NCBI GenBank assembly: GCA_964019335.1
Contig: OZ025684.1
Span: 1-64,000 of the forward strand
Direction: 5' to 3'
Length of the DNA stretch: 64,000 nt
DNA from: Diplonema japonicum
Lineage: Eukaryota > Protista > Euglenozoa: Diplonemea
In this document: positions 1 to 64,000 of the stretch, in pieces
Numbering within the stretch: the first letter of the stretch is position 1
Layout: the number at the start of each line of letters is the position of its first letter
Program-made: the position numbers and the translations under genes
The notes under the pieces: model-generated
What the model was told of the DNA's origin: nothing
Database searches by the model: none
Seen by the model: the letters and a program-made list of their open reading frames with translations, nothing else

Positions 1-868
1 GGGTTTGCGGGTTTGCGGGTTTGCGGGTTGCGGGTTTGCGGGTTTGCGGGTTTGCGGGTTTGCGGGTTTGCGGGTTTGCGGGTTTGCGGGTTTGCGGGTT
101 TGCGGGTTTGCGGGTTTGCGGGTTTGCGGGTTTGCGGGTTTGCGGGTTGCGGGTTTGCGGGTTTGCGGGTTTGCGGGTTTGCGGGTTTGCGGGTTTGCGG
201 GTTTGCGGGTTTGCGGGCGGTTTGCGGGTTTGCGGGTTTGCGGGTTTGCGGGTTTGCGGGTTTGCGGGTTTGCGGGTTTGCGGGGTTTGCGGGGTTTGCG
301 GGTTTGCGGGGTTTGCGGGGTTTGCGGGTTTGCGGGGTTTGCGGGGTTTGCGGGGTTTGCGGGGTTTGCGGGGTTTGCGGGGTTTGCGGGGTTTGCGGGT
401 TTGCGGGGTTTGCGGGTTTGCGGGTTTGCGGGTTTGCGGGTTTGCGGGTTTGCGGGTTTGCGGGTTTGCGGGTTTGCGGGTGCGGTTGCGGTTTGCGGGT
501 TGCGGGTTTGCGGGTTTGCGGGTTTGCGGGTTTGCGGGTTTGCGGGTTTGCGGGTTTGCGGGTTTGCGGGTTTGCGGGTTTGCGGGTTTGCGGGTTTGCG
601 GGTTTGCGGGTTTGCGGGTTTGCGGGTTTGCGGGTTTGCGGGTTTGCGGGTTTGCGGGTTTGCGGGTTTGCGGGTTTGCGGGTTTGCGGGTTTGCGGGTT
701 TGCGGGTTTGCGGGTTTGCGGGTTTGCGGGTTTGCGGGTTTGCGGGTTTGCGGGTTTGCGGGTTTGCGGGTTTGCGGGTTTGCGGGTTTGCGGGTTTGCG
801 GGTTTGCGGGTTTGCGGGTTTGCGGGTTTGCGGGTTTGCGGGTTTGCGGGTTTGCGGGTTTGCGGGTT
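1..868 (+). repeat. Tandem array of the 8-mer GGGTTTGC (telomere-like or satellite), with a block of 9-mer GGGGTTTGC variants at about 282-410
   Basis: Directly visible: about 105 units with occasional GGGTTGC or GGGGTTTGC variants, ending GGGTT at 868. The G-rich strand points into the genes, opposite to a canonical left-end telomere. Confidence 0.97.
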
Positions 869-907
869 CGCGTCGGGGCTGGAGATGTCTGGTAGCGGCA
901 CTGCCCC

Positions 908-3900
908 CTAGGGCTCCCTCACCTCCGTCGCGTCAGGGGTTCCCCCCTCCCCCGCGGGGGCCAAGTCCGTCCCTCCGACGACCGGGGGGGCGGCGGGGAT
1001 GTCCGCCTGCGGAGCACCGCCCTCCAGCCCGTCCTCGCTTTCCACCTCCATCAAGCCGAAGTCCTCCCCCTGCAATGAGAGAGGGCCTGTCTGCAACGCC
1101 ACCTGCTCCTCTGGCATGTCCTCTGCCGGGTCCTCCTCCATCGCGCTGGGGCCATCCTGCGTCGTGCACACTTCCTCCTCTCCAGCGGGCATGTCGGCTG
1201 ATTCGGTTTTTGTCGTGCCTGACGCGTCCTCCGTCGAGGGTGGGGGGGCGCCCGCTGCCTGGGCTTCCTCGTCTCCTGGGCCATCGGGGGGGATGTCTGG
1301 GGCCGGGGGTGGGTCGGGCGGTGCTTGTGTCTCTTTGATCGGGTGCCTCCTCCTCGTCTCCACTGCCACCTCTCTCATGAGGGCTACGCTCAGTTCCTCT
1401 GTCATGGTCCTATAGACCTCCGTCGCGTCCCGCTGCCTCTTCTTCGCCACCTCCGCCGCGATCCTCTTCAGCACCCTCCTGGCGTCGGTCCAACCCGCCA
1501 AACGTCTCCAGAGCACAGGGGGTGAACCGTATCCGGGCTCTCTCGCAGTCGCTCGCGTACTTCGCCCGCTTCGACTCCGCCTGTTTCTCCGCAGCCGCCC
1601 CCGGAACCGCCATTGCCGCCGCCAGGTGGGCGCTCGCGCACGGGTGGGCCACCGTCACGTCGATGGCCAGAGGGCCCTCGCCTTCCACCCCCATCGGGAG
1701 GTAAACGTCAGCAGGCTTTCTCCCGTCACCCAGGAGGCCTTGTTGCTCCTTCACCGCTTGCAACCCGCCGCTGTAGCAGTGCTTCACCAACATGTCCCTC
1801 ACCCTGTCGTGCCTCTTCGTCATGACCGCACCTCTCTTGCAAACCATGGCATGGTCGCCTAGGGCGTCGTTGTCCTCACCGCACATCGGGCACTTCCCCT
1901 CGGACCCGACTGCGGTGCCAAGGAGCCAGCTGGTCAGCGTCCTGAACTCATCGTTCTTTAGTTCGTTATTCAAGCCCGTGATCGCCGTCAGCCAAGCCCC
2001 TGCTTTGTGAACCTTCAGCGAGTTCAACCTGGCCTTGTCCCTACCACCCGGGGAGCTCCCGAACAGCGCACCCCAGGACTTCTCCTCGAGGATCTGCGAC
2101 ATCTTCCTCTGAGGGTACAGCCTCGGGGTGTTTCGCAGCAGGTCCACGGAGAGCCTGTCAGGATCGTCGGCTGCGAGGTGGCCGTTGAACCACTCGACCC
2201 CCCACTCCCAGCCACCCGCCAGTGAAGCGTCCCAGTCGTACCCCCCCAGGATCTCCGACGCCAGCTCCTGGGTCGCCGCCAGCGAGGCCATGTTCGCCAC
2301 TAGGGCGTGTTCGCTGCAGCTGCGAAGGCCCATCCCTCCCCTCCTCGTCGCAAGCTTCGCCTGGCTCCACTCCCTCTCCCCGAGCTCCCGGGCAAGAAGG
2401 TGCTCCATCGCCCCCTTCACCAGGCCGTCGAATTCCGTCAAGGGGCCCGCTAGCTGCGTGTGCGGTACCGTGCGCATGAGGTGGACCATCTTGCTGTACG
2501 AGCTGCAGTTCTTCACCAAGGCGTAGCCCGACTGGGTCCTCATCTTCTTCTGCATCTCGAAGGTCTTGCCCAGGGCCTCGAGTTTCTTTGCCAAGAAAGC
2601 CTTCGTGTACTCCGCGTCCCCTATGGGGGTCCCCAGGAGCTCGAAGTTCCCATCCGAGCTCATTTTCTCCTTGGAGAAACCGGAGAAGCCCCACTCTTCT
2701 GGGTCGGTCGGCTTCTCACCAGACACCCAGATCAACTCGCACTTCTGCGGCTTCACCTTCAGGCCTCGCTTCGCCGACTCCTCTACCACGATGCGGTAGG
2801 CCTTCTCCACCTGTCCCCTCTCTCCGGCCAGGAACCCGTCATCGAGGTAGAAGAACTGGAGGTCCAGACTTGTATCCGCCCTTATCTTCTCCAGTACTGG
2901 CTGCAGCGCGAGGGAGAACAGCAACGGACCCACCGGGTCGCCCTGCTGGACCCCCTCCCTCGAGAGTAGCTCCGTCCCCTCGTGGAACAGCTTGGATGGG
3001 TGTCTGTAGCAAGATTCGGCCCACTTGTACCCCTTGGGAACCTTCGCGCACGCCTCCTTTAGCATCTCGTACCTGCTGATTGTGTTGAAGGCGTTTGCGT
3101 AGTCTATCTTGATCGCCACTCGGGACACGTCGTCCTGTTTCGCCTTCTCCACGTACTGCCTTGTCGCGTGGACAGCCGCCTCCATCCCCGCGGGGACCGC
3201 CACCCCGATCTGGCCCCCCTTCCTCAGGTAGGACTTGGCCACTTCCGCCCCTTCCTTGTCAAGGATTGCCTTCCCTACAAGTCGTCTCAGGCTCTCTCCT
3301 ACGGCGATCGGACGGACTCCCCTGTCCGGTTTCCGCAGCGGAATCAAGCTCGCCCCTAGTAGCACCGGTGCCACCTCAGCCGGAGTCTGACCTCTGGCCA
3401 TGATATTGCACACCTCGGTGAGAGCCGCCAGGGCCCCTACTTCCGTCACCACGCCGTCCACCCCGTCCTTCAGGTGTTGGGCGCTCAACCCAGTCGGCCC
3501 AGCCGCTTTCCCCTTGTCAAAGTCCCGGACCATGCTCAGAACGTCGACGGCCGTGACGTCCTCGAAGGAGTCAGCCGGATTCAGTTCTAACCCCGAGGGG
3601 TCAACCGATGCCTCAGGGTGGAGGCCCAGGAGCTTCTCGAAGGTCTCGGTGGAGTCCTCCGCCAACCCTCCCGCAGTTAGCGCTGCGTTGGCTCTGGAGA
3701 AGCGCCCATCCCTGCACAGCGTCTCCCCTCTCTTCAGCCTGGATTCGTCGTCTGGATCCTTCGAGACTCTCTTCTCCGATAGGGGGACTCCGTTCCACAC
3801 CTGCTGGTACTCCCCTCTGATCCAGGCCTCCAACTTCTGCTTGGCGCTGCTCTCCCCGGACTTCCGACGTGCCTTTCCACCCCTGCGTCTGCCCAGGCAA

Positions 3901-6900
3901 GCCTTCGGAAGCATCAGGAGCAGCACCCACGACAGGTAGGAGTTCTCCTGCTTCACCCTCACCAGTGCCGTCTTTAGCGCCAGACTCCACAACCCTTGGA
4001 GCGGGACGGGGATGTGCTTCATGAGGCCCACTTTCCGGGTGGCCACCTCCTCCAGAGAAGGAAGTGCGTCCAGGCTAGGGGCCGCCTTCACATCCACGGG
4101 ACCCCCAGGAGCGCTGTACCTGGCGATGCACCTGACGTGAGCCGCCTCCCGTTCGCCCACCACCGACCCACACACGCAGGTCTTGAGGCCAAACTTCTTC
4201 AGCTCCTGCGGGAGTACCTCCTCGTCCAGCAGGTGGTCGTTCAAGTGGGACTTCAGCAGTTCCCACCCCAAGATCGCCGGGCCTCCCATGTGGGACGACC
4301 TCTCGCACCCCCTCACCGGGCACTGGAAACTCCTGACCTTGCTGTCCAGCCGTGGGGCATCTTTCATGTGGTGTCCGTTGGGCCTGATGGAGGACTCCGG
4401 CATCAGGAGGTGGGCGAGGTCCAGGATGGCGGGCCTGGTCCCCGAGGGGGCTAGCCTCGCCTCCACCGCCCAATCCACCAGGGTGGACTTTCCGCCCTCC
4501 GAGACCAACACAGGCCTGTAGTGGGATCCCGTGAAGCCAAGCACCACCGTATCCTCCGGTTCCCTTGCCTCCCCGAGCTTCAAGACCTGGGCGTCACCCC
4601 CGGTCACGACCACGACCGTCTTTTGCCAGACCTCCACCGCCGCCTGCAGACAAAGGTGGTCCCCCCACTCCCCTTGCTTTGCCATGTAGTCGATGTAGGC
4701 CTCAAAACCGATCGGATCCACAAAGCTCTCGAACCTGCCCCTGTTGTCCCTTATGTGGCTGACCACCCGACTCCTCACCTCTCCGTGTCGTTCCTTCTCC
4801 CCCAGCAGCACCACAGCCAGAGAGCGGAACAAGCAATCCCCTCCGCCCCCAGCATCCTCCTCCTTGGCACCCACCTCGTGCAGGATCGACTCCCTGGTGA
4901 CAGACGTGCCCGATATCCCACGGACGAGGCGGGAGGGCTCCTTCTCGGGCTTGGGCCGGCAATTCACGCACCGCTCCTTGTTCCCCGCCGTGAACAGCAC
5001 GCTGCACCCTCCGCAGATCGCGAAACCCATCGCCTTCGCGTTCTCTGGCGTGAGCTCTCCGGCGTGGGTCTTCGACAGGTGGTACTGCAAGCCCGCCTTC
5101 GACGAGTGCTCTTTCCTACCCTTCTCACACAGCAGGCACTCCCACACTCCGTCGGTCCTTCGGGAAGCCCCGGCCGTGCTCCTACTGGTGGCGGGGGGGC
5201 CTCCGGCTGTGCCTGGGGGCGGAGGCGGGGGTGGGGGTTGGGAAAGCGTTGCTCCGCCTTTGAGCGAGGAGGCTTCAAAGGGGAGGTGGGGCACGGGGCT
5301 CCGATAGACCACCCTGGTATAGGGCCCCCAACGTCTCCTGGCCACCCACCTCTTCCTCGCAAGGTGTTTCCCGGCCCTCGACCTGATGGCCCTCCTGGCC
5401 ATCGCAGCCCTCTCCTCCGCTTCCGCTATCCCGATGAGCCGGGCTGCAACAGCTGGAGGGGCGGGACCGCACCCCTTCTTCTTGCGGGCTTCCCTTTCCC
5501 TCCTCTTCTCGACCCTTCTCTGGCGGTGCAGCCTCCTCCGCTCCCTGTCAGCGATTTCCCTAGCCTTCTCCCTGGCCTGGGCCCTCTCCTCGCGGCGCCT
5601 TTGGAGGGTGGCCTCGCTACGGTGTCTCCTCCTCCGGCCCTTCGTCACCGTCTGCCTCGTCTTCCGGGGTCCCGGGGCCAACCAGGGTACTCCCCCTCCT
5701 TTCCTCCCCTGCGGGGCGCGCTCCGGCTTCCATCTTTCCTCCTGGGCCACCGCCCCCACCACCCCCTGGAGGGTGGTGGAAACGGGGGCCAGGACCCCCC
5801 TCCTGTTAGTGAGTGTGGGTGTGTTTTTTTGTTTATTTTCCACCCTCAAAAAAAGTCCCGGACCCATTCGGATCCGGGTGTAAAGGGGGGGTGACAATGG
5901 GGGGGCCGAAGGGGCGCTAACCTCTCTAGGGAGAGCACCCTTCTCTTTTTTCTTCTTATCCTCCTTCTGGGAGGAAACAAAGGGGGGGGAATCCACTTGG
6001 GGGGGGTTTGCAAGGGGGGGATTTACAAGAGGGGGGACAGATAAACCATAAATAGAAGAAGCAGAGGAAGGGGCGCTACCCTCTCTCGGGAGTGCACCCT
6101 TCCCTTTTTTTTTTTTCTTATCCTCCTCCTGGGAGGGAACAAAGGGGGGGGAATCTACAATGGGGGGGTTTGCAAGGGGGGAATTTACAAGAGGGGGGAC
6201 AGATAAACAAGAGAAAGAAGAACAAGAAGAAGCGGAGGAAGGGGGGGAAGGGGCGCCTCCCTCTCTCGGGGACACCTCCTTCGCACTCTCTTTCCTTCTC
6301 CCCACAAACACAGTTTTTTTTTTTTCTATTTCCTCCACAGAGGACACAGAGGGGGAGGGGAGGGGCACGGGGCAGCCAACCGTCCGCAGGGTGATCGACA
6401 CCCTGGAGCCCGAAGAACACCCTTCGGGGATGTGGTGGGTCCATTCGTAGCGGGCCTCACCCTCCAGAATGGCCCAGGTGAAGGGAGGCACCAGGTACTT
6501 CGATACCCTGGACCCCTTCTTCAGGACCATCGTGGTCTCTGCGCCGTACGAGAGGATGAGGACCACTGGTCCCAACCTCACGTCGTCGGTGTGGTGGGCG
6601 ATTCCACACCCAGGCTCGTATCGATTTACGAGCACCTGGTCTGGGGTGATCCCCAGCCCCGCTGCGGTGGCCACCTCCGCCACCCAACCCCTGGCCCCCT
6701 CTGGGATCGGGGTGGTGCGGCGCACTTTGGCACGGGCACCCACCCACCTGAAACCAAATTGGAGGGTTTCCCTCCCTTTGTTCCCCGAAATGGTCTCCCA
6801 CCTCCCCGAGAGCAAGGTCTCTGGGTGGGTGGGGGCTGGGCCTGTTCTTAAGCCCGGGGGGTGGTCCCCTCCCGTGAGCACCCACCCTCCTTTTTTCTTT

Positions 6901-7157
6901 TTTTCCCCCCTCTCAGTCTTCAGGCGGGTGGCGGTGGCGGCTGCGGAATCGGGAGCGGGCGCGCTGGCTGCGGGTGGTTCTATTTTTTTATGTTTTTTAT
7001 TATTTTTGACGACATCTAGAGGGGATCTAAGGGGAGGGGAGGGGTCATACTGCCCGGCCAGATTTCGGTCTGGTCGGGTGGTCGGCTTGGTCGGCGTCTC
7101 TCGTAGGCGTTCCTCCTGCGGGCGGCGGTCTCCGACGACGTTTCGTCTAGGGTCCAT
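908..7157 (-). CDS. Retrotransposon polyprotein: AlkB-like dioxygenase, Pro/Lys-rich repeats, C2H2 zinc finger, OTU protease, reverse transcriptase, CCHC plus restriction-like endonuclease; one frameshift near 1490
   Basis: ORF 1410..7157: AlkB (VNRYEPGCGIAHHTD..WTHHI..RVSITLR), ZnF (CLLC..HLSKTH), OTU (GGDCLFRS..WG..SHY), RT (RPIAVGE, KIDYANAFN, GVQQGDP, YLDD), CPMC..HAMVC, RHD, KPADV..AIDVT, ETFGG. The conserved CRE C-terminus (DARRVLKRIA..LSVALMR) continues in ORF 908..1516. Confidence 0.9.
5890..6290 (-). repeat. In-frame internal tandem duplication (about 170-190 bp, roughly 2.5 copies) within the retrotransposon ORF
   Basis: PRE(G/V)xAPS occurs three times; LSVPPLVNxPLANPPxVDSPPFVxSQxEDKKKK occurs twice. 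Confidence 0.85.
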
Positions 7158-7298
7158 TTTTATTTTTTTTTTTTTTGTGTTGAGGGGGGAGGGGATCCTT
7201 TGCTAAACGGCAGGCGGGCCGGGCCGAAACAACCCCCCCAGACGACGACGAACGGACACCGAGCGGACGCAGCAGGCACCAACAAAAACACAGACGAC

Positions 7299-7337
7299 CA
7301 ATAAAGTACAGAAACTGTAGCTTTAGAATCGTTGGTT
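7299..7337 (-). other. Complete 39-nt diplonemid-type spliced-leader exon, AACCAACGATTCTAAAGCTACAGTTTCTGTACTTTATTG
   Basis: Reverse complement of 7299-7337 is exactly 39 nt, with the euglenozoan SL 3' motif CAGTTTCTGTACTTTATTG and the diplonemid 5' AACCAACGATT. It is followed by GTCGTC and lies 141 nt upstream of the ATG at 7157. Confidence 0.93.
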
Positions 7338-7342
7338 TTTTT

Positions 7343-8170
7343 GCATGCAAGCACACAGACACACCCGCACCCGCACAGACACGAGCACGAACACAACACA
7401 GACACACGCACGCACACAGGCGCAGACACACCCACACAAGCACGAACACACACAACACGACTGCCACACCCACGCACACAGGCACAGACACGCACACCCA
7501 CAAAAACACGAACTCACACACAACACGACTGCCACACCCACACCCGCACAGACACGAACACGAACACAGCACAGACACGCACACACACAGGCACAGACGC
7601 AGACACACGCACGCACACACCCGCACCCACACCCGAACCCGCACAGACACTAACACAACACAGGCACACGCACGTACACAGGCACAGACGCAGACACCCG
7701 CAAGCACACAGACACACCCGCACAGACACGCCCACACCCGCACACAGACACACGCACGCACACAGACACACCCACACCCACACCCGCACCCGCACAGACA
7801 CGAACACAACAGACACACGCACGCACACAACACAGACTGCCAGACACACACGTACACCCACACACACACAACAGATGACACATGCAAGCACACAGACACA
7901 CGCACCCTCACAGACACGAACACGAACACACGCACGCACACAAGCGCAGACACGCACACCCACACAAACACGAACACACACACAACACAGACTTCCAGAC
8001 ACACACGCACACCCACACAGACACACGCACACCAGCACCCGCACAGACACGAACACGAACACAACACAGACACACACGTACACAGGTACAGACGCAGACA
8101 CACGCCCGCACACAGACACACCCACACCCGCACCGGCACAGACACGAACACGAACACAGACACACGCGCG
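7343..8170. repeat. Degenerate CA-rich (GT-rich on minus) minisatellite of about 830 bp upstream of the SL
   Basis: Recurrent motifs CACCCGCACAGACACGAACAC, CACAGGCACAGACGCAGAC and CATGCAAGCACACAGACAC; the plus strand is almost free of T. Confidence 0.9.
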
Positions 8171-8311
8171 TAAACCCGCAAACCCCTTTGCGGAACTTTT
8201 TTTCTTTCTTAGAAAAAGATTTTTGTACTTAGAAAAAGAAATTCCTTTTCTTCCTTCTTTTCTTTTTTTTTTTTCCAATTTTAAAAAACCAAGTGATTGC
8301 TTTATTTCTCG

Positions 8312-8333
8312 TGCGGGTTTGCGGGTTTGCGGG
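8312..8333 (+). repeat. Short GGGTTTGC tract on the element's 5' side; an inverted copy AAACCCGCAAACCC lies at 8172-8185
   Basis: Direct reading. Confidence 0.9.
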
Positions 8334-9395
8334 CCTGCGGTGTAAGCCGTGTATCCTTGTGGGGAGGGATGCGTTCCATAGATCGGTGCTTCCTACCCAC
8401 CGCATCCTGGGGCATACTTGCTGGTGATCCGGTTTTGCAAACAACGCGAGTCAGCAACCAAGGCCACGGCAAAGCCACAAGGAAGCAGCATAGCATTTCT
8501 CGCCGAAGTCACTACAGGTGGTTCTTGTCACGTTACGTTCCACCATCATAAAAGTTCACGTGTTACATTTTTCTTTTTGTAGCTTTGTGGTCATGTTGAA
8601 CGAGTATACTAATAGCATATGGCCGGGAAGGCATTGCATCAAAGCCCTGATATTAAGAAATTAGAAAAATAGCAAGGAAACTTACATTTGCGAGGGAGAA
8701 AATCTTTATTTTGACAGCCTGTTTCCCTTGACCTAAATTCGCAAGGAGCGGGGGGAACGTAGCGTTTTCTTCTTTCCCACTTTTTCTACCAAATTCTGCA
8801 GTGCGAAATTATCTGACATAAGAAGAATGACTTTAGCGGCTTCATAAACCGCCTGCTTTTATATATAATATTTAAATACTTTGCCCGTCCAATGCAAAAT
8901 CATTTGTGTACATGTTAAATGAAGAAGGGAAGCTGCCGACCCGCGCAAAGTATTCGCACGAGTGCTACTCAATAAAAAAGTACCCGGAGTCAACTAACTC
9001 CTTAAGAAAGAAACAAGAAACAAACACACAAGGACATGATCAATAATATAAAGGCTTTTTTTTGATTCTGGTCCTTGTTCTCATTCTGAATTCTAGCACC
9101 ATGTCTATCAAGCGAGGTATAGAATTCTAAGAAATCCAACAAGGATGGAGATAAAATTATATCAATCGTGAATCAACCATTCACGCTGCTAGGGGATACA
9201 CAACAGCATCAAAATAGAAGTGCATTCAGAAGGCAATCCGTTTTAAAGCAGAAAGACAAAGAGTTCTTTTAGATCAACATTGTCACGCAGGCGCCTTTGG
9301 GGACAAAGAGTTCTTCCTGATCAACATTGTCACGTTGGCTGAATATTGCGCTCTTTATTTTGAAAGTGTTTCACTGCACATTTTCTCCTCTTTTA

Positions 9396-11738
9396 CTACT
9401 CCTCGCTTTTCTGCTCATGTTCTTCTTCTTTGAAAGTGTTCTCCTGAGTCTTCCACATCTCATGGTACAAGCCTTTCGACAGCATGAGGTCTTGGTGCTT
9501 CCCCATCTCTGCGATAGTCCCCTCTTTCAACACGACGATGAGATCTGAGTCCTGTATTGTGGACAACCTATGAGCGATGACCAAAAGGGTACGGCCTGCA
9601 AGGCACTGCAACACTTCCAGGATTTCCTTCTCCGTGTTGGAGTCAAGTGCAGAGGTTGCCTCGTCTAAGACAATAATTGGTGGGTTTTTTAATAAGCACC
9701 TCGCGATGGCCACACGCTGTTTCTCACCCCCTGACAGCCTCAAGCCCCTTTCCCCTACAACTGTGTCCCAACCAGATGGCAGTCTGTCGATCACAGGCAT
9801 CAGCTGTGCATCTTTCGCTGCTTGCAACATCTCCTCCTCAGTCGCGTCAGGGTCGCCATACATGATGTTTTCTTTTATCGTTGTGTTGAACAACGTCGTG
9901 TCCTGTGGCACGATGCCTAATGCGCAACGCACGCTCCTCTGCTGCAGCTTTGACACATCCTGACCGTTAATCCTCAGCACGCCTGTGTCCAGGTTATAGA
10001 AACGGAACAAGAGGCGCGAGAGCGTCGTCTTCCCGCACCCTGTATGACCAACGAGAGCGACTTTCTGCCCTGCCGCCGCTGTGAATGTAATGTCTTTGAT
10101 ACCCTTACCAGCGTCGGCGGAGGGATACTTGAAACTTATGCCCTCAAAGCTGACATCGACACCTTGTGTAGGTATAATACTGCTGCACCTGCTTGCAGGT
10201 TGTTCGACTCGCTGCATCAGCTCTACGTTCTCGTCGTCTTCATCACTCTCATCGCAAACATTGACTGCGTGGGTAGGCCCCAAGGACCCAGGAAGGGCCA
10301 ACGGTACGGCACCTGGGATGTCCTTCACGTCAGGCTGCTCAGATAGCAGTTCTGCTAGGTGCTGCATATTAACAAAGGCCATGACGACAGAGTTATACAG
10401 AGAGCCCATGAAGGATAGTGGCGCAAACAGCTGCATTACAAACGCGTTCATCGCAACAAAATCACCGATAGAAAGGCTTCCGTTATACACAGAAGTGGCT
10501 GTGATGAACATGCACGACCCACGGCATAGCTGGATGATCATGGACTGCGCAAAGTTCAGCCCAGAAAGCGTCAGCTGGTTGGTTACACCGTACTTCTGGT
10601 ACTCTTGAACAGACGTAAGGAAAGACTCACGCTCTCGATGCTCAGCGGTGAAATACTTTACTGTCTCGAAGTTAACCAGCGATTCGGTCGTCTTGTTGTG
10701 GTAGTCGTTGTCGTGCTGATTCATCCCTTCGCGCAGCGTCCGCCGCCATGTCGTGAGGAAGTACGTGGTAATCATGTACAAGTTGAACGATAGCATGCAA
10801 ATTCCGGTTACAGTGGGTTCTGAAAAGTGATGGTAAAAGATTATGAACGTGGCGATGCATTCCCCAATCGTGGGCAGAAAGAACAAGAACAAGTACGACA
10901 CCACTGAGTCGGCAGCAGCGGTTCCCCTGTCCATATAGCGTACAACGTCGCCCATCTTCTTTCGCAGGTGCCACTCCAGTGACAGCGAGTGCACATGGCT
11001 AAAAACCTTTTCGGACATTTCAATAAAGGCAGTCTGCTTCACTTTCACGTAAATCGAACTCTGCAGCTGCGGGAGTCCTTTTGCTGCTAAGGACAGGAGG
11101 ATGTAAAGGATTATTTTCCCGTACGGCTTTTCAGGCTTTCCCAAGTCTGTAATAATGAGACCCATGATGAGAGGGGTATATAAATTGCAAACCTTCGTCC
11201 CAATGATGCAAGCCCAGGTGAGCAGCACTCGCACCCTGTTCATGAACCCCTTGGGGGTAAAGTAAGGCTGCAGGATTACGCGAATAGCCTTGAAAGTCGG
11301 GATGGCCTTTCTCTCGCTGCCGAGTGCCCACGGCGACATGGCGAACTGCAATGCAGCTGAAAAGAATGCCACCAGCAGGATGGTAACCGAAGTACCAGGG
11401 GCAGCCTTCCAGTTAAACATCACAACCTTGCTGACATACAGTGCAATACTGACAGCAAGCGTGCAATAGTAGACAGAGCGCATTTCTTTGTACATCGCAC
11501 CCAAAGCGATCGCGTTCTTTAGAAGACCAATAATCATGAGGTCGAATGTGCTCAGCCTCGGATTCTCTTCCATCTTGTCACTGCTTAAGCCCCATAACAA
11601 CGGTACCAAGATGCTCTCCAACACAGCACATGCCACTATGATTGCTATCGCTCGCCTATCAGGTGCAATCTTGACCGTCTTTGCATCATCAGTCTTGGTT
11701 CCCATTCTCCTCCCACCACCACCGCCACCACCACGCAT
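9396..11738 (-). CDS. ABCB half transporter, HMT1/ABCB6/ATM-like, with an N-terminal hydrophobic extension
   Basis: TMD with SLEWHLRKKMG and ESLVNFETVKYF; NBD with GHTGCGKTT, VPQD, LSGGEKQR, VLDEATS, IAHRLST. ATG at 11738 (or 11705) after an upstream AG; the ORF-track start at 11849 overlaps the next gene. Confidence 0.92.
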   Translation of the reverse strand: MRGGGGGGGRRMGTKTDDAKTVKIAPDRRAIAIIVACAVLESILVPLLWGLSSDKMEENPRLSTFDLMIIGLLKNAIALGAMYKEMRSVYYCTLAVSIALYVSKVVMFNWKAAPGTSVTILLVAFFSAALQFAMSPWALGSERKAIPTFKAIRVILQPYFTPKGFMNRVRVLLTWACIIGTKVCNLYTPLIMGLIITDLGKPEKPYGKIILYILLSLAAKGLPQLQSSIYVKVKQTAFIEMSEKVFSHVHSLSLEWHLRKKMGDVVRYMDRGTAAADSVVSYLFLFFLPTIGECIATFIIFYHHFSEPTVTGICMLSFNLYMITTYFLTTWRRTLREGMNQHDNDYHNKTTESLVNFETVKYFTAEHRERESFLTSVQEYQKYGVTNQLTLSGLNFAQSMIIQLCRGSCMFITATSVYNGSLSIGDFVAMNAFVMQLFAPLSFMGSLYNSVVMAFVNMQHLAELLSEQPDVKDIPGAVPLALPGSLGPTHAVNVCDESDEDDENVELMQRVEQPASRCSSIIPTQGVDVSFEGISFKYPSADAGKGIKDITFTAAAGQKVALVGHTGCGKTTLSRLLFRFYNLDTGVLRINGQDVSKLQQRSVRCALGIVPQDTTLFNTTIKENIMYGDPDATEEEMLQAAKDAQLMPVIDRLPSGWDTVVGERGLRLSGGEKQRVAIARCLLKNPPIIVLDEATSALDSNTEKEILEVLQCLAGRTLLVIAHRLSTIQDSDLIVVLKEGTIAEMGKHQDLMLSKGLYHEMWKTQENTFKEEEHEQKSEE

Positions 11739-11824
11739 TTTATTTTTCTTGCTCTGTAAGTATTCTAGTGTCCTAAAGGGGATGCAAAGGATTTCACAAT
11801 AAACTTGGAACTGGAGTTTCTTGG

Positions 11825-13018
11825 TCAACACAGCGCGCAAAACAGGCATTTATTAGGCTTGCTCAGTACCTTGCGTGTTTTCTCAGGCACCCCGCTACGC
11901 TCCAGAAAGTCGCTTCCGATGTCCGTCATGTCAGTATTCCTCAGGTTGACAACTGTCAATGAAGAACATAAATAAAGAAATTTATCCCCCACTGACCTGA
12001 TCTTGCGCATCTGGCTGAAGTTGACGGAGGTCAGGGACGTGTCGTATGCTAGGAAACGATCCCCGATTGACCTAACCTGCTGAAAAGGCAGGTGTACTGA
12101 TTGCAAGGAACGGCAACATGATAAGAAGTCGAAGCTAATTGCTGTGATGCCTCGCAGGGGGTGCAGATCGATGGCTCGTAAAGAAGAACAGCCTGACATG
12201 AAACCACCTTGCACGCATGATACGTTCTTTAGTGCCGATAGATTCACTTCTACCAAGCTTTCACACCCAAACAAAAACCAAGAGCTAACTTGAGAGATGT
12301 CCCGCAGCGGGGCTAAGTCTATTGTTCGCAAAGAAACACATTGAAAAAGAAATCCCGAGCCAACTGTAGAAACACGCCGCAAAGGTCGAAGGTCTACAGT
12401 TTCGAGCGACTCGCAACAGCCTAGAAACGAAGACCCTATATCGACAACGTCTTTCAAGGGATCCATGTCGATGGTCTCAAGTGAATTACAGTTGTAAAGA
12501 AAATTGTTCCCTATAGAACGCAACCTCAGGGAGGAAAGATTCACGGTGAGTAGGGAAGTGCACCCCGACAAGAATGAATCGCCGACACGGCTCACGCACT
12601 GCTCTTGATCAGTGAACCGCAGGTGCCGAACGTTTAATTGCTTCAAAAACCGTGTGCAGTCGCTCAGCACATCACCAGGAGACACCACCACCTCTAGCTC
12701 TGCGTCCGGCTGATTCCACAGCGATTGTTTGATGTCATCCAGCCGTTCCCCTAGCACCCTCAATGGAACGATCATCGCGTTCGCGGTCCACGTTTCACTA
12801 AAAACCATCACAACTTCGCACCCATGTCCCATCGCAATCTGCTGTATCTCCTGTTTTTCATCATCAAGCACAGCCCCTTCGAACAGCAATCGAAATGTCT
12901 CTTCAACCCCGGCAGCAGAAGCGGCCTTCCCGTACAAGGCCTTTACTGTCTCGCTACCGTTGAGCTCAACCTCGTGCGTAACATTCGCAGGTGTTCTAAT
13001 ACACGCAGTGATGCTCAT
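11825..13018 (-). CDS. Ubiquitin-like domain plus BspA-type leucine-rich repeat protein
   Basis: N-terminal Ubl-like (ETVKAL..FRLLFEGAVLDD); about 10 repeats of xIGxxFLxxCxSLxxVDLxPL. ATG MSITAC at 13018. Confidence 0.85.
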   Translation of the reverse strand: MSITACIRTPANVTHEVELNGSETVKALYGKAASAAGVEETFRLLFEGAVLDDEKQEIQQIAMGHGCEVVMVFSETWTANAMIVPLRVLGERLDDIKQSLWNQPDAELEVVVSPGDVLSDCTRFLKQLNVRHLRFTDQEQCVSRVGDSFLSGCTSLLTVNLSSLRLRSIGNNFLYNCNSLETIDMDPLKDVVDIGSSFLGCCESLETVDLRPLRRVSTVGSGFLFQCVSLRTIDLAPLRDISQVSSWFLFGCESLVEVNLSALKNVSCVQGGFMSGCSSLRAIDLHPLRGITAISFDFLSCCRSLQSVHLPFQQVRSIGDRFLAYDTSLTSVNFSQMRKIRSVGDKFLYLCSSLTVVNLRNTDMTDIGSDFLERSGVPEKTRKVLSKPNKCLFCALC

Positions 13019-13290
13019 GTGTGTTAAGCTGTGCAACTGGGGCCGTGTAAAAAGGTATTTGACCAAAAGGCAAAACAATGGAAATGGTTCTTGATTCCTG
13101 CTTACTGCAACTGCAGTCACGCAAGGTCAGTTGCGAAAGCGACTCCTCTTCTTTTGATTCAGATACGCCTCTTTGGCTCTACCCATGGATTGATGCTGCT
13201 ATTTTGAAAGTATTTCTTAAAGCTTTTCAAAAAAAAAGAAAAGCCGCGGACAAATATAAATTAACTGACCATATGTATGAATAGCAGGTG

Positions 13291-13986
13291 TTAAAAAAAG
13301 CCGACATGCGCACGCAGCAATTGCAGAACTGCGTCATGCCCATTGCGTTCAGCATATGACATAGGGGTCAGACAGCCAGCTTGTATATTCGGATCAGCAT
13401 TGTGCGCCAGCAGTATCCGCACAACGTCAATTCGGTTAGCAGCGGCAGCACGATGCAAAGCAGTGTGGCCACCGTACAACTCACGCTGCGCATTGATGTC
13501 GGCCAAATCCCTCTTGAGGAGAAGGTCCACACATTTTGAGAGACCAGCAACAGCGGCCTCTACAAGCACTTCTGTCATCTGTTCCCTGTCTCGGCACAGA
13601 TCCGCATCGCACATCACTTCTAGCACCTTGAAGTACTTCTCATCTCTTTCCGTCAATTCCTCCGAACTTCTCTTTCCCAAATAACGCAAGTCATGCACAA
13701 GTCCAACTGTCCATTGTCCGGTGTTCCACCCAAACTTTTTCACGAAATACAGCGCTTTGTGTTTATGGCTTACAACTAATTGCAATACACTTTGGTCCGT
13801 AAAAGGGTAGTCGCACACCCTTCTGTCATCTTCCAATTCTTCACCTTCAAATTCAAGTGCAAAAGTATTCATCTCCCAACCCGCTAAGATAATAATTCTG
13901 CTTTTCAAGAATCGTATTGTGTCCTTTCCTAGAGCTGACACGCTCAGTGTGCCGGAGGGCAGCTCAACCTGCAGCGTGACGGACAT
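13291..13986 (-). CDS. Ubiquitin-like domain plus ankyrin repeat protein
   Basis: DTIRFLKSRI..LEFEGEELEDDRRVCDY (Ubl); GHTALHRAA..VVRILLAHNADPN and TPMSYA..GH (ankyrin). Confidence 0.88.
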   Translation of the reverse strand: MSVTLQVELPSGTLSVSALGKDTIRFLKSRIIILAGWEMNTFALEFEGEELEDDRRVCDYPFTDQSVLQLVVSHKHKALYFVKKFGWNTGQWTVGLVHDLRYLGKRSSEELTERDEKYFKVLEVMCDADLCRDREQMTEVLVEAAVAGLSKCVDLLLKRDLADINAQRELYGGHTALHRAAAANRIDVVRILLAHNADPNIQAGCLTPMSYAERNGHDAVLQLLRAHVGFF

Positions 13987-14123
13987 TTCACCTATTGGAG
14001 CGGTGGGGCTATATTACTAATGCGAATAAATAACGGCCGTCATGGAAATCCGAAGAATCAAGGACTGAGCAGGTAGTGAAACCGGCATAGAGCGAAAGAA
14101 GGACAAGTTACAATACAGGTTGC

Positions 14124-14540
14124 TTAAACCGGTAGGCAATTGTTGTAGTAGCTGCCGCATTGAGACGAGCTTGGACAGCACCAGGTAGAGCCGCCGTTGT
14201 TGCAGCAAGTGGAGTCACCTGGACAACACTGACCCGGAGCGTCTGCGTACATGCAGCAGGTGCTCCCTGCTTCGCAGCAAAAGGCATCGGAGCTAGCACC
14301 AGGACCGCCACCCCCACAGCATGTTTCGCCGGCTGTGCGGTTACATTGTGTTGCGGCTAAGTAGTGCTCGCAGCACTCAAATGAAGAGTTTGTGATGCAC
14401 GAAGGAAACATTGTGCCGTATCCACAGCAGGCGATCTTCTCAGAACAGTTCACTCCTGCGCTTCCACCAGCACCAGGGCAGTTGTTCGCGCCTAAGACAG
14501 CTAGCCCGCAGACCAGCACACCTAATGCCAACTTCATCAT
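14124..14540 (-). CDS. Small secreted cysteine-rich protein with repeated CC motifs
   Basis: Signal peptide MMKLALGVLVCGLAVLGA; about 22 Cys in the mature part, eight as CC pairs. Confidence 0.8.
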   Translation of the reverse strand: MMKLALGVLVCGLAVLGANNCPGAGGSAGVNCSEKIACCGYGTMFPSCITNSSFECCEHYLAATQCNRTAGETCCGGGGPGASSDAFCCEAGSTCCMYADAPGQCCPGDSTCCNNGGSTWCCPSSSQCGSYYNNCLPV

Positions 14541-17500
14541 CTTATCCTATATAAGGTGAGCAGTGGTGTTGACGAAATGGAAAGATTCAGGTAGACAGGG
14601 GGGGGGGGGGGGGGGGCAATAAGAAAGTGAATTAGGTTACAAAAAACACTTAAAAAAAGGGGTGTTTACGGGGGGGTGGGGGTCACAGTTCTTTTTTGAT
14701 TTCGCTTTAAATTAACTCTGTTCCTTTATTAAATTTTATATGTGCCACGACATCTTAAAAAAAAAGAGAATAGTTCATAAACACGCTCGGTCGGATCAAT
14801 TTACTCCTTCTTTTCCCACCTATCTGCTTTGCGTACAAACAAGGGGCTTCAGTTTTATTTTCAAAAAGCCAAAAAACACACCTCCTCACCAACTGTTAGG
14901 AGCTCTGTAGATAAAACAGATAAAAGGACTGATGCGTGCAACTATGAAAAAAAAGGGGGGGTAAGAAAAAAAGGAACTGGCCGTTGATCAACCCTTAAAC
15001 CACGTTCCCCTTTGTTTAAATGAATCAAAAAGACCCGTTCCTAAAATATTTTGCGCCTCATATCTCTTAAACCCGTTTAGCACCCCCCTTGTACTCCGAC
15101 TGACACATAGAAAATTGCTAAGAGCAGCCGCAATGAACTCTCTTCAATGATTGAACGCTCGGTCTGCTTTTTCTGACACTGTGCATCTTCTGGAGTAGAA
15201 TGTTGGAAAGAATCCTCTCCCGGGAATTGAACCTAACGGGGTTCTCGAAAAAGTGCCTACTATCAAAAAACCACTTCGGGCACCTTGCCACGAGAGTGTT
15301 AGGGGTGAACACAAGGATTAAAAATAGTTATTATCATAGGGTGGGAGACCCGATAAGAAATAGTTAAATCTTCCTTGTAGTTTCATTTCTCTTTTCCTTT
15401 CTTCTCTTTAGTTTGTAATAAAATGTAAAGTTCTTTTGTTTTAACCCATAGCACTCCAAGGCACAAATATTTGTCGTTTTGAAAAATCATTTTTTTCTCT
15501 AAGTACTTTTCCGTCCCCCTGACCCCTGGGGAGTTATTTTCAACTGCATTTCATGCTGCTCTGCATCACTTTACCTTGCTATCCACCCACCAAGTGGGTC
15601 TCAATCCGAGTAGATAGGCTAAAAACGCAAATAACGGGTGTGCAGACTGTGTCCAAAAAACGCAAAAGTACAGCCAAAACAACTACGGACGAGGGGTTAA
15701 ATGCTGCCATTTCCCCCCTCTAATTATGAAAAGGTGCAAAAAAGGGACCCCCTCGTCGATAGGCCTGGAGTGTTATGGGTTAAAAGGATAAATATGAACT
15801 CGTCCGGGAAAATTCTGGAACTAAAAAAATTGTGGACATTCTTTTTCCGGACGAGCTCATATAAAAAACAAAACAAAAAAAAACACACATAGTTTTTCTT
15901 GTAATACATATTTCTGTGGTCAAGTATTCGCGTCTTTAATCAGTTGCCATGTTCTGCATGACAAAGCGAATAACTGACCATGTGGGAAAGTAAGCAAAAA
16001 GATGATTTCTAAACACTACATCTTTTCGATCCTTACTCACCGCACAAATAGTAAGGTGATAGAAGCGGGGGGGGGGGGGGGGGGTTTGATTAATGGGCAC
16101 ATTCCCTCCATGAGGCGATCTGCATGAGGGGTTTGTACTACGGGGGAAGGAAAAAAAAAAGTATGAATACAATAAACCATCAATTTCTTTTTTTTTTTCT
16201 CCTTCTCCGCTAGAAAATTAAAGGCACCGTGCTCTGAGTGGCTGTTGCACCAAGATCCTTCCCATCTCAACATTCTCTAAGATCCGAAGGGGTGATCAGG
16301 TTGGTGCGTCGGATAAGGGTAAAAAAAAAGAAAAAAAGGACATAGGCCTCTTTGAACGCCTATGGAAACATCAACTTGATTACAGGAGGGCCTAGCCGAG
16401 TAGCGGCTCTCGACTAACCAAGATTCTGTGTTCGTGCAATTGCCTCCTCTAGCCAGGAGCCCATTCAAAAAAATATGAGAGATAAGAGAGAACACCAAAA
16501 AGATTCTGTTACTTATGTCTTGTTCACAGGGAGGTTGGCTAGGGGGGGACTCAAAAAAAAGAAGAAATAAAGAAAAGGAGACAATTTCTATTCTCCCTTT
16601 AGCTCCTGCAGAATAGAAAAAAGAGTGAATCTCACCCCCCAAAAAAAAAGCTTAAGAGCTTTCTCCTTGTAAAGGGTGGGATTCAAGTTTACAACTTAGG
16701 GAAATCTTCCCTTGCTGTAATATTCCCGAACCTCTTCGTCTCCACCATCACCCTTCCCAAGGAAGTCTTTCACCACCCCCGGATCCTCGCTTGCGTACTG
16801 ATTCTTTTTAAAAATGAGAAAAAAGTACAGCAAAAAAAAAAAAAAAAAGAACACATTGAAATAACAAAAAACTGAACTAAACAAAAAGAAAGTATCAATC
16901 TCCCTGCTTTGGCTCTCTTTTTCTCGTCTTGTCGTCTCCCTTTCTGGGGTCCCTATGGGGTCCCCTTATTAAGTATAAACTCTCTAGGAGACGAAGGACA
17001 AAAAAAAAAGGGCTCAATTCAGGTTTTTGCACCTAAACGCAGAACCCTGAAAGAAGAAAAGAAAACCTTAAATTCGTAAATAATACCACTCGAGCACTTT
17101 GAGTACGACGTTGCCGATTCTTTTAATGAGCAACCGTCAAAGGCAAAGAATGGTTTGAGTGCACACGACAAACAGCTTTCTCAACAGTCGTCCAAAACTG
17201 CCAGACTGTGCTTAGTCTTGTTCTTTTTACGAATAGAGTGTAATCCCTTTTCTCTTTTAGTAATTTGGGCACTTCAGATTCTCACGCTTCGTCATGCTGC
17301 CTCTAGACGGAGAGACTCTCTCGGTCATGAAGGCAGCAAACAAAAAAGATACGAAAAAAGGAGTCGCAGGAAAGGAGAAATCGATGTTCCAAGACACTGT
17401 CAAAAAAGGAGATTTGAGTAAATCGACCACTCTTGAACTAGTAGAATGGAAATGGCACCATCCCTTGTCCTTTTCCTCGGGGCAGGGGTGCTGTTGGGCA

Positions 17501-18091
17501 CCGAACAGAGATTTATATACACCCTAGTAGAAAAAAATATAAACCTTGGATTCGTCGAGGGTGACATATAAACCCCTGGCACCGAAGCAACGGCCCATCG
17601 AAAAAAAAGAAGAAGCATAGCTTTTAACCGTGCTAAAATGCAAATTAAAAATAATTTAACACCAACCGGCCATAATGACCAGTTACCTCAGGGCAGTCCT
17701 CCTGTTAAACTACGTCTCACAGAGCCTGATCCCTTGGCTAAAAAGAAACGGAAGTGAGAAACATAGAAAGAAGGGGTACAACATTTCTCCAACTGCGCCG
17801 TTTGTGGTGTTACCTGGGTCAGTTACTGTCTCCAGTAAGCCAACGACGTCCTTTACAGCAGCACCTCCCAGCGGTGGCAGCTTTTACAACACAACAACAT
17901 TCAGCATGACAAAAATAAAATTTTGCCTCCGGAAAGGTAGAAAAATTATGTCCTCGTTTTCGGAATACTTAAAATAAAAAAAGAGACATTTAAGGGTAAA
18001 CCTGCGGTATGTGGCAGGACGCCTTAAAGGTAACGGTAAAACTTAAAAAAGAATCAAGACTAAAAACTCAAAGTACAGGACAAGCCCCCCG

Positions 18092-18672
18092 CTAGGGGAC
18101 CGCCCTATGGGAGGGAGGTCTGATACTCCCCTTCTGGAGCATTGCTTTCATCCCGATCGAGGCCGTGACCGTCTTGCGGAGTCGAGTGATGCTGTCTCGC
18201 TTGTAGGCGGCTTTCAATGCCATCAGCTTGTCGTGCGTGGCGAAAATGGGCCTACTGGAGAAGCCAATAGCTGCCGTACCTCCATGGCGATGAGGGACTT
18301 CTGCTGGGAAGCGTCGCTTCTTCCGTGCCCTGCATGCTGCGTCTATTTTTACGATGAGGGCCTTGATTCTGCGTGCCCTATCTTCCAGCAGGCCCCCCAA
18401 TGACGTACCGGTCGTCCATTCGAAGTCAATGGCCAGCTCCACCGCCGACACCTCCGAGGTTCTCCACCCAACGCTATGTGTAACAACCTTCGCAGACCGT
18501 CCTGTGCCAGCTCTTCCGGTGCACGGTCATAGAGTTGATGGCGGAGTGAGGCTACCGTGTCCGGGTGTGGAGACTCACACAGGTCGCACCTGAACCCTTG
18601 TGCGCGTGATACTTCCGTTGTTGGGACTTGGACCCATGCATATTCTTTTGAAGTATGCATTTTTGCACTCAC
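18092..18672 (-). pseudogene. Decayed 3' fragment of a divergent APE-type LINE related to the elements at 52.6-63.6 kb
   Basis: SAVELAIDFEWTTGTSLGG..RRFPAE..AAIGFSSRPIFA aligns by eye with STVELALDFGNVTGKTLGG..RAFPAE..AVIGWNRRAIFA. CDLC..LRHQLY resembles the CCHC knuckle CDIC..LEHALWEC. Split across two frames. Confidence 0.75.
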
Positions 18673-18954
18673 TGGCCGAGCGGAGCTTAGTCCCTGTTCT
18701 GGAGGCTCTAGCGGGCTCCAACTAGCTTGTCGGGGTCTGCGACAGATATCTGTTCTGCAACCCTTCGATGCTGCTCATCAGCCTCCTTGCCATATAAAAG
18801 GAAAGAAACGGAAAGGAAAGGATCTTAAGAAAGACAACAGAGTCCTTCAAAGACAAAATGATCAAAGCCAAATGCATAAGAAGGAAAAGAGGAGTGCCGC
18901 GAAGGACACGTATCGCAATGGAGGGATCGGTTCCCTGTTTTAATATTTGAACAC

Positions 18955-21900
18955 TCAGTACGCGGTGACGACGAGGCCTGGGATCTTGAGGACATCCCTT
19001 GATACTGTAACGGGCTCGGGCTTCCTGATCATTCCAAGAATGCTAAGGGTATAGTCTAAGGAGACGATGACTTCTCGGATGCCGTAGTTGAATTCAGGCC
19101 TGCCGCACACGACTACGTGGTTAGACTCGGAGTGTTGCGGAAAGAAGGACTTTACATGGTTGTGCACAACAAGAGGTGCGTGTATGGGCTCGGGTACATC
19201 TTCCGGGTATACAGCGGCCTCCATTTCGTATCCCACCTTTGTGAACAAGTACTGCAGCGAGAACATCTTGTCGTGATTCTTCAAAAGCTGTTCCAGCTCA
19301 TGCGACAGGCCGACTTCTGCAAATGTACCCGCGCACACCAGGAACCAAACTTTCGCCCCATCCGCCAGAGCCGCTCTTGCAAGCGAAAGAAGTGGAACAC
19401 ACCCCGTGCCGCCGCCAATCAGGCACAAATCTTGACCTTTTAAATACTGATGCTCCGACAGCAACAGCCCCCTTCCCTCCACGAAGCTCGATGTGGAAAG
19501 ACTCCCCAGCTCTTTCGCAGAGTGGCTGCCCTCAACAAGACGGATCAAGAACGTCACCTCGTCTCGCTCTTTATCAATCTCCAGAATGCTATACGGGCGC
19601 GACAGCTTTCCATTGAAGCGCAGCGACACATGCGACCCAGGCGGCACGTACTGCTGACCGATACCAAGGATGTGAAACGTGAACTGTGTTGCAGTCGCTG
19701 TTCGTCTGTGTTTCCTGACGAACTTGATCTTCCTGTACTCATCCACAACAAGCGCATCCATCTGCGATGCACTGTCCCTCCCTACTGCAATGCCATCCTT
19801 TGCCATCAGCAGTACCTGCCTTATGGTGGCCATCCATGCATATCGGACCTGTTGGTGTCACATTTGTGAACTATTAGCATACCTGCGGTGTGTACCTGTC
19901 CACCAGCGCCTGTCTGAAGGTTAGATCGAAGGCCTCGCCCATGATATCAAACATGTTTCGCTTGATGCCGTACCTGATGTGTGTCTTGCCTAATTCGTGC
20001 AGAATGTGGGCAACCTCGTGCGACTTTGACAAATCTGTCACTGCCTTGTCGATCGCAGTCATCACCTGCAGACCGTGGTCGTGCAGGCCCTTGCTTTCGT
20101 ACACGTTGCGGTCCCCACCCCAAGGGAAGAGCGCAAGCAGCTCGGGATCGCTCATGAAGATATTTCTGAACAACAACACACCAATTTCCTTCATACCCAC
20201 AGCACGAAGCTCCTTCCACGTATCTCGAACAATGAGCATGTTGCTCTCGTTGGTCGCTAAGTTGTTTGTCTTGAACACGCGCAGAGTCCTCAGGATCTCA
20301 GCAGCATACGTGCTGTGCTCGTGGCCACCCCCCAAACCATGGAAGGCATCTGTGATATCGGTGCCAAAGTGAGGCTTTATGGTCTCGCGCCCCCCAGGGT
20401 GCGAGTGCATGAACGTTGACACGTCATACGCCCACCCCTCCATGTACACCAACTCAGCTGTGGAGCTTCGAGATGCCGCAGTTGTCCGTTTCCAGGCAGC
20501 CTCAAGGTCTTCCTTTGCACCGATCGAATCTTGTGTCTTAATATGTGTTCCGGGCAGGAACTCAGTACGCGTGATTTGCTTCCCCTTTGCCATCACGATG
20601 CGCTTTGCAACTTCGTCGCTAGGGTTGCGCCCCAACACATTCTTCATGAGTGTTACGTCTCCATTCTTTGAGGCCTCATATGCCGCGATGTACCCTGCAT
20701 CGACCCACGTCTTGTCCTCTTGCATCCCGTACAGCAGGTCCCATTTCTCCACCCCCTCTAGGCCTGGCATATACAGCTCATTTACTTCAACGCACGCTTG
20801 TGTGATACCTGCAAAGGGCCACCTGTCAATCGGGCGTAATAATCGTGCCAGAGATGACACGGAGGCCACAAAAGTGCCGGGAACCAAGCAAGGAGCGTTT
20901 AACTGCTCGGCTGCTTCAGCTAAGGCACCTGACAGCTCCACAGGGGAACCAATACACGTAATGAAGTGCTTGTCGTCACCAGTGTGCGTGACACCAAGAA
21001 GCACACCACCACTGGCCATGCCCATATGGATCTTGTAGCTGCCACTGAGCTCCGCAAATACTAGTGCGGCACAGGAAGAGGCTTGGATGGCGTGTTGCTG
21101 GCAGAACCAAACAATTGTGACTGTTGTGGTGGCCACGGAAAGAAGCATCCCGAAGGTGCGCTTAGCTATGTTAGACAGCGAGCGCAACAATGGAGACAAG
21201 AGTTGTGTATTCTGAGTCAATCTCAGCTGGATCACGGTAGCGTTCACGGGTTGCAGCTCTTCAGAAGTCATAAAGCTTTCCAGCGTACTGCGAATGAGCG
21301 AGTCAGACAGTAGCCTGTCGTTGTACATGTCTTTGACGAGAAGCTTAAAGAACGCCGATGACTTGCTGTGCCCGGCACCCCCCGGTGTCGTTGAGAATGG
21401 AATGGACTTCATGGGCGACGGTTGGGAGCTCGATGACCCAGTGTTGGAAGCCTTCTTCTTTGGATTGGCAAGCCCGGTGCCACGATGCGAGATGGCATTT
21501 GGGAGGACACCAGTCAGCGAGACGGTTCCCACACCCTTCAGCACGACAGGGCCTAAGTTGACAAAAGTACAGGCCAACGATTGCGGGGCAGAGATGGATG
21601 AAACGATTTCTTCAGAACAGATAATACACCCCCCCTTGCCTGCGGACTCGATTCGCGCGGCGATATTGACGGTGTGCCCATAATAATCAGACCTGTTGCT
21701 AACAGGGTCCACTTCCACTCCTACAGAGCCAATGTGTACTCCCATGCGCACACGCATCCCACGGAAGATAAGTTGGCCATCCTTCGTTATGGGCGCGCAA
21801 TGGGAATCCAGTAGAATGTCATCCGGCCAGTCAGCGTTCAGAAGAGTTGTCTGCGCTTCCATGCAGAAGTTCAATGCGTTTTCTGCTGATTCAAAAGTGA

Positions 21901-22504
21901 TCATGAACGCGTCGCCTATAGTTTTGACCTCGTACCCGGAGTACTTCTGGTAGCACTGCCGCATCATATTGTTGTGCAGCCTCATAGCAACCTTCATGTC
22001 CTCAGGATGGTCACACCACAAGTTTGAGGACGCTTCAATGTCAGTGAAAACGAAAGTAACCTTGCCCGTTGGCGCAGGGACGGAAGCTCCAAACGTGAGG
22101 ATAGGTGCGGAAGGTATGGAAAGCGAGGACGCAGAGCGTGCTTCAGGGAGTAGATCACTGGGCTCGTCGGCTTCCGGTAGCTCAGGTTCCGGCTTGTAAG
22201 AATCTGCAGTGAGATACCTTCGCTTTAAATTCGCAAATTCTTCGAAGGTATCAAATCTCTGCGGTCTTTTGAATTGTGCTGAAACGCCATGCATGGTGCC
22301 ACTTACCATGTACAAGTCTTTCAGAGGAGCGGAGATGTATACTCTCACCCCTTGTAATATACAAATGGAAAACAACAAAGACACAGCCACCCCCACAGCA
22401 CCTCCGATGGCAGCACCCCCCACGTGCCCTACCCCCGCTGTTGCACCACATGTCAACAAGCATGACAAGAAACAGGACAGAAATCCTGCAAGAGGTACAT
22501 CCAT
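18955..22504 (-). CDS. Two-exon gene (19883-22504 and 18955-19848), 1171 aa: TM, class III adenylate cyclase, degenerate cyclase, cytochrome b5, globin, FAD/NAD(P)H-binding reductase
   Basis: Cyclase: FVFTDIEASS, YEVKTIGDAFM, RVRMGVH, DYYGHTVNIAARIE. b5: YDVSTFMHSHPGG..GTDITDAF..HS. Globin: DPELLALF, HG(E7), LGKTH(F8). Reductase: RPYS, GGGTGCVP, VCG. Splicing restores the globin H helix YTPQ|VRYAW in frame. Confidence 0.88.
19849..19882 (-). other. Predicted 34-nt GT-AG intron
   Basis: CAG|GTATGCTAATAGTTCACAAATGTGACACCAACAG|GTC. It contains the in-frame stop, and removing it joins both ORFs in frame. Confidence 0.85.
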
Positions 22505-22713
22505 TGTAAATCTGTAGTGAACTCAAGCAAAAAAGAAGCAGGGGAGAGAAAAAAGGAGGAGGGAAAGCAAAGAAGATATCGACTTCGGCAGAAAAATAAC
22601 ATGCCTAATGAGTTCGAAAGATCGCAAGTTAGAAAACTGCAAACGATGATGATGTAAAGGAAGGCGTAATGGTATGTACAGCTAGCAATACAGAAGTGCA
22701 AAAAAAAGCAAGA

Positions 22714-24126
22714 TCAAGCTTTACACGAATTCTTGATCACAAAGGGTTCGGCACTGACAGCCTCGCTAATAAAATAATACAAGTTGCCGAACAAAAGGCA
22801 TGAACCGATGCTCAGAGAGACAGCTGAGATCACCGCTTGCTTAGAGTACATGTCGTTATCGATGGTAAAGTAGAGGATTACAGGAAAGATGAAGCTGGTT
22901 GCAGGAGCTAGCACGCCGCCTGAAAATACCATAAGGTGATATAGGTAAGACGATGGCAGGAAAGTGACGAGTACAAAAATCAACATGAACAACACCGGCA
23001 TATACTTTCCAATATCATGGTGGGGGCTAAATGCTGTGACAATACTTGAGATCGCGCTCTTCAGCGCCAAGGCCTCCGTGGGCAGCGTAAGCAATAGCTT
23101 AACCGCCACGAAGCACTTTGAAATGTTCCCTACTTCGTCAGTTACAGAAAACCCCAAGAGAAAGTTTGGCTTCACGCAGTCAGCAAACAGCACCATACCG
23201 AGTGCTCCTACCACCGCACTCATAGATGCTGCCACTGTACCACTAAAGGCCACTCTCCCCCACATCGATGGCTCTCTCATATTGTTTCTAATTAAAAATA
23301 CAATGCTCTGTGATGTCACAGCATGCATAGCCAACCCACCAGATCTGAACAATCTCGTTGCAAGACCTTCTGAAGAACGGCGCAGAAGCACCTGGTCTTG
23401 CCCCCCTCGAATGGAGAGGTGAACCAACAGAATGAGTGTAACACCTGCGCACAGCAGACCCATTGCAGCAAGCCACCCGAACCCTTCTATGTTCGTCGGC
23501 AGCGAAAGTGGCACTGCCAGCATCATGCCAAGCATAGGTGTTATAACACTCCGTTTGAAAAAGTCGCTTTGTGTCCAGTGTTGCACAACAGGAGGTAAGA
23601 TGGAAGCCACAACGAGCATGTCAAGGGTAATAATGGAAATGGAGTGCAGTACCAGAAGGACTGCGGATCCGATCCTTGCGGGTAACCCTAGTGTCCTGTT
23701 TGCCATTTCGGGGAACGTCATGTAGCCTGTTTCCTTGCCGAGGCGGATCATCATGCGGTTGGATGCAACTGATAAGAGGCAAAACACCAAAAGAAAGGCG
23801 CAACCGCATATAGGACCCACCTCGTTGATCATGAATGGAATGCCTACGATACCGGAGCCGAGGGTGGCATTGAGAAGGTGCCCTACGGAAGTCCAATACC
23901 CGCCGCTCCCCATGGGCATGTCCTTGGTGAGGGACTTCAGAGATCTCAATGAGTCCGTCTCGTCCTTGTCTTCTTCGTAGAGTACGGCTACACCGAAGCC
24001 ATGGTCCGACAGCACGCTGCTCCTCCTGTGGTACGCGTCCCCCGTGATGTCTATGTCCTGGTCATGGTCATGTTCGGACCCGTCGTCGTTGCTGTCTTTC
24101 CAATCTTCGTGCAAACAGAACATCAA
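22714..24126 (-). CDS. Amino acid permease, AAAP/SLC38-like
   Basis: HLLNATLGSGIVGIPF motif, about 11 hydrophobic helices, SFIFP near the C-terminus, acidic N-terminal tail. Confidence 0.88.
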   Translation of the reverse strand: MMFCLHEDWKDSNDDGSEHDHDQDIDITGDAYHRRSSVLSDHGFGVAVLYEEDKDETDSLRSLKSLTKDMPMGSGGYWTSVGHLLNATLGSGIVGIPFMINEVGPICGCAFLLVFCLLSVASNRMMIRLGKETGYMTFPEMANRTLGLPARIGSAVLLVLHSISIITLDMLVVASILPPVVQHWTQSDFFKRSVITPMLGMMLAVPLSLPTNIEGFGWLAAMGLLCAGVTLILLVHLSIRGGQDQVLLRRSSEGLATRLFRSGGLAMHAVTSQSIVFLIRNNMREPSMWGRVAFSGTVAASMSAVVGALGMVLFADCVKPNFLLGFSVTDEVGNISKCFVAVKLLLTLPTEALALKSAISSIVTAFSPHHDIGKYMPVLFMLIFVLVTFLPSSYLYHLMVFSGGVLAPATSFIFPVILYFTIDNDMYSKQAVISAVSLSIGSCLLFGNLYYFISEAVSAEPFVIKNSCKA

Positions 24127-25710
24127 ACCTGTAGTGTCATCTTATATAAGATATAAGAAAAGGAAAACAAACAAAAACAAATATGGGGAAGGGGGTGGGA
24201 GGGCATTCTTCGTTCGTTCTTTTTCCCAACTAATGACCCTTGTGCTCCCTTTGGGGGGTGCGATTCTTTAAGTAAAACAAATGCAAACTGTGAGGTTAGT
24301 TCTTTTTTTTTCCACTTTAGCTTTTGCTTGCTCCCCCCCCCCCCCCAATACAACTATCCATACGCACTAAACATACTTTTTGCCTCATTCTGTTTTTGTC
24401 TTTTGTTTTTGTTTTTTTTGTAAACGGAATTAATGAAGAAAAATGAGGAAAAAAGTCCCGATACAAGAATAGCCTGCTTCCTCCCCTTGTTGCCAGAGGG
24501 ACAATGCGGCTAGCCCATCGGGTAGGGACGGAAAGTTACATTACTCTCTTCTTTCTTTCTTCATCCGACGATAACCTTTTATCACATAAAGCATGGCGAA
24601 GCCCACTGTTGCTATGATCATCTAAAAGTCAAGGCGAAAAAAAAACTTTCTTTCGAAGGAAAAATTAAAAGAAAAAAGAAAACCACCCTTTCTTCAACAC
24701 CATATTGTATAAAATCTTCTTATTCAACCGCGCTTATAAAACATTAACACACATTTGCGGTCACCTAAATTTCAGAGATCTACCAATACAGTGTATAGGT
24801 CCTGATTCTTTATTCATGGTCAACCGGCCTACCAATTCAGCTAAAAAAAAAAAGGAACTGAACTGAAACGGGTAACAAAATTCAGTTTCTCCTGACGAAA
24901 AACATTTCCAAAAACGGTATTTGCGGTTTCTTTGTGGTTTCTTTTTTTTTCTTTTTGAGGTGGTAGTGAAAGGAAATAGAAGAGGGGATGGGAGTTTCAA
25001 AAATTGCTCGCTTAGTTCAGACTCGAGGACACCTTGTTTCACGGAGAAGAGTATCCCCACATAAAGAAAAGGATGCTCAAAGGACAGAACTATAAAGAGC
25101 ATTTGTCTTCACGCGCACCGACACAGCCTATCCTGCAGTCATTGCAATTGTTCTTCTTGCTTCAAAACAAAAAGAAGAGATAAGCTAAACGTCTATTCCT
25201 TCACTACAGTGCATAGCCCCAGGAGGGGGCAAAAAAAAAAAGAAGAGAACTGTTAGCTGGTGAGGGGGAGGGGGTGGGTTAAAACGAACGAAATCACACA
25301 CACATCCCCACCATGCTCCAATGACGTTACCTGAGAAAAGGTGACATTTCATTGCACCATTGTTTGCCTACTTCGCCGAAAGCGACCAAATGGGAGCTCA
25401 TTAACGTACATTTTAGAGACACGGAAAGGACGGGGAACAAAGGGAGGCTCGAAGGCCACGGTGCATGCGAGTAATGTCAGTCAGGTGCAGGCTATGACAT
25501 GTACTCAATGGGGGAAACTATAGCGCCACATTTCTCCAAGTGCTCGAGGTGGGGTTTTCAAAAAAACATAAACAAAAAGCAAAAAAAGCCTTCAGATCGT
25601 GTGCTTTTTCTACTTTCCACGAGATTGCACGTTTTGAAGGTATTGAACACACGGGAGCGGTGAGAAATAAAAGCTAAAAAAGAAAAAAAGAAAAGAGTTG
25701 GTTTTGCTAG

Positions 25711-25772
25711 TTTGTTGTGTAGCCGGGATTAACCTGTAGAAGCCCAACAATGCCGCTACCTTTCTTAGCAAA
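25711..25772. repeat. Dispersed 60-75 bp intergenic repeat; second copy at about 50691-50766
   Basis: Shared AGCCGGGATTAACCTGTAGAAG..CCCAACAATGC..TTAGCAA. Confidence 0.75.
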
Positions 25773-26724
25773 TAAAAAATCCGGTGCAACATGAATTCTG
25801 CGTGAGAGCTGCAGGCCCTTGTTAAATTCAAATTAACATGCAAGCTCCCTGAGACGAAAGCCGCATGCCCTAAAGAGGGAAGGGGGTATGGTCAGTACTA
25901 GGTTAAATAAAGGAGTTAGGCACCGAACTAGGTAGCTCTCAGTTTCGGGCATGTCTCCTCCAGGTACTGTCCTCTTCAGGCGAAAGACACCGTTCAACGG
26001 CTCCTACTACTGATCCTGGAGAGTACTGTTCCTGCCACAGGGTGGGGGGGAAAGAATAATTGTACGTGGTAGAAAATGTGTTGCCAACGTTCCCTTTTGT
26101 TTAGACAAGCCGGAGACTCGATCTTGCAAAAAGGAAAAGAGATAAAAAATAAATGAGTGGTGAAACAGAAGGGGACGGGGAAGAAACACCTAATTGCAAA
26201 ATTATTTTTTAAAAAAATGAAGAAGAAGGAAATAAGGCAGTCTTTCTCTTTTTCTTCCCCCTACTTTCTTAGTAACTCCCGACAAGAAAGGCGCCCAAAG
26301 CGCCCAAACGAGGAGGCGGGAAAGGGAAAGGGAGGAAAATAAAGGAGAAAGAACAGAAAGAGAGAGTTGCCCTGTTTTATAACCTTAATCGAGAAAAAAA
26401 AGAGTGATGTTTGAGGACAATTCGTTACTCTGAGTCCGAGTTCCAAAGCTACTTTATGAGGCGTCTTGTCTTGTTGTCATTTTTGCTCTTTTCTTCTTCT
26501 TTATAATTATTTGGAAAGACGGTTCTAAAGGAAATTAGAAAAGTAAAGAGAAAAGATGAAAGGAAGGAAATAAAGAAACTCATGAGGCGGGTGCCTGTGT
26601 AGTATATTTTATGGTTGGTCTGCTGTCGCAAAAGCAAAGCCTAAGGTAGCTTTCTTAAGGGAGAGAGGTATGCACTGAACAAAAGCCAAAACAAAATGGA
26701 TAGGAGGGGGGAGATAAATAGAGT

Positions 26725-28650
26725 CTATAACAAGACCACTGAGGAGCACGGAGAGCCCTGAGGGGTTTCCTCAGATCCCCTACTGATACCGAAAAGGTTG
26801 ATAGTGCTCATCTCAGTGGAGAAGTTGTCCTGCGTGTCCCAAACAGCTGCCTGTGCGTTGTCACGCTGAGAGGTGATGAGGAGGTACACCTCAGAGAACA
26901 GATCTAAAAGAGAGCTGAGGATGAGAACAGCTAGTGTGAAGTGAGCGATGTGCCTAGTGGTATGTACGAACAGGTCGTTAGTGGGGGCTGTGTAATATGC
27001 TACTGACGTCAGGAAGCTGTAAATCACCTGCAAAGCTGTCAGCAGAAATGCCGCAGCCCCGTCCCTGTACCTAGCCCTTGGCCACAGGTACACCTCAAGG
27101 ACAAGGACAACACAAAACATCAGCCCCGATGCCAGTTTCACATGACCACACCCGACAAGAGTGTCCACCTGTACAGCATGAACAGCAGCTTGTGCCATCC
27201 CTCCTGCTAGTTCCACAATACAATACCACGTGAACCCTTCTTTGTACCCCCTCACAATGGATGTGTAGCGCTCTGCTGTGTGTACGTCGGGTGACCGCGA
27301 CACCCACTCGCCCTCCCCAAGCATCACCCTCTCTGCAATGCCTCTATTTATTGAGACGTACAACGCATTGCGCGACACCTCGGTGACTATTCGCAGCAGG
27401 AAATACGGAATCCCAAGAAGTACGCCTGCCCCACAAATGCCCACGAACACCTCCCACACATCTCTGGGGTGCAGCATGAGGGACGTTGACCCGAAGCAGG
27501 CACCTTGGTACAGCATGAAGCACAACATGAGCGGGACAGAAGGGAACCTCACAAGGCCCTGAGGATCGCTTGAGGTGAACAGGGAGCCGAGGAACACCAC
27601 CAACCTGCACAGCATCACAAAGCACACAGCGATCGCTATGTTGAAGACGACAACTGCAATTTCCTCAGAGTCGTGGATACTGAGCTGCGTGGGGTGCAGG
27701 ATGAAGGGGAGCCTTGTGGTGCCATGTAAGTTGCACTGAGAGAGTGCCATGACAGTGGTGCCAGTTGACGATATAGAAGACGCGGACATAGAGAGGGCAC
27801 CTAGTGCAGCACCCAGATCGGCAAGAACTTCAACACCGGAGGGTTTTTCAGGAAGCCCTTTGTCCACTTTATTCTCTTTATCTTTCGCAGAAATCTCAAC
27901 AGTCAGAGAGATACTAGGGGTAGCAGTCGTAGTCATAGTAGCGGTGCGCCTGTCTGGCATGGTTGCGCTTGTAGAGGATGTAGATGTGAATGTGGACGTA
28001 GCGGTTTGTGTTGCAGTGACATCAGCGTCGACAGTGGCTGTTCGTTGCGTTTCGGTCGCAGAGGGTGTCGGGGTTGGCTGGGGCAAGAGCGTGAGTGTGG
28101 CGGTCTCCGTGGGTGTGGGTATGGGGATGATGTCGTAGTCGATGATTACCTCAAGAAGCTCCCACGTGGGGAGCAGCAAGTTGTTGTCCATGTTCAAGCC
28201 CTCGACGACAAGGTCGGAAGAGACGCCATACGTGCATGGCAGCAGAGGAGCGGGGCAGCTGCCAGGGGGGTCTTGCATACATGTTGAAGAGTGGCCACAG
28301 AGTAAGTCATAGTTCTGTTCGCAATGACATCCTAAAATAGGGACAGTGTCACGGCACGACTCCATGAAAGACCCCCCACAGTACTTCACAGTCCAGTCCG
28401 CATCACTTCCAGGTCCCATCGCCAGGTTCCTGGTCACAGTCCCAATGGATATCTTGTTTACCTTCACTGACCCCTGGACGCCTTGTTCAACGGTGAAATC
28501 ACAACTCCCCCCTGCACTGATATCGAGACACGTATGCATCATCATCTTCCCCGCGGCAGTCACCGCAGCACAGGCTACCACCAATGTTCGAAGAAGCATC
28601 CTACCGATCCATATGCATAAATGCCTGTAAAAGCTGGATTCTGTACTCAT
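26725..28650 (-). CDS. Surface membrane protein: signal peptide, Cys-rich domain, Thr-rich stalk, multi-pass TM domain
   Basis: MLLRTLVVACAAVTAAG signal (probable true start, 17 codons into the ORF); PTPTETAT-type stalk; about 7 hydrophobic segments. Confidence 0.75.
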   Translation of the reverse strand: MSTESSFYRHLCIWIGRMLLRTLVVACAAVTAAGKMMMHTCLDISAGGSCDFTVEQGVQGSVKVNKISIGTVTRNLAMGPGSDADWTVKYCGGSFMESCRDTVPILGCHCEQNYDLLCGHSSTCMQDPPGSCPAPLLPCTYGVSSDLVVEGLNMDNNLLLPTWELLEVIIDYDIIPIPTPTETATLTLLPQPTPTPSATETQRTATVDADVTATQTATSTFTSTSSTSATMPDRRTATMTTTATPSISLTVEISAKDKENKVDKGLPEKPSGVEVLADLGAALGALSMSASSISSTGTTVMALSQCNLHGTTRLPFILHPTQLSIHDSEEIAVVVFNIAIAVCFVMLCRLVVFLGSLFTSSDPQGLVRFPSVPLMLCFMLYQGACFGSTSLMLHPRDVWEVFVGICGAGVLLGIPYFLLRIVTEVSRNALYVSINRGIAERVMLGEGEWVSRSPDVHTAERYTSIVRGYKEGFTWYCIVELAGGMAQAAVHAVQVDTLVGCGHVKLASGLMFCVVLVLEVYLWPRARYRDGAAAFLLTALQVIYSFLTSVAYYTAPTNDLFVHTTRHIAHFTLAVLILSSLLDLFSEVYLLITSQRDNAQAAVWDTQDNFSTEMSTINLFGISRGSEETPQGSPCSSVVLL

Positions 28651-29800
28651 TTATGTGTAAGATATTCAGATAAAGACAACAAGAGAGGAAACTAGAGGGG
28701 CAAAAAAAAAGGGGAAACAAGAGGGGAAAGATAACTTTTAAAAAAAAAAGCATCAGAAATTCATTCCTCATTGAAGTATTTCATTCATATCAGCTTAATA
28801 CGAAAGCAAAGAAAAACGGGTTTCCAAATATCTCTTTGCCAGGTAATGAACGACCTCCTTCGGTTCGCTACCTTGCGACGTGATACGTTGCTTCAAGACG
28901 AATCAGATGCTTTAGGGGGGGCGGGGGGATGGATCCTGTATCTTCTTACATGAGAAAGGCGTGTTATTTTCTTCTTTTATTGATGTTCCACAGCCTAAAG
29001 AATTCTCTTGTATGAAAAAAATAAAAAAATAAATATTCGATCCGGTGGGAAAGAAGAAACAAAAAAGGAAAATAAGTAAGAAAAAAGAAATGTGGCGCTA
29101 GGGACGGTTTGAATCAGAAACATGAAAATAGAAAAAACGTGCTGCACTACAGCAGCGTAAAAAAAAAAACAAAAAAAAAGAAGATAGATAAGGTAGCTAG
29201 GGGAACTTTCTTCATTTCTTACGTCAACAATTGTTGCAGTTGTTGAAACGGCTGCAGCTTTTTAAGCTGCACCTCTTTTTTTCTTTCTTTTTTAAATATC
29301 AGGGTGCAATGAAGAAAAGAAAAGAGACAGAACAAAAGAAGCATGCGCGTTCCTTTTCTCCTGATCTGATAATTCCTCCAATCCTCCGTGTTATCTTCAA
29401 CTGCATTCCTTTCAATTATATATTTCTTCTTTTTTTTTTAAATAACTCGTAGAGCAACAATTAATAGTAACTAAATGTGCATTTGAAGTAAGCTATCCAC
29501 TCACAGTATACACGGGAAGTTGTGATTTTTAGTACAAACGAACACCTGAGGATACATTTCACAATAATATAACTACGCCAACTTACTATATTTTAGCGAA
29601 CTTGCTGGGTAAAGTTGCTAACTTTATATTTCGGCATATAAAAAAAAAAAATACAAAAACGAAGCTAGGAATAGCAGACACGAGGAAGACATCAGTATCG
29701 CGATACTGAGATGTGCTGCTTAATTGAGAAAAATCTTTTTTAATATCCTGGTTCCTCAAACAAAGTAACGTAGAACACGGGGAAAAAAAAGTTTAAAGCA

Positions 29801-32800
29801 CTATTGTTTGCTCTTCTTGCAGATTGCGATGAAGACCTGTTCGAGGGAAGTCTCGCTGATGGAGTAGTCGATGATCTTGAGGGGGTCGCGCGCCTTCTGG
29901 ATCGTGGAGAACATCTGCGACAGCTTCTGCCCTGCGGTGAGCTGGTAGGTGAGACGGTGGTTGGTCTGTTCCACCAGAGTCGAGTTCGGGAAGCTCGTTT
30001 CGAAAAACCTCACCACCTCTTCCTCCTTCGACGGGGTCACCTTCACCTCCACCTCGTAGGCCCCTCCGAACTTGTGCTTCAGGTGGGAGAGGGATCCGAG
30101 GCACTGGAGCCTCCCGTCTACCATGATCGCCGTGCGGTGGGCCAGGGCCTCTACCTCCTCCAAGTGGTGGGTCGTGAGGACCACGCACCTCCCCTTCCCG
30201 ATAGACTGAAGCGCTGTCCACATTCCTCTCCTCGCCACAGGGTCCATCCCGGCGGTGGGCTCGTCCAGCAGGATGCACGACGGGCCCCCGATCAGGGAGA
30301 TCGCGATGCTCGTCTTCCGCTTGTTGCCCCCGGACAGCCTCTTGCACACCGTGTTCCTGTGGTCCTGAAGCCCCAGCACCCTGATCAGCCCTTCCGTCAT
30401 CTCCTCTCGCATTCCCATCGGGACCCCACGCAACGCGGCGTACAGCGAGATGTGCTCCAACGGCGTCAGCAGGTCCAGCAGAGCGTCGAACTGCGGGCAG
30501 TACCCAAGCTCCCTCTTCGCCTCAGCCGCTTCCATCACCACGTCGTAGCCCTTGATGGAGGCACACCCGGAGGTCGGGAGGAAGTTCCCGGCCAAGACCT
30601 CGATCGTGGTCGTCTTCCCCGCCCCGTTCGTCCCCAGGAAAGCAAAGATCTCGTCCGTCTTCACCCCGAAAGTCACGTCCTTCACCGCCACCTTCGGAGG
30701 AACAGACGGGTACACCTTTCGAAGCTGCTGCACCTTCACCACATCCCCCGCCCTCCCCTGAAGCACTGCGCTCCTCTCGGCCGCAACGTCCTCGTCCTCC
30801 TCCGCAGCCCGCATCTCCATCGCGATGTCGCTGTCGGGACCGGGGGGCTTCCTCAGGCGGAGGATGTACCAGATCTGAGGGAAGTCGTGGGCCATCGCAA
30901 GCACTGCGAACACTGGGAACATCAAACACAGGAACAAGATGTCCCACCCAACCACATCCATCGACAAGGGGGTGTTTGTGGTGGTGCCTATCTTACGCTT
31001 ATTAGGAAGCTGAGCAAGAGCCAAGATCCCATCACCCAAGCAGAAGGAGGGGATCACACGGAACACGAAACGGAGGGCCTTCGCCACATCTTTTGTTGAC
31101 GAGATGATTTCCAAAATGCTAACAGTCATGACGAGGGCGAACCCAGAGAAGTAGTTTCCAAGAAGAACAGTGTTCTGGCCGGTGGTTGCACTCGAGAAGT
31201 AGAATGATGCCAAATACGAAGCAAAGATGGCAGCCACACCGTAGAAGAAAAACAGCATCAATGTTGCTATGAAAGCCTCACCCCCCACGTACTCGTCACG
31301 CCCGAACATGAGGAAGATAATCATAGCAAGAGTGGAGCTCACAGTGAAGCAAGTCAGATCCCAGCAGAAGTTGGACAGCCAGTAGGCACTGAGCTTCACA
31401 CCAGAAACAACCTGAACGTGCTTCGATTTGCTCACACGCTCCTTCACCAAGAATGCTACGTAGTTCGCAGGAATGAAACAGAACGGGAGCATGATGAACA
31501 CCGCCGTCAGCGTTGCTGTCATTGTTGCAGTTTGATCTTCGTGAAAGACACTGTACGGCAGGGGACTGTTCACAAGCTTGATACCTCTTGTGCTCTTGCT
31601 AGTCTGCTTCAAACGTGTTGAGGCGAAGCCGTTCATGGCAATGGGAAGGCTGTGCATGCTGCTTGTGTTGTGGAACAGTGTCATCGGGGAAGAGAAGTCC
31701 GCAGCCGGCTGGAACAGTGCCTGCCAGCACCTGTCGACCTCATTGGATCGGTGCAGGAGCCAGTTGCTCATGTTCGCAGGATTGTCAAATGTATCAGGCC
31801 TGGGGCTCACTCCTTCGATCATGTTGCTCACAGCAAAAGGACTGCCCACAGGTGCCACAGGGAAGATTGAGTTCTCGTCATATTCCACGAGATCAATGGG
31901 ACTGAGGGATGAACTTCCAATCAGATTCTTCAGTGTTAAAGCATACATCACAACCACAACAGGAAGGATAAGCTGGAAGCAGACTGTGCACCTGTCACGC
32001 TTGCTGTACTGAAGCCTCTTCCTCAACAACCCGTGCCATTGAGACATGTACAGAACCTTGTCCTGCATCCTGTCCGCCGGGTCCATGTCGATCCCCTCGA
32101 GATGTTTCACTTCTTGTCCCGATGCATGCTGCTGCTGTTCCTGATGATGGTCGTCCTCAGCCTCGTGGTCGTGTGCAATCTTGATGAAGATCTCTTCCAA
32201 GGTGGTCACGCTCATCCCGAAGGTCTTCACCCCGAGCTGCTGCCCGGCCGACTCCAGCTGTTCGAACAGGTGCGCGAAGTTTGGAAGCCCCCACATCGGG
32301 ACCCTGTATGCAAGCTCCGAACCAGCCGACGAAAGAAGTTCCACATCCTGTTCGCCGGTCTTCCTCAGGGGGCCCACCTGGTCCTTGATGGTGCGCGTGA
32401 TGTTGTCGATGCTCGCCCCTGGTGCCAGCTCCATCGTGAGGTTGTAGCCGACACCAAGTTTCTGCTTCAGGAAGAATGACGATCCCCAGCAGTTCACACG
32501 CCCGCCGTGCAGGATCGCGATCGAGTCACCCAGCAGGTCCGCCTCGTCCATGAAGTGTGTCGTCAGCAAGATGGTCCGTCCAGCCCTCACAGTCTTCAGA
32601 AGGTCCCAGATCGCACGCCTCGCCTGCACATCCATCCCAGCTGTTGGTTCGTCCAAGATGATGAACCTCGGTCCCCCCATCAGAGCGATCCCTACGCTGA
32701 GCTTTCGCTTCATCCCACCAGACAACGATGCCGAGTAAACGTCCTTCTTGTCACTGAGCTCGACCTTCGCCAGAATATCGTCCACGTGCTCTTCGATCGT

Positions 32801-34855
32801 GTCCATCGGGATCCCCTTCACACGACCGTAGTAACGAAGGTGCTCCGCACATGTCATGTTGTCCCACAGGATGTTGTGCTGCGGGCACAACCCGATGTCG
32901 CGTCTCACCTCCCCGAGGTTGTGGGCGATGGAGTTCCCGTACACGCTGGCATCACCGGAAGTCACAGGAAGCATCCCCGTCAACATGTTGATGAGCGTCG
33001 TCTTCCCAGCCCCGTTGTGCCCCAGCAGTGCCAGAATCTGGCCCTCGTACAGCGACAGGTTCACGTTGTTCACCGCCACGTTCGTCGTCCCCTCGTTGTC
33101 GAACTCTTTCCGCAGGTTCGTTATCGAGATCCGCTTCTTCTCCAGCAGGGATGGGTCAGTGATGCTCTCAAGGTTCTTCTTGTCGAACACACCGTCCACC
33201 GCATCAGTGTCAAGGTTCTTGAACTCCACGGGTTTGAACCAGTACGAAGGCCAGCAGTAGTAACACCAAGGCTTCTTTGCACCCCACTCACTGGGAAGAA
33301 CTTGGTCCAGCCACACAGCCAGGAGGAGGTACAGGAAGGTGTCGATCCACATAAATCCGAGGGACAGGGAGAAAGAATACGAGCCATCAGTTGCGGTGCT
33401 CCAGGTCAAGGGGACCCCCTTCCCAGCAGCCTCGTACACAAGCGTCACTGCCTGCCCGAAGGCATAAGTGTTGAAGAAGGAAAGGGTCACTTGCGTGGAT
33501 GTCGATGACTTTGTGAGCACCAGCGAGGGAATAGCTGTCACAAGGTACACCATGGGGCTCACAAGACTCGCCAGAGAAGCCTTCGAGAAAAACACAGACA
33601 TCATGATGCCAGCTGCCGCCAAGGACATGCAGTAGCTCCAGAACAGCATGAAGATGATCCCAAAGTTTGTCCCGCTCAAGAAGGTCCAGCTCACTATAAG
33701 TGCAAGGAGGAGCCCTGTGATCGACATTTGCACTATTGTTGTCATCACCCAAGACAGCTTGAAGGCCGTGGAGGACAGCCCCATGATGAGCATCGCCTCT
33801 CGGATCCGCGCCTCCTTCTCGCGAACAATGGAAGACACAATCTGAGACAAAGGGAACAGGAAGGCCATTGTGAGCAAAAGGGGGAGAAACGATCCAGCGC
33901 TTTTCAAAAAGCTGTTCGAATGGTACCCTTGCACAGGCATCGGGACGATGGCGGAGGGGACCTCAGCCCCAGTGATGTTGGCATTGATGAGGCTCTGAAG
34001 GGTGAGGAAGCCACCACCAATATACTGACGGTAGGTCGTGTCGTAGCCAATGTTTTCAGCGGTGTGAGCGGAGGTGTCAGGAACAGCTGTGTAGTTCATC
34101 CTGATGGTGTACTCAGTGAGACTATTCAAGACGATAACAGCCCATATCTTGCTGGACCCCTCCTTTGACGATGCGTAGTCAGTCGCCGCTTTCTCACTCT
34201 TGAAACTCCTCTTCGTGTACTTGTAGGTGTGCGTGTTGGTCAAAAACCAATCGTCGAACCTCTCCACAAGGGCAGGCTCCCCCATGATGCTGATGTTCCC
34301 CCCAGTGCGCAGCGCGTTCGCGACCCCAGTGCCACTGTCATCTGTCCCAGGGAGATCCACAGTCTGTGCGAAGTTCCTCCACAGGGCCACAACGTCGAAG
34401 CTGGGAATCGTGGTGGAGTTGCGAACCTCGAACCAAGGCATCAGTATCTCGTCAAGTATGCCCTCATCGTTGTTGTCGGGAACCGAAGTTCCGAGGCAGA
34501 GGTTCCCCAAGCAGTGCCACTCGGGAGGGGTGTCCGTACAGGTGGCGTACCCCATGGGCTCAGCCTGACCGTCGAGACGGCACATCCATGGCTTGAAGTG
34601 CGCATCCACATCGAAGTGGTTCTCGAGGTACTCAAAGTTCTTGTGGTTGTCGGAGCCCGCTGCATAGTACGCAGGCACCATCATCGTCATGAAGAGCACA
34701 GGAAGCAGAATCTCCAACAGTGTACCCTTCCACGATCGCAGCTTCAACCGCACGTTCTTCTCCATCACGAAGTAAACCGCTGCCAGCACATTGGGCCTCT
34801 CGAACTCCCCAACTCTGACGCCGTTGAGCATCGGGGTGAGGAGGTTTGCCTCCAT
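29801..34855 (-). CDS. ABCA-family full transporter, copy 1
   Basis: VREKEARIREAMLIMGL; NBD1 GHNGAGKTT, LSGGMKRK, LDEPTAG; NBD2 GTNGAGKTT, GYCPQFD, LSGGNKRK; SLEQVF. Confidence 0.96.
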   Translation of the reverse strand: MEANLLTPMLNGVRVGEFERPNVLAAVYFVMEKNVRLKLRSWKGTLLEILLPVLFMTMMVPAYYAAGSDNHKNFEYLENHFDVDAHFKPWMCRLDGQAEPMGYATCTDTPPEWHCLGNLCLGTSVPDNNDEGILDEILMPWFEVRNSTTIPSFDVVALWRNFAQTVDLPGTDDSGTGVANALRTGGNISIMGEPALVERFDDWFLTNTHTYKYTKRSFKSEKAATDYASSKEGSSKIWAVIVLNSLTEYTIRMNYTAVPDTSAHTAENIGYDTTYRQYIGGGFLTLQSLINANITGAEVPSAIVPMPVQGYHSNSFLKSAGSFLPLLLTMAFLFPLSQIVSSIVREKEARIREAMLIMGLSSTAFKLSWVMTTIVQMSITGLLLALIVSWTFLSGTNFGIIFMLFWSYCMSLAAAGIMMSVFFSKASLASLVSPMVYLVTAIPSLVLTKSSTSTQVTLSFFNTYAFGQAVTLVYEAAGKGVPLTWSTATDGSYSFSLSLGFMWIDTFLYLLLAVWLDQVLPSEWGAKKPWCYYCWPSYWFKPVEFKNLDTDAVDGVFDKKNLESITDPSLLEKKRISITNLRKEFDNEGTTNVAVNNVNLSLYEGQILALLGHNGAGKTTLINMLTGMLPVTSGDASVYGNSIAHNLGEVRRDIGLCPQHNILWDNMTCAEHLRYYGRVKGIPMDTIEEHVDDILAKVELSDKKDVYSASLSGGMKRKLSVGIALMGGPRFIILDEPTAGMDVQARRAIWDLLKTVRAGRTILLTTHFMDEADLLGDSIAILHGGRVNCWGSSFFLKQKLGVGYNLTMELAPGASIDNITRTIKDQVGPLRKTGEQDVELLSSAGSELAYRVPMWGLPNFAHLFEQLESAGQQLGVKTFGMSVTTLEEIFIKIAHDHEAEDDHHQEQQQHASGQEVKHLEGIDMDPADRMQDKVLYMSQWHGLLRKRLQYSKRDRCTVCFQLILPVVVVMYALTLKNLIGSSSLSPIDLVEYDENSIFPVAPVGSPFAVSNMIEGVSPRPDTFDNPANMSNWLLHRSNEVDRCWQALFQPAADFSSPMTLFHNTSSMHSLPIAMNGFASTRLKQTSKSTRGIKLVNSPLPYSVFHEDQTATMTATLTAVFIMLPFCFIPANYVAFLVKERVSKSKHVQVVSGVKLSAYWLSNFCWDLTCFTVSSTLAMIIFLMFGRDEYVGGEAFIATLMLFFFYGVAAIFASYLASFYFSSATTGQNTVLLGNYFSGFALVMTVSILEIISSTKDVAKALRFVFRVIPSFCLGDGILALAQLPNKRKIGTTTNTPLSMDVVGWDILFLCLMFPVFAVLAMAHDFPQIWYILRLRKPPGPDSDIAMEMRAAEEDEDVAAERSAVLQGRAGDVVKVQQLRKVYPSVPPKVAVKDVTFGVKTDEIFAFLGTNGAGKTTTIEVLAGNFLPTSGCASIKGYDVVMEAAEAKRELGYCPQFDALLDLLTPLEHISLYAALRGVPMGMREEMTEGLIRVLGLQDHRNTVCKRLSGGNKRKTSIAISLIGGPSCILLDEPTAGMDPVARRGMWTALQSIGKGRCVVLTTHHLEEVEALAHRTAIMVDGRLQCLGSLSHLKHKFGGAYEVEVKVTPSKEEEVVRFFETSFPNSTLVEQTNHRLTYQLTAGQKLSQMFSTIQKARDPLKIIDYSISETSLEQVFIAICKKSKQ

Positions 34856-35756
34856 CGTAGAAATTCTTGATTAAATCAAACTGTATAAAGTAATGGAAAA
34901 AAGAAAAAAAACTCCAAATAAAGCAGTATAAAGAAGATAGGAATCAATCCAACAGAAAGGGAAGTGGGTATAAATGGGGTCAAATGGAAGGTGAAATAAG
35001 GGATAGGGGGGAAGGAGGAGAGAAATACAGGGAATCACTAAATCTTGATGCAAAAACTGCTACACATTTTAGACACGAAGAGAAAGAAAAAAATGGAGGC
35101 TTTGCCTTTATATATTACTAAGGTACACCCCCTTCCACGTGCAGTAAGTACATTCAATAAAATAAGAATACCTGGTGAAAATAAGGGTTAGGGAAAATTG
35201 ATCAACATGAAGCAGGAAAACACCTCTTGACGAGGAGAAAAAAAGACAAAGATGGCGCTTGGGAACACAATAAGATAGGGAAAAGCAGCTAGGGACAGTA
35301 AGGCATTTAACCTTCTTTCTTTCAAAATCGGGTATATCTTGAGTTCGTTGTTTACTTATCTCAAGCAAGAAAAGCAGAAAAGAGAAAAAAAGAACAGCAG
35401 GGAAAAGAAGAAAAAAAGAAGGAATAAAATAGAGGGTCAATCCCTCTTTTTTTATCCGTTGTCTTCTTCGCTTTTGCCTTTTCTGTTACCATTCTTCTCT
35501 TTGGGTTCATCTTCTCTTCTGCGAAACCTGATTAAGCAATAATGCATTTGATATAAACTAAGCGATATGTGTTCATGACACAATTTGCTTTTGATGATAA
35601 AACCCGCTAAGGAAAAATAACATTTTCGCATATCGAGATCACGGAAGTATGTTGCGATCTTTACCTGGACGGGAATATTGAGTAAAATCGGAATAAGCTG
35701 TAAAAGCAAAAAGAAATTAAAGAAAACCATGTGAATAAGAAAATGCACCAGACTGG

Positions 35757-38700
35757 CTACTCAGCAAGGCTCTTCTTGCAGATTGCGATGAAGACCTGTT
35801 CGAGGGAAGTCTCGCTGATGGAGTAGTCGATGATCTTGAGGGGGTCGCGCGCCTTCTGGATCGTGGAGAACATCTGCGACAGCTTCTGCCCTGCGGTGAG
35901 CTGGTAGGTGAGACGGTGGTTGGTCTGTTCCACCAGAGTCGAGTTCGGGAAGCTCGTTTCGAAAAACCTCACCACCTCTTCCTCCTTCGACGGGGTCACC
36001 TTCACCTCCACCTCGTAGGCCCCTCCGAACTTGTGCTTCAGGTGGGAGAGGGATCCGAGGCACTGGAGCCTCCCGTCTACCATGATCGCCGTGCGGTGGG
36101 CCAGGGCCTCTACCTCCTCCAAGTGGTGGGTCGTGAGGACCACGCACCTCCCCTTCCCGATAGACTGAAGCGCTGTCCACATTCCTCTCCTCGCCACAGG
36201 GTCCATCCCGGCGGTGGGCTCGTCCAGCAGGATGCACGACGGGCCCCCGATCAGGGAGATCGCGATGCTCGTCTTCCGCTTGTTGCCCCCGGACAGCCTC
36301 TTGCACACCGTGTTCCTGTGGTCCTGAAGCCCCAGCACCCTGATCAGCCCTTCCGTCATCTCCTCTCGCATTCCCATCGGGACCCCACGCAACGCGGCGT
36401 ACAGCGAGATGTGCTCCAACGGCGTCAGCAGGTCCAGCAGAGCGTCGAACTGCGGGCAGTACCCAAGCTCCCTCTTCGCCTCAGCCGCTTCCATCACCAC
36501 GTCGTAGCCCTTGATGGAGGCACACCCGGAGGTCGGGAGGAAGTTCCCGGCCAAGACCTCGATCGTGGTCGTCTTCCCCGCCCCGTTCGTCCCCAGGAAA
36601 GCAAAGATCTCGTCCGTCTTCACCCCGAAAGTCACGTCCTTCACCGCCACCTTCGGAGGAACAGACGGGTACACCTTTCGAAGCTGCTGCACCTTCACCA
36701 CATCCCCCGCCCTCCCCTGAAGCACTGCGCTCCTCTCGGCCGCAACGTCCTCGTCCTCCTCCGCAGCCCGCATCTCCATCGCGATGTCGCTGTCGGGACC
36801 GGGGGGCTTCCTCAGGCGGAGGATGTACCAGATCTGAGGGAAGTCGTGGGCCATCGCAAGCACTGCGAACACTGGGAACATCAAACACAGGAACAAGATG
36901 TCCCACCCAACCACATCCATCGACAAGGGGGTGTTTGTGGTTGCACCAATGTCTCGTTGTTGTGGAAGTTGAGCAAGAGCCAAGATCCCATCACCCAAGC
37001 AGAAGGAGGGGATCACACGGAACACGAAACGGAGGGCCTTCGCCACATCTTTTGTTGACGAGATGATTTCCAAAATGCTAACAGTAATGACGAGGGCGAA
37101 CCCAGAGAAGTAGTTTCCAAGAAGAACAGTGTTCTGGCCGGTGGTTGCACTCAAGAAGTAGAATGATGCCAAATATGAAGCAAAGATGGCAGTCACACCG
37201 TAGAAGAAGAACAGCAACAGCGTAGCGAAGAAGGCCTCGCCGCTCCCCACGTACTCGTCACGCCCGAACATGAGGAAGACAATAATAGCAAGAGTGGAGC
37301 TCACAGTGAAGGAAGTCAAGTCCCAGCAGAAGTTGGACAGCCAGTAGGCACTGAGCTTCACACCAGAAACAACCTGAACGTGCTTCGATTTGCTCACACG
37401 CTCCTTCACCAAGAATGCTACGTAGTTCGCAGGAATGAAACAGAAGGGAAGCATGATGAACATTGCCGTTATTGTCGCTGAAATCGTTTCAGTTTGATCT
37501 TCGTGATAGGCACTGTACGGCAGGGGGTTGTTCACAAGCTTGATACCCTCCGTGCTTCCGTGCTGCTGCCTGTACTGCTCCGAGGCGAAGCCGTTCATGG
37601 CAATGGGAAGGCTGTGCATGCTGCTTGTGTTGTGGAACAGTGTCATCGGGGAAGAGAAGTCCGCAGCCGGCTGGATCAGTGCCTGCCAGCACCTGTCGTC
37701 CTCATTAGATCGGTGCAGGAGCCAGTTGCTCATGTTCGCAGGATTGTCAAATGTATCAGGCCTGGGGCTCACCCCTTCGATCATGTTGCTCACAGCAAAA
37801 GGGCTGCCCACAGGTGCCACAGGGAAGATTGAATCCTCACTGTACTTGAAGAGGTCGATCGCCTTCAAAGAGGTGCTTCCAAACAAATCACTCAGAATTA
37901 ATGCATACATCACAACCACAACAGGAAGGATAAGCTGGAAGCAGACTGTGCACCTGTCACGCTTGCTGTACTGAAGCCTCTTCCTCAACAACCCGTGCCA
38001 TTGAGACATGTACAGAACCTTGTCCTGCATCCTGTCCGCCGGGTCCATGTCGATCCCCTCGAGATGTTTCACTTCTTGTCCCGATGCATGCTGCTGCTGT
38101 TCCTGATGATGGTCGTCCTCAGCCTCGTGGTCGTGTGCAATCTTGATGAAGATCTCTTCCAAGGTGGTCACGCTCATCCCGAAGGTCTTCACCCCGAGCT
38201 GCTGCCCGGCCGACTCCAGCTGTTCGAACAGGTGCGCGAAGTTTGGAAGCCCCCACATCGGGACCCTGTATGCAAGCTCCGAACCAGCCGACGAAAGAAG
38301 TTCCACATCCTGTTCGCCGGTCTTCCTCAGGGGGCCCACCTGGTCCTTGATGGTGCGCGTGATGTTGTCGATGCTCGCCCCTGGTGCCAGCTCCATCGTG
38401 AGGTTGTAGCCGACACCAAGTTTCTGCTTCAGGAAGAATGACGATCCCCAGCAGTTCACACGCCCGCCGTGCAGGATCGCGATCGAGTCACCCAGCAGGT
38501 CCGCCTCGTCCATGAAGTGTGTCGTCAGCAAGATGGTCCGTCCAGCCCTCACAGTCTTCAGAAGGTCCCAGATCGCACGCCTCGCCTGCACATCCATCCC
38601 AGCTGTTGGTTCGTCCAAGATGATGAACCTCGGTCCCCCCATCAGAGCGATCCCTACGCTGAGCTTTCGCTTCATCCCACCAGACAACGATGCCGAGTAA

Positions 38701-40853
38701 ACGTCCTTCTTGTCACTGAGCTCGACCTTCGCCAGAATATCGTCCACGTGCTCTTCGATCGTGTCCATCGGGATCCCCTTCACACGACCGTAGTAACGAA
38801 GGTGCTCCGCACATGTCATGTTGTCCCACAGGATGTTGTGCTGCGGGCACAACCCGATGTCGCGTCTCACCTCCCCGAGGTTGTGGGCGATGGAGTTCCC
38901 GTACACGCTGGCATCACCGGAAGTCACAGGAAGCATCCCCGTCAACATGTTGATGAGCGTCGTCTTCCCAGCCCCGTTGTGCCCCAGCAGTGCCAGAATC
39001 TGGCCCTCGTACAGCGACAGGTTCACGTTGTTCACCGCCACGTTCGTCGTCCCCTCGTTGTCGAACTCTTTCCGCAGGTTCGTTATCGAGATCCGCTTCT
39101 TCTCCAGCAGGGATGGGTCAGTGATGCTCTCAAGGTTCTTCTTGTCGAACACACCGTCCACCGCATCACCCGTGTCCAAATTCGTGAATTCCTTCTTCTG
39201 GAACCAGTACGAAGGCCAGCAGTAGTAGAAAAAAGGCTTCTTCGCACCCCACTCACTGGGAAGAACCTGATCCAGCCACACAGCCAGGAGAAGGTACAGG
39301 AAGGTGTCGATCCACATAAATCCGAGGGACAGGGAGTAGGAATACGAGCCATCAGTTGCGGTGCTCCAGGTCAAGGGGACCCCCTTCCCAGCAGCCTCGT
39401 ACACAAGCGTCACTGCCTGCCCGAAGGCATAAGTGTTGAAGAATGACAGGGTCACTTGCGTCGTTGTCGATGAGTTCGTGAGCACCAGCGAGGGAATAGC
39501 TGTCACAAGGTACACCATGGGGCTCACAAGACTCGCCAGAGAAGCCTTCGAGAAAAACACAGACATCATGATGCCAGCCGCCGCCAAGGACATGCAGTAG
39601 CTCCAGAACAGCATGAAGGTGATCCCAAATTCAGTATTGTCGAGAAAGGTCCAGCTCACCACAAGTGCAAGGAGGAGCCCTGTGATCGACATTTGCACTA
39701 TTGTTGTCATCACCCAAGACAGCTTGAAGGCCGTGGAGGACAGCCCCATGATGAGCATCGCCTCTCGGATCCGCGCCTCCTTCTCGCGAACAATGGAAGA
39801 CACAATCTGAGACAAAGGGAACAAAAATGCTAAAGTAAGAACAAGGGGGAGAAACGATCCAGCGTTTTTCAAGAAGCCGTTCGAATGGTACCCTTGCACA
39901 GGCATCGGGACGATGGCGGAGGGGGCCTCAGCCCCAGTGATGTTGGCATTGATGAGGCTCTGAAGGGTGAGGAAGCCACCACCAATGTACTGACGGTAAC
40001 TCTTGTCGTAGCCAATGTCTTCAGCGGTGTGAGCGGAGGTGTCAGGAACAGCTGTGTAGTTCATCCTGATGGTGTACTCAGTGAGACTATTCAAGACGAT
40101 AACAGCCCATATCTTGCTGGACCCCTCCCTTGACGATGCGTAGTCAGTCGCTGCTTTCTCACTCTCGAAACTCCTCTTCGTGTACTTGTAGGTGTGCGTG
40201 TTGGTCAAAAACCAATCGTCGAACCTCTCCACAAGGGCAGGCTCCCCCATGATGCTGATGTTCCCCCCAGTGCGCAGCGCGTTCGCAACATTCACACCAT
40301 TGTCATCTGTCCCAGGGAGATCCACAGTCTGTGCGAAGTTCCTCCACAGGGCCACAACGTCGAAGCTGGGAATCGTGGTGGAGTTGAAAACGTGGTACCA
40401 AGGGGAGAGGAGCTCCTCGAGGGCACCGTTGTCGTTGTTGTCGGGAACAGAAGAGTTCAGGCAGAGGTTCCCCAAGCAGTGCCACTCGGGAGGGGGATCG
40501 CTCGAATTAGGATCGCTCGAATTCACACAGAGGGCGTACCCCATGGGCCCAGTCTGCTCATCGAGACGGCACATCCATGGCTTGAAGTGCGCATCCACAT
40601 CGAAGTGGTTTTCAAGGTACTCTTGATTCTTGTAGTTGTCGGAGCCCGCTGCATAGTACGCAGGCACCAGCATCGTCATGAAGAGCACAGGAAGCAGAAT
40701 CTCAACGGTGGTACCCTTCCATGCTCGAATCTTTAAGCGAGCGTTCTTCTCCATCACGAAGTAAACCGCTGCCAGCACATTGGGCCTCTCGAACTCCCCA
40801 ACTCTGACGCCTGCATGCGTCGGGTTGAGGCGACTCGTTTCAGTCGCAAGCAT
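35757..40853 (-). CDS. ABCA-family full transporter, copy 2
   Basis: Same motifs as copy 1. ATG MLATET at 40853 follows a pyrimidine-rich tract ending in CACAG. Confidence 0.95.
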   Translation of the reverse strand: MLATETSRLNPTHAGVRVGEFERPNVLAAVYFVMEKNARLKIRAWKGTTVEILLPVLFMTMLVPAYYAAGSDNYKNQEYLENHFDVDAHFKPWMCRLDEQTGPMGYALCVNSSDPNSSDPPPEWHCLGNLCLNSSVPDNNDNGALEELLSPWYHVFNSTTIPSFDVVALWRNFAQTVDLPGTDDNGVNVANALRTGGNISIMGEPALVERFDDWFLTNTHTYKYTKRSFESEKAATDYASSREGSSKIWAVIVLNSLTEYTIRMNYTAVPDTSAHTAEDIGYDKSYRQYIGGGFLTLQSLINANITGAEAPSAIVPMPVQGYHSNGFLKNAGSFLPLVLTLAFLFPLSQIVSSIVREKEARIREAMLIMGLSSTAFKLSWVMTTIVQMSITGLLLALVVSWTFLDNTEFGITFMLFWSYCMSLAAAGIMMSVFFSKASLASLVSPMVYLVTAIPSLVLTNSSTTTQVTLSFFNTYAFGQAVTLVYEAAGKGVPLTWSTATDGSYSYSLSLGFMWIDTFLYLLLAVWLDQVLPSEWGAKKPFFYYCWPSYWFQKKEFTNLDTGDAVDGVFDKKNLESITDPSLLEKKRISITNLRKEFDNEGTTNVAVNNVNLSLYEGQILALLGHNGAGKTTLINMLTGMLPVTSGDASVYGNSIAHNLGEVRRDIGLCPQHNILWDNMTCAEHLRYYGRVKGIPMDTIEEHVDDILAKVELSDKKDVYSASLSGGMKRKLSVGIALMGGPRFIILDEPTAGMDVQARRAIWDLLKTVRAGRTILLTTHFMDEADLLGDSIAILHGGRVNCWGSSFFLKQKLGVGYNLTMELAPGASIDNITRTIKDQVGPLRKTGEQDVELLSSAGSELAYRVPMWGLPNFAHLFEQLESAGQQLGVKTFGMSVTTLEEIFIKIAHDHEAEDDHHQEQQQHASGQEVKHLEGIDMDPADRMQDKVLYMSQWHGLLRKRLQYSKRDRCTVCFQLILPVVVVMYALILSDLFGSTSLKAIDLFKYSEDSIFPVAPVGSPFAVSNMIEGVSPRPDTFDNPANMSNWLLHRSNEDDRCWQALIQPAADFSSPMTLFHNTSSMHSLPIAMNGFASEQYRQQHGSTEGIKLVNNPLPYSAYHEDQTETISATITAMFIMLPFCFIPANYVAFLVKERVSKSKHVQVVSGVKLSAYWLSNFCWDLTSFTVSSTLAIIVFLMFGRDEYVGSGEAFFATLLLFFFYGVTAIFASYLASFYFLSATTGQNTVLLGNYFSGFALVITVSILEIISSTKDVAKALRFVFRVIPSFCLGDGILALAQLPQQRDIGATTNTPLSMDVVGWDILFLCLMFPVFAVLAMAHDFPQIWYILRLRKPPGPDSDIAMEMRAAEEDEDVAAERSAVLQGRAGDVVKVQQLRKVYPSVPPKVAVKDVTFGVKTDEIFAFLGTNGAGKTTTIEVLAGNFLPTSGCASIKGYDVVMEAAEAKRELGYCPQFDALLDLLTPLEHISLYAALRGVPMGMREEMTEGLIRVLGLQDHRNTVCKRLSGGNKRKTSIAISLIGGPSCILLDEPTAGMDPVARRGMWTALQSIGKGRCVVLTTHHLEEVEALAHRTAIMVDGRLQCLGSLSHLKHKFGGAYEVEVKVTPSKEEEVVRFFETSFPNSTLVEQTNHRLTYQLTAGQKLSQMFSTIQKARDPLKIIDYSISETSLEQVFIAICKKSLAE

Positions 40854-40965
40854 TTGTTTAAGCTGTGAGATGTGAAAACAAACGAAGATGCGGGAAATAA
40901 AACTAAAAGACAAACTATTCTAACCCTTGAAAGACCAGAGCTGATTTATCAGACTTTGAAAAAAA

Positions 40966-41140
40966 TATATATATGAGTTAAAAGAGGTCTTTGTGAGACG
41001 CCCCCTTGTTCTCATCCACTACCTGCACCTATCCCTTTTCAGCAGCGGTTTTTTCTTCCTCGGTGGTCGTGCCGGCCTCCTCCCCCAGCTTGCTACTTTT
41101 TCCCTTCTTTCTCTTGCCTTTGTTCCACACCTTCTTCTTC
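40966..41140 (-). mobile_element. Severely 5'-truncated LINE 3' end with an apparent internal deletion
   Basis: TATATGAGTTAAAAGAGGTCTTTGTGAGACGCCCCCTTGTTCTCAT matches 52601 and 57991. After about 41118 it jumps to TTCCACACCTTCTTC, also seen near 58327. Confidence 0.88.
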
Positions 41141-42467
41141 TTAAAAGAAAAAGAAAAATACAATATCTTGTATTGGCTCCGAGTGCGACTTGTTGTCCTC
41201 GCTATTTGTGCTTCAAATTAATAAACGAGTCTGACTGCCTTTCGATAACTTATCTTGAAGAGGATGGGGGATTGCAATTATTCTCCGTTGCCTAACACCA
41301 GTGTTGCTTGTCGCAGAGATGGTTTGTTTAGAGGAGAAGAGTGGTCCGTGCCCTCCGTGCCCTTCGAAGACGTGCTGCCGCCGTTCTAGAAACGCAGCTC
41401 TCTGATCTGCGGTGCCTTTTCATCTTTTATTAAATCAGGCACATCCTGCTGGCTTGCCACATCTCTCTAGAGGTGTGCCTTAAGTAAAGCTGTAAAGCGC
41501 GCACGACAGTGGAGGGAATGGTCGTGCGGCTGTCATCCCGGCTAGTCCCCCAAGCACATAATTGCTTTTTTTGAAGACACTTTGAAAGAAAAATAGTTAT
41601 GATATACACTTAAGAAATACCGGGGGGGAAAAGAATAATGAAGGGAGGAAAGGGGGAACCAGGAAAAAATAAATAAATGGGAAGGGGAAGTAAGGGATCT
41701 ATCACAACCTACACGACAGAAGAAAGAAAAAAGAAAATCTTATGGACATAAAGGAATTTCATGCTAATATTTCCTTGTTGTTTCTTTCTCATCACAGTTA
41801 TCTTTCGGCTTGCAAAATTAAAATGGAAAGGAGAAAAAGCAGAAAAGAAACAAAATTGCAAACCTAACAAAAAAAGATAGGGAAGGGGGAAAGGAGGTAG
41901 AATGGAAGCCAGGGAACATGTTAAAAGCTTGTATTAATAAGTTAGGAGATTAATCCGCCCACGCATCAAGAGAATACCTCGCCGTTAACCAGTTTATTCT
42001 GTATTCCTCTTCTTGTCTGCAGTACAGTTATCTCCGTAAATCGTAATGAATCATAAAAATTGCTAAAGTTATAAGGTTAGGACGCGTTCACAGATTGAAA
42101 CAACTGCAATGCCTTCTTCAAGCTTTGGCTGTCCAAAAGGAAGCACAAGAATCAGATCTCTTTTATCCATTTGGAACGGCTGCCATGCTCGAAAGAAAAT
42201 TTGGGTGTGCGGGTTGGTGCTCACCGTTTAGGGAGAAATTCACTTTAAGAAAGAAAATTAATCATTTTTTCCTTTTCTTTTTTCATTTCTTTCTTTTTGT
42301 AGTTGTATGCTAAGAACAAGAAATTGGGGAAGGGGGGGAGAGAGTAGAGAGGTAAATATTTATTTTTGTTTTCCCTTTTTCTTTTTTCTCGTTTACTTTT
42401 AATTCTACTGAAACGAGATGGTAGAAAAGAGTTCAGTTGCCGTTACAATTGACTTAGTAGGACTGAT

Positions 42468-45400
42468 CTAGGCGGCATTGCTCTTCTTGCAGATTGCGAT
42501 GAAGACCTGTTCGAGGGAAGTCTCGCTGATGGAGTAGTCGATGATCTTGAGGGGGTCGCGCGCCTTCTGGATCGTGGAGAACATCTGCGACAGCTTCTGC
42601 CCTGCGGTGAGCTGGTAGGTGAGACGGTGGTTGGTCTGTTCCACCAGAGTCGAGTTCGGGAAGCTCGTTTCGAAAAACCTCACCACCTCTTCCTCCTTCG
42701 ACGGGGTCACCTTCACCTCCACCTCGTAGGCCCCTCCGAACTTGTGCTTCAGGTGGGAGAGGGATCCGAGGCACTGGAGCCTCCCGTCTACCATGATCGC
42801 CGTGCGGTGGGCCAGGGCCTCTACCTCCTCCAAGTGGTGGGTCGTGAGGACCACGCACCTCCCCTTCCCGATAGACTGAAGCGCTGTCCACATTCCTCTC
42901 CTCGCCACAGGGTCCATCCCGGCGGTGGGCTCGTCCAGCAGGATGCACGACGGGCCCCCGATCAGGGAGATCGCGATGCTCGTCTTCCGCTTGTTGCCCC
43001 CGGACAGCCTCTTGCACACCGTGTTCCTGTGGTCCTGAAGCCCCAGCACCCTGATCAGCCCTTCCGTCATCTCCTCTCGCATTCCCATCGGGACCCCACG
43101 CAACGCGGCGTACAGCGAGATGTGCTCCAACGGCGTCAGCAGGTCCAGCAGAGCGTCGAACTGCGGGCAGTACCCAAGCTCCCTCTTCGCCTCAGCCGCT
43201 TCCATCACCACGTCGTAGCCCTTGATGGAGGCACACCCGGAGGTCGGGAGGAAGTTCCCGGCCAAGACCTCGATCGTGGTCGTCTTCCCCGCCCCGTTCG
43301 TCCCCAGGAAAGCAAAGATCTCGTCCGTCTTCACCCCGAAAGTCACGTCCTTCACCGCCACCTTCGGAGGAACAGACGGGTACACCTTTCGAAGCTGCTG
43401 CACCTTCACCACATCCCCCGCCCTCCCCTGAAGCACTGCGCTCCTCTCGGCCGCAACGTCCTCGTCCTCCTCCGCAGCCCGCATCTCCATCGCGATGTCG
43501 CTGTCGGGACCGGGGGGCTTCCTCAGGCGGAGGATGTACCAGATCTGAGGGAAGTCGTGGGCCATCGCAAGCACTGCGAACACTGGGAACATCAAACACA
43601 GGAACAAGATGTCCCACCCAACCACATCCATCGACAAGGGGGTGTTTGTGGTTGCGCCAGTCTTTTGCTTGCTTGGTAAGTTCGAAAGAGCCAAGATCCC
43701 ATCACCCAAGCAGAAGGAGGGGATCACACGGAACACGAAACGGAGGGCCTTCGCCACATCTTTTGTTGACGAGATGATTTCCAAAATGCTAACAGTAATG
43801 ACGAGGGCGAACCCAGAGAAGTAGTTTCCAAGAAGAACAGTGTTCTGGCCGGTGGTTGCACTCGAGAAGTAGAATGATGCCAAATACGAAGCAAAGATGG
43901 CAGTCACACCGTAGAAGAAGAACAGCAACAGCGTAGCGAAGAAGGCCTCGCCGCTCCCCACGTACTCGTCACGCCCGAACATGAGGAAGATGAGGATGGC
44001 AAGAGTGGAGCTCACAGTGAAGGAAACCAGGTCCCAGCAGAAGTTGGACAGCCAGTAGGCACTGAGCTTCACACCAGAAACAACCTGAACGTGCTTCGAT
44101 TTGCTCACACGCTCCTTCACCAAGAATGCTACGTAGTTCGCAGGAATGAAACAGAAGGGAAGCATGATGAAGACCGCTGTTAGTGTAGCCTTTATACCTG
44201 CAGATTGATCTTCGTGATAGGCACTGTACGGCAGGGGATTGTTCACAAGCTTGATACCCTCCGTGCTTCCGTGCTGCTGCCTGTACTGCTCCGAGGCGAA
44301 GCCGTTCATGGCAATGGGAAGGCTGTGCATGCTGCTTGTGTTGTGGAACAGTGTCATCGGGGAAGAGAAGTCCGCAGCCGGCTGGAACAGTGCCTGCCAG
44401 CACCTTTCATCCTCATTAGATCGGTGCAGGAGCCAGTTGCTCATGTTCGCAGGATTGTCAAATGTATCAGGCCTGGGGCTCACTCCTTCGATCATGTTGC
44501 TCACAGCAAAAGGGCTGCCCACAGGTGCCACAGGGAAGATTGAATCCTCACTGTACTTGAAGAGGTCGATCGCCTTCAAAGAGGTGCTTCCTATCAAACC
44601 GTCTAAAAGTAAAGCGTACATCACAACCACAACAGGAAGGATAAGCTGGAAGCAGACTGTGCACCTGTCACGCTTGCTGTACTGAAGCCTCTTCCTCAAC
44701 AACCCGTGCCATTGAGACATGTACAGAACCTTGTCCTGCATCCTGTCCGCCGGGTCCATGTCGATCCCCTCGAGATGTTTCACTTCTTGTCCCGATGCAT
44801 GCTGCTGCTGTTCCTGATGATGGTCGTCCTCAGCCTCGTGGTCGTGTGCAATCTTGATGAAGATCTCTTCCAAGGTGGTCACGCTCATCCCGAAGGTCTT
44901 CACCCCGAGCTGCTGCCCGGCCGACTCCAGCTGTTCGAACAGGTGCGCGAAGTTTGGAAGCCCCCACATCGGGACCCTGTATGCAAGCTCCGAACCAGCC
45001 GACGAAAGAAGTTCCACATCCTGTTCGCCGGTCTTCCTCAGGGGGCCCACCTGGTCCTTGATGGTGCGCGTGATGTTGTCGATGCTCGCCCCTGGTGCCA
45101 GCTCCATCGTGAGGTTGTAGCCGACACCAAGTTTCTGCTTCAGGAAGAATGACGATCCCCAGCAGTTCACACGCCCGCCGTGCAGGATCGCGATCGAGTC
45201 ACCCAGCAGGTCCGCCTCGTCCATGAAGTGTGTCGTCAGCAAGATGGTCCGTCCAGCCCTCACAGTCTTCAGAAGGTCCCAGATCGCACGCCTCGCCTGC
45301 ACATCCATCCCAGCTGTTGGTTCGTCCAAGATGATGAACCTCGGTCCCCCCATCAGAGCGATCCCTACGCTGAGCTTTCGCTTCATCCCACCAGACAACG

Positions 45401-47507
45401 ATGCCGAGTAAACGTCCTTCTTGTCACTGAGCTCGACCTTCGCCAGAATATCGTCCACGTGCTCTTCGATCGTGTCCATCGGGATCCCCTTCACACGACC
45501 GTAGTAACGAAGGTGCTCCGCACATGTCATGTTGTCCCACAGGATGTTGTGCTGCGGGCACAACCCGATGTCGCGTCTCACCTCCCCGAGGTTGTGGGCG
45601 ATGGAGTTCCCGTACACGCTGGCATCACCGGAAGTCACAGGAAGCATCCCCGTCAACATGTTGATGAGCGTCGTCTTCCCAGCCCCGTTGTGCCCCAGCA
45701 GTGCCAGAATCTGGCCCTCGTACAGCGACAGGTTCACGTTGTTCACCGCCACGTTCGTCGTCCCCTCGTTGTCGAACTCTTTCCGCAGGTTCGTTATCGA
45801 GATCCGCTTCTTCTCCAGCAGGGATGGGTCAGTGATGCTCTCAAGGTTCTTCTTGTCGAACACACCGTCAGCAGCATCCTCTATTTCCAGGTTCTCGAAG
45901 CTTATTGTCTTGAACCAGTACGAAGGCCAGCAGTAGTAACACCAAGGCTTCTTCGCACCCCACTCACTGGGAAGAACTTGGTCCAGCCACACAGCCAGGA
46001 GGAGGTACAGGAAGGTGTCGATCCACATAAATCCGAGGGACAGGGAGAAAGAATACGAGCCATCAGTTGCGGTGCTCCAGGTCAAGGGGACCCCCTTCCC
46101 AGCAGCCTCGTACACAAGCGTCACTGCTTGCCCGAAGGCATAAGTGTTGAAGAATGACAGGGTCACTTGCGTCGTTGTCGATGAGTTCGTGAGCACCAGC
46201 GAGGGAATAGCTGTCACAAGGTACACCATGGGGCTCACAAGACTCGCCAGAGAAGCCTTCGAGAAAAACACAGACAACATGATGCCAGCTGCCGCCAAGG
46301 ACATGCAGTAGCTCCAGAACAGCATGAAGATGATCCCAAAGTTTGTCCCGCTCAAGTAAGTTGTTCCCACCACAATTGCAAGGAGGAGCCCTGTGATCGA
46401 CAGTTGCAAAACAGTTGTCATCACCCAAGACAGCTTGAAGGCCGTGGAGGACAGCCCCATGATGAGCATCGCCTCTCGGATCCGCGCCTCCTTCTCGCGA
46501 ACAATGGAAGAAACCATTTGAGACAAAGGGAACAGGAAGGCCATTGTGAGCAAAAGGGGGAGAAATGACCCGACGCTTTTCAAGAAGCCGTTCGAATGGT
46601 ACCCTTGCACAGGCATCGGGACGATGGCGGAGGGGACCTCAGCCCCAGTGATGTTGGCATTGATGAGGCTCTGAAGGGTGAGGAAGCCACCACCAATATA
46701 CTGACGGTAGGTCGTGTCGTAGCCAATGTCTTCAGCGGTGGAAGTCGCGGTGTCAGGAACAGCTGTGTAGTTCATCCTGATGGTGTACTCAGTGAGATTG
46801 TTGAAGACGATAACAGCCCATATCTTGCTGGACCCCTCCTTTGACGATGCGTAGTCAGTCGCCGCTTTCTCACTCTTGAAACTCCTCTTCGTGTACTTGT
46901 AGGTGTGCGTGTTGGTCAAAAACCAATCGTCGAACCTCTCCACAAGGGCAGGCTCCCCCATGATGCTGATGTTCCCCCCAGTGCGCAGCGCGTTCGCAAC
47001 GTTCACTCCTTCGTCATCTGTCCCAGGGAGATCCACAGTCTGTGCGAAGTTCCTCCACAGGGCCACAACGTCGAAGCTGGGAATCGTGGTGGAGTTGCGA
47101 ATGTCGTACCAAGGGGAGAGGAGCTCCTCGAGGGCACCGTTGTCGTTGTTGTCGGGAACAGAAGAGTTCAGGCACAGATTCCCCAAGCAGTGCCACTCGG
47201 GAGGGGTGTCCGTACAGGTGGCGTACCCCATGGGCTCAGCCTGACCGTCGAGACGGCACATCCATGGCTTGAAGTGCGCATCCACATCGAAGTGGTTCTC
47301 GAGGTACTCCAAGTCCTTGTAGTTGTCGGAGCCCGCTGCATAGTACGCAGGCAACAGCATTACCATGAAGAGCACAGGAAGCAGAATCTCCAACAGTGTA
47401 CCCTTCCACGATCGCAGCTTCAACCGCACGTTCTTCTCCATCACGAAGTAAACCGCTGCCAGCACATTGGGCCTCTCGAACTCCCCAACCCTGACGCCGC
47501 CGAGCAT
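42468..47507 (-). CDS. ABCA-family full transporter, copy 3
   Basis: Same motifs as copy 1. The first in-frame ATG is at 47507; the position equivalent to copy 1's first Met reads ACC. Confidence 0.95.
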   Translation of the reverse strand: MLGGVRVGEFERPNVLAAVYFVMEKNVRLKLRSWKGTLLEILLPVLFMVMLLPAYYAAGSDNYKDLEYLENHFDVDAHFKPWMCRLDGQAEPMGYATCTDTPPEWHCLGNLCLNSSVPDNNDNGALEELLSPWYDIRNSTTIPSFDVVALWRNFAQTVDLPGTDDEGVNVANALRTGGNISIMGEPALVERFDDWFLTNTHTYKYTKRSFKSEKAATDYASSKEGSSKIWAVIVFNNLTEYTIRMNYTAVPDTATSTAEDIGYDTTYRQYIGGGFLTLQSLINANITGAEVPSAIVPMPVQGYHSNGFLKSVGSFLPLLLTMAFLFPLSQMVSSIVREKEARIREAMLIMGLSSTAFKLSWVMTTVLQLSITGLLLAIVVGTTYLSGTNFGIIFMLFWSYCMSLAAAGIMLSVFFSKASLASLVSPMVYLVTAIPSLVLTNSSTTTQVTLSFFNTYAFGQAVTLVYEAAGKGVPLTWSTATDGSYSFSLSLGFMWIDTFLYLLLAVWLDQVLPSEWGAKKPWCYYCWPSYWFKTISFENLEIEDAADGVFDKKNLESITDPSLLEKKRISITNLRKEFDNEGTTNVAVNNVNLSLYEGQILALLGHNGAGKTTLINMLTGMLPVTSGDASVYGNSIAHNLGEVRRDIGLCPQHNILWDNMTCAEHLRYYGRVKGIPMDTIEEHVDDILAKVELSDKKDVYSASLSGGMKRKLSVGIALMGGPRFIILDEPTAGMDVQARRAIWDLLKTVRAGRTILLTTHFMDEADLLGDSIAILHGGRVNCWGSSFFLKQKLGVGYNLTMELAPGASIDNITRTIKDQVGPLRKTGEQDVELLSSAGSELAYRVPMWGLPNFAHLFEQLESAGQQLGVKTFGMSVTTLEEIFIKIAHDHEAEDDHHQEQQQHASGQEVKHLEGIDMDPADRMQDKVLYMSQWHGLLRKRLQYSKRDRCTVCFQLILPVVVVMYALLLDGLIGSTSLKAIDLFKYSEDSIFPVAPVGSPFAVSNMIEGVSPRPDTFDNPANMSNWLLHRSNEDERCWQALFQPAADFSSPMTLFHNTSSMHSLPIAMNGFASEQYRQQHGSTEGIKLVNNPLPYSAYHEDQSAGIKATLTAVFIMLPFCFIPANYVAFLVKERVSKSKHVQVVSGVKLSAYWLSNFCWDLVSFTVSSTLAILIFLMFGRDEYVGSGEAFFATLLLFFFYGVTAIFASYLASFYFSSATTGQNTVLLGNYFSGFALVITVSILEIISSTKDVAKALRFVFRVIPSFCLGDGILALSNLPSKQKTGATTNTPLSMDVVGWDILFLCLMFPVFAVLAMAHDFPQIWYILRLRKPPGPDSDIAMEMRAAEEDEDVAAERSAVLQGRAGDVVKVQQLRKVYPSVPPKVAVKDVTFGVKTDEIFAFLGTNGAGKTTTIEVLAGNFLPTSGCASIKGYDVVMEAAEAKRELGYCPQFDALLDLLTPLEHISLYAALRGVPMGMREEMTEGLIRVLGLQDHRNTVCKRLSGGNKRKTSIAISLIGGPSCILLDEPTAGMDPVARRGMWTALQSIGKGRCVVLTTHHLEEVEALAHRTAIMVDGRLQCLGSLSHLKHKFGGAYEVEVKVTPSKEEEVVRFFETSFPNSTLVEQTNHRLTYQLTAGQKLSQMFSTIQKARDPLKIIDYSISETSLEQVFIAICKKSNAA

Positions 47508-47666
47508 CGGGGTCAATGGATTCGCTTTGGTCGAAATTTTAATGTTTTAACTGTGTGGAATGGTGGGAGGTTAGAGACTTGTTCTACTATATAATAAGGT
47601 TTCAGAGAAGGAGCGCAGCACGAACTGTAAAGATCGTGCTGGATAATAATATTGATACATGGGGTG

Positions 47667-47980
47667 TCACCTGTTTACCTCGCGAAGCGCTTTAATAGAC
47701 TTAACAGCGTCGGTGGGGTTGATGTTCTACGAGCAGGTGCAGCAGTAGCAAGGCATACCTGTATCTTCCTCCATGTCTCCTTGCTGATCGTCACTGTCAC
47801 GGTATCGTCGTCGTTGGCCTCCATCGTGTCAAGCTCGCTACGCAGCACGTTGATCGCAGCGCCTCTCGTAGGGGGTGTCTGCAGTAATATAGCATGAACG
47901 AGTTTGTCAAGAAGCTCAGGTGCACCTATAGACTGCAAGTAGGCTGCCTTTTCGGCAGAAGCAGTTTCCCTTTCAGGCAT
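47667..47980 (-). CDS. Small protein with an RIIa/Dpy-30-like dimerisation-docking motif; possible 32-nt intron at 47727-47758
   Basis: AAYLQSIGAPELLDKLVHAILLQTP resembles the YLxxxxIxxLLxxLxxxLLxxxP pattern. CAG|GTATGC..TCGTAG|AAC would give the C-terminus NINPTDAVKSIKALREVNR. Confidence 0.55.
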
Positions 47981-48167
47981 TTCTTTTTCCTCCCAAGAGC
48001 CCTTTCTTTAAAATATACTAAGGTATGCGTTTCTGCGCTTACCGGACTCCTCGCGCAAATATAATTTCACAAATCTTTCAATTAGGGAGCAATAAAAAAA
48101 AATACAAACTTATTTACCAGGGACGGGGAAAGGAGATAATAAAAATAGAACAGTGTAAATGACTTTC

Positions 48168-48731
48168 TTAGGGACAGGGGCCATGCTTTGCACGTATGTG
48201 ACAAGCAAAACACCCAAGCGCACAAAATATTATCGCGGCAAATAGGACAGCAGAGGCTAGGAAAAGATATGTTGACAATTCATCAGGAGGGCTGCTGGTG
48301 GGAGATGCGACTGGGCTGGACGGCTGGTGATTGCGCCCCGCATCGGTGAAGAGGGTGATTACAGTGAAGATAGTGATGAAGAAGAAGGTCATGGCGAACA
48401 CCGTGCAAATTGCACGTTTGCAGCATTTGATGTGAGCCTTTGCCCGCATTGTCAAGCGCAAGTAAATTGCGCATCCAAGCATACAGCAGGTGCATAAGAT
48501 CCATAATACTGAACCACCTACTCGGATGACTGCTACATCCCCAAACGCGGCCATGTACAGCCCGCACCACCCAAGGGTGTACCCTACTGGTGTGCACCAC
48601 AAGGCCACCATAAACCCTCTGTTCACCTCCCCCACAACGTGAATCGGCACCAACGGGACTGGAACGGCAAGCACTGGTGAAGCCAACGGGACACCTACTA
48701 CAACCACCGACATCTCTTCTTCATTTATCAT
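48168..48731 (-). CDS. Hypothetical membrane protein with about 4 TM segments
   Basis: Four hydrophobic segments; likely start MINEEEM at 48731. Confidence 0.6.
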   Translation of the reverse strand: MINEEEMSVVVVGVPLASPVLAVPVPLVPIHVVGEVNRGFMVALWCTPVGYTLGWCGLYMAAFGDVAVIRVGGSVLWILCTCCMLGCAIYLRLTMRAKAHIKCCKRAICTVFAMTFFFITIFTVITLFTDAGRNHQPSSPVASPTSSPPDELSTYLFLASAVLFAAIIFCALGCFACHIRAKHGPCP

Positions 48732-49180
48732 CCTAAAGATAAAAATAAATGAGATAAGAGATAACATATTAGGAAGAAAGAAAAGAATGTACACGTTTCG
48801 TTTAAGCCTGAAAAACGGGGAGAACACCGAAAAATATGGAATTCTCAATGTTATTCAAAACAATATTCACTAATAAGTACTGCCTTTCCTTTCACTGTGA
48901 AAAGAAGAGTGAATAACACTAAGGAGAAACTATCGAAAAACAGTAGTTTCTAGAGAATAGCTGAAAACGGGGGGCGGGGGGCCGAATGAAGCTTAGAGGT
49001 TTCAAGAAAAGCTCAAATTGCCTCCAGAGGTACCCAGTGCAACAATGACCTTTCCGACAGGCCCGCTGTTCCCGTACCCATAGGAAAGAAGATGAAAAGA
49101 AGAAGAGCAACGGAACATAAGGACTTGTTTGCACACGAGGGATACCTTACTAACAAGATTCTCATTGCGCATAACGTTCG

Positions 49181-50623
49181 CTATTGATGGCCATATGGGA
49201 TCCAGTCCTTGATGATCATCATACAATACATGGCGTCTGCCCACCCGAACCAGTCCCTGTTGTACTTGGTGGGGTCGCCTGGTGCAAAGCCTTCGTGAAG
49301 AAGTTCCTGCCCAGCAAGCGTTGTCAGTATCTGGTGGAGCTTCACACGCTTGACATCACGCGAGGGAGACGTCAGCCCTTCCATGATAAGCCCTAAGTGC
49401 CAGATACAGTTTCCAGTGCACTGTGGGCCTGGGTTGTGCGATCGCAGACCGAAGGAATGATGCTGCGACCCGAGGCCCGTCGCAAAGCTACCCTTGAAGT
49501 AGTTTTCATCCTTATTGGACAGCACAAAGGCCCTGGTGTTGTTGTACAACTGAAGATGGTCTGCGTACCCAAGGTATGGAAGCCACAGGAGGTTCGGGAG
49601 GTTTGCATCGTCCAGAGCTGTCTGCTTCCCGTAGCCGTCCGCTTCGTAGGCGTAGATCTTCTGCTCGCCGTTGGACATGACGCCGTACTTCTCAATGGCT
49701 GCTTCAACAGTCGCTGCGATGGTCTCTATCTGTGCGATCTCACTTTGGAACCCACCTGACGCTTGCAGCAGTGTGACAAGCTTTTTTATGACGACGACAA
49801 GCATGATGTTGTCGGGGATGCTGTACCCACCAGAGGTAGGGTCGTCAGACGGCCTTGCGAAGCTCCACACAAGCCCGATGCCGTCCTTGACCTTGCAGCC
49901 TTCAGGCTTGTCGAAAACATAAGGCGACTTTGAATTATGATACATCTCAATCTGCAGAAGGGAAATGATGCTACCGAGTGCTGTCTTAAAAGCGGGCTTC
50001 TGCACATGAGAAGTGCGATTCGTTGCACTGTAGTACTGATAATGGAAGAGGAGGACGTGCAGAACGGAGTCAAGTTCGAAGTCTCGCTGGAACGTGTAAT
50101 CACCGCAGGTGGGGGCACACTGGGTGCAGGTGCAGGAGGGACAGTTCTTGGAAGGAGGGCACTCGTGCTTAGTTGGGCCAACGGAGGCAGAGTCGACGAA
50201 AGCAGAACCGTAGATGTCTGTATTGATAAAGGACACCATGCGGTGCATCGCTGACTCGATCACGAGGCCTGTGTTGGGGAACTGCTGTGGGTTGCCTTCC
50301 AAGGCACTGAGGTACGGGAGCAGCTCGTAACATGAGTCACGCAGCCACATCCACCCAATGTCTCCTGTTGTCACGTAAGTGCTGTCGTCCTCGGCAAACA
50401 CCTCGAAAGCCTTAGTTGCCGTGAACAGGAAGCTTGCGTTGAATACCACAGCTGCTTGCTTCGCCTCCGCCTGTGTCAGCCCCCACGAGCCGCTGACTGC
50501 GTTTATTTTGTCCACAAGCATGGACGACTGACCTTTCATTTCCATCACACATGCTTGCTGCACCTCTGCCATCGAAGCCGTGCATGCAGCTCCGCACAGC
50601 ATGAAGGTGAAAAGCCGTATCAT
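49181..50623 (-). CDS. Secreted glycoside hydrolase family 125 (exo-alpha-1,6-mannosidase-like)
   Basis: TGDIGWMWLRDS, FELDS, RPSDD, YAYEADG, DDANLPNLL, LHEGF and RDWFGWA motifs; signal peptide. Confidence 0.9.
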   Translation of the reverse strand: MIRLFTFMLCGAACTASMAEVQQACVMEMKGQSSMLVDKINAVSGSWGLTQAEAKQAAVVFNASFLFTATKAFEVFAEDDSTYVTTGDIGWMWLRDSCYELLPYLSALEGNPQQFPNTGLVIESAMHRMVSFINTDIYGSAFVDSASVGPTKHECPPSKNCPSCTCTQCAPTCGDYTFQRDFELDSVLHVLLFHYQYYSATNRTSHVQKPAFKTALGSIISLLQIEMYHNSKSPYVFDKPEGCKVKDGIGLVWSFARPSDDPTSGGYSIPDNIMLVVVIKKLVTLLQASGGFQSEIAQIETIAATVEAAIEKYGVMSNGEQKIYAYEADGYGKQTALDDANLPNLLWLPYLGYADHLQLYNNTRAFVLSNKDENYFKGSFATGLGSQHHSFGLRSHNPGPQCTGNCIWHLGLIMEGLTSPSRDVKRVKLHQILTTLAGQELLHEGFAPGDPTKYNRDWFGWADAMYCMMIIKDWIPYGHQ

Positions 50624-51157
50624 GTTTGCTCGACTACTGTGCTAATTAGGTTAAAAGACAAGGTGGTGATAAGAAAAAAAATGAAACGATTTGTTGTTTG
50701 TGCACAGCCGGGATTAACCTGTAGAAGGATAAGCCCAACAATGCTACCACTACTCTTTTTAGCAATAACAATTCATTATCAATATATTGTTTTTCTTGTT
50801 CATGCAAAAAAAAAAACACAAATTGTTAAAAAGAAAAAAGCTCACATTGGTGAAGTCTTGAAGAATGGTATCGCACCACAATTAGCTTCATCAAAGGAAG
50901 GGGGGGTGGAATGGTAGAGGAGGAATAATGGCAGACAACCATTCGCGTTGAGGGACGGGGGGGGGAGAGAAAATACAAAGTCACCACAAATAAGGAAACA
51001 ATAACAATGGCCTTTTTTCTTTTTCCCCTTTGCGTTTTCTTTTTCTTTTTCTTTTTTCATTTATCGTTCTCGTGACTAAGTGACTTTTAAAAAAAGAAAA
51101 AGGGTTATAAAAAGGGGGGGAAATGTAAATGTCGTTCGGATCCAAACCTCCTTCTCA

Positions 51158-51760
51158 CTAATCTAGCATTCTGTCAGAATAATTTGCAAGGTACTTGGCG
51201 TTGATATGGTCTGGGGGGAAGAACTTGCACTTGCTTTGGATCTGCAGGATGTCTTGTTCCAGTTGATCGGCAAAGTTTTCCTCGTTAGGCATGTCGATCT
51301 CAAAGCGGATTCGGGTGATGAGGCCCTCGTACTCCTCAGCAGCAGTCCTGTGGGCCTCGGACTTTACCCCAAACTGGCAGCTTCCGCTGATGGACTGCAG
51401 TAGTGTAGCCACCGAAGCAAGGCACCCAACGAGGATGCCTGCATTCGTCTGCATAGACCCCGTAACAGAGGACGACGTACTCAAGAAGCTTGCTATCCCG
51501 CTTAGTGCTGAAATGATGATCGATGGTCCAATAATCCAGAACTCCAACCTCTCGAAATACCTTGCTGAGTCCAGGTGCGCGTCCCTCCTCTGCTGCAGGA
51601 CCTTAAGCTTTGACTGATACATTCTTAAGTGCTTTGCCGTAAACCATACAGGGGCAACGTATTTCTGAAGCTCTGACGTGCCATAGTTCACACTCACCCT
51701 CTCCTCGCCCGAGATGTTCACACTCCGCTGGACAAGACTTGAACGCTCTTCGGCAGACAT
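51158..51760 (-). CDS. SLATT-like two-TM protein
   Basis: AHLDSARYF, TM1 (IIGPSIIISALSGIASF), TM2 (GILVGCLASVATLLQSI), then F..KSEAHRTAAEEYEGL. ATG MSAEE at 51760. Confidence 0.7.
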   Translation of the reverse strand: MSAEERSSLVQRSVNISGEERVSVNYGTSELQKYVAPVWFTAKHLRMYQSKLKVLQQRRDAHLDSARYFERLEFWIIGPSIIISALSGIASFLSTSSSVTGSMQTNAGILVGCLASVATLLQSISGSCQFGVKSEAHRTAAEEYEGLITRIRFEIDMPNEENFADQLEQDILQIQSKCKFFPPDHINAKYLANYSDRMLD

Positions 51761-52600
51761 TGTTGGTTTTTTCTTCTTTTTATTTATTTGTTTGTTTCCT
51801 TCTTTTCCTTCTTTCATTTTTATTATAGAAAAAAAGAAAATAACCGAAATGAAGTAAAGGGAAAGGGGGAGGGGGGGGGGGGGGATATACATTCCCCTCC
51901 CCCTTTGTTATTGTTGGCATATCATCAGACCATTCTCTTCTCTGCATGTGGTGGAAGAAAGAAGAAGGAGCACAGAAAAAAAAAGGAATGAGGGGGGAGA
52001 AAAATAAACGAAAAAAAAACCACATCAATTTTTTCAGTATTCTTTTTCGCGTTTTATTAATTAAGCCTGTCCCCCACCCCCTCCGGAGAAGCACAGAGCA
52101 CCAAAATGTTTCTTTCTTTCTTCTCTCTCCGAGGGTTTCTTTGTTAATAACTGGGGGAAAAAAATCAGGAGGGCCAAACATAGCACCACACTCGGGGGGG
52201 GGAATGGTTTAAAATGCATATATTGGCCAATTATTCGCAACTTCGTGTCAAGAAAAAAATCTTAAATCTCATTATACCAAAGAGTAACGAAAATTATAGT
52301 TCTCCTTTAAAAAAGCAAAAACATAAAGAAAAACACTAAAATAGCACTTAGTGAAAACAACAATTAATGTCGCCACCTTGTAATAGTTGCAGATAAAGTT
52401 GTATAGCAGTAGGCCGAAACAAAAGGCATTTTATTCTGCTAACCTTATTTAGTGCTGCCATTCTCTGCATATTCTTTCGGACTTGAGAATCTTCAGAAAA
52501 CCTTGTGACAAATAGCGAAATAACTGACCATATATTCGGATGAAGAGTTGGTGCTAGCAAAGAAAGAAAAAAAAAAAACAATAAAGGCATTTAAAAAAAA

Positions 52601-55600
52601 TATATGAGTTAAAGGAAGTCTTTGTGAGACGCCCCCTTGTTCTCATCTTCTACCTGCACCTATCCCCTTTCAGCAGCGGTTTCTCCTCCTTTGGTGGTCT
52701 TGCCGGCCTTCTCCCCAGCCTGGCCGCTCTTTCTCTTCGTTCTCTCGCCCATTGTCCTTTCAACGCCTCTAGGTCATGCTTGGTCTTCGGTGATGCAAAT
52801 ATCGCCCTCCTGTTCCATCCGATCACCGCCTTTGTCCTCCCGATGGATCGTAGTGTGTGCACCCTTGTGCACGGCTCAGCTGGGAAGGCCCTCCTTCCTT
52901 TCACCTTCTTCAGTACCCTCCCTAGCTCCCATGTGTGCCAGATCTTCTTCATCAGTCCATGCAATCTCCTCGCTTTCTGCTGTACTTCTGCGAGATCCCC
53001 CAGCTTCCCTCCAAGGGTCTTCCCGGTCACGTTCCCGAAATCCAGTGCCAGCTCCACCGTCGACACTGACGTGTTCCTGCTGCCTGCATACCAGCGCAGT
53101 TGCCGCATCCACCTCAGCACCTCCTTCGTGTACTCCCGTAGGACATCCCCTGCCGGTAGCTTGCCGAAGTCCTTGTCCGACGGTACTGGGTGTTCTTGAC
53201 CTTGTGTGATCTCCAGCCACTGGTGTGTGTGGTACACCTCCTGCCTCTTCGCTTGTAGGGCTGCGTCCCGCTCCCCCACCACCGCCAGCAGGTACCTCTG
53301 CGTTCCTTCGAGCCTTTCCCTGACATCCTTCCCTGCTCCCCTTGGCAGGATGCCATGCAGCTTCGTACACGGTTCCAGCCCCCTGCGCGTCATGCCTTCG
53401 TGTTCTTCCCGCTGTTGCACTTCCTTGGCCTTTTCGCACTCCCACAGTGCGTGCTCCAGCATGTTGGGCAGCTGTTGCTCCTGACCGCAGATGTCGCAGT
53501 GTGCCGTCGTGGGTTCGGCCTGCTTAGCTTCTTGCTTCCTCGCCTCCGCAATCAGCCACTTTTCGGTGTCCTGTCCTTCCTCTTCTTCTTCTTCTTGTTC
53601 ATCTTCAGCCTCGCCTTCATCCTCGTCTTCTTCTCCTTCCGCCATCGGGATGTGCTCCACCGTGTCCGTGCGCCATCCCCGTGGGTTGATGTAGAACACT
53701 GCCCCCGAGATGATCCTTCGCACGTCCCTTGCTGCAATCGGGTCCGTCACCACCAGCTTCCTCCACAGCGCGTTGGTCTCCGCTGCTGCCGCAGCTTCCA
53801 TGCCCCCCATGGTGCTCCGTTTGCTCATGATTTCCTGTGCTTCCGCCCGCCTGAGTCGGTCCCTGATGTAGTGCTTGTAGGGCTCCTTTTCCAGTGCGTG
53901 GGTGTCCTTCAGCTGTGCCCAGCTTAACTTGATCTGAGGCAGCCACCTTTCCATCATGATGCCCACCGGTCCCAGCGGTATCTTCTTCCCGCTGTACCGT
54001 TTGGCAATGGCGTCGCAGCGTGTCCACAGCTTGTCGTCCTTCTTGCAGGCTCTGTATAGGAGCATAAGTGCTCTGTATGCGGCTGTCATCTGTGGGTGGC
54101 TCGTGTGTCCCGGCAGTGTCACGGATAGTACTGTGCCTGGGTTCCTGGTGCAGTACTTCTGCCCCCAGAGCGCGTACGTGGTCTCCTTCACCAGCGTGGC
54201 CATTTGTCCCGTTTTCGGCGGTGAGAATGGGCAGTCGTAGAGGCAGCTCGGTAGGATCGTGCTGCTGATGATCTTCGCCTTCTGCTGAAAGGACAACGGC
54301 GTTGCTCCCAGCCTGCTCAGCGTCCCGAGTGCCTCCGCCGTCCTGTCGCCGTTGGTTTGCGGCCTGCCGTCTGTCCGCAGCTTGGCTCCCAGTACTCCTA
54401 CAGTCCGTGTCGGCTGCAGTTCCTCGCCTTTCACCTTCACCTCCGGTGTCTTCCTGTTCACTGCAAAGGTCTTCGTCTTCCTGGTGTTGAGCTTCATCCC
54501 CACCTGTTTGCAGAAGGCTTCCACTGCGTCTACGCCTTCCTGCAACGCCGCACCGAGCCGTGCCAAGAGGTATGCATCGTCCGCGTAAGACAGCGAGCGG
54601 ACCCCTGTGTCGTTCTCCACCTGCTTCATTAGTACCGCCAACAGCGCGTTGATGAGTACCACTGAAATCGGGCATCCCTGAAGGATTCCATTGGTTGTGT
54701 GGAACTCCTCCCCCACGCCTGCTGCGTACCTGAACCGTCTTCGCATGCCTGCGTACATTCCTTTCAGTGCCCTGAGGATGCCTGTGTCCATGCCCATGTC
54801 CAGAACCAGCTGTTGCGGTACACTGTCAAAGCATTTCGCAGTCGAGTGCCACCCCGACTAGCGGTTTCCCCTCCAGAATGGATTCTTCGATGTCAAGGGC
54901 GAGGTCCAAAAGTGCGTCCTCTGTCCCGAAACCAGTGCGGAATCCGTATTGCTTGTCGTGTATCCATTTCTCCTGCCAGATGAGGATATCAGACAGTCGC
55001 GCGCATGCCCAGAGTCTGTACACCGCAGATGTGACTGTGATAGGCCTGTGCTCCAGTGGTCCCGCATCGTCGCACTTCGGTACGAGGGTAACCAGTGCCG
55101 TTTTCATGGCTTCCGGCCACCTCCCCGTTGCTTCGATCGCATGGAAGAGCATCGCCCAGGCGTCTAGTACTGACTCTGGTAGTTTCCGTAGCTCTAGCAT
55201 CCTCCACCCGTCGATGCCTGCCGCGCTTTTCTTGCTTTTCTTTCTGAGCACTTCCCTCAGCCTTGCTCCCGTCAGTTGTGTCCTCTCCATCTCATGCCGT
55301 TGCACGAACTTGCTGTACTTTGCCTTGAAGGGGGCTCCGGTCGGGACTCGTATTTCGCAAAGACGGTCTTCCACGCCTTGCGCATGACGCTGTCGATCAG
55401 TCCGGGGGACGCAAAGAGCACCATCCCTTCCTTGACCGCCCTGGTTCCGTCGCTTTGACGTTTGCCTCTCGCGAATTTTACCGTCTTGTTGTCTCGCGTC
55501 CTGCTGCAACCTCGGCCAGGTACTCTCGTCTCCGTGACGTGTTCGCCTCGGTCCTTTTCTTCCGTTCCTCAGCTGCAATTGCGTCTTCCATGTTCAGCGC

Positions 55601-56514
55601 TGCTGCCAGCATGTCCTCTATGAGAACAGCGTCGTGCGGCACCGGTTCAGATGGTACTGCCAGAGCCAATGCTTCCCTGTTCACGTTTCTTATCGTGTTC
55701 AGGGTCGGCTTGCTTAGCCCCTTGTCCTCAACTGCCTGCTCGAGCTGTTGTTGCAGTGTCCGCGTCTTGAGCTTCAGCTTTTCCAGTCGCGCTTGCGCGT
55801 ACAAACGTTGGATCAGGTTGTTTCCCTCTCCATTTTGCGCATAGGTCCGCTGTGTCCGCCCATCCTGCCTGCAGTGCCTTCCGCAGTTCCGGGGATCTTG
55901 CCTCGTCGGTGTTGAAGCGCCAACGACGAGTATTGGCACATTGCCGAGCTCCTTCGCCTTCTTCCGCAGGATGTAGTGGAGGAGGGTCTCCCTCTTTGCG
56001 GTCTCTTCACGTCCTGTTCCTGCCGGGCAGTATATCGATATGATATGTAGCCATCTGCGTTTGCCATCGATTGCGACCTGAGTGTGCAGCCACCTCCTGC
56101 GTTGTTCTTCAGGTTGGTCGTTGGTGTCCAGAGAACCTGGCAATGCTGTCCTGGATTCTCGGATTAGGGTTGCCAGTCCTCCCCTCTGAGCTACCCAGTT
56201 CGAAGCGATTCCCTCCACCTTCCTTCCCGGCTGCGGCGGTCCCCACATCGGCTTCCACTTCTTCTTCGTCTTCTTCCCGAGCTCCTGCTCCATCTCCTGC
56301 TGCCCAGCTAAGGTCAGCGCCGTCTCCTGCGTGCAGATCACGTCGACGTCCAGCTTCGTCGTAACCTCCTCTATTTGGTTGCGTAGGGAGGCCACGTTCA
56401 CTGTCGACACGTACATGTTGGGCCCAGGGTTCGGGTGTATCCCCTGCGCCGTGAGCCTCGCGAAGTCCTCTTCCTCCTCTGACCCCGGTTTCCGCCTCCC
56501 CGTTTTCAGTTTTC
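52601..56514 (-). mobile_element. APE-type non-LTR retrotransposon, 5'-truncated at the ORF1 stop, with frameshifts and a deletion in the endonuclease
   Basis: APE motifs TVNVASL, VICTQET, ISIYCP; RT motifs HRPIT, QYGFR, GILQGCPIS, YADD; CCHC. Broken into ORFs 55478-56416, 54826-55578 and 52650-54797. Confidence 0.92.
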
Positions 56515-56615
56515 AAAAAAAAAAGAAGAAAAGAAAAACAGAACCACTAAGGGACACGGTTTAGCCACAGCATGCTTCAAGCAACGGCCTTTCGGTACCC
56601 CCTTCTCGTTCCCTT

Positions 56616-57857
56616 CTATTCCTGGCACGCTGCCACACACCCTTTGACCCTCGTGTTCACCGCAGAGTCACCCCGCCACCTGTCACGCGCAGTGTCATCT
56701 GCCTCACGAATATCTCCGTAGTAAGCGTCCAGGACACGGGTGATGGAACTCAACAGAACATCAATTTCAGAACTGCGGTGCGTGCTACCCTTGGTGATGT
56801 AGTAAGGGTTGACGAAAGGTGTACGCGTGCACCGTGCCACATGTGCCAGCATCTCGCGGTACACCTTCAAACGCGCAACCGAATTGCACCGATGCAAAGA
56901 AGCAGGGTCCAGGAAGGGGTGCGCCAGTAATGTAACATGCGAACCCTTCTTGAGATACGACTTCCACGACATAACCCGTGCATGCAGCTCGTCGTAGAGG
57001 GCGTCGGTGGAACAGAACCCGTCACCAATGTCTGACAGCGATGGTGCCATCACGACCTCAAGCCTGCCGAGGCTCCCCAAGGTGCTGTTCAGTGTTTCTG
57101 GCGGGCCAACGTGCAGTGTGCTTTCCAGCCCCCTGTCGCGAAGCTCTTGGTGGATGTAGGCAGCGTACGCATCGTCCTTGTCCGACACCACCACATACAC
57201 CGCACCGTACAAGGCAGGCCCACGCACGGAGGGCAGCCTGCACAGATCGCCGTGCAGCGCGTCGCCTACAGTCGTGCATCTTAATGATGTCCATTTCTTC
57301 AACAAATCACGTTCTCTGCATTTAAACAGTGGGTTAGGGAGCCACGGGCCTCTTGAGTTGCTGCACAGCATCCACAGGACGGTGAGGTCTGCCTCGTCAG
57401 TGGGCTCGATGATGCCCACTTTCACACATGTTGCAGCAAGGGATATTACCTGACGTATCTCAGGTGAGTTCTGGTGGTTGTGCACTGCCATGGAAGCGTT
57501 GGGTTGTAGAAGGGAGCGGTAGGAAAGGATGCGCTCCTTGACCAGTTTGTACATCCCCGCCATGCCGTGGGGGGAAAGCTCTGCTGATGTGAAGCTTATC
57601 GCAGCGTGGTCCGCGGTTGACATGAGCGCCCTGTCGCTGAGGCCCTGCATCTCGTTCAGAGCGAGATCCTTTGTGGCGTTGCCCAGTGCGACGAATCTCT
57701 TGCCTTTCAAACACTTCATGGGGTCCGCCCCCTGCCGGGCATGCTTCCGTTTGATCACTTTCAAATATGACCCCAGCAGAACAACCCCAGCAGCGGTCGC
57801 CAGAACTATTATCAGGACCAGTTTCTTCATTTTATTAAGCTTCTGGGGCTTTTTCAT
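56616..57857 (-). CDS. Hypothetical type II membrane protein, weakly SGNH/PC-esterase-like
   Basis: N-terminal anchor; CLKGKRFVALGN resembles the CLxGKxxxFxGDS start but lacks the Ser. 413-aa ORF on the cluster strand. Confidence 0.6.
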   Translation of the reverse strand: MKKPQKLNKMKKLVLIIVLATAAGVVLLGSYLKVIKRKHARQGADPMKCLKGKRFVALGNATKDLALNEMQGLSDRALMSTADHAAISFTSAELSPHGMAGMYKLVKERILSYRSLLQPNASMAVHNHQNSPEIRQVISLAATCVKVGIIEPTDEADLTVLWMLCSNSRGPWLPNPLFKCRERDLLKKWTSLRCTTVGDALHGDLCRLPSVRGPALYGAVYVVVSDKDDAYAAYIHQELRDRGLESTLHVGPPETLNSTLGSLGRLEVVMAPSLSDIGDGFCSTDALYDELHARVMSWKSYLKKGSHVTLLAHPFLDPASLHRCNSVARLKVYREMLAHVARCTRTPFVNPYYITKGSTHRSSEIDVLLSSITRVLDAYYGDIREADDTARDRWRGDSAVNTRVKGCVAACQE

Positions 57858-57990
57858 TTTATATGCATTTATTCTTCTTTTCTTTTGTTCTCCCGTCTTT
57901 TCTGTTCTACTATTATCTTTTCTTTTTTTCTCTTTTTATAACAACGGGTAAAAAAAAGGGGGGGAAACACAAGAAGGAAAAGTAAATAAA

Positions 57991-60900
57991 TATATGAGTT
58001 AAAGGAAGTCTTTGTGAGACGCCCCCTTGTTCTCATGCTCTACCTGCACCTATCCCCCTTCAGCAGCGGTTTCTCCTTCTTCGGTGGTCGTGCCGGCCTC
58101 CTCCCCAGCTTGGCTACTTTTTCCCTTCTTTCCTTTGCCCATTGCTTCCCCAGCTCCTCCAGGTCGTACTTGGTCTTCGTTGATGCAAAGATTGCTCTTC
58201 TACTCCACCCGATCACCGCCTTCGTCCCTCCGATTGATCGCAGCGTATGTACTCTCTTGCATGGTTCAGCAGGGAAGGCCCTCCTTCCTTTCACCTTCTT
58301 CTGCAGTCTCCCTAGTTCCCATGTGTTCCACACCTTCTTCATCACCGTGTGCAGTCTCCTGGCCTTCTGTCGCACTTCTGCCAACTCCCCTAGCTTCCCT
58401 CCAAGGGATTTCTGGGTCACGTTTTCGAAATCCAGCGCCAGCTCCACCGTCGACACTGCCGTGCTTCTGTTCCCTCCATACCAGCGCAGCTGCTTGAGCC
58501 ATTTCAGCACCGGTTTCGTGTACTCCTTCAGGGTGTTGCCGGTCTGCAGCCTCGCGAACTCCTCCTCTGTTGGTGCTGGGTGTGCCTCCCCCTCCGTGAT
58601 CTCCAGCGTTTGATTGGTGTGTCCGGTAGATCTGCTGCCTCTTTGCCTGCAAGGCTGCGTCGCGTTCCCCCACCACAGCCAGCAGGTAACGCTGGGTCTT
58701 CTCGAGCCTGTCCTTGTCCTCCTTGGCCGCTTCCCTCGGGAGGATGCCATGGAGCCTCATGCACGGTTCTAGGCCTGTTCGTGTCGTGCCTGCATGTGCC
58801 TCCCGTTGCCCTACTTCGACAGCCAGTTCGCACTCCCACAGTGCATGCTCCAGGATGTTGGATACCTGTTGCATCTGACCGCATACGTCGCAGCGTGCCG
58901 TTGCGGGTTCGTCCTGCTGCCTCTGCTCCGCCAGCAGCATGCGCTCCAGCTCCGCGACTTCCCCTTCTCCACCCGCCTCTCTTTCTTCTTCGTCTTCTGA
59001 GTCGTCTCGGGAATCTTCTTCGTCCACCTCCTCCTCCGTCGGTGGGATGTGTGCCACTGCGTCCGTCCGCCATCCCCGTGGGTGGATGTAGAAAACCGCG
59101 CCTGTGATCACCCTGCGTAGGTTCCTTGCTGCGATGGGGTCCGACGACGCCAGCTTCCCCCATAGCTCGTTTGTCTCGACAGCGGCTGCCGTCGCCATTC
59201 CTTTCATGGTGCTCCGTTTTCCCATGATGGCCTCCGCTTCACCACGCCTGAGCTTGTCTCTGATGTAGTGTCGGAACCGCTCCTTCTCCATGGCCATGGT
59301 GTCCTTCAGCTGGTCCCAGGTTGCTTGCACCATGGGTAGCCACCTCTGGTTTCCCACCAGGCCCAGCGCCTTCTTCCCTTCCCGGTACAGCTTTGCGATG
59401 TCGTTGCAGCGTGCCCACAGTTGGTCGTCCTTCCTGCATGCCCTGTACATGAGCATCAGTGCTTTGTAGGCTGCTGTCATCTTCGGGTGGTGTGTGTGCC
59501 CTGGTAGTGTCACGGAGAGTACTGCGCCGGGGCTCCGCGTGCGATACCTCTGGCCCCACAGCGTGTACGTCGTCTCCATCACCAGGAGTTCCATCATCCC
59601 CGTCCTTGGCGGTGAGAAGGGGGCTGCCTTGGCGCCTGTCGTAAAGGTTTTGGTTTTCTTTACGTTTAGCTTCATGCCAACCATTTTGCAGAAGTCCTCC
59701 ACCGCCTCCACCCCCTTCTGCAGTGCTGCCGCGAGTTGTGCCAGAAGGTACGCGTCGTCAGCGTACGACAACGAGCGGACCCCCGTGCCGTCCTCCACCT
59801 GTTTCATCAGCACTGCCAGTAACGCGTTGATGAGTACCACAGATATGGGGCACCCTTGTAGGATTCCATTTGTCGTGTGGAACTCCTCTCCAACGCCCGT
59901 GGCGTACCTGAAACGTCTCCGCATGCCCGCGTACATCCCCTTCAGCGCCCTTAGAATGCCCGTCTCCATGCCCATGTCCTCCACCAGCTCCATCACTAGT
60001 TGCTGCGGTACGCTGTCGAAACACTTCGCAAAGTCAAGTGCCACCCCGACCAGCGGTTTCCCTTCGAGTAGAGATTCCTCGATGTCCAGGGCGAGGTCCA
60101 TTAGCGCGTCCTCTGTCCCGAAGCCTGTGCGGAATCCGTACTGCTTGTCGTGTACCCACTTCTCCTGCCAGAGAAGGATGTCTGCCAGTCGCGTGCATGC
60201 CCAAAGTCTGTACACCGCTGATGTCACCGTGATGGGTCTGTGCTCCAGCGGTCCCGCGTCGTCGCATTTTGGTACGAGTGTGACCAGCGCCGTCTTCACG
60301 GCCTCTGGCCATCTCCCGGTTGCTTCGATCGCTTGGAAGAGCTGAGCCCAGGCGTCCAACACCGACTCTGGTAGTTTGCGTAGCTCCAGCATCCTCCACC
60401 CGTCGATGCCTGCTGCGCTTCTCTTGCTCTTCCTTGCGAGTACCTCTCTCAGCCTCGCTCCCGTGAGCTGCGTCTTCGTCATCTCATGCCGTTGTATAAA
60501 CTTGCCATACTTTGCCTTGAAGGGGGCGAAGGGGGGTTCCGGCTTGTTTTCGTACTTCGAGAAGACGCTCTTCCAGGCTTTGCGCATGACTGCGTCGATC
60601 TTCGCAGTGTCTGCCACTAGTAACTTCCCATCCTTGACTGCCCTGGTCCCATCGCTCTGGCGTTTTCCTCTTGCTACTGTCACCAGCTTGGCCGTTTCTC
60701 TTCCCGATGCCACCTCAGCCAGGTATTCCCGTCTTCGCGTCGTGTTCGACTCGGTCCTCTTCCTCCGTTCTTGCGCTGCCACGGCGTCCTCCATGTCTAG
60801 GGTTGCTGCCAGCATGTCTTCGATGAACGTGGTGTCCTGCGGTATTGGCTCCGTCGGGACTGCTGCTGCTGCTGCTTCTCTGTTCACATTCCTTATTGTG

Positions 60901-63659
60901 TTCAGAGTGGTCGTGCTCAGGCTCCCCTCGTCCATTGCCCGTTCCAGTTGCTCTCGTAATGAACGGGTCTTGAGCCTCAGCTTCTCCAGTCGGGCCTGCA
61001 TGATTGTAGCCGCCCCGATCGAGCCTGTTGTTGTCGGTGCACACACATTCTTGTTCTTCGTGCTTATGTGTTTGCCCCTTCCAACGTATGCTGCCCTCCC
61101 TGGCGTCCCTACCGGTTGTCCTATCAGGAGATCTTCTGTGCATCGGGAGAGTGTTTCGAAGGCTTCTGTGATTCGGCCCTCTCGCAAGTGCAGCTGGAAA
61201 TGACACGCTTCAACAGCCTCTGCGCCCTGACCTTCTGCCGGCTCCTCTGCTGCTTCCAGCCCCTTCGGCAGCATGTACCTCTGTACCTGCAGACTGAACC
61301 TATCGAGTTGTAGTCGGACTGTGAGGGTTCTGTGGTCGGTTCCTTTGACTTTGTATGCGCTGCAGTCCGTGATGGCCGGCACCGCCTCTGGGTTTGCCAG
61401 AATCCTGTCTATCCGTGTGGCGCAGTTTTCCCGTACAAACGTTGGTTCTGGTTGCTCGCCCCTTCTCATCTTTGCGCATAGCTCCGCTGCATCAGTCCAG
61501 CCCGTCTGCAGCGCCTTGCACAGTTCTGGAGACCTGTCCTCGTCAGTGTTCAGGTCGCCGACAACGAGTATGGGTACGTTGCCGAGCTCCCTCGTCTTCT
61601 TCTGCAGGACGTAGTGGAGGAGGGTCTCCCTCTTTGCCGTTTCTTCTCGCCCTGCTCCCGACGGGCAGTAAACCGAGATGATGTGCAGCCATTTGCGCTT
61701 GCCGTCGATCGCGACCTGCGTGTGCAGCCACCTCCGGCTTTGCTCCTCAGGTTGGTCTGAGGTATCCAGTGTTCCTGGTAGTGCGGTCCTGGGTTCTCGG
61801 ATGAGTGTTGCGAGTCCCCCCCCTCTGCGCTACCCAGTTCGATGCGATGCCCTCGACCTTCCTCCCCGGCTGCGGTGGCCCCCACATCGGCTTCCACTTC
61901 TTCTTCTGTTTCACCTTGCCAAGCTCTCGTTCTATTTCTTGTTGGCCTGCCAGGGTGAGCGCTGTCTCCTGTGTACATATGACGTCCATGTCCAGCTTTG
62001 TGACCTCCTCAAGTTGGTTGCGAAGGGAGGCTACGTTCACCGTCGATATGTTCATGTACGTGGGTGCTGGTCCAGGGTTTGGTTGTATTCCCTGAACCGT
62101 GAGTCTCGCGAAGTCCTCCGCCTCCTCTGACCCCGGTCTGCGCTTCCCCTGCCTCAGTTCAGCACCTTTCCGATGCATGCGCAGCACTGCTCCCTCCTGC
62201 ACGTTTCCAGGGTGCACACCGCTGCCTTCCCTCCCTTCAGCAGCGTCTTGCATGAGGCGCACTGCCCCTGGGTGGCCTTGTACGCCTTCGACCACGCATG
62301 GGTGTGCATCTTTTGCTTCTTCTGTGCCTGCGATTGGGGGGAATCCATGCCCTTCCCTTCCGAGGACTTCGTCGGCTGCCTGTAGGATGGCGTGCCGTCC
62401 GTCTCCATCGGTGTCGGGGACCGGGATTCTGGAGGTGTCACGCTCCTTGGCCGTTTCGTGGGGGACGCGGCTGTGTTCTTCTTCGGCGATCCCTGTGCCT
62501 TCCTCCTCCTCGGTGATGGTGAAGCCTCCGGAGGTGTCCCGCTTCTCTGCCTCTTCGTCGGGGATGCTGGAGATGCTGGGTTCGTTGCGATTACCTTCTC
62601 CCTCAGCTCCCTGTGCCTCAGCGCTTGCTTCTTCAGTGTCTCCCTCAGCTTCTTGTTGTCCTCTTGCAGCCCTTTGATGATCTGCTCCAGCTTCTGCATC
62701 TGCTGTTGTATTCCTGTCGGCATCTGCTCTTCCTTTTGCTCTTCCTTTCCCTTCTCCTTCTGCGGTTTGTGCTTCTGTTCCTTCTGCCCCTTCTGCTGTG
62801 CCTTCGGGTCCTTCTTCTGTTGTGCCTTTGGGTCCTGCTTTTGTTGTGCCTTCGGGTCCTGCTTCTGCTGTGCCTTCGGGTCCGCCGCTGCCCAGTACTC
62901 CTCGCCTTTGTCCTTGCCATAGAAGCAGAGGAACTCCGGCTTGGAGTACTTGGTGTCGTTGCTTTCGTTTGGGTCCTTCCGCGTCTCCCCTTTTGCCACC
63001 ACCATCCGCAGCGGTTGGAGTTTCCATGCCTCTGTCAAGGGCATTTGGTTCTCTCCTACTTGGACTTCCCCGAACGGGGGTCGGACAACCGCCTGGATAA
63101 TGGCGAGCTGTTTCCCTTTCTTGGGGATCATCCGGAGCACCTCCGCACCTTCCCACCCCTTCGTGCGGATCACCTCCTGCACCTGCCCTGCTGTTACTCC
63201 GCGCGGTACGCAGTGGAGGTCGTACTTCGTCTTCTTTGCTCCCACTGCTTCCACCAGTAGCCCTGCCTCCCGTGCCCTGCCTGCCGCGTGCGTCCTTGCT
63301 TCCCCTTCCTCCATCACCAGCCCGACCCCCCTCCCGTTGCTGATGATGGCTGCCTCGGGCCCCGCCGCCTTCCGTGCCTCCGACACGCTCCACGTCTTTA
63401 GCCACAACGGTGGCGCGTCCTCCTTCCTCCTCCTTCGTTCTTCGATGTGCATACCGGTACCTTCTGCACCCCCGGCCTGTTTCGCTTTCTTCGCGTCGCT
63501 CGCCGACAGATAGACCAGGAGGTCCATCTTGGTGAGCTTGCCGTCCCACCCCTCGCCCCTCGGGTCTGACAGCCCTCGGGTCCCGATCCCCATGGATCCG
63601 AGCACCTTCTTCGTGTGCTCTCTCTTTGGTTTAATTCCAACCCAATATCCAGCCCCTAT
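57991..63659 (-). mobile_element. APE-type LINE with ORF1 and ORF2 (2A-like, APE, RT, CCHC), two frameshifts and an RT-thumb deletion
   Basis: ORF2 motifs VICTQET, GDLN, TRIDRI, TDHR, LDFAKCFDSV, YADD, CDVC..HALWEC. Possible TSD TAAATAAA at 57983-57990 and 63660-63667 (low complexity, so the 5' end is uncertain). Confidence 0.92.
62154..63605 (-). CDS. LINE ORF1 protein: DPKAQQKQ-type repeats (24-bp unit, about 62790-62885), coiled coil, SPxK/R repeats, C-terminal Cys/His finger
   Basis: ORF-track translation; ends H..CASC..C..C..CCAC and sits immediately upstream of ORF2. Confidence 0.75.
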   Translation of the reverse strand: MLGSMGIGTRGLSDPRGEGWDGKLTKMDLLVYLSASDAKKAKQAGGAEGTGMHIEERRRRKEDAPPLWLKTWSVSEARKAAGPEAAIISNGRGVGLVMEEGEARTHAAGRAREAGLLVEAVGAKKTKYDLHCVPRGVTAGQVQEVIRTKGWEGAEVLRMIPKKGKQLAIIQAVVRPPFGEVQVGENQMPLTEAWKLQPLRMVVAKGETRKDPNESNDTKYSKPEFLCFYGKDKGEEYWAAADPKAQQKQDPKAQQKQDPKAQQKKDPKAQQKGQKEQKHKPQKEKGKEEQKEEQMPTGIQQQMQKLEQIIKGLQEDNKKLRETLKKQALRHRELREKVIATNPASPASPTKRQRSGTPPEASPSPRRRKAQGSPKKNTAASPTKRPRSVTPPESRSPTPMETDGTPSYRQPTKSSEGKGMDSPQSQAQKKQKMHTHAWSKAYKATQGQCASCKTLLKGGKAAVCTLETCRREQCCACIGKVLN

Positions 63660-64000
63660 TAAATAAAAGAAATAATATGGTAACTTTTGCTTCTTGCTCG
63701 AGTAAGGAGGGAAAAAAGCAAAAAAGGAAAAAAAAGAAAAAAAAAGAAAAAAAAAAAAAAACTTGCAGAAGTAAATCCTTACTCGGACACAACACTATTC
63801 GGAACCCAATAACTGTTCCTACCTAATTCTGCTTTTTGCCAACACCTCAGAAGATTATGACATCGGCGCGGGGACCTAAAAGAAGGTACAAAATAGGTCA
63901 AAGAAAACGGACTCATGAGGATTCGAACATAAAAGAATAAAAAATAAAAGAGGAACGTGGCTGCTTGCCGTGATGAGACGGACGGCAGCTGCAGATATAA

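Follow-up and report, generated by a model that had tools for sequence, protein, structure and literature searches.

The window analysed here is a stretch of 64,000 nucleotides from the diplonemid Diplonema japonicum, and two neighbouring ORFs on its minus strand raise the question of whether cyclase, haem and flavin domains are encoded there as one protein or two, and what a single chain of this kind would do. On balance we favour reading the locus as one expressed, spliced gene for a 1171-aa membrane protein that would report O2, NO and reducing power as cAMP. The features of the locus are collected in Table 1.

Table 1 Positions of the features of the locus in the window, from 5' to 3' of the gene
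Feature	Position	Strand	Details and basis
Polypyrimidine tract, then two AGs (22522-22523, 22512-22513), upstream of the ATG	22512-22575	-	Sequence only
ORF1	19874-22504	-	876 aa
Exon 1	19883-22504	-	874 codons, ATG to ...YTPQ, translation without stop; anchor, cyclase, pseudo-cyclase, cytochrome b5, most of globin
Predicted hydrophobic N-terminal anchor, residues 1-59	22328-22504	-	One or two membrane segments; hydropathy
Cyclase-homology domain 1, residues 145-327	21524-22072	-	Full catalytic set; Pfam PF00211 (Guanylate_cyc), 7e-27
Cyclase-homology domain 2, about residues 376-600	20705-21379	-	Degenerate, after a helical linker; AlphaFold2 and Foldseek
Cytochrome b5, residues 685-743	20276-20452	-	Pfam PF00173, 5e-11
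Globin, residues 778-874 (exon 1 part)	19883-20173	-	Pfam PF00042 (778-867), 2e-9
Intron	19849-19882	-	34 nt, spliceosomal, phase 0; sequence and spliced contig
Exon 2	18955-19848	-	297 codons and stop; end of globin helix H, short linker, FAD/NAD(P)H reductase
Globin helix H continuation (exon 2 part)	19783-19848	-	About 20 codons
ORF2	18955-19833	-	292 aa
FAD- and NAD(P)H-binding reductase, exon 2 residues 32-267	19048-19755	-	Pfam PF00970 (FAD_binding_6), PF00175 (NAD_binding_1)

ORF1 and ORF2 belong to a single gene, which a GT-AG intron of 34 nt interrupts. The minus-strand junction reads CAG/GTATGC...AACAG/GTC, and the intron opens with a G/GTATGC 5' site and closes with a CAG/ 3' site; it also has a CTAAT motif that resembles a branch site, and its 3' part is rich in A. 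In its ends, splice signals, length and removal from a spliced contig it belongs to the canonical D. japonicum type (consensus G/GTATG..CAG, median length 41 nt; PMC12621601). Since the host is a diplonemid and not a trypanosomatid, an intron of 34 nt is normal and not exceptional (PMC12621601). An in-frame TAA lies inside the 34 nt, and a TGA inside the same 34 nt closes the downstream frame, so the ORFs can be joined only by removing the 34 nt and not by a single-base frameshift; a frameshift or assembly error was rejected on these stops and because three DNA-like runs match the window with no differences. Run X6, whose record bears no RNA label and which we infer to be RNA, gave a 3808-nt contig that spans 22451-19881 and then 19846-18700 (skips 34, CT..AC, cut +2), which means that exactly 19849-19882 was removed. 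Otherwise this contig had 0 differences from the window, and intergenic DNA was absent from it; the 34 nt were retained in three other runs.

The relatives of the gene agree with this structure. Four paralogues in the same genome encode the equivalent protein of 1131-1179 aa as uninterrupted ORFs, and the transcript of the D. ambulator orthologue carries a continuous ORF of 1186 aa. From the first Met, exon 1 is colinear with this orthologue and with the four paralogues, and exon 2 aligns end to end with its residues 881-1186, with the C-terminus at the identical position. The original prediction, that a 34-nt intron links the two frames into a single chain of 1171 aa, was thus borne out by the exact skip in the X6 contig, by the uninterrupted relatives and by the codon count (874 aa from exon 1 and 297 aa from exon 2). 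Upstream of the ATG, the tract listed in Table 1 is a candidate spliced-leader acceptor region; positions 22452-22561 have no RNA contig cover, and the spliced X6 contig begins at 22451, 53 nt downstream of the ATG, with no spliced-leader letters. An Rfam search of the window found no RNA family.

Among the five D. japonicum copies, only the window copy has the intron. The residues that flank the exon boundary are consecutive in 4/4 paralogues (856/857, 864/865, 860/861 and 849/850), and the intron was therefore probably gained in the window copy, and recently. Two sources of the intron were considered and rejected: a copy of a mobile "introner", because the 34-mer was found once in the genome even when up to 3 mismatches were allowed, and a tandem duplication of the flanking exon, because similarity was not above shuffled controls. 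The locus is a clean case of probable recent intron gain, with a phase-0 insertion at a CAG/GT site and intron-free sister copies as controls.

For domain assignment the exons were searched separately, and the uninterrupted natural paralogues and the orthologue served as whole-chain proxies. Kyte-Doolittle 19-aa windows peak at 2.39 within residues 1-59, and a hydrophobic N-terminus is common to the paralogues and the orthologue; hydropathy thus predicts that the N-terminus anchors the protein in the membrane. The nearest solved structure to the first cyclase domain is T. brucei GRESAG4.1 (1fx2, E 2e-33). D155 in FTDIE, K194 and D198 in KTIGDA, and D273, N280 and R284 in DYYGHTVNIAARIES all align with 1fx2 and are invariant in the family. 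Judged by these residues, domain 1 should be a catalytically complete class III adenylate cyclase of the trypanosome type.

The second cyclase domain was identified in another way. Pfam at E values up to 10 found no match in it, and when the two cyclase domains were compared by hhalign the E value was 0.38, so its kinship emerged only from the fold search. An AlphaFold2 model of residues 376-655 (pLDDT 87.9, pTM 0.87) was matched by Foldseek to the class III cyclases CyaC, CyaB, Rv1625c and bPAC with probability 1.0 and E 5e-10 to 1e-8; RhGC was also matched, and the matches reached a TM of up to 0.72 at 12-19% identity. A motif search of domain 2 for metal-Asp, KxxGD, DxxG..V and NxxxR found none of them. 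The model therefore points to the beta-alpha-beta-beta-alpha-beta fold of cyclases in a domain that is predicted to be catalytically dead. More than 45 further cyclases encoded in the genome conserve domain 2, and a tandem of active and dead cyclase in so many proteins suggests a general regulatory principle of euglenozoan cyclases.

The cytochrome b5 domain has HPGG at 702 (His 702) and H728 or H730, at the spacing of about 24-28 residues typical of b5, as candidates for the second His; these histidines do not vary among the aligned family members, and the PDB matches of the domain are at about 1e-6. The nearest solved structures to the globin are neuroglobins (phmmer, human neuroglobin 1oj6, E 7e-10), and alignment to neuroglobin assigns F793 to CD1, H810 to E7 and H842 to F8, with Phe at B10. 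The globin is accordingly classed by sequence as 3-on-3 and neuroglobin-like, with putative distal and proximal His ligands. In exon 2, RPYS at 84, GGGTGC at 145 and CGRP at 248 mark the reductase, to which, among solved structures, Physarum NADH-cytochrome b5 reductase comes closest (2eix, E 4e-8). Alignment to 2eix recovers RPYS, GSHS, GGGTGCVP and CGRPEF (RxYS, GxxS, GGTGxxP and CGxP), and by these motifs the domain belongs to the NADH-cytochrome b5 reductase / FNR superfamily. The window copy and its orthologue show minor changes of motif (RGP to RGL, and CGPP to CGRP/CGTP), a point that counts against the reading favoured here. Every residue set that had been claimed at the outset was found and is conserved: the metal Asp pair, the ATP-specifying Lys/Asp and NxAAR of the first cyclase, HPGG and a second His of b5, CD1 Phe and E7/F8 His of the globin, and RxYS/GGTG/CG of the reductase. 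The degenerate second cyclase, also foreseen, was recovered as a cyclase fold with no catalytic motifs.

Across 6 family members, no haem ligand or catalytic residue varies. The same six-part architecture, at 33-71% identity, is present in D. japonicum EP01064_P004910, D. ambulator EP01059_P023899 and D. papillatum KAJ9472313.1, which are uninterrupted ORFs or transcripts, whereas the window copy has the intron. A D. japonicum protein in EukProt matches one of the paralogue ORFs at 100% identity. At least 3 paralogue lineages are older than the split of D. japonicum and D. ambulator, and their retention argues for a function. The family appears to be restricted to diplonemids. Other cyclases of the genome (L019 and L027) carry b5 or b561-b5 without a globin, so coupling of haem to cyclase recurs in this genome, and no reductase was recognisable in the paralogue L006 and in a Sulcionema homologue. 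A literature search found no paper on the six-part architecture, as the original prediction had supposed. The proteins are nonetheless in public databases, where they pass without remark, KAJ9472313.1 being annotated merely as "Adenylate cyclase".

From its domains, the protein is probably a sensor of O2, NO or redox state, and haem or redox state would control the cAMP output. If domain 2 is catalytically dead, it could not help to form a whole active site, and cAMP would be made only when two chains bring their first cyclase domains together. The haem-flavin module at the C-terminus may then govern the state of one haem or of both, with electrons passing from NAD(P)H to FAD and to the haems either directly, as in flavohaemoglobin, or via b5, and the globin haem could be re-oxidised or ligated by O2, NO or an oxidant. 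The change of conformation that follows would be relayed by b5 and the pseudo-cyclase, reach the catalytic dimer and alter cAMP output. The NADH-reductase-b5-globin route is one reading only, because globin-FAD-NAD is the flavohaemoglobin order, and b5 could lie off the main path or could itself be the haem that signals. The proposal has precedents: O2-regulated globin-fused cyclases exist in trypanosomatids (PMC7719234), and the NADH / b5 reductase / b5 system reduces hexacoordinate globins, according to references listed in PMC7475203.

Haem-based gas sensors are normally kept ferrous and ligand-competent by separate cellular reductases. We tentatively raise a further possibility, about which we are more doubtful than hopeful, that the protein powers itself and acts as a coincidence detector, in which NAD(P)H would poise a hexacoordinate globin and b5 through the protein's own flavin, cAMP would depend jointly on O2/NO and reducing power, and domain 2 would be the switch for catalytic pairing. 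It would then be the first signalling enzyme known to have a complete NADH-to-haem electron-transfer chain, assembled independently of flavohaemoglobins and trypanosomatid HemAC and expanded to five copies in a heterotroph that encounters oxygen gradients in the sea. Few marine heterotrophic protists match the diplonemids in abundance and diversity; they live across oxygen gradients, and to our knowledge their signalling is essentially unstudied. In a cyclase with its own NAD(P)H-flavin-haem chain, the way in which redox metabolism, O2/NO and cAMP are connected could be tested directly in one recombinant protein.

Three other explanations were weighed against the favoured sensor. The C-terminal part could act chiefly as an enzyme, analogous to flavohaemoglobin, that detoxifies NO by dioxygenation or reduces nitrite while the cyclase reports on it or is merely co-localised. 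The order globin-FAD_binding_6-NAD_binding_1 matches flavohaemoglobin, only about 12 residues link globin helix H to the FAD domain, and flavohaemoglobins were the top Foldseek matches of the redox module over about 410 columns, but the superposition had an rmsd of about 16 A, so that in the model the order is common and the geometry is not. The module model was made on the b5-globin-reductase region of a paralogue (pTM 0.54, b5 part pLDDT <50) and gives no usable FAD-haem or inter-haem geometry. Flavohaemoglobin globins have Tyr B10 and Gln E7, whereas here the residues are Phe B10 and His E7 and the nearest sequences are neuroglobins; the PDB sequence matches of the reductase are b5 reductases only. 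Nor would a pure detoxifier need the pair of cyclase domains and the b5 that every copy conserves, and we regard this explanation as unlikely.

It is also unlikely that what the protein senses is not a gas but metabolic reducing power or an oxidant from outside, with NAD(P)H/NAD(P)+ setting FAD and b5, b5 as the signalling haem and the globin as an electron sink or relay. The position of b5 immediately after the pseudo-cyclase, the b5 or b561-b5 of the globin-free cyclases L019 and L027, and the L006 and Sulcionema proteins in which no reductase is recognisable all fit such a sensor, but the ligand-binding residues of the globin are invariant, which suggests that ligand chemistry matters. We consider it highly improbable that the locus holds two genes, or one that a 34-bp insertion has disrupted, so that a cyclase-b5-globin protein would end at the TAA next to an independent or dead reductase ORF. 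The frames are indeed interrupted in DNA, an ATG of ORF2 itself lies six codons past the exon junction, and X6 lacks an RNA label; against this, the splice signals are canonical for D. japonicum, the 34 nt are exactly absent from a contig with 0 differences and no intergenic DNA, exon 2 is conserved with the orthologue to the last residue, and truncation at the TAA would cut globin helix H. We therefore retain the spliced, membrane-anchored sensor as our reading.

Among the closest known systems are the oxygen-sensing trypanosomatid cyclases HemAC-Lm / OAC (e.g. LmjF.28.0090), in which a single chain likewise combines a euglenozoan class III adenylate cyclase with a globin. The Leishmania protein is reported to signal through cAMP in an O2-dependent way, and in OAC/HemAC the globin is N-terminal and the cyclase C-terminal (PMC7719234); the window protein does not have this layout, as its globin is C-terminal to both cyclase domains. 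OACs are also cytosolic and have no b5, flavin reductase or reported second cyclase fold, and the description of HemAC as a globin-cyclase without redox modules, from which we started, agrees with PMC7719234. The same paper describes OACs as an innovation of trypanosomatids that Bodo lacks (PMC7719234), and the fusion in diplonemids therefore probably arose independently.

Flavohaemoglobins (Hmp/Yhb1; 1gvh, 1cqx and 4g1v) share with the window protein the globin-FAD_binding_6-NAD_binding_1 arrangement in one chain, whereas here the globin is neuroglobin-like, the reductase is b5-reductase-like, and a b5 and two cyclase domains are added; no flavohaemoglobin was among the PDB sequence matches at E<0.01 for the globin part or the reductase part. 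The system of NADH-b5 reductase, b5 and hexacoordinate globin has the same three redox components, but there they are separate proteins. Ncb5or, whose b5R domain (6mv1) was among the structural matches of the reductase, is a b5-CS-b5R fusion without globin, whereas here a globin stands between b5 and reductase and a cyclase is added. The closest catalytic domain is that of T. brucei GRESAG4 (1fx2 and 1fx4), with which the lineage-specific insertion region is common, and both proteins are membrane-attached, as far as hydropathy predicts for ours. GRESAG4 has a large extracellular sensor N-terminal to one TM helix, whereas in the window protein the candidate sensors would be cytosolic and C-terminal.

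The two minus-strand open reading frames at this locus lie in different frames, and their junction reads CAG|GTATGC...AACAG|GTC on the minus strand. The TAA stop of ORF1 and the TGA that blocks an upstream extension of the ORF2 frame both lie inside the same 34 nt, so a one-base indel could not fuse the two frames, but excision of the 34 nt fuses them in phase 0 and gives 874 + 297 = 1171 aa, which is the product length of the original prediction. Introns of D. japonicum are 98% GT-AG with a median length of 41 nt; they read G/GTATG at the 5' site and CAG at the 3' site, and their 3' part is unusually rich in A (PMC12621601). The 34-nt element matched these features in full, and it also carried a CTAAT branch-like motif.

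Feature coordinates in the window and at related loci (G000) of the same genome
Feature	Position	Strand	Description
ORF1	19874-22504	minus	876 aa
ORF2	18955-19833	minus	292 aa
Exon 1	19883-22504	minus	874 residues
Intron	19849-19882	minus	34 nt
Exon 2	18958-19848	minus	297 residues
Guanylate_cyc	residues 145-327		exon 1, Pfam
Cyt-b5	residues 685-743		exon 1, Pfam
Globin	residues 778-867		exon 1, Pfam
FAD_binding_6 + NAD_binding_1			exon 2, Pfam
Ubiquitin-led genes	11825-13120; 13291-13986		adjacent, small
Amino-acid transporter	22714-24126		Aa_trans
Tandem ORFs of ~1700 aa	29801-34855; 35757-40913; 42468-47516		first: ABC_tran x2, ABC2_membrane_3, ABCA1 R1 domain
Alpha-mannosidase	49181-50623		GH125
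L006	C6:142755-147947		915 aa, distant paralogue
L027	C42:493456-497838		b561 and/or b5, cyclase
L019	C38:414738-419108		b561 and/or b5, cyclase
Examples from L007-L030	C21:193756-223708; C37:444288-456790; C50:411994-429974		further adenylate cyclases

The reality of the intron was backed by three independent lines, namely public reads, paralogues and an orthologue. Four public runs were compared with positions 18700-22800 of the window, and three of them contained the unspliced DNA form with zero differences. Run X6, from a different study, gave a 3808-nt contig that reads 22451-19881 and then 19846-18700 (skips 34, CT..AC, cut +2), which is the removal of exactly 19849-19882. The X6 library is probably RNA; the intergenic stretch 22452-22561 was absent from it, as expected of an RNA assembly. 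The four full-length paralogues in the genome are uninterrupted ORFs of 1131-1179 aa, in each of which the end of exon 1 and the start of exon 2 fall on neighbouring residues (856/857, 864/865, 860/861 and 849/850), and their DNA is colinear with the window gene at a CA(A/G)|GT(G/C) codon boundary. Over 1163 residues, one paralogue ORF from this assembly shows 100% identity with the EukProt protein EP01064_Diplonema_japonicum_P004910. The transcript-derived D. ambulator orthologue (1186 aa; 71% identity to exon 1 and 64% to exon 2) runs unbroken through YTPQVRYAW and has the same C-terminal motif. It is therefore very unlikely that the locus holds two genes or a pseudogene, and the predicted model of one gene with one intron was confirmed.

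In the maximum-likelihood tree, the window gene was sister to the D. ambulator protein (support 100/100), L003 (another D. japonicum locus) joined next, followed by two further japonicum/ambulator pairs, and the D. papillatum homologue fell outside all. Only the window copy among the five D. japonicum genes carries the intron, so gain on the window-gene branch is most parsimonious. The 34-mer occurs only once in the genome and showed no similarity to its flanks, so it is not a copy of an introner and did not arise by local duplication.

The nearest relative of cyclase domain 1 was the catalytic domain of T. brucei GRESAG4.1 (1fx2, E 2e-33), and both metal Asp, the adenine Lys/Asp pair and the Asn/Arg pair are kept. 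Neuroglobins were nearest to the globin (E 7e-10), and Phe B10, Phe CD1, His E7 and His F8 correspond in the alignment; the b5 keeps HPGG plus two candidate second histidines. The PDB sequence matches of the reductase were only NADH-cytochrome b5 reductases, with which RxYS, GxxS, GGTGxxP and CGxP are in register. The residues named in the original prediction were all found, and the key residues of the four domains are invariant in 6/6 family members. Relative to the other paralogues, exon 2 of the window gene and the D. ambulator orthologue share changes in two reductase motifs, RGP to RGL and CGPP/CGTP to CGRP.

Pfam found no match in residues 376-608, and profile comparison detected no relationship between cyclase domains 1 and 2. 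The AlphaFold2 model of residues 376-655 from a 30-sequence family alignment was confident (pLDDT 87.9, pTM 0.87), and Foldseek matched it to class III cyclases (probability 1.0, TM up to 0.72, identity 12-19%). None of the class III catalytic motifs is present, so the proposed degenerate second cyclase held up; in the model's strand register, other residues would occupy its metal-Asp and Asn/Arg positions. Domain 1 paired with domain 2 would lack a complete active site, so activity should need two chains that pair their first cyclase domains. This active and dead tandem is common to more than 45 other adenylate cyclase genes of the genome (loci L007-L030), several in tandem arrays, and every one has an active domain followed by the same degenerate fold.

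The b5-globin-reductase module was modelled from the uninterrupted paralogue L002, standing in for the window protein (pLDDT 75, pTM 0.54; reductase good, globin fair, b5 poor). The best Foldseek matches were flavohaemoglobins over ~410 columns at rmsd ~16 A, and the best rigid matches were b5 reductases; thus the module copies the flavohaemoglobin domain order with parts that are not of flavohaemoglobin type. Electrons could pass from FAD to the globin directly or through b5. For function we infer throughout a conserved haem, redox or gas sensor that would plausibly drive cAMP synthesis. L006 (33% identity) has cyclase, b5 and globin without the reductase domain, and is a natural minus-reductase control for this proposed mechanism. 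L027 and L019 place cytochrome b561 and/or b5 N-terminal to the cyclase domain, which is a haem-cyclase fusion unlike that of the window gene.

Residues 1-59 are strongly hydrophobic and form a putative membrane anchor on that basis. The predicted ATG lies at 22504, and the X6 contig, which has no spliced-leader letters, begins 53 nt downstream of it, at 22451; the contig of the neighbouring gene ends at 22562. The mRNA 5' end, and with it inclusion of the anchor, is thus a prediction; the D. ambulator transcript does begin at the equivalent Met.

All long ORFs of the window lie on one strand, an arrangement that could point to a kinetoplastid, but the EukProt match of the paralogue identifies D. 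japonicum. The two ubiquitin-led genes both begin with a ubiquitin domain, which is followed by BspA-type leucine-rich repeats in one and by ankyrin repeats in the other, and the first of the tandem ORFs is an ABCA-type transporter. The amino-acid transporter directly upstream and the alpha-mannosidase have no obvious functional link to the cyclase.

A profile of the module searched against 1.84 billion representatives found globin joined to reductase in only three, from D. japonicum, D. ambulator and D. papillatum (KAJ9472313.1, 'Adenylate cyclase'), plus one ENA fragment; a Sulcionema protein has cyclase and b5. Full-text literature searches found no paper describing the architecture, as had been anticipated. 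The window protein is kin to known haem-coupled cyclases, with an architecture undescribed in the searchable literature, and lends itself to direct biochemical study. Among described systems the closest are the trypanosomatid globin-cyclases, whose domain order is opposite to that of the window protein and which, unlike it, have no redox partners.
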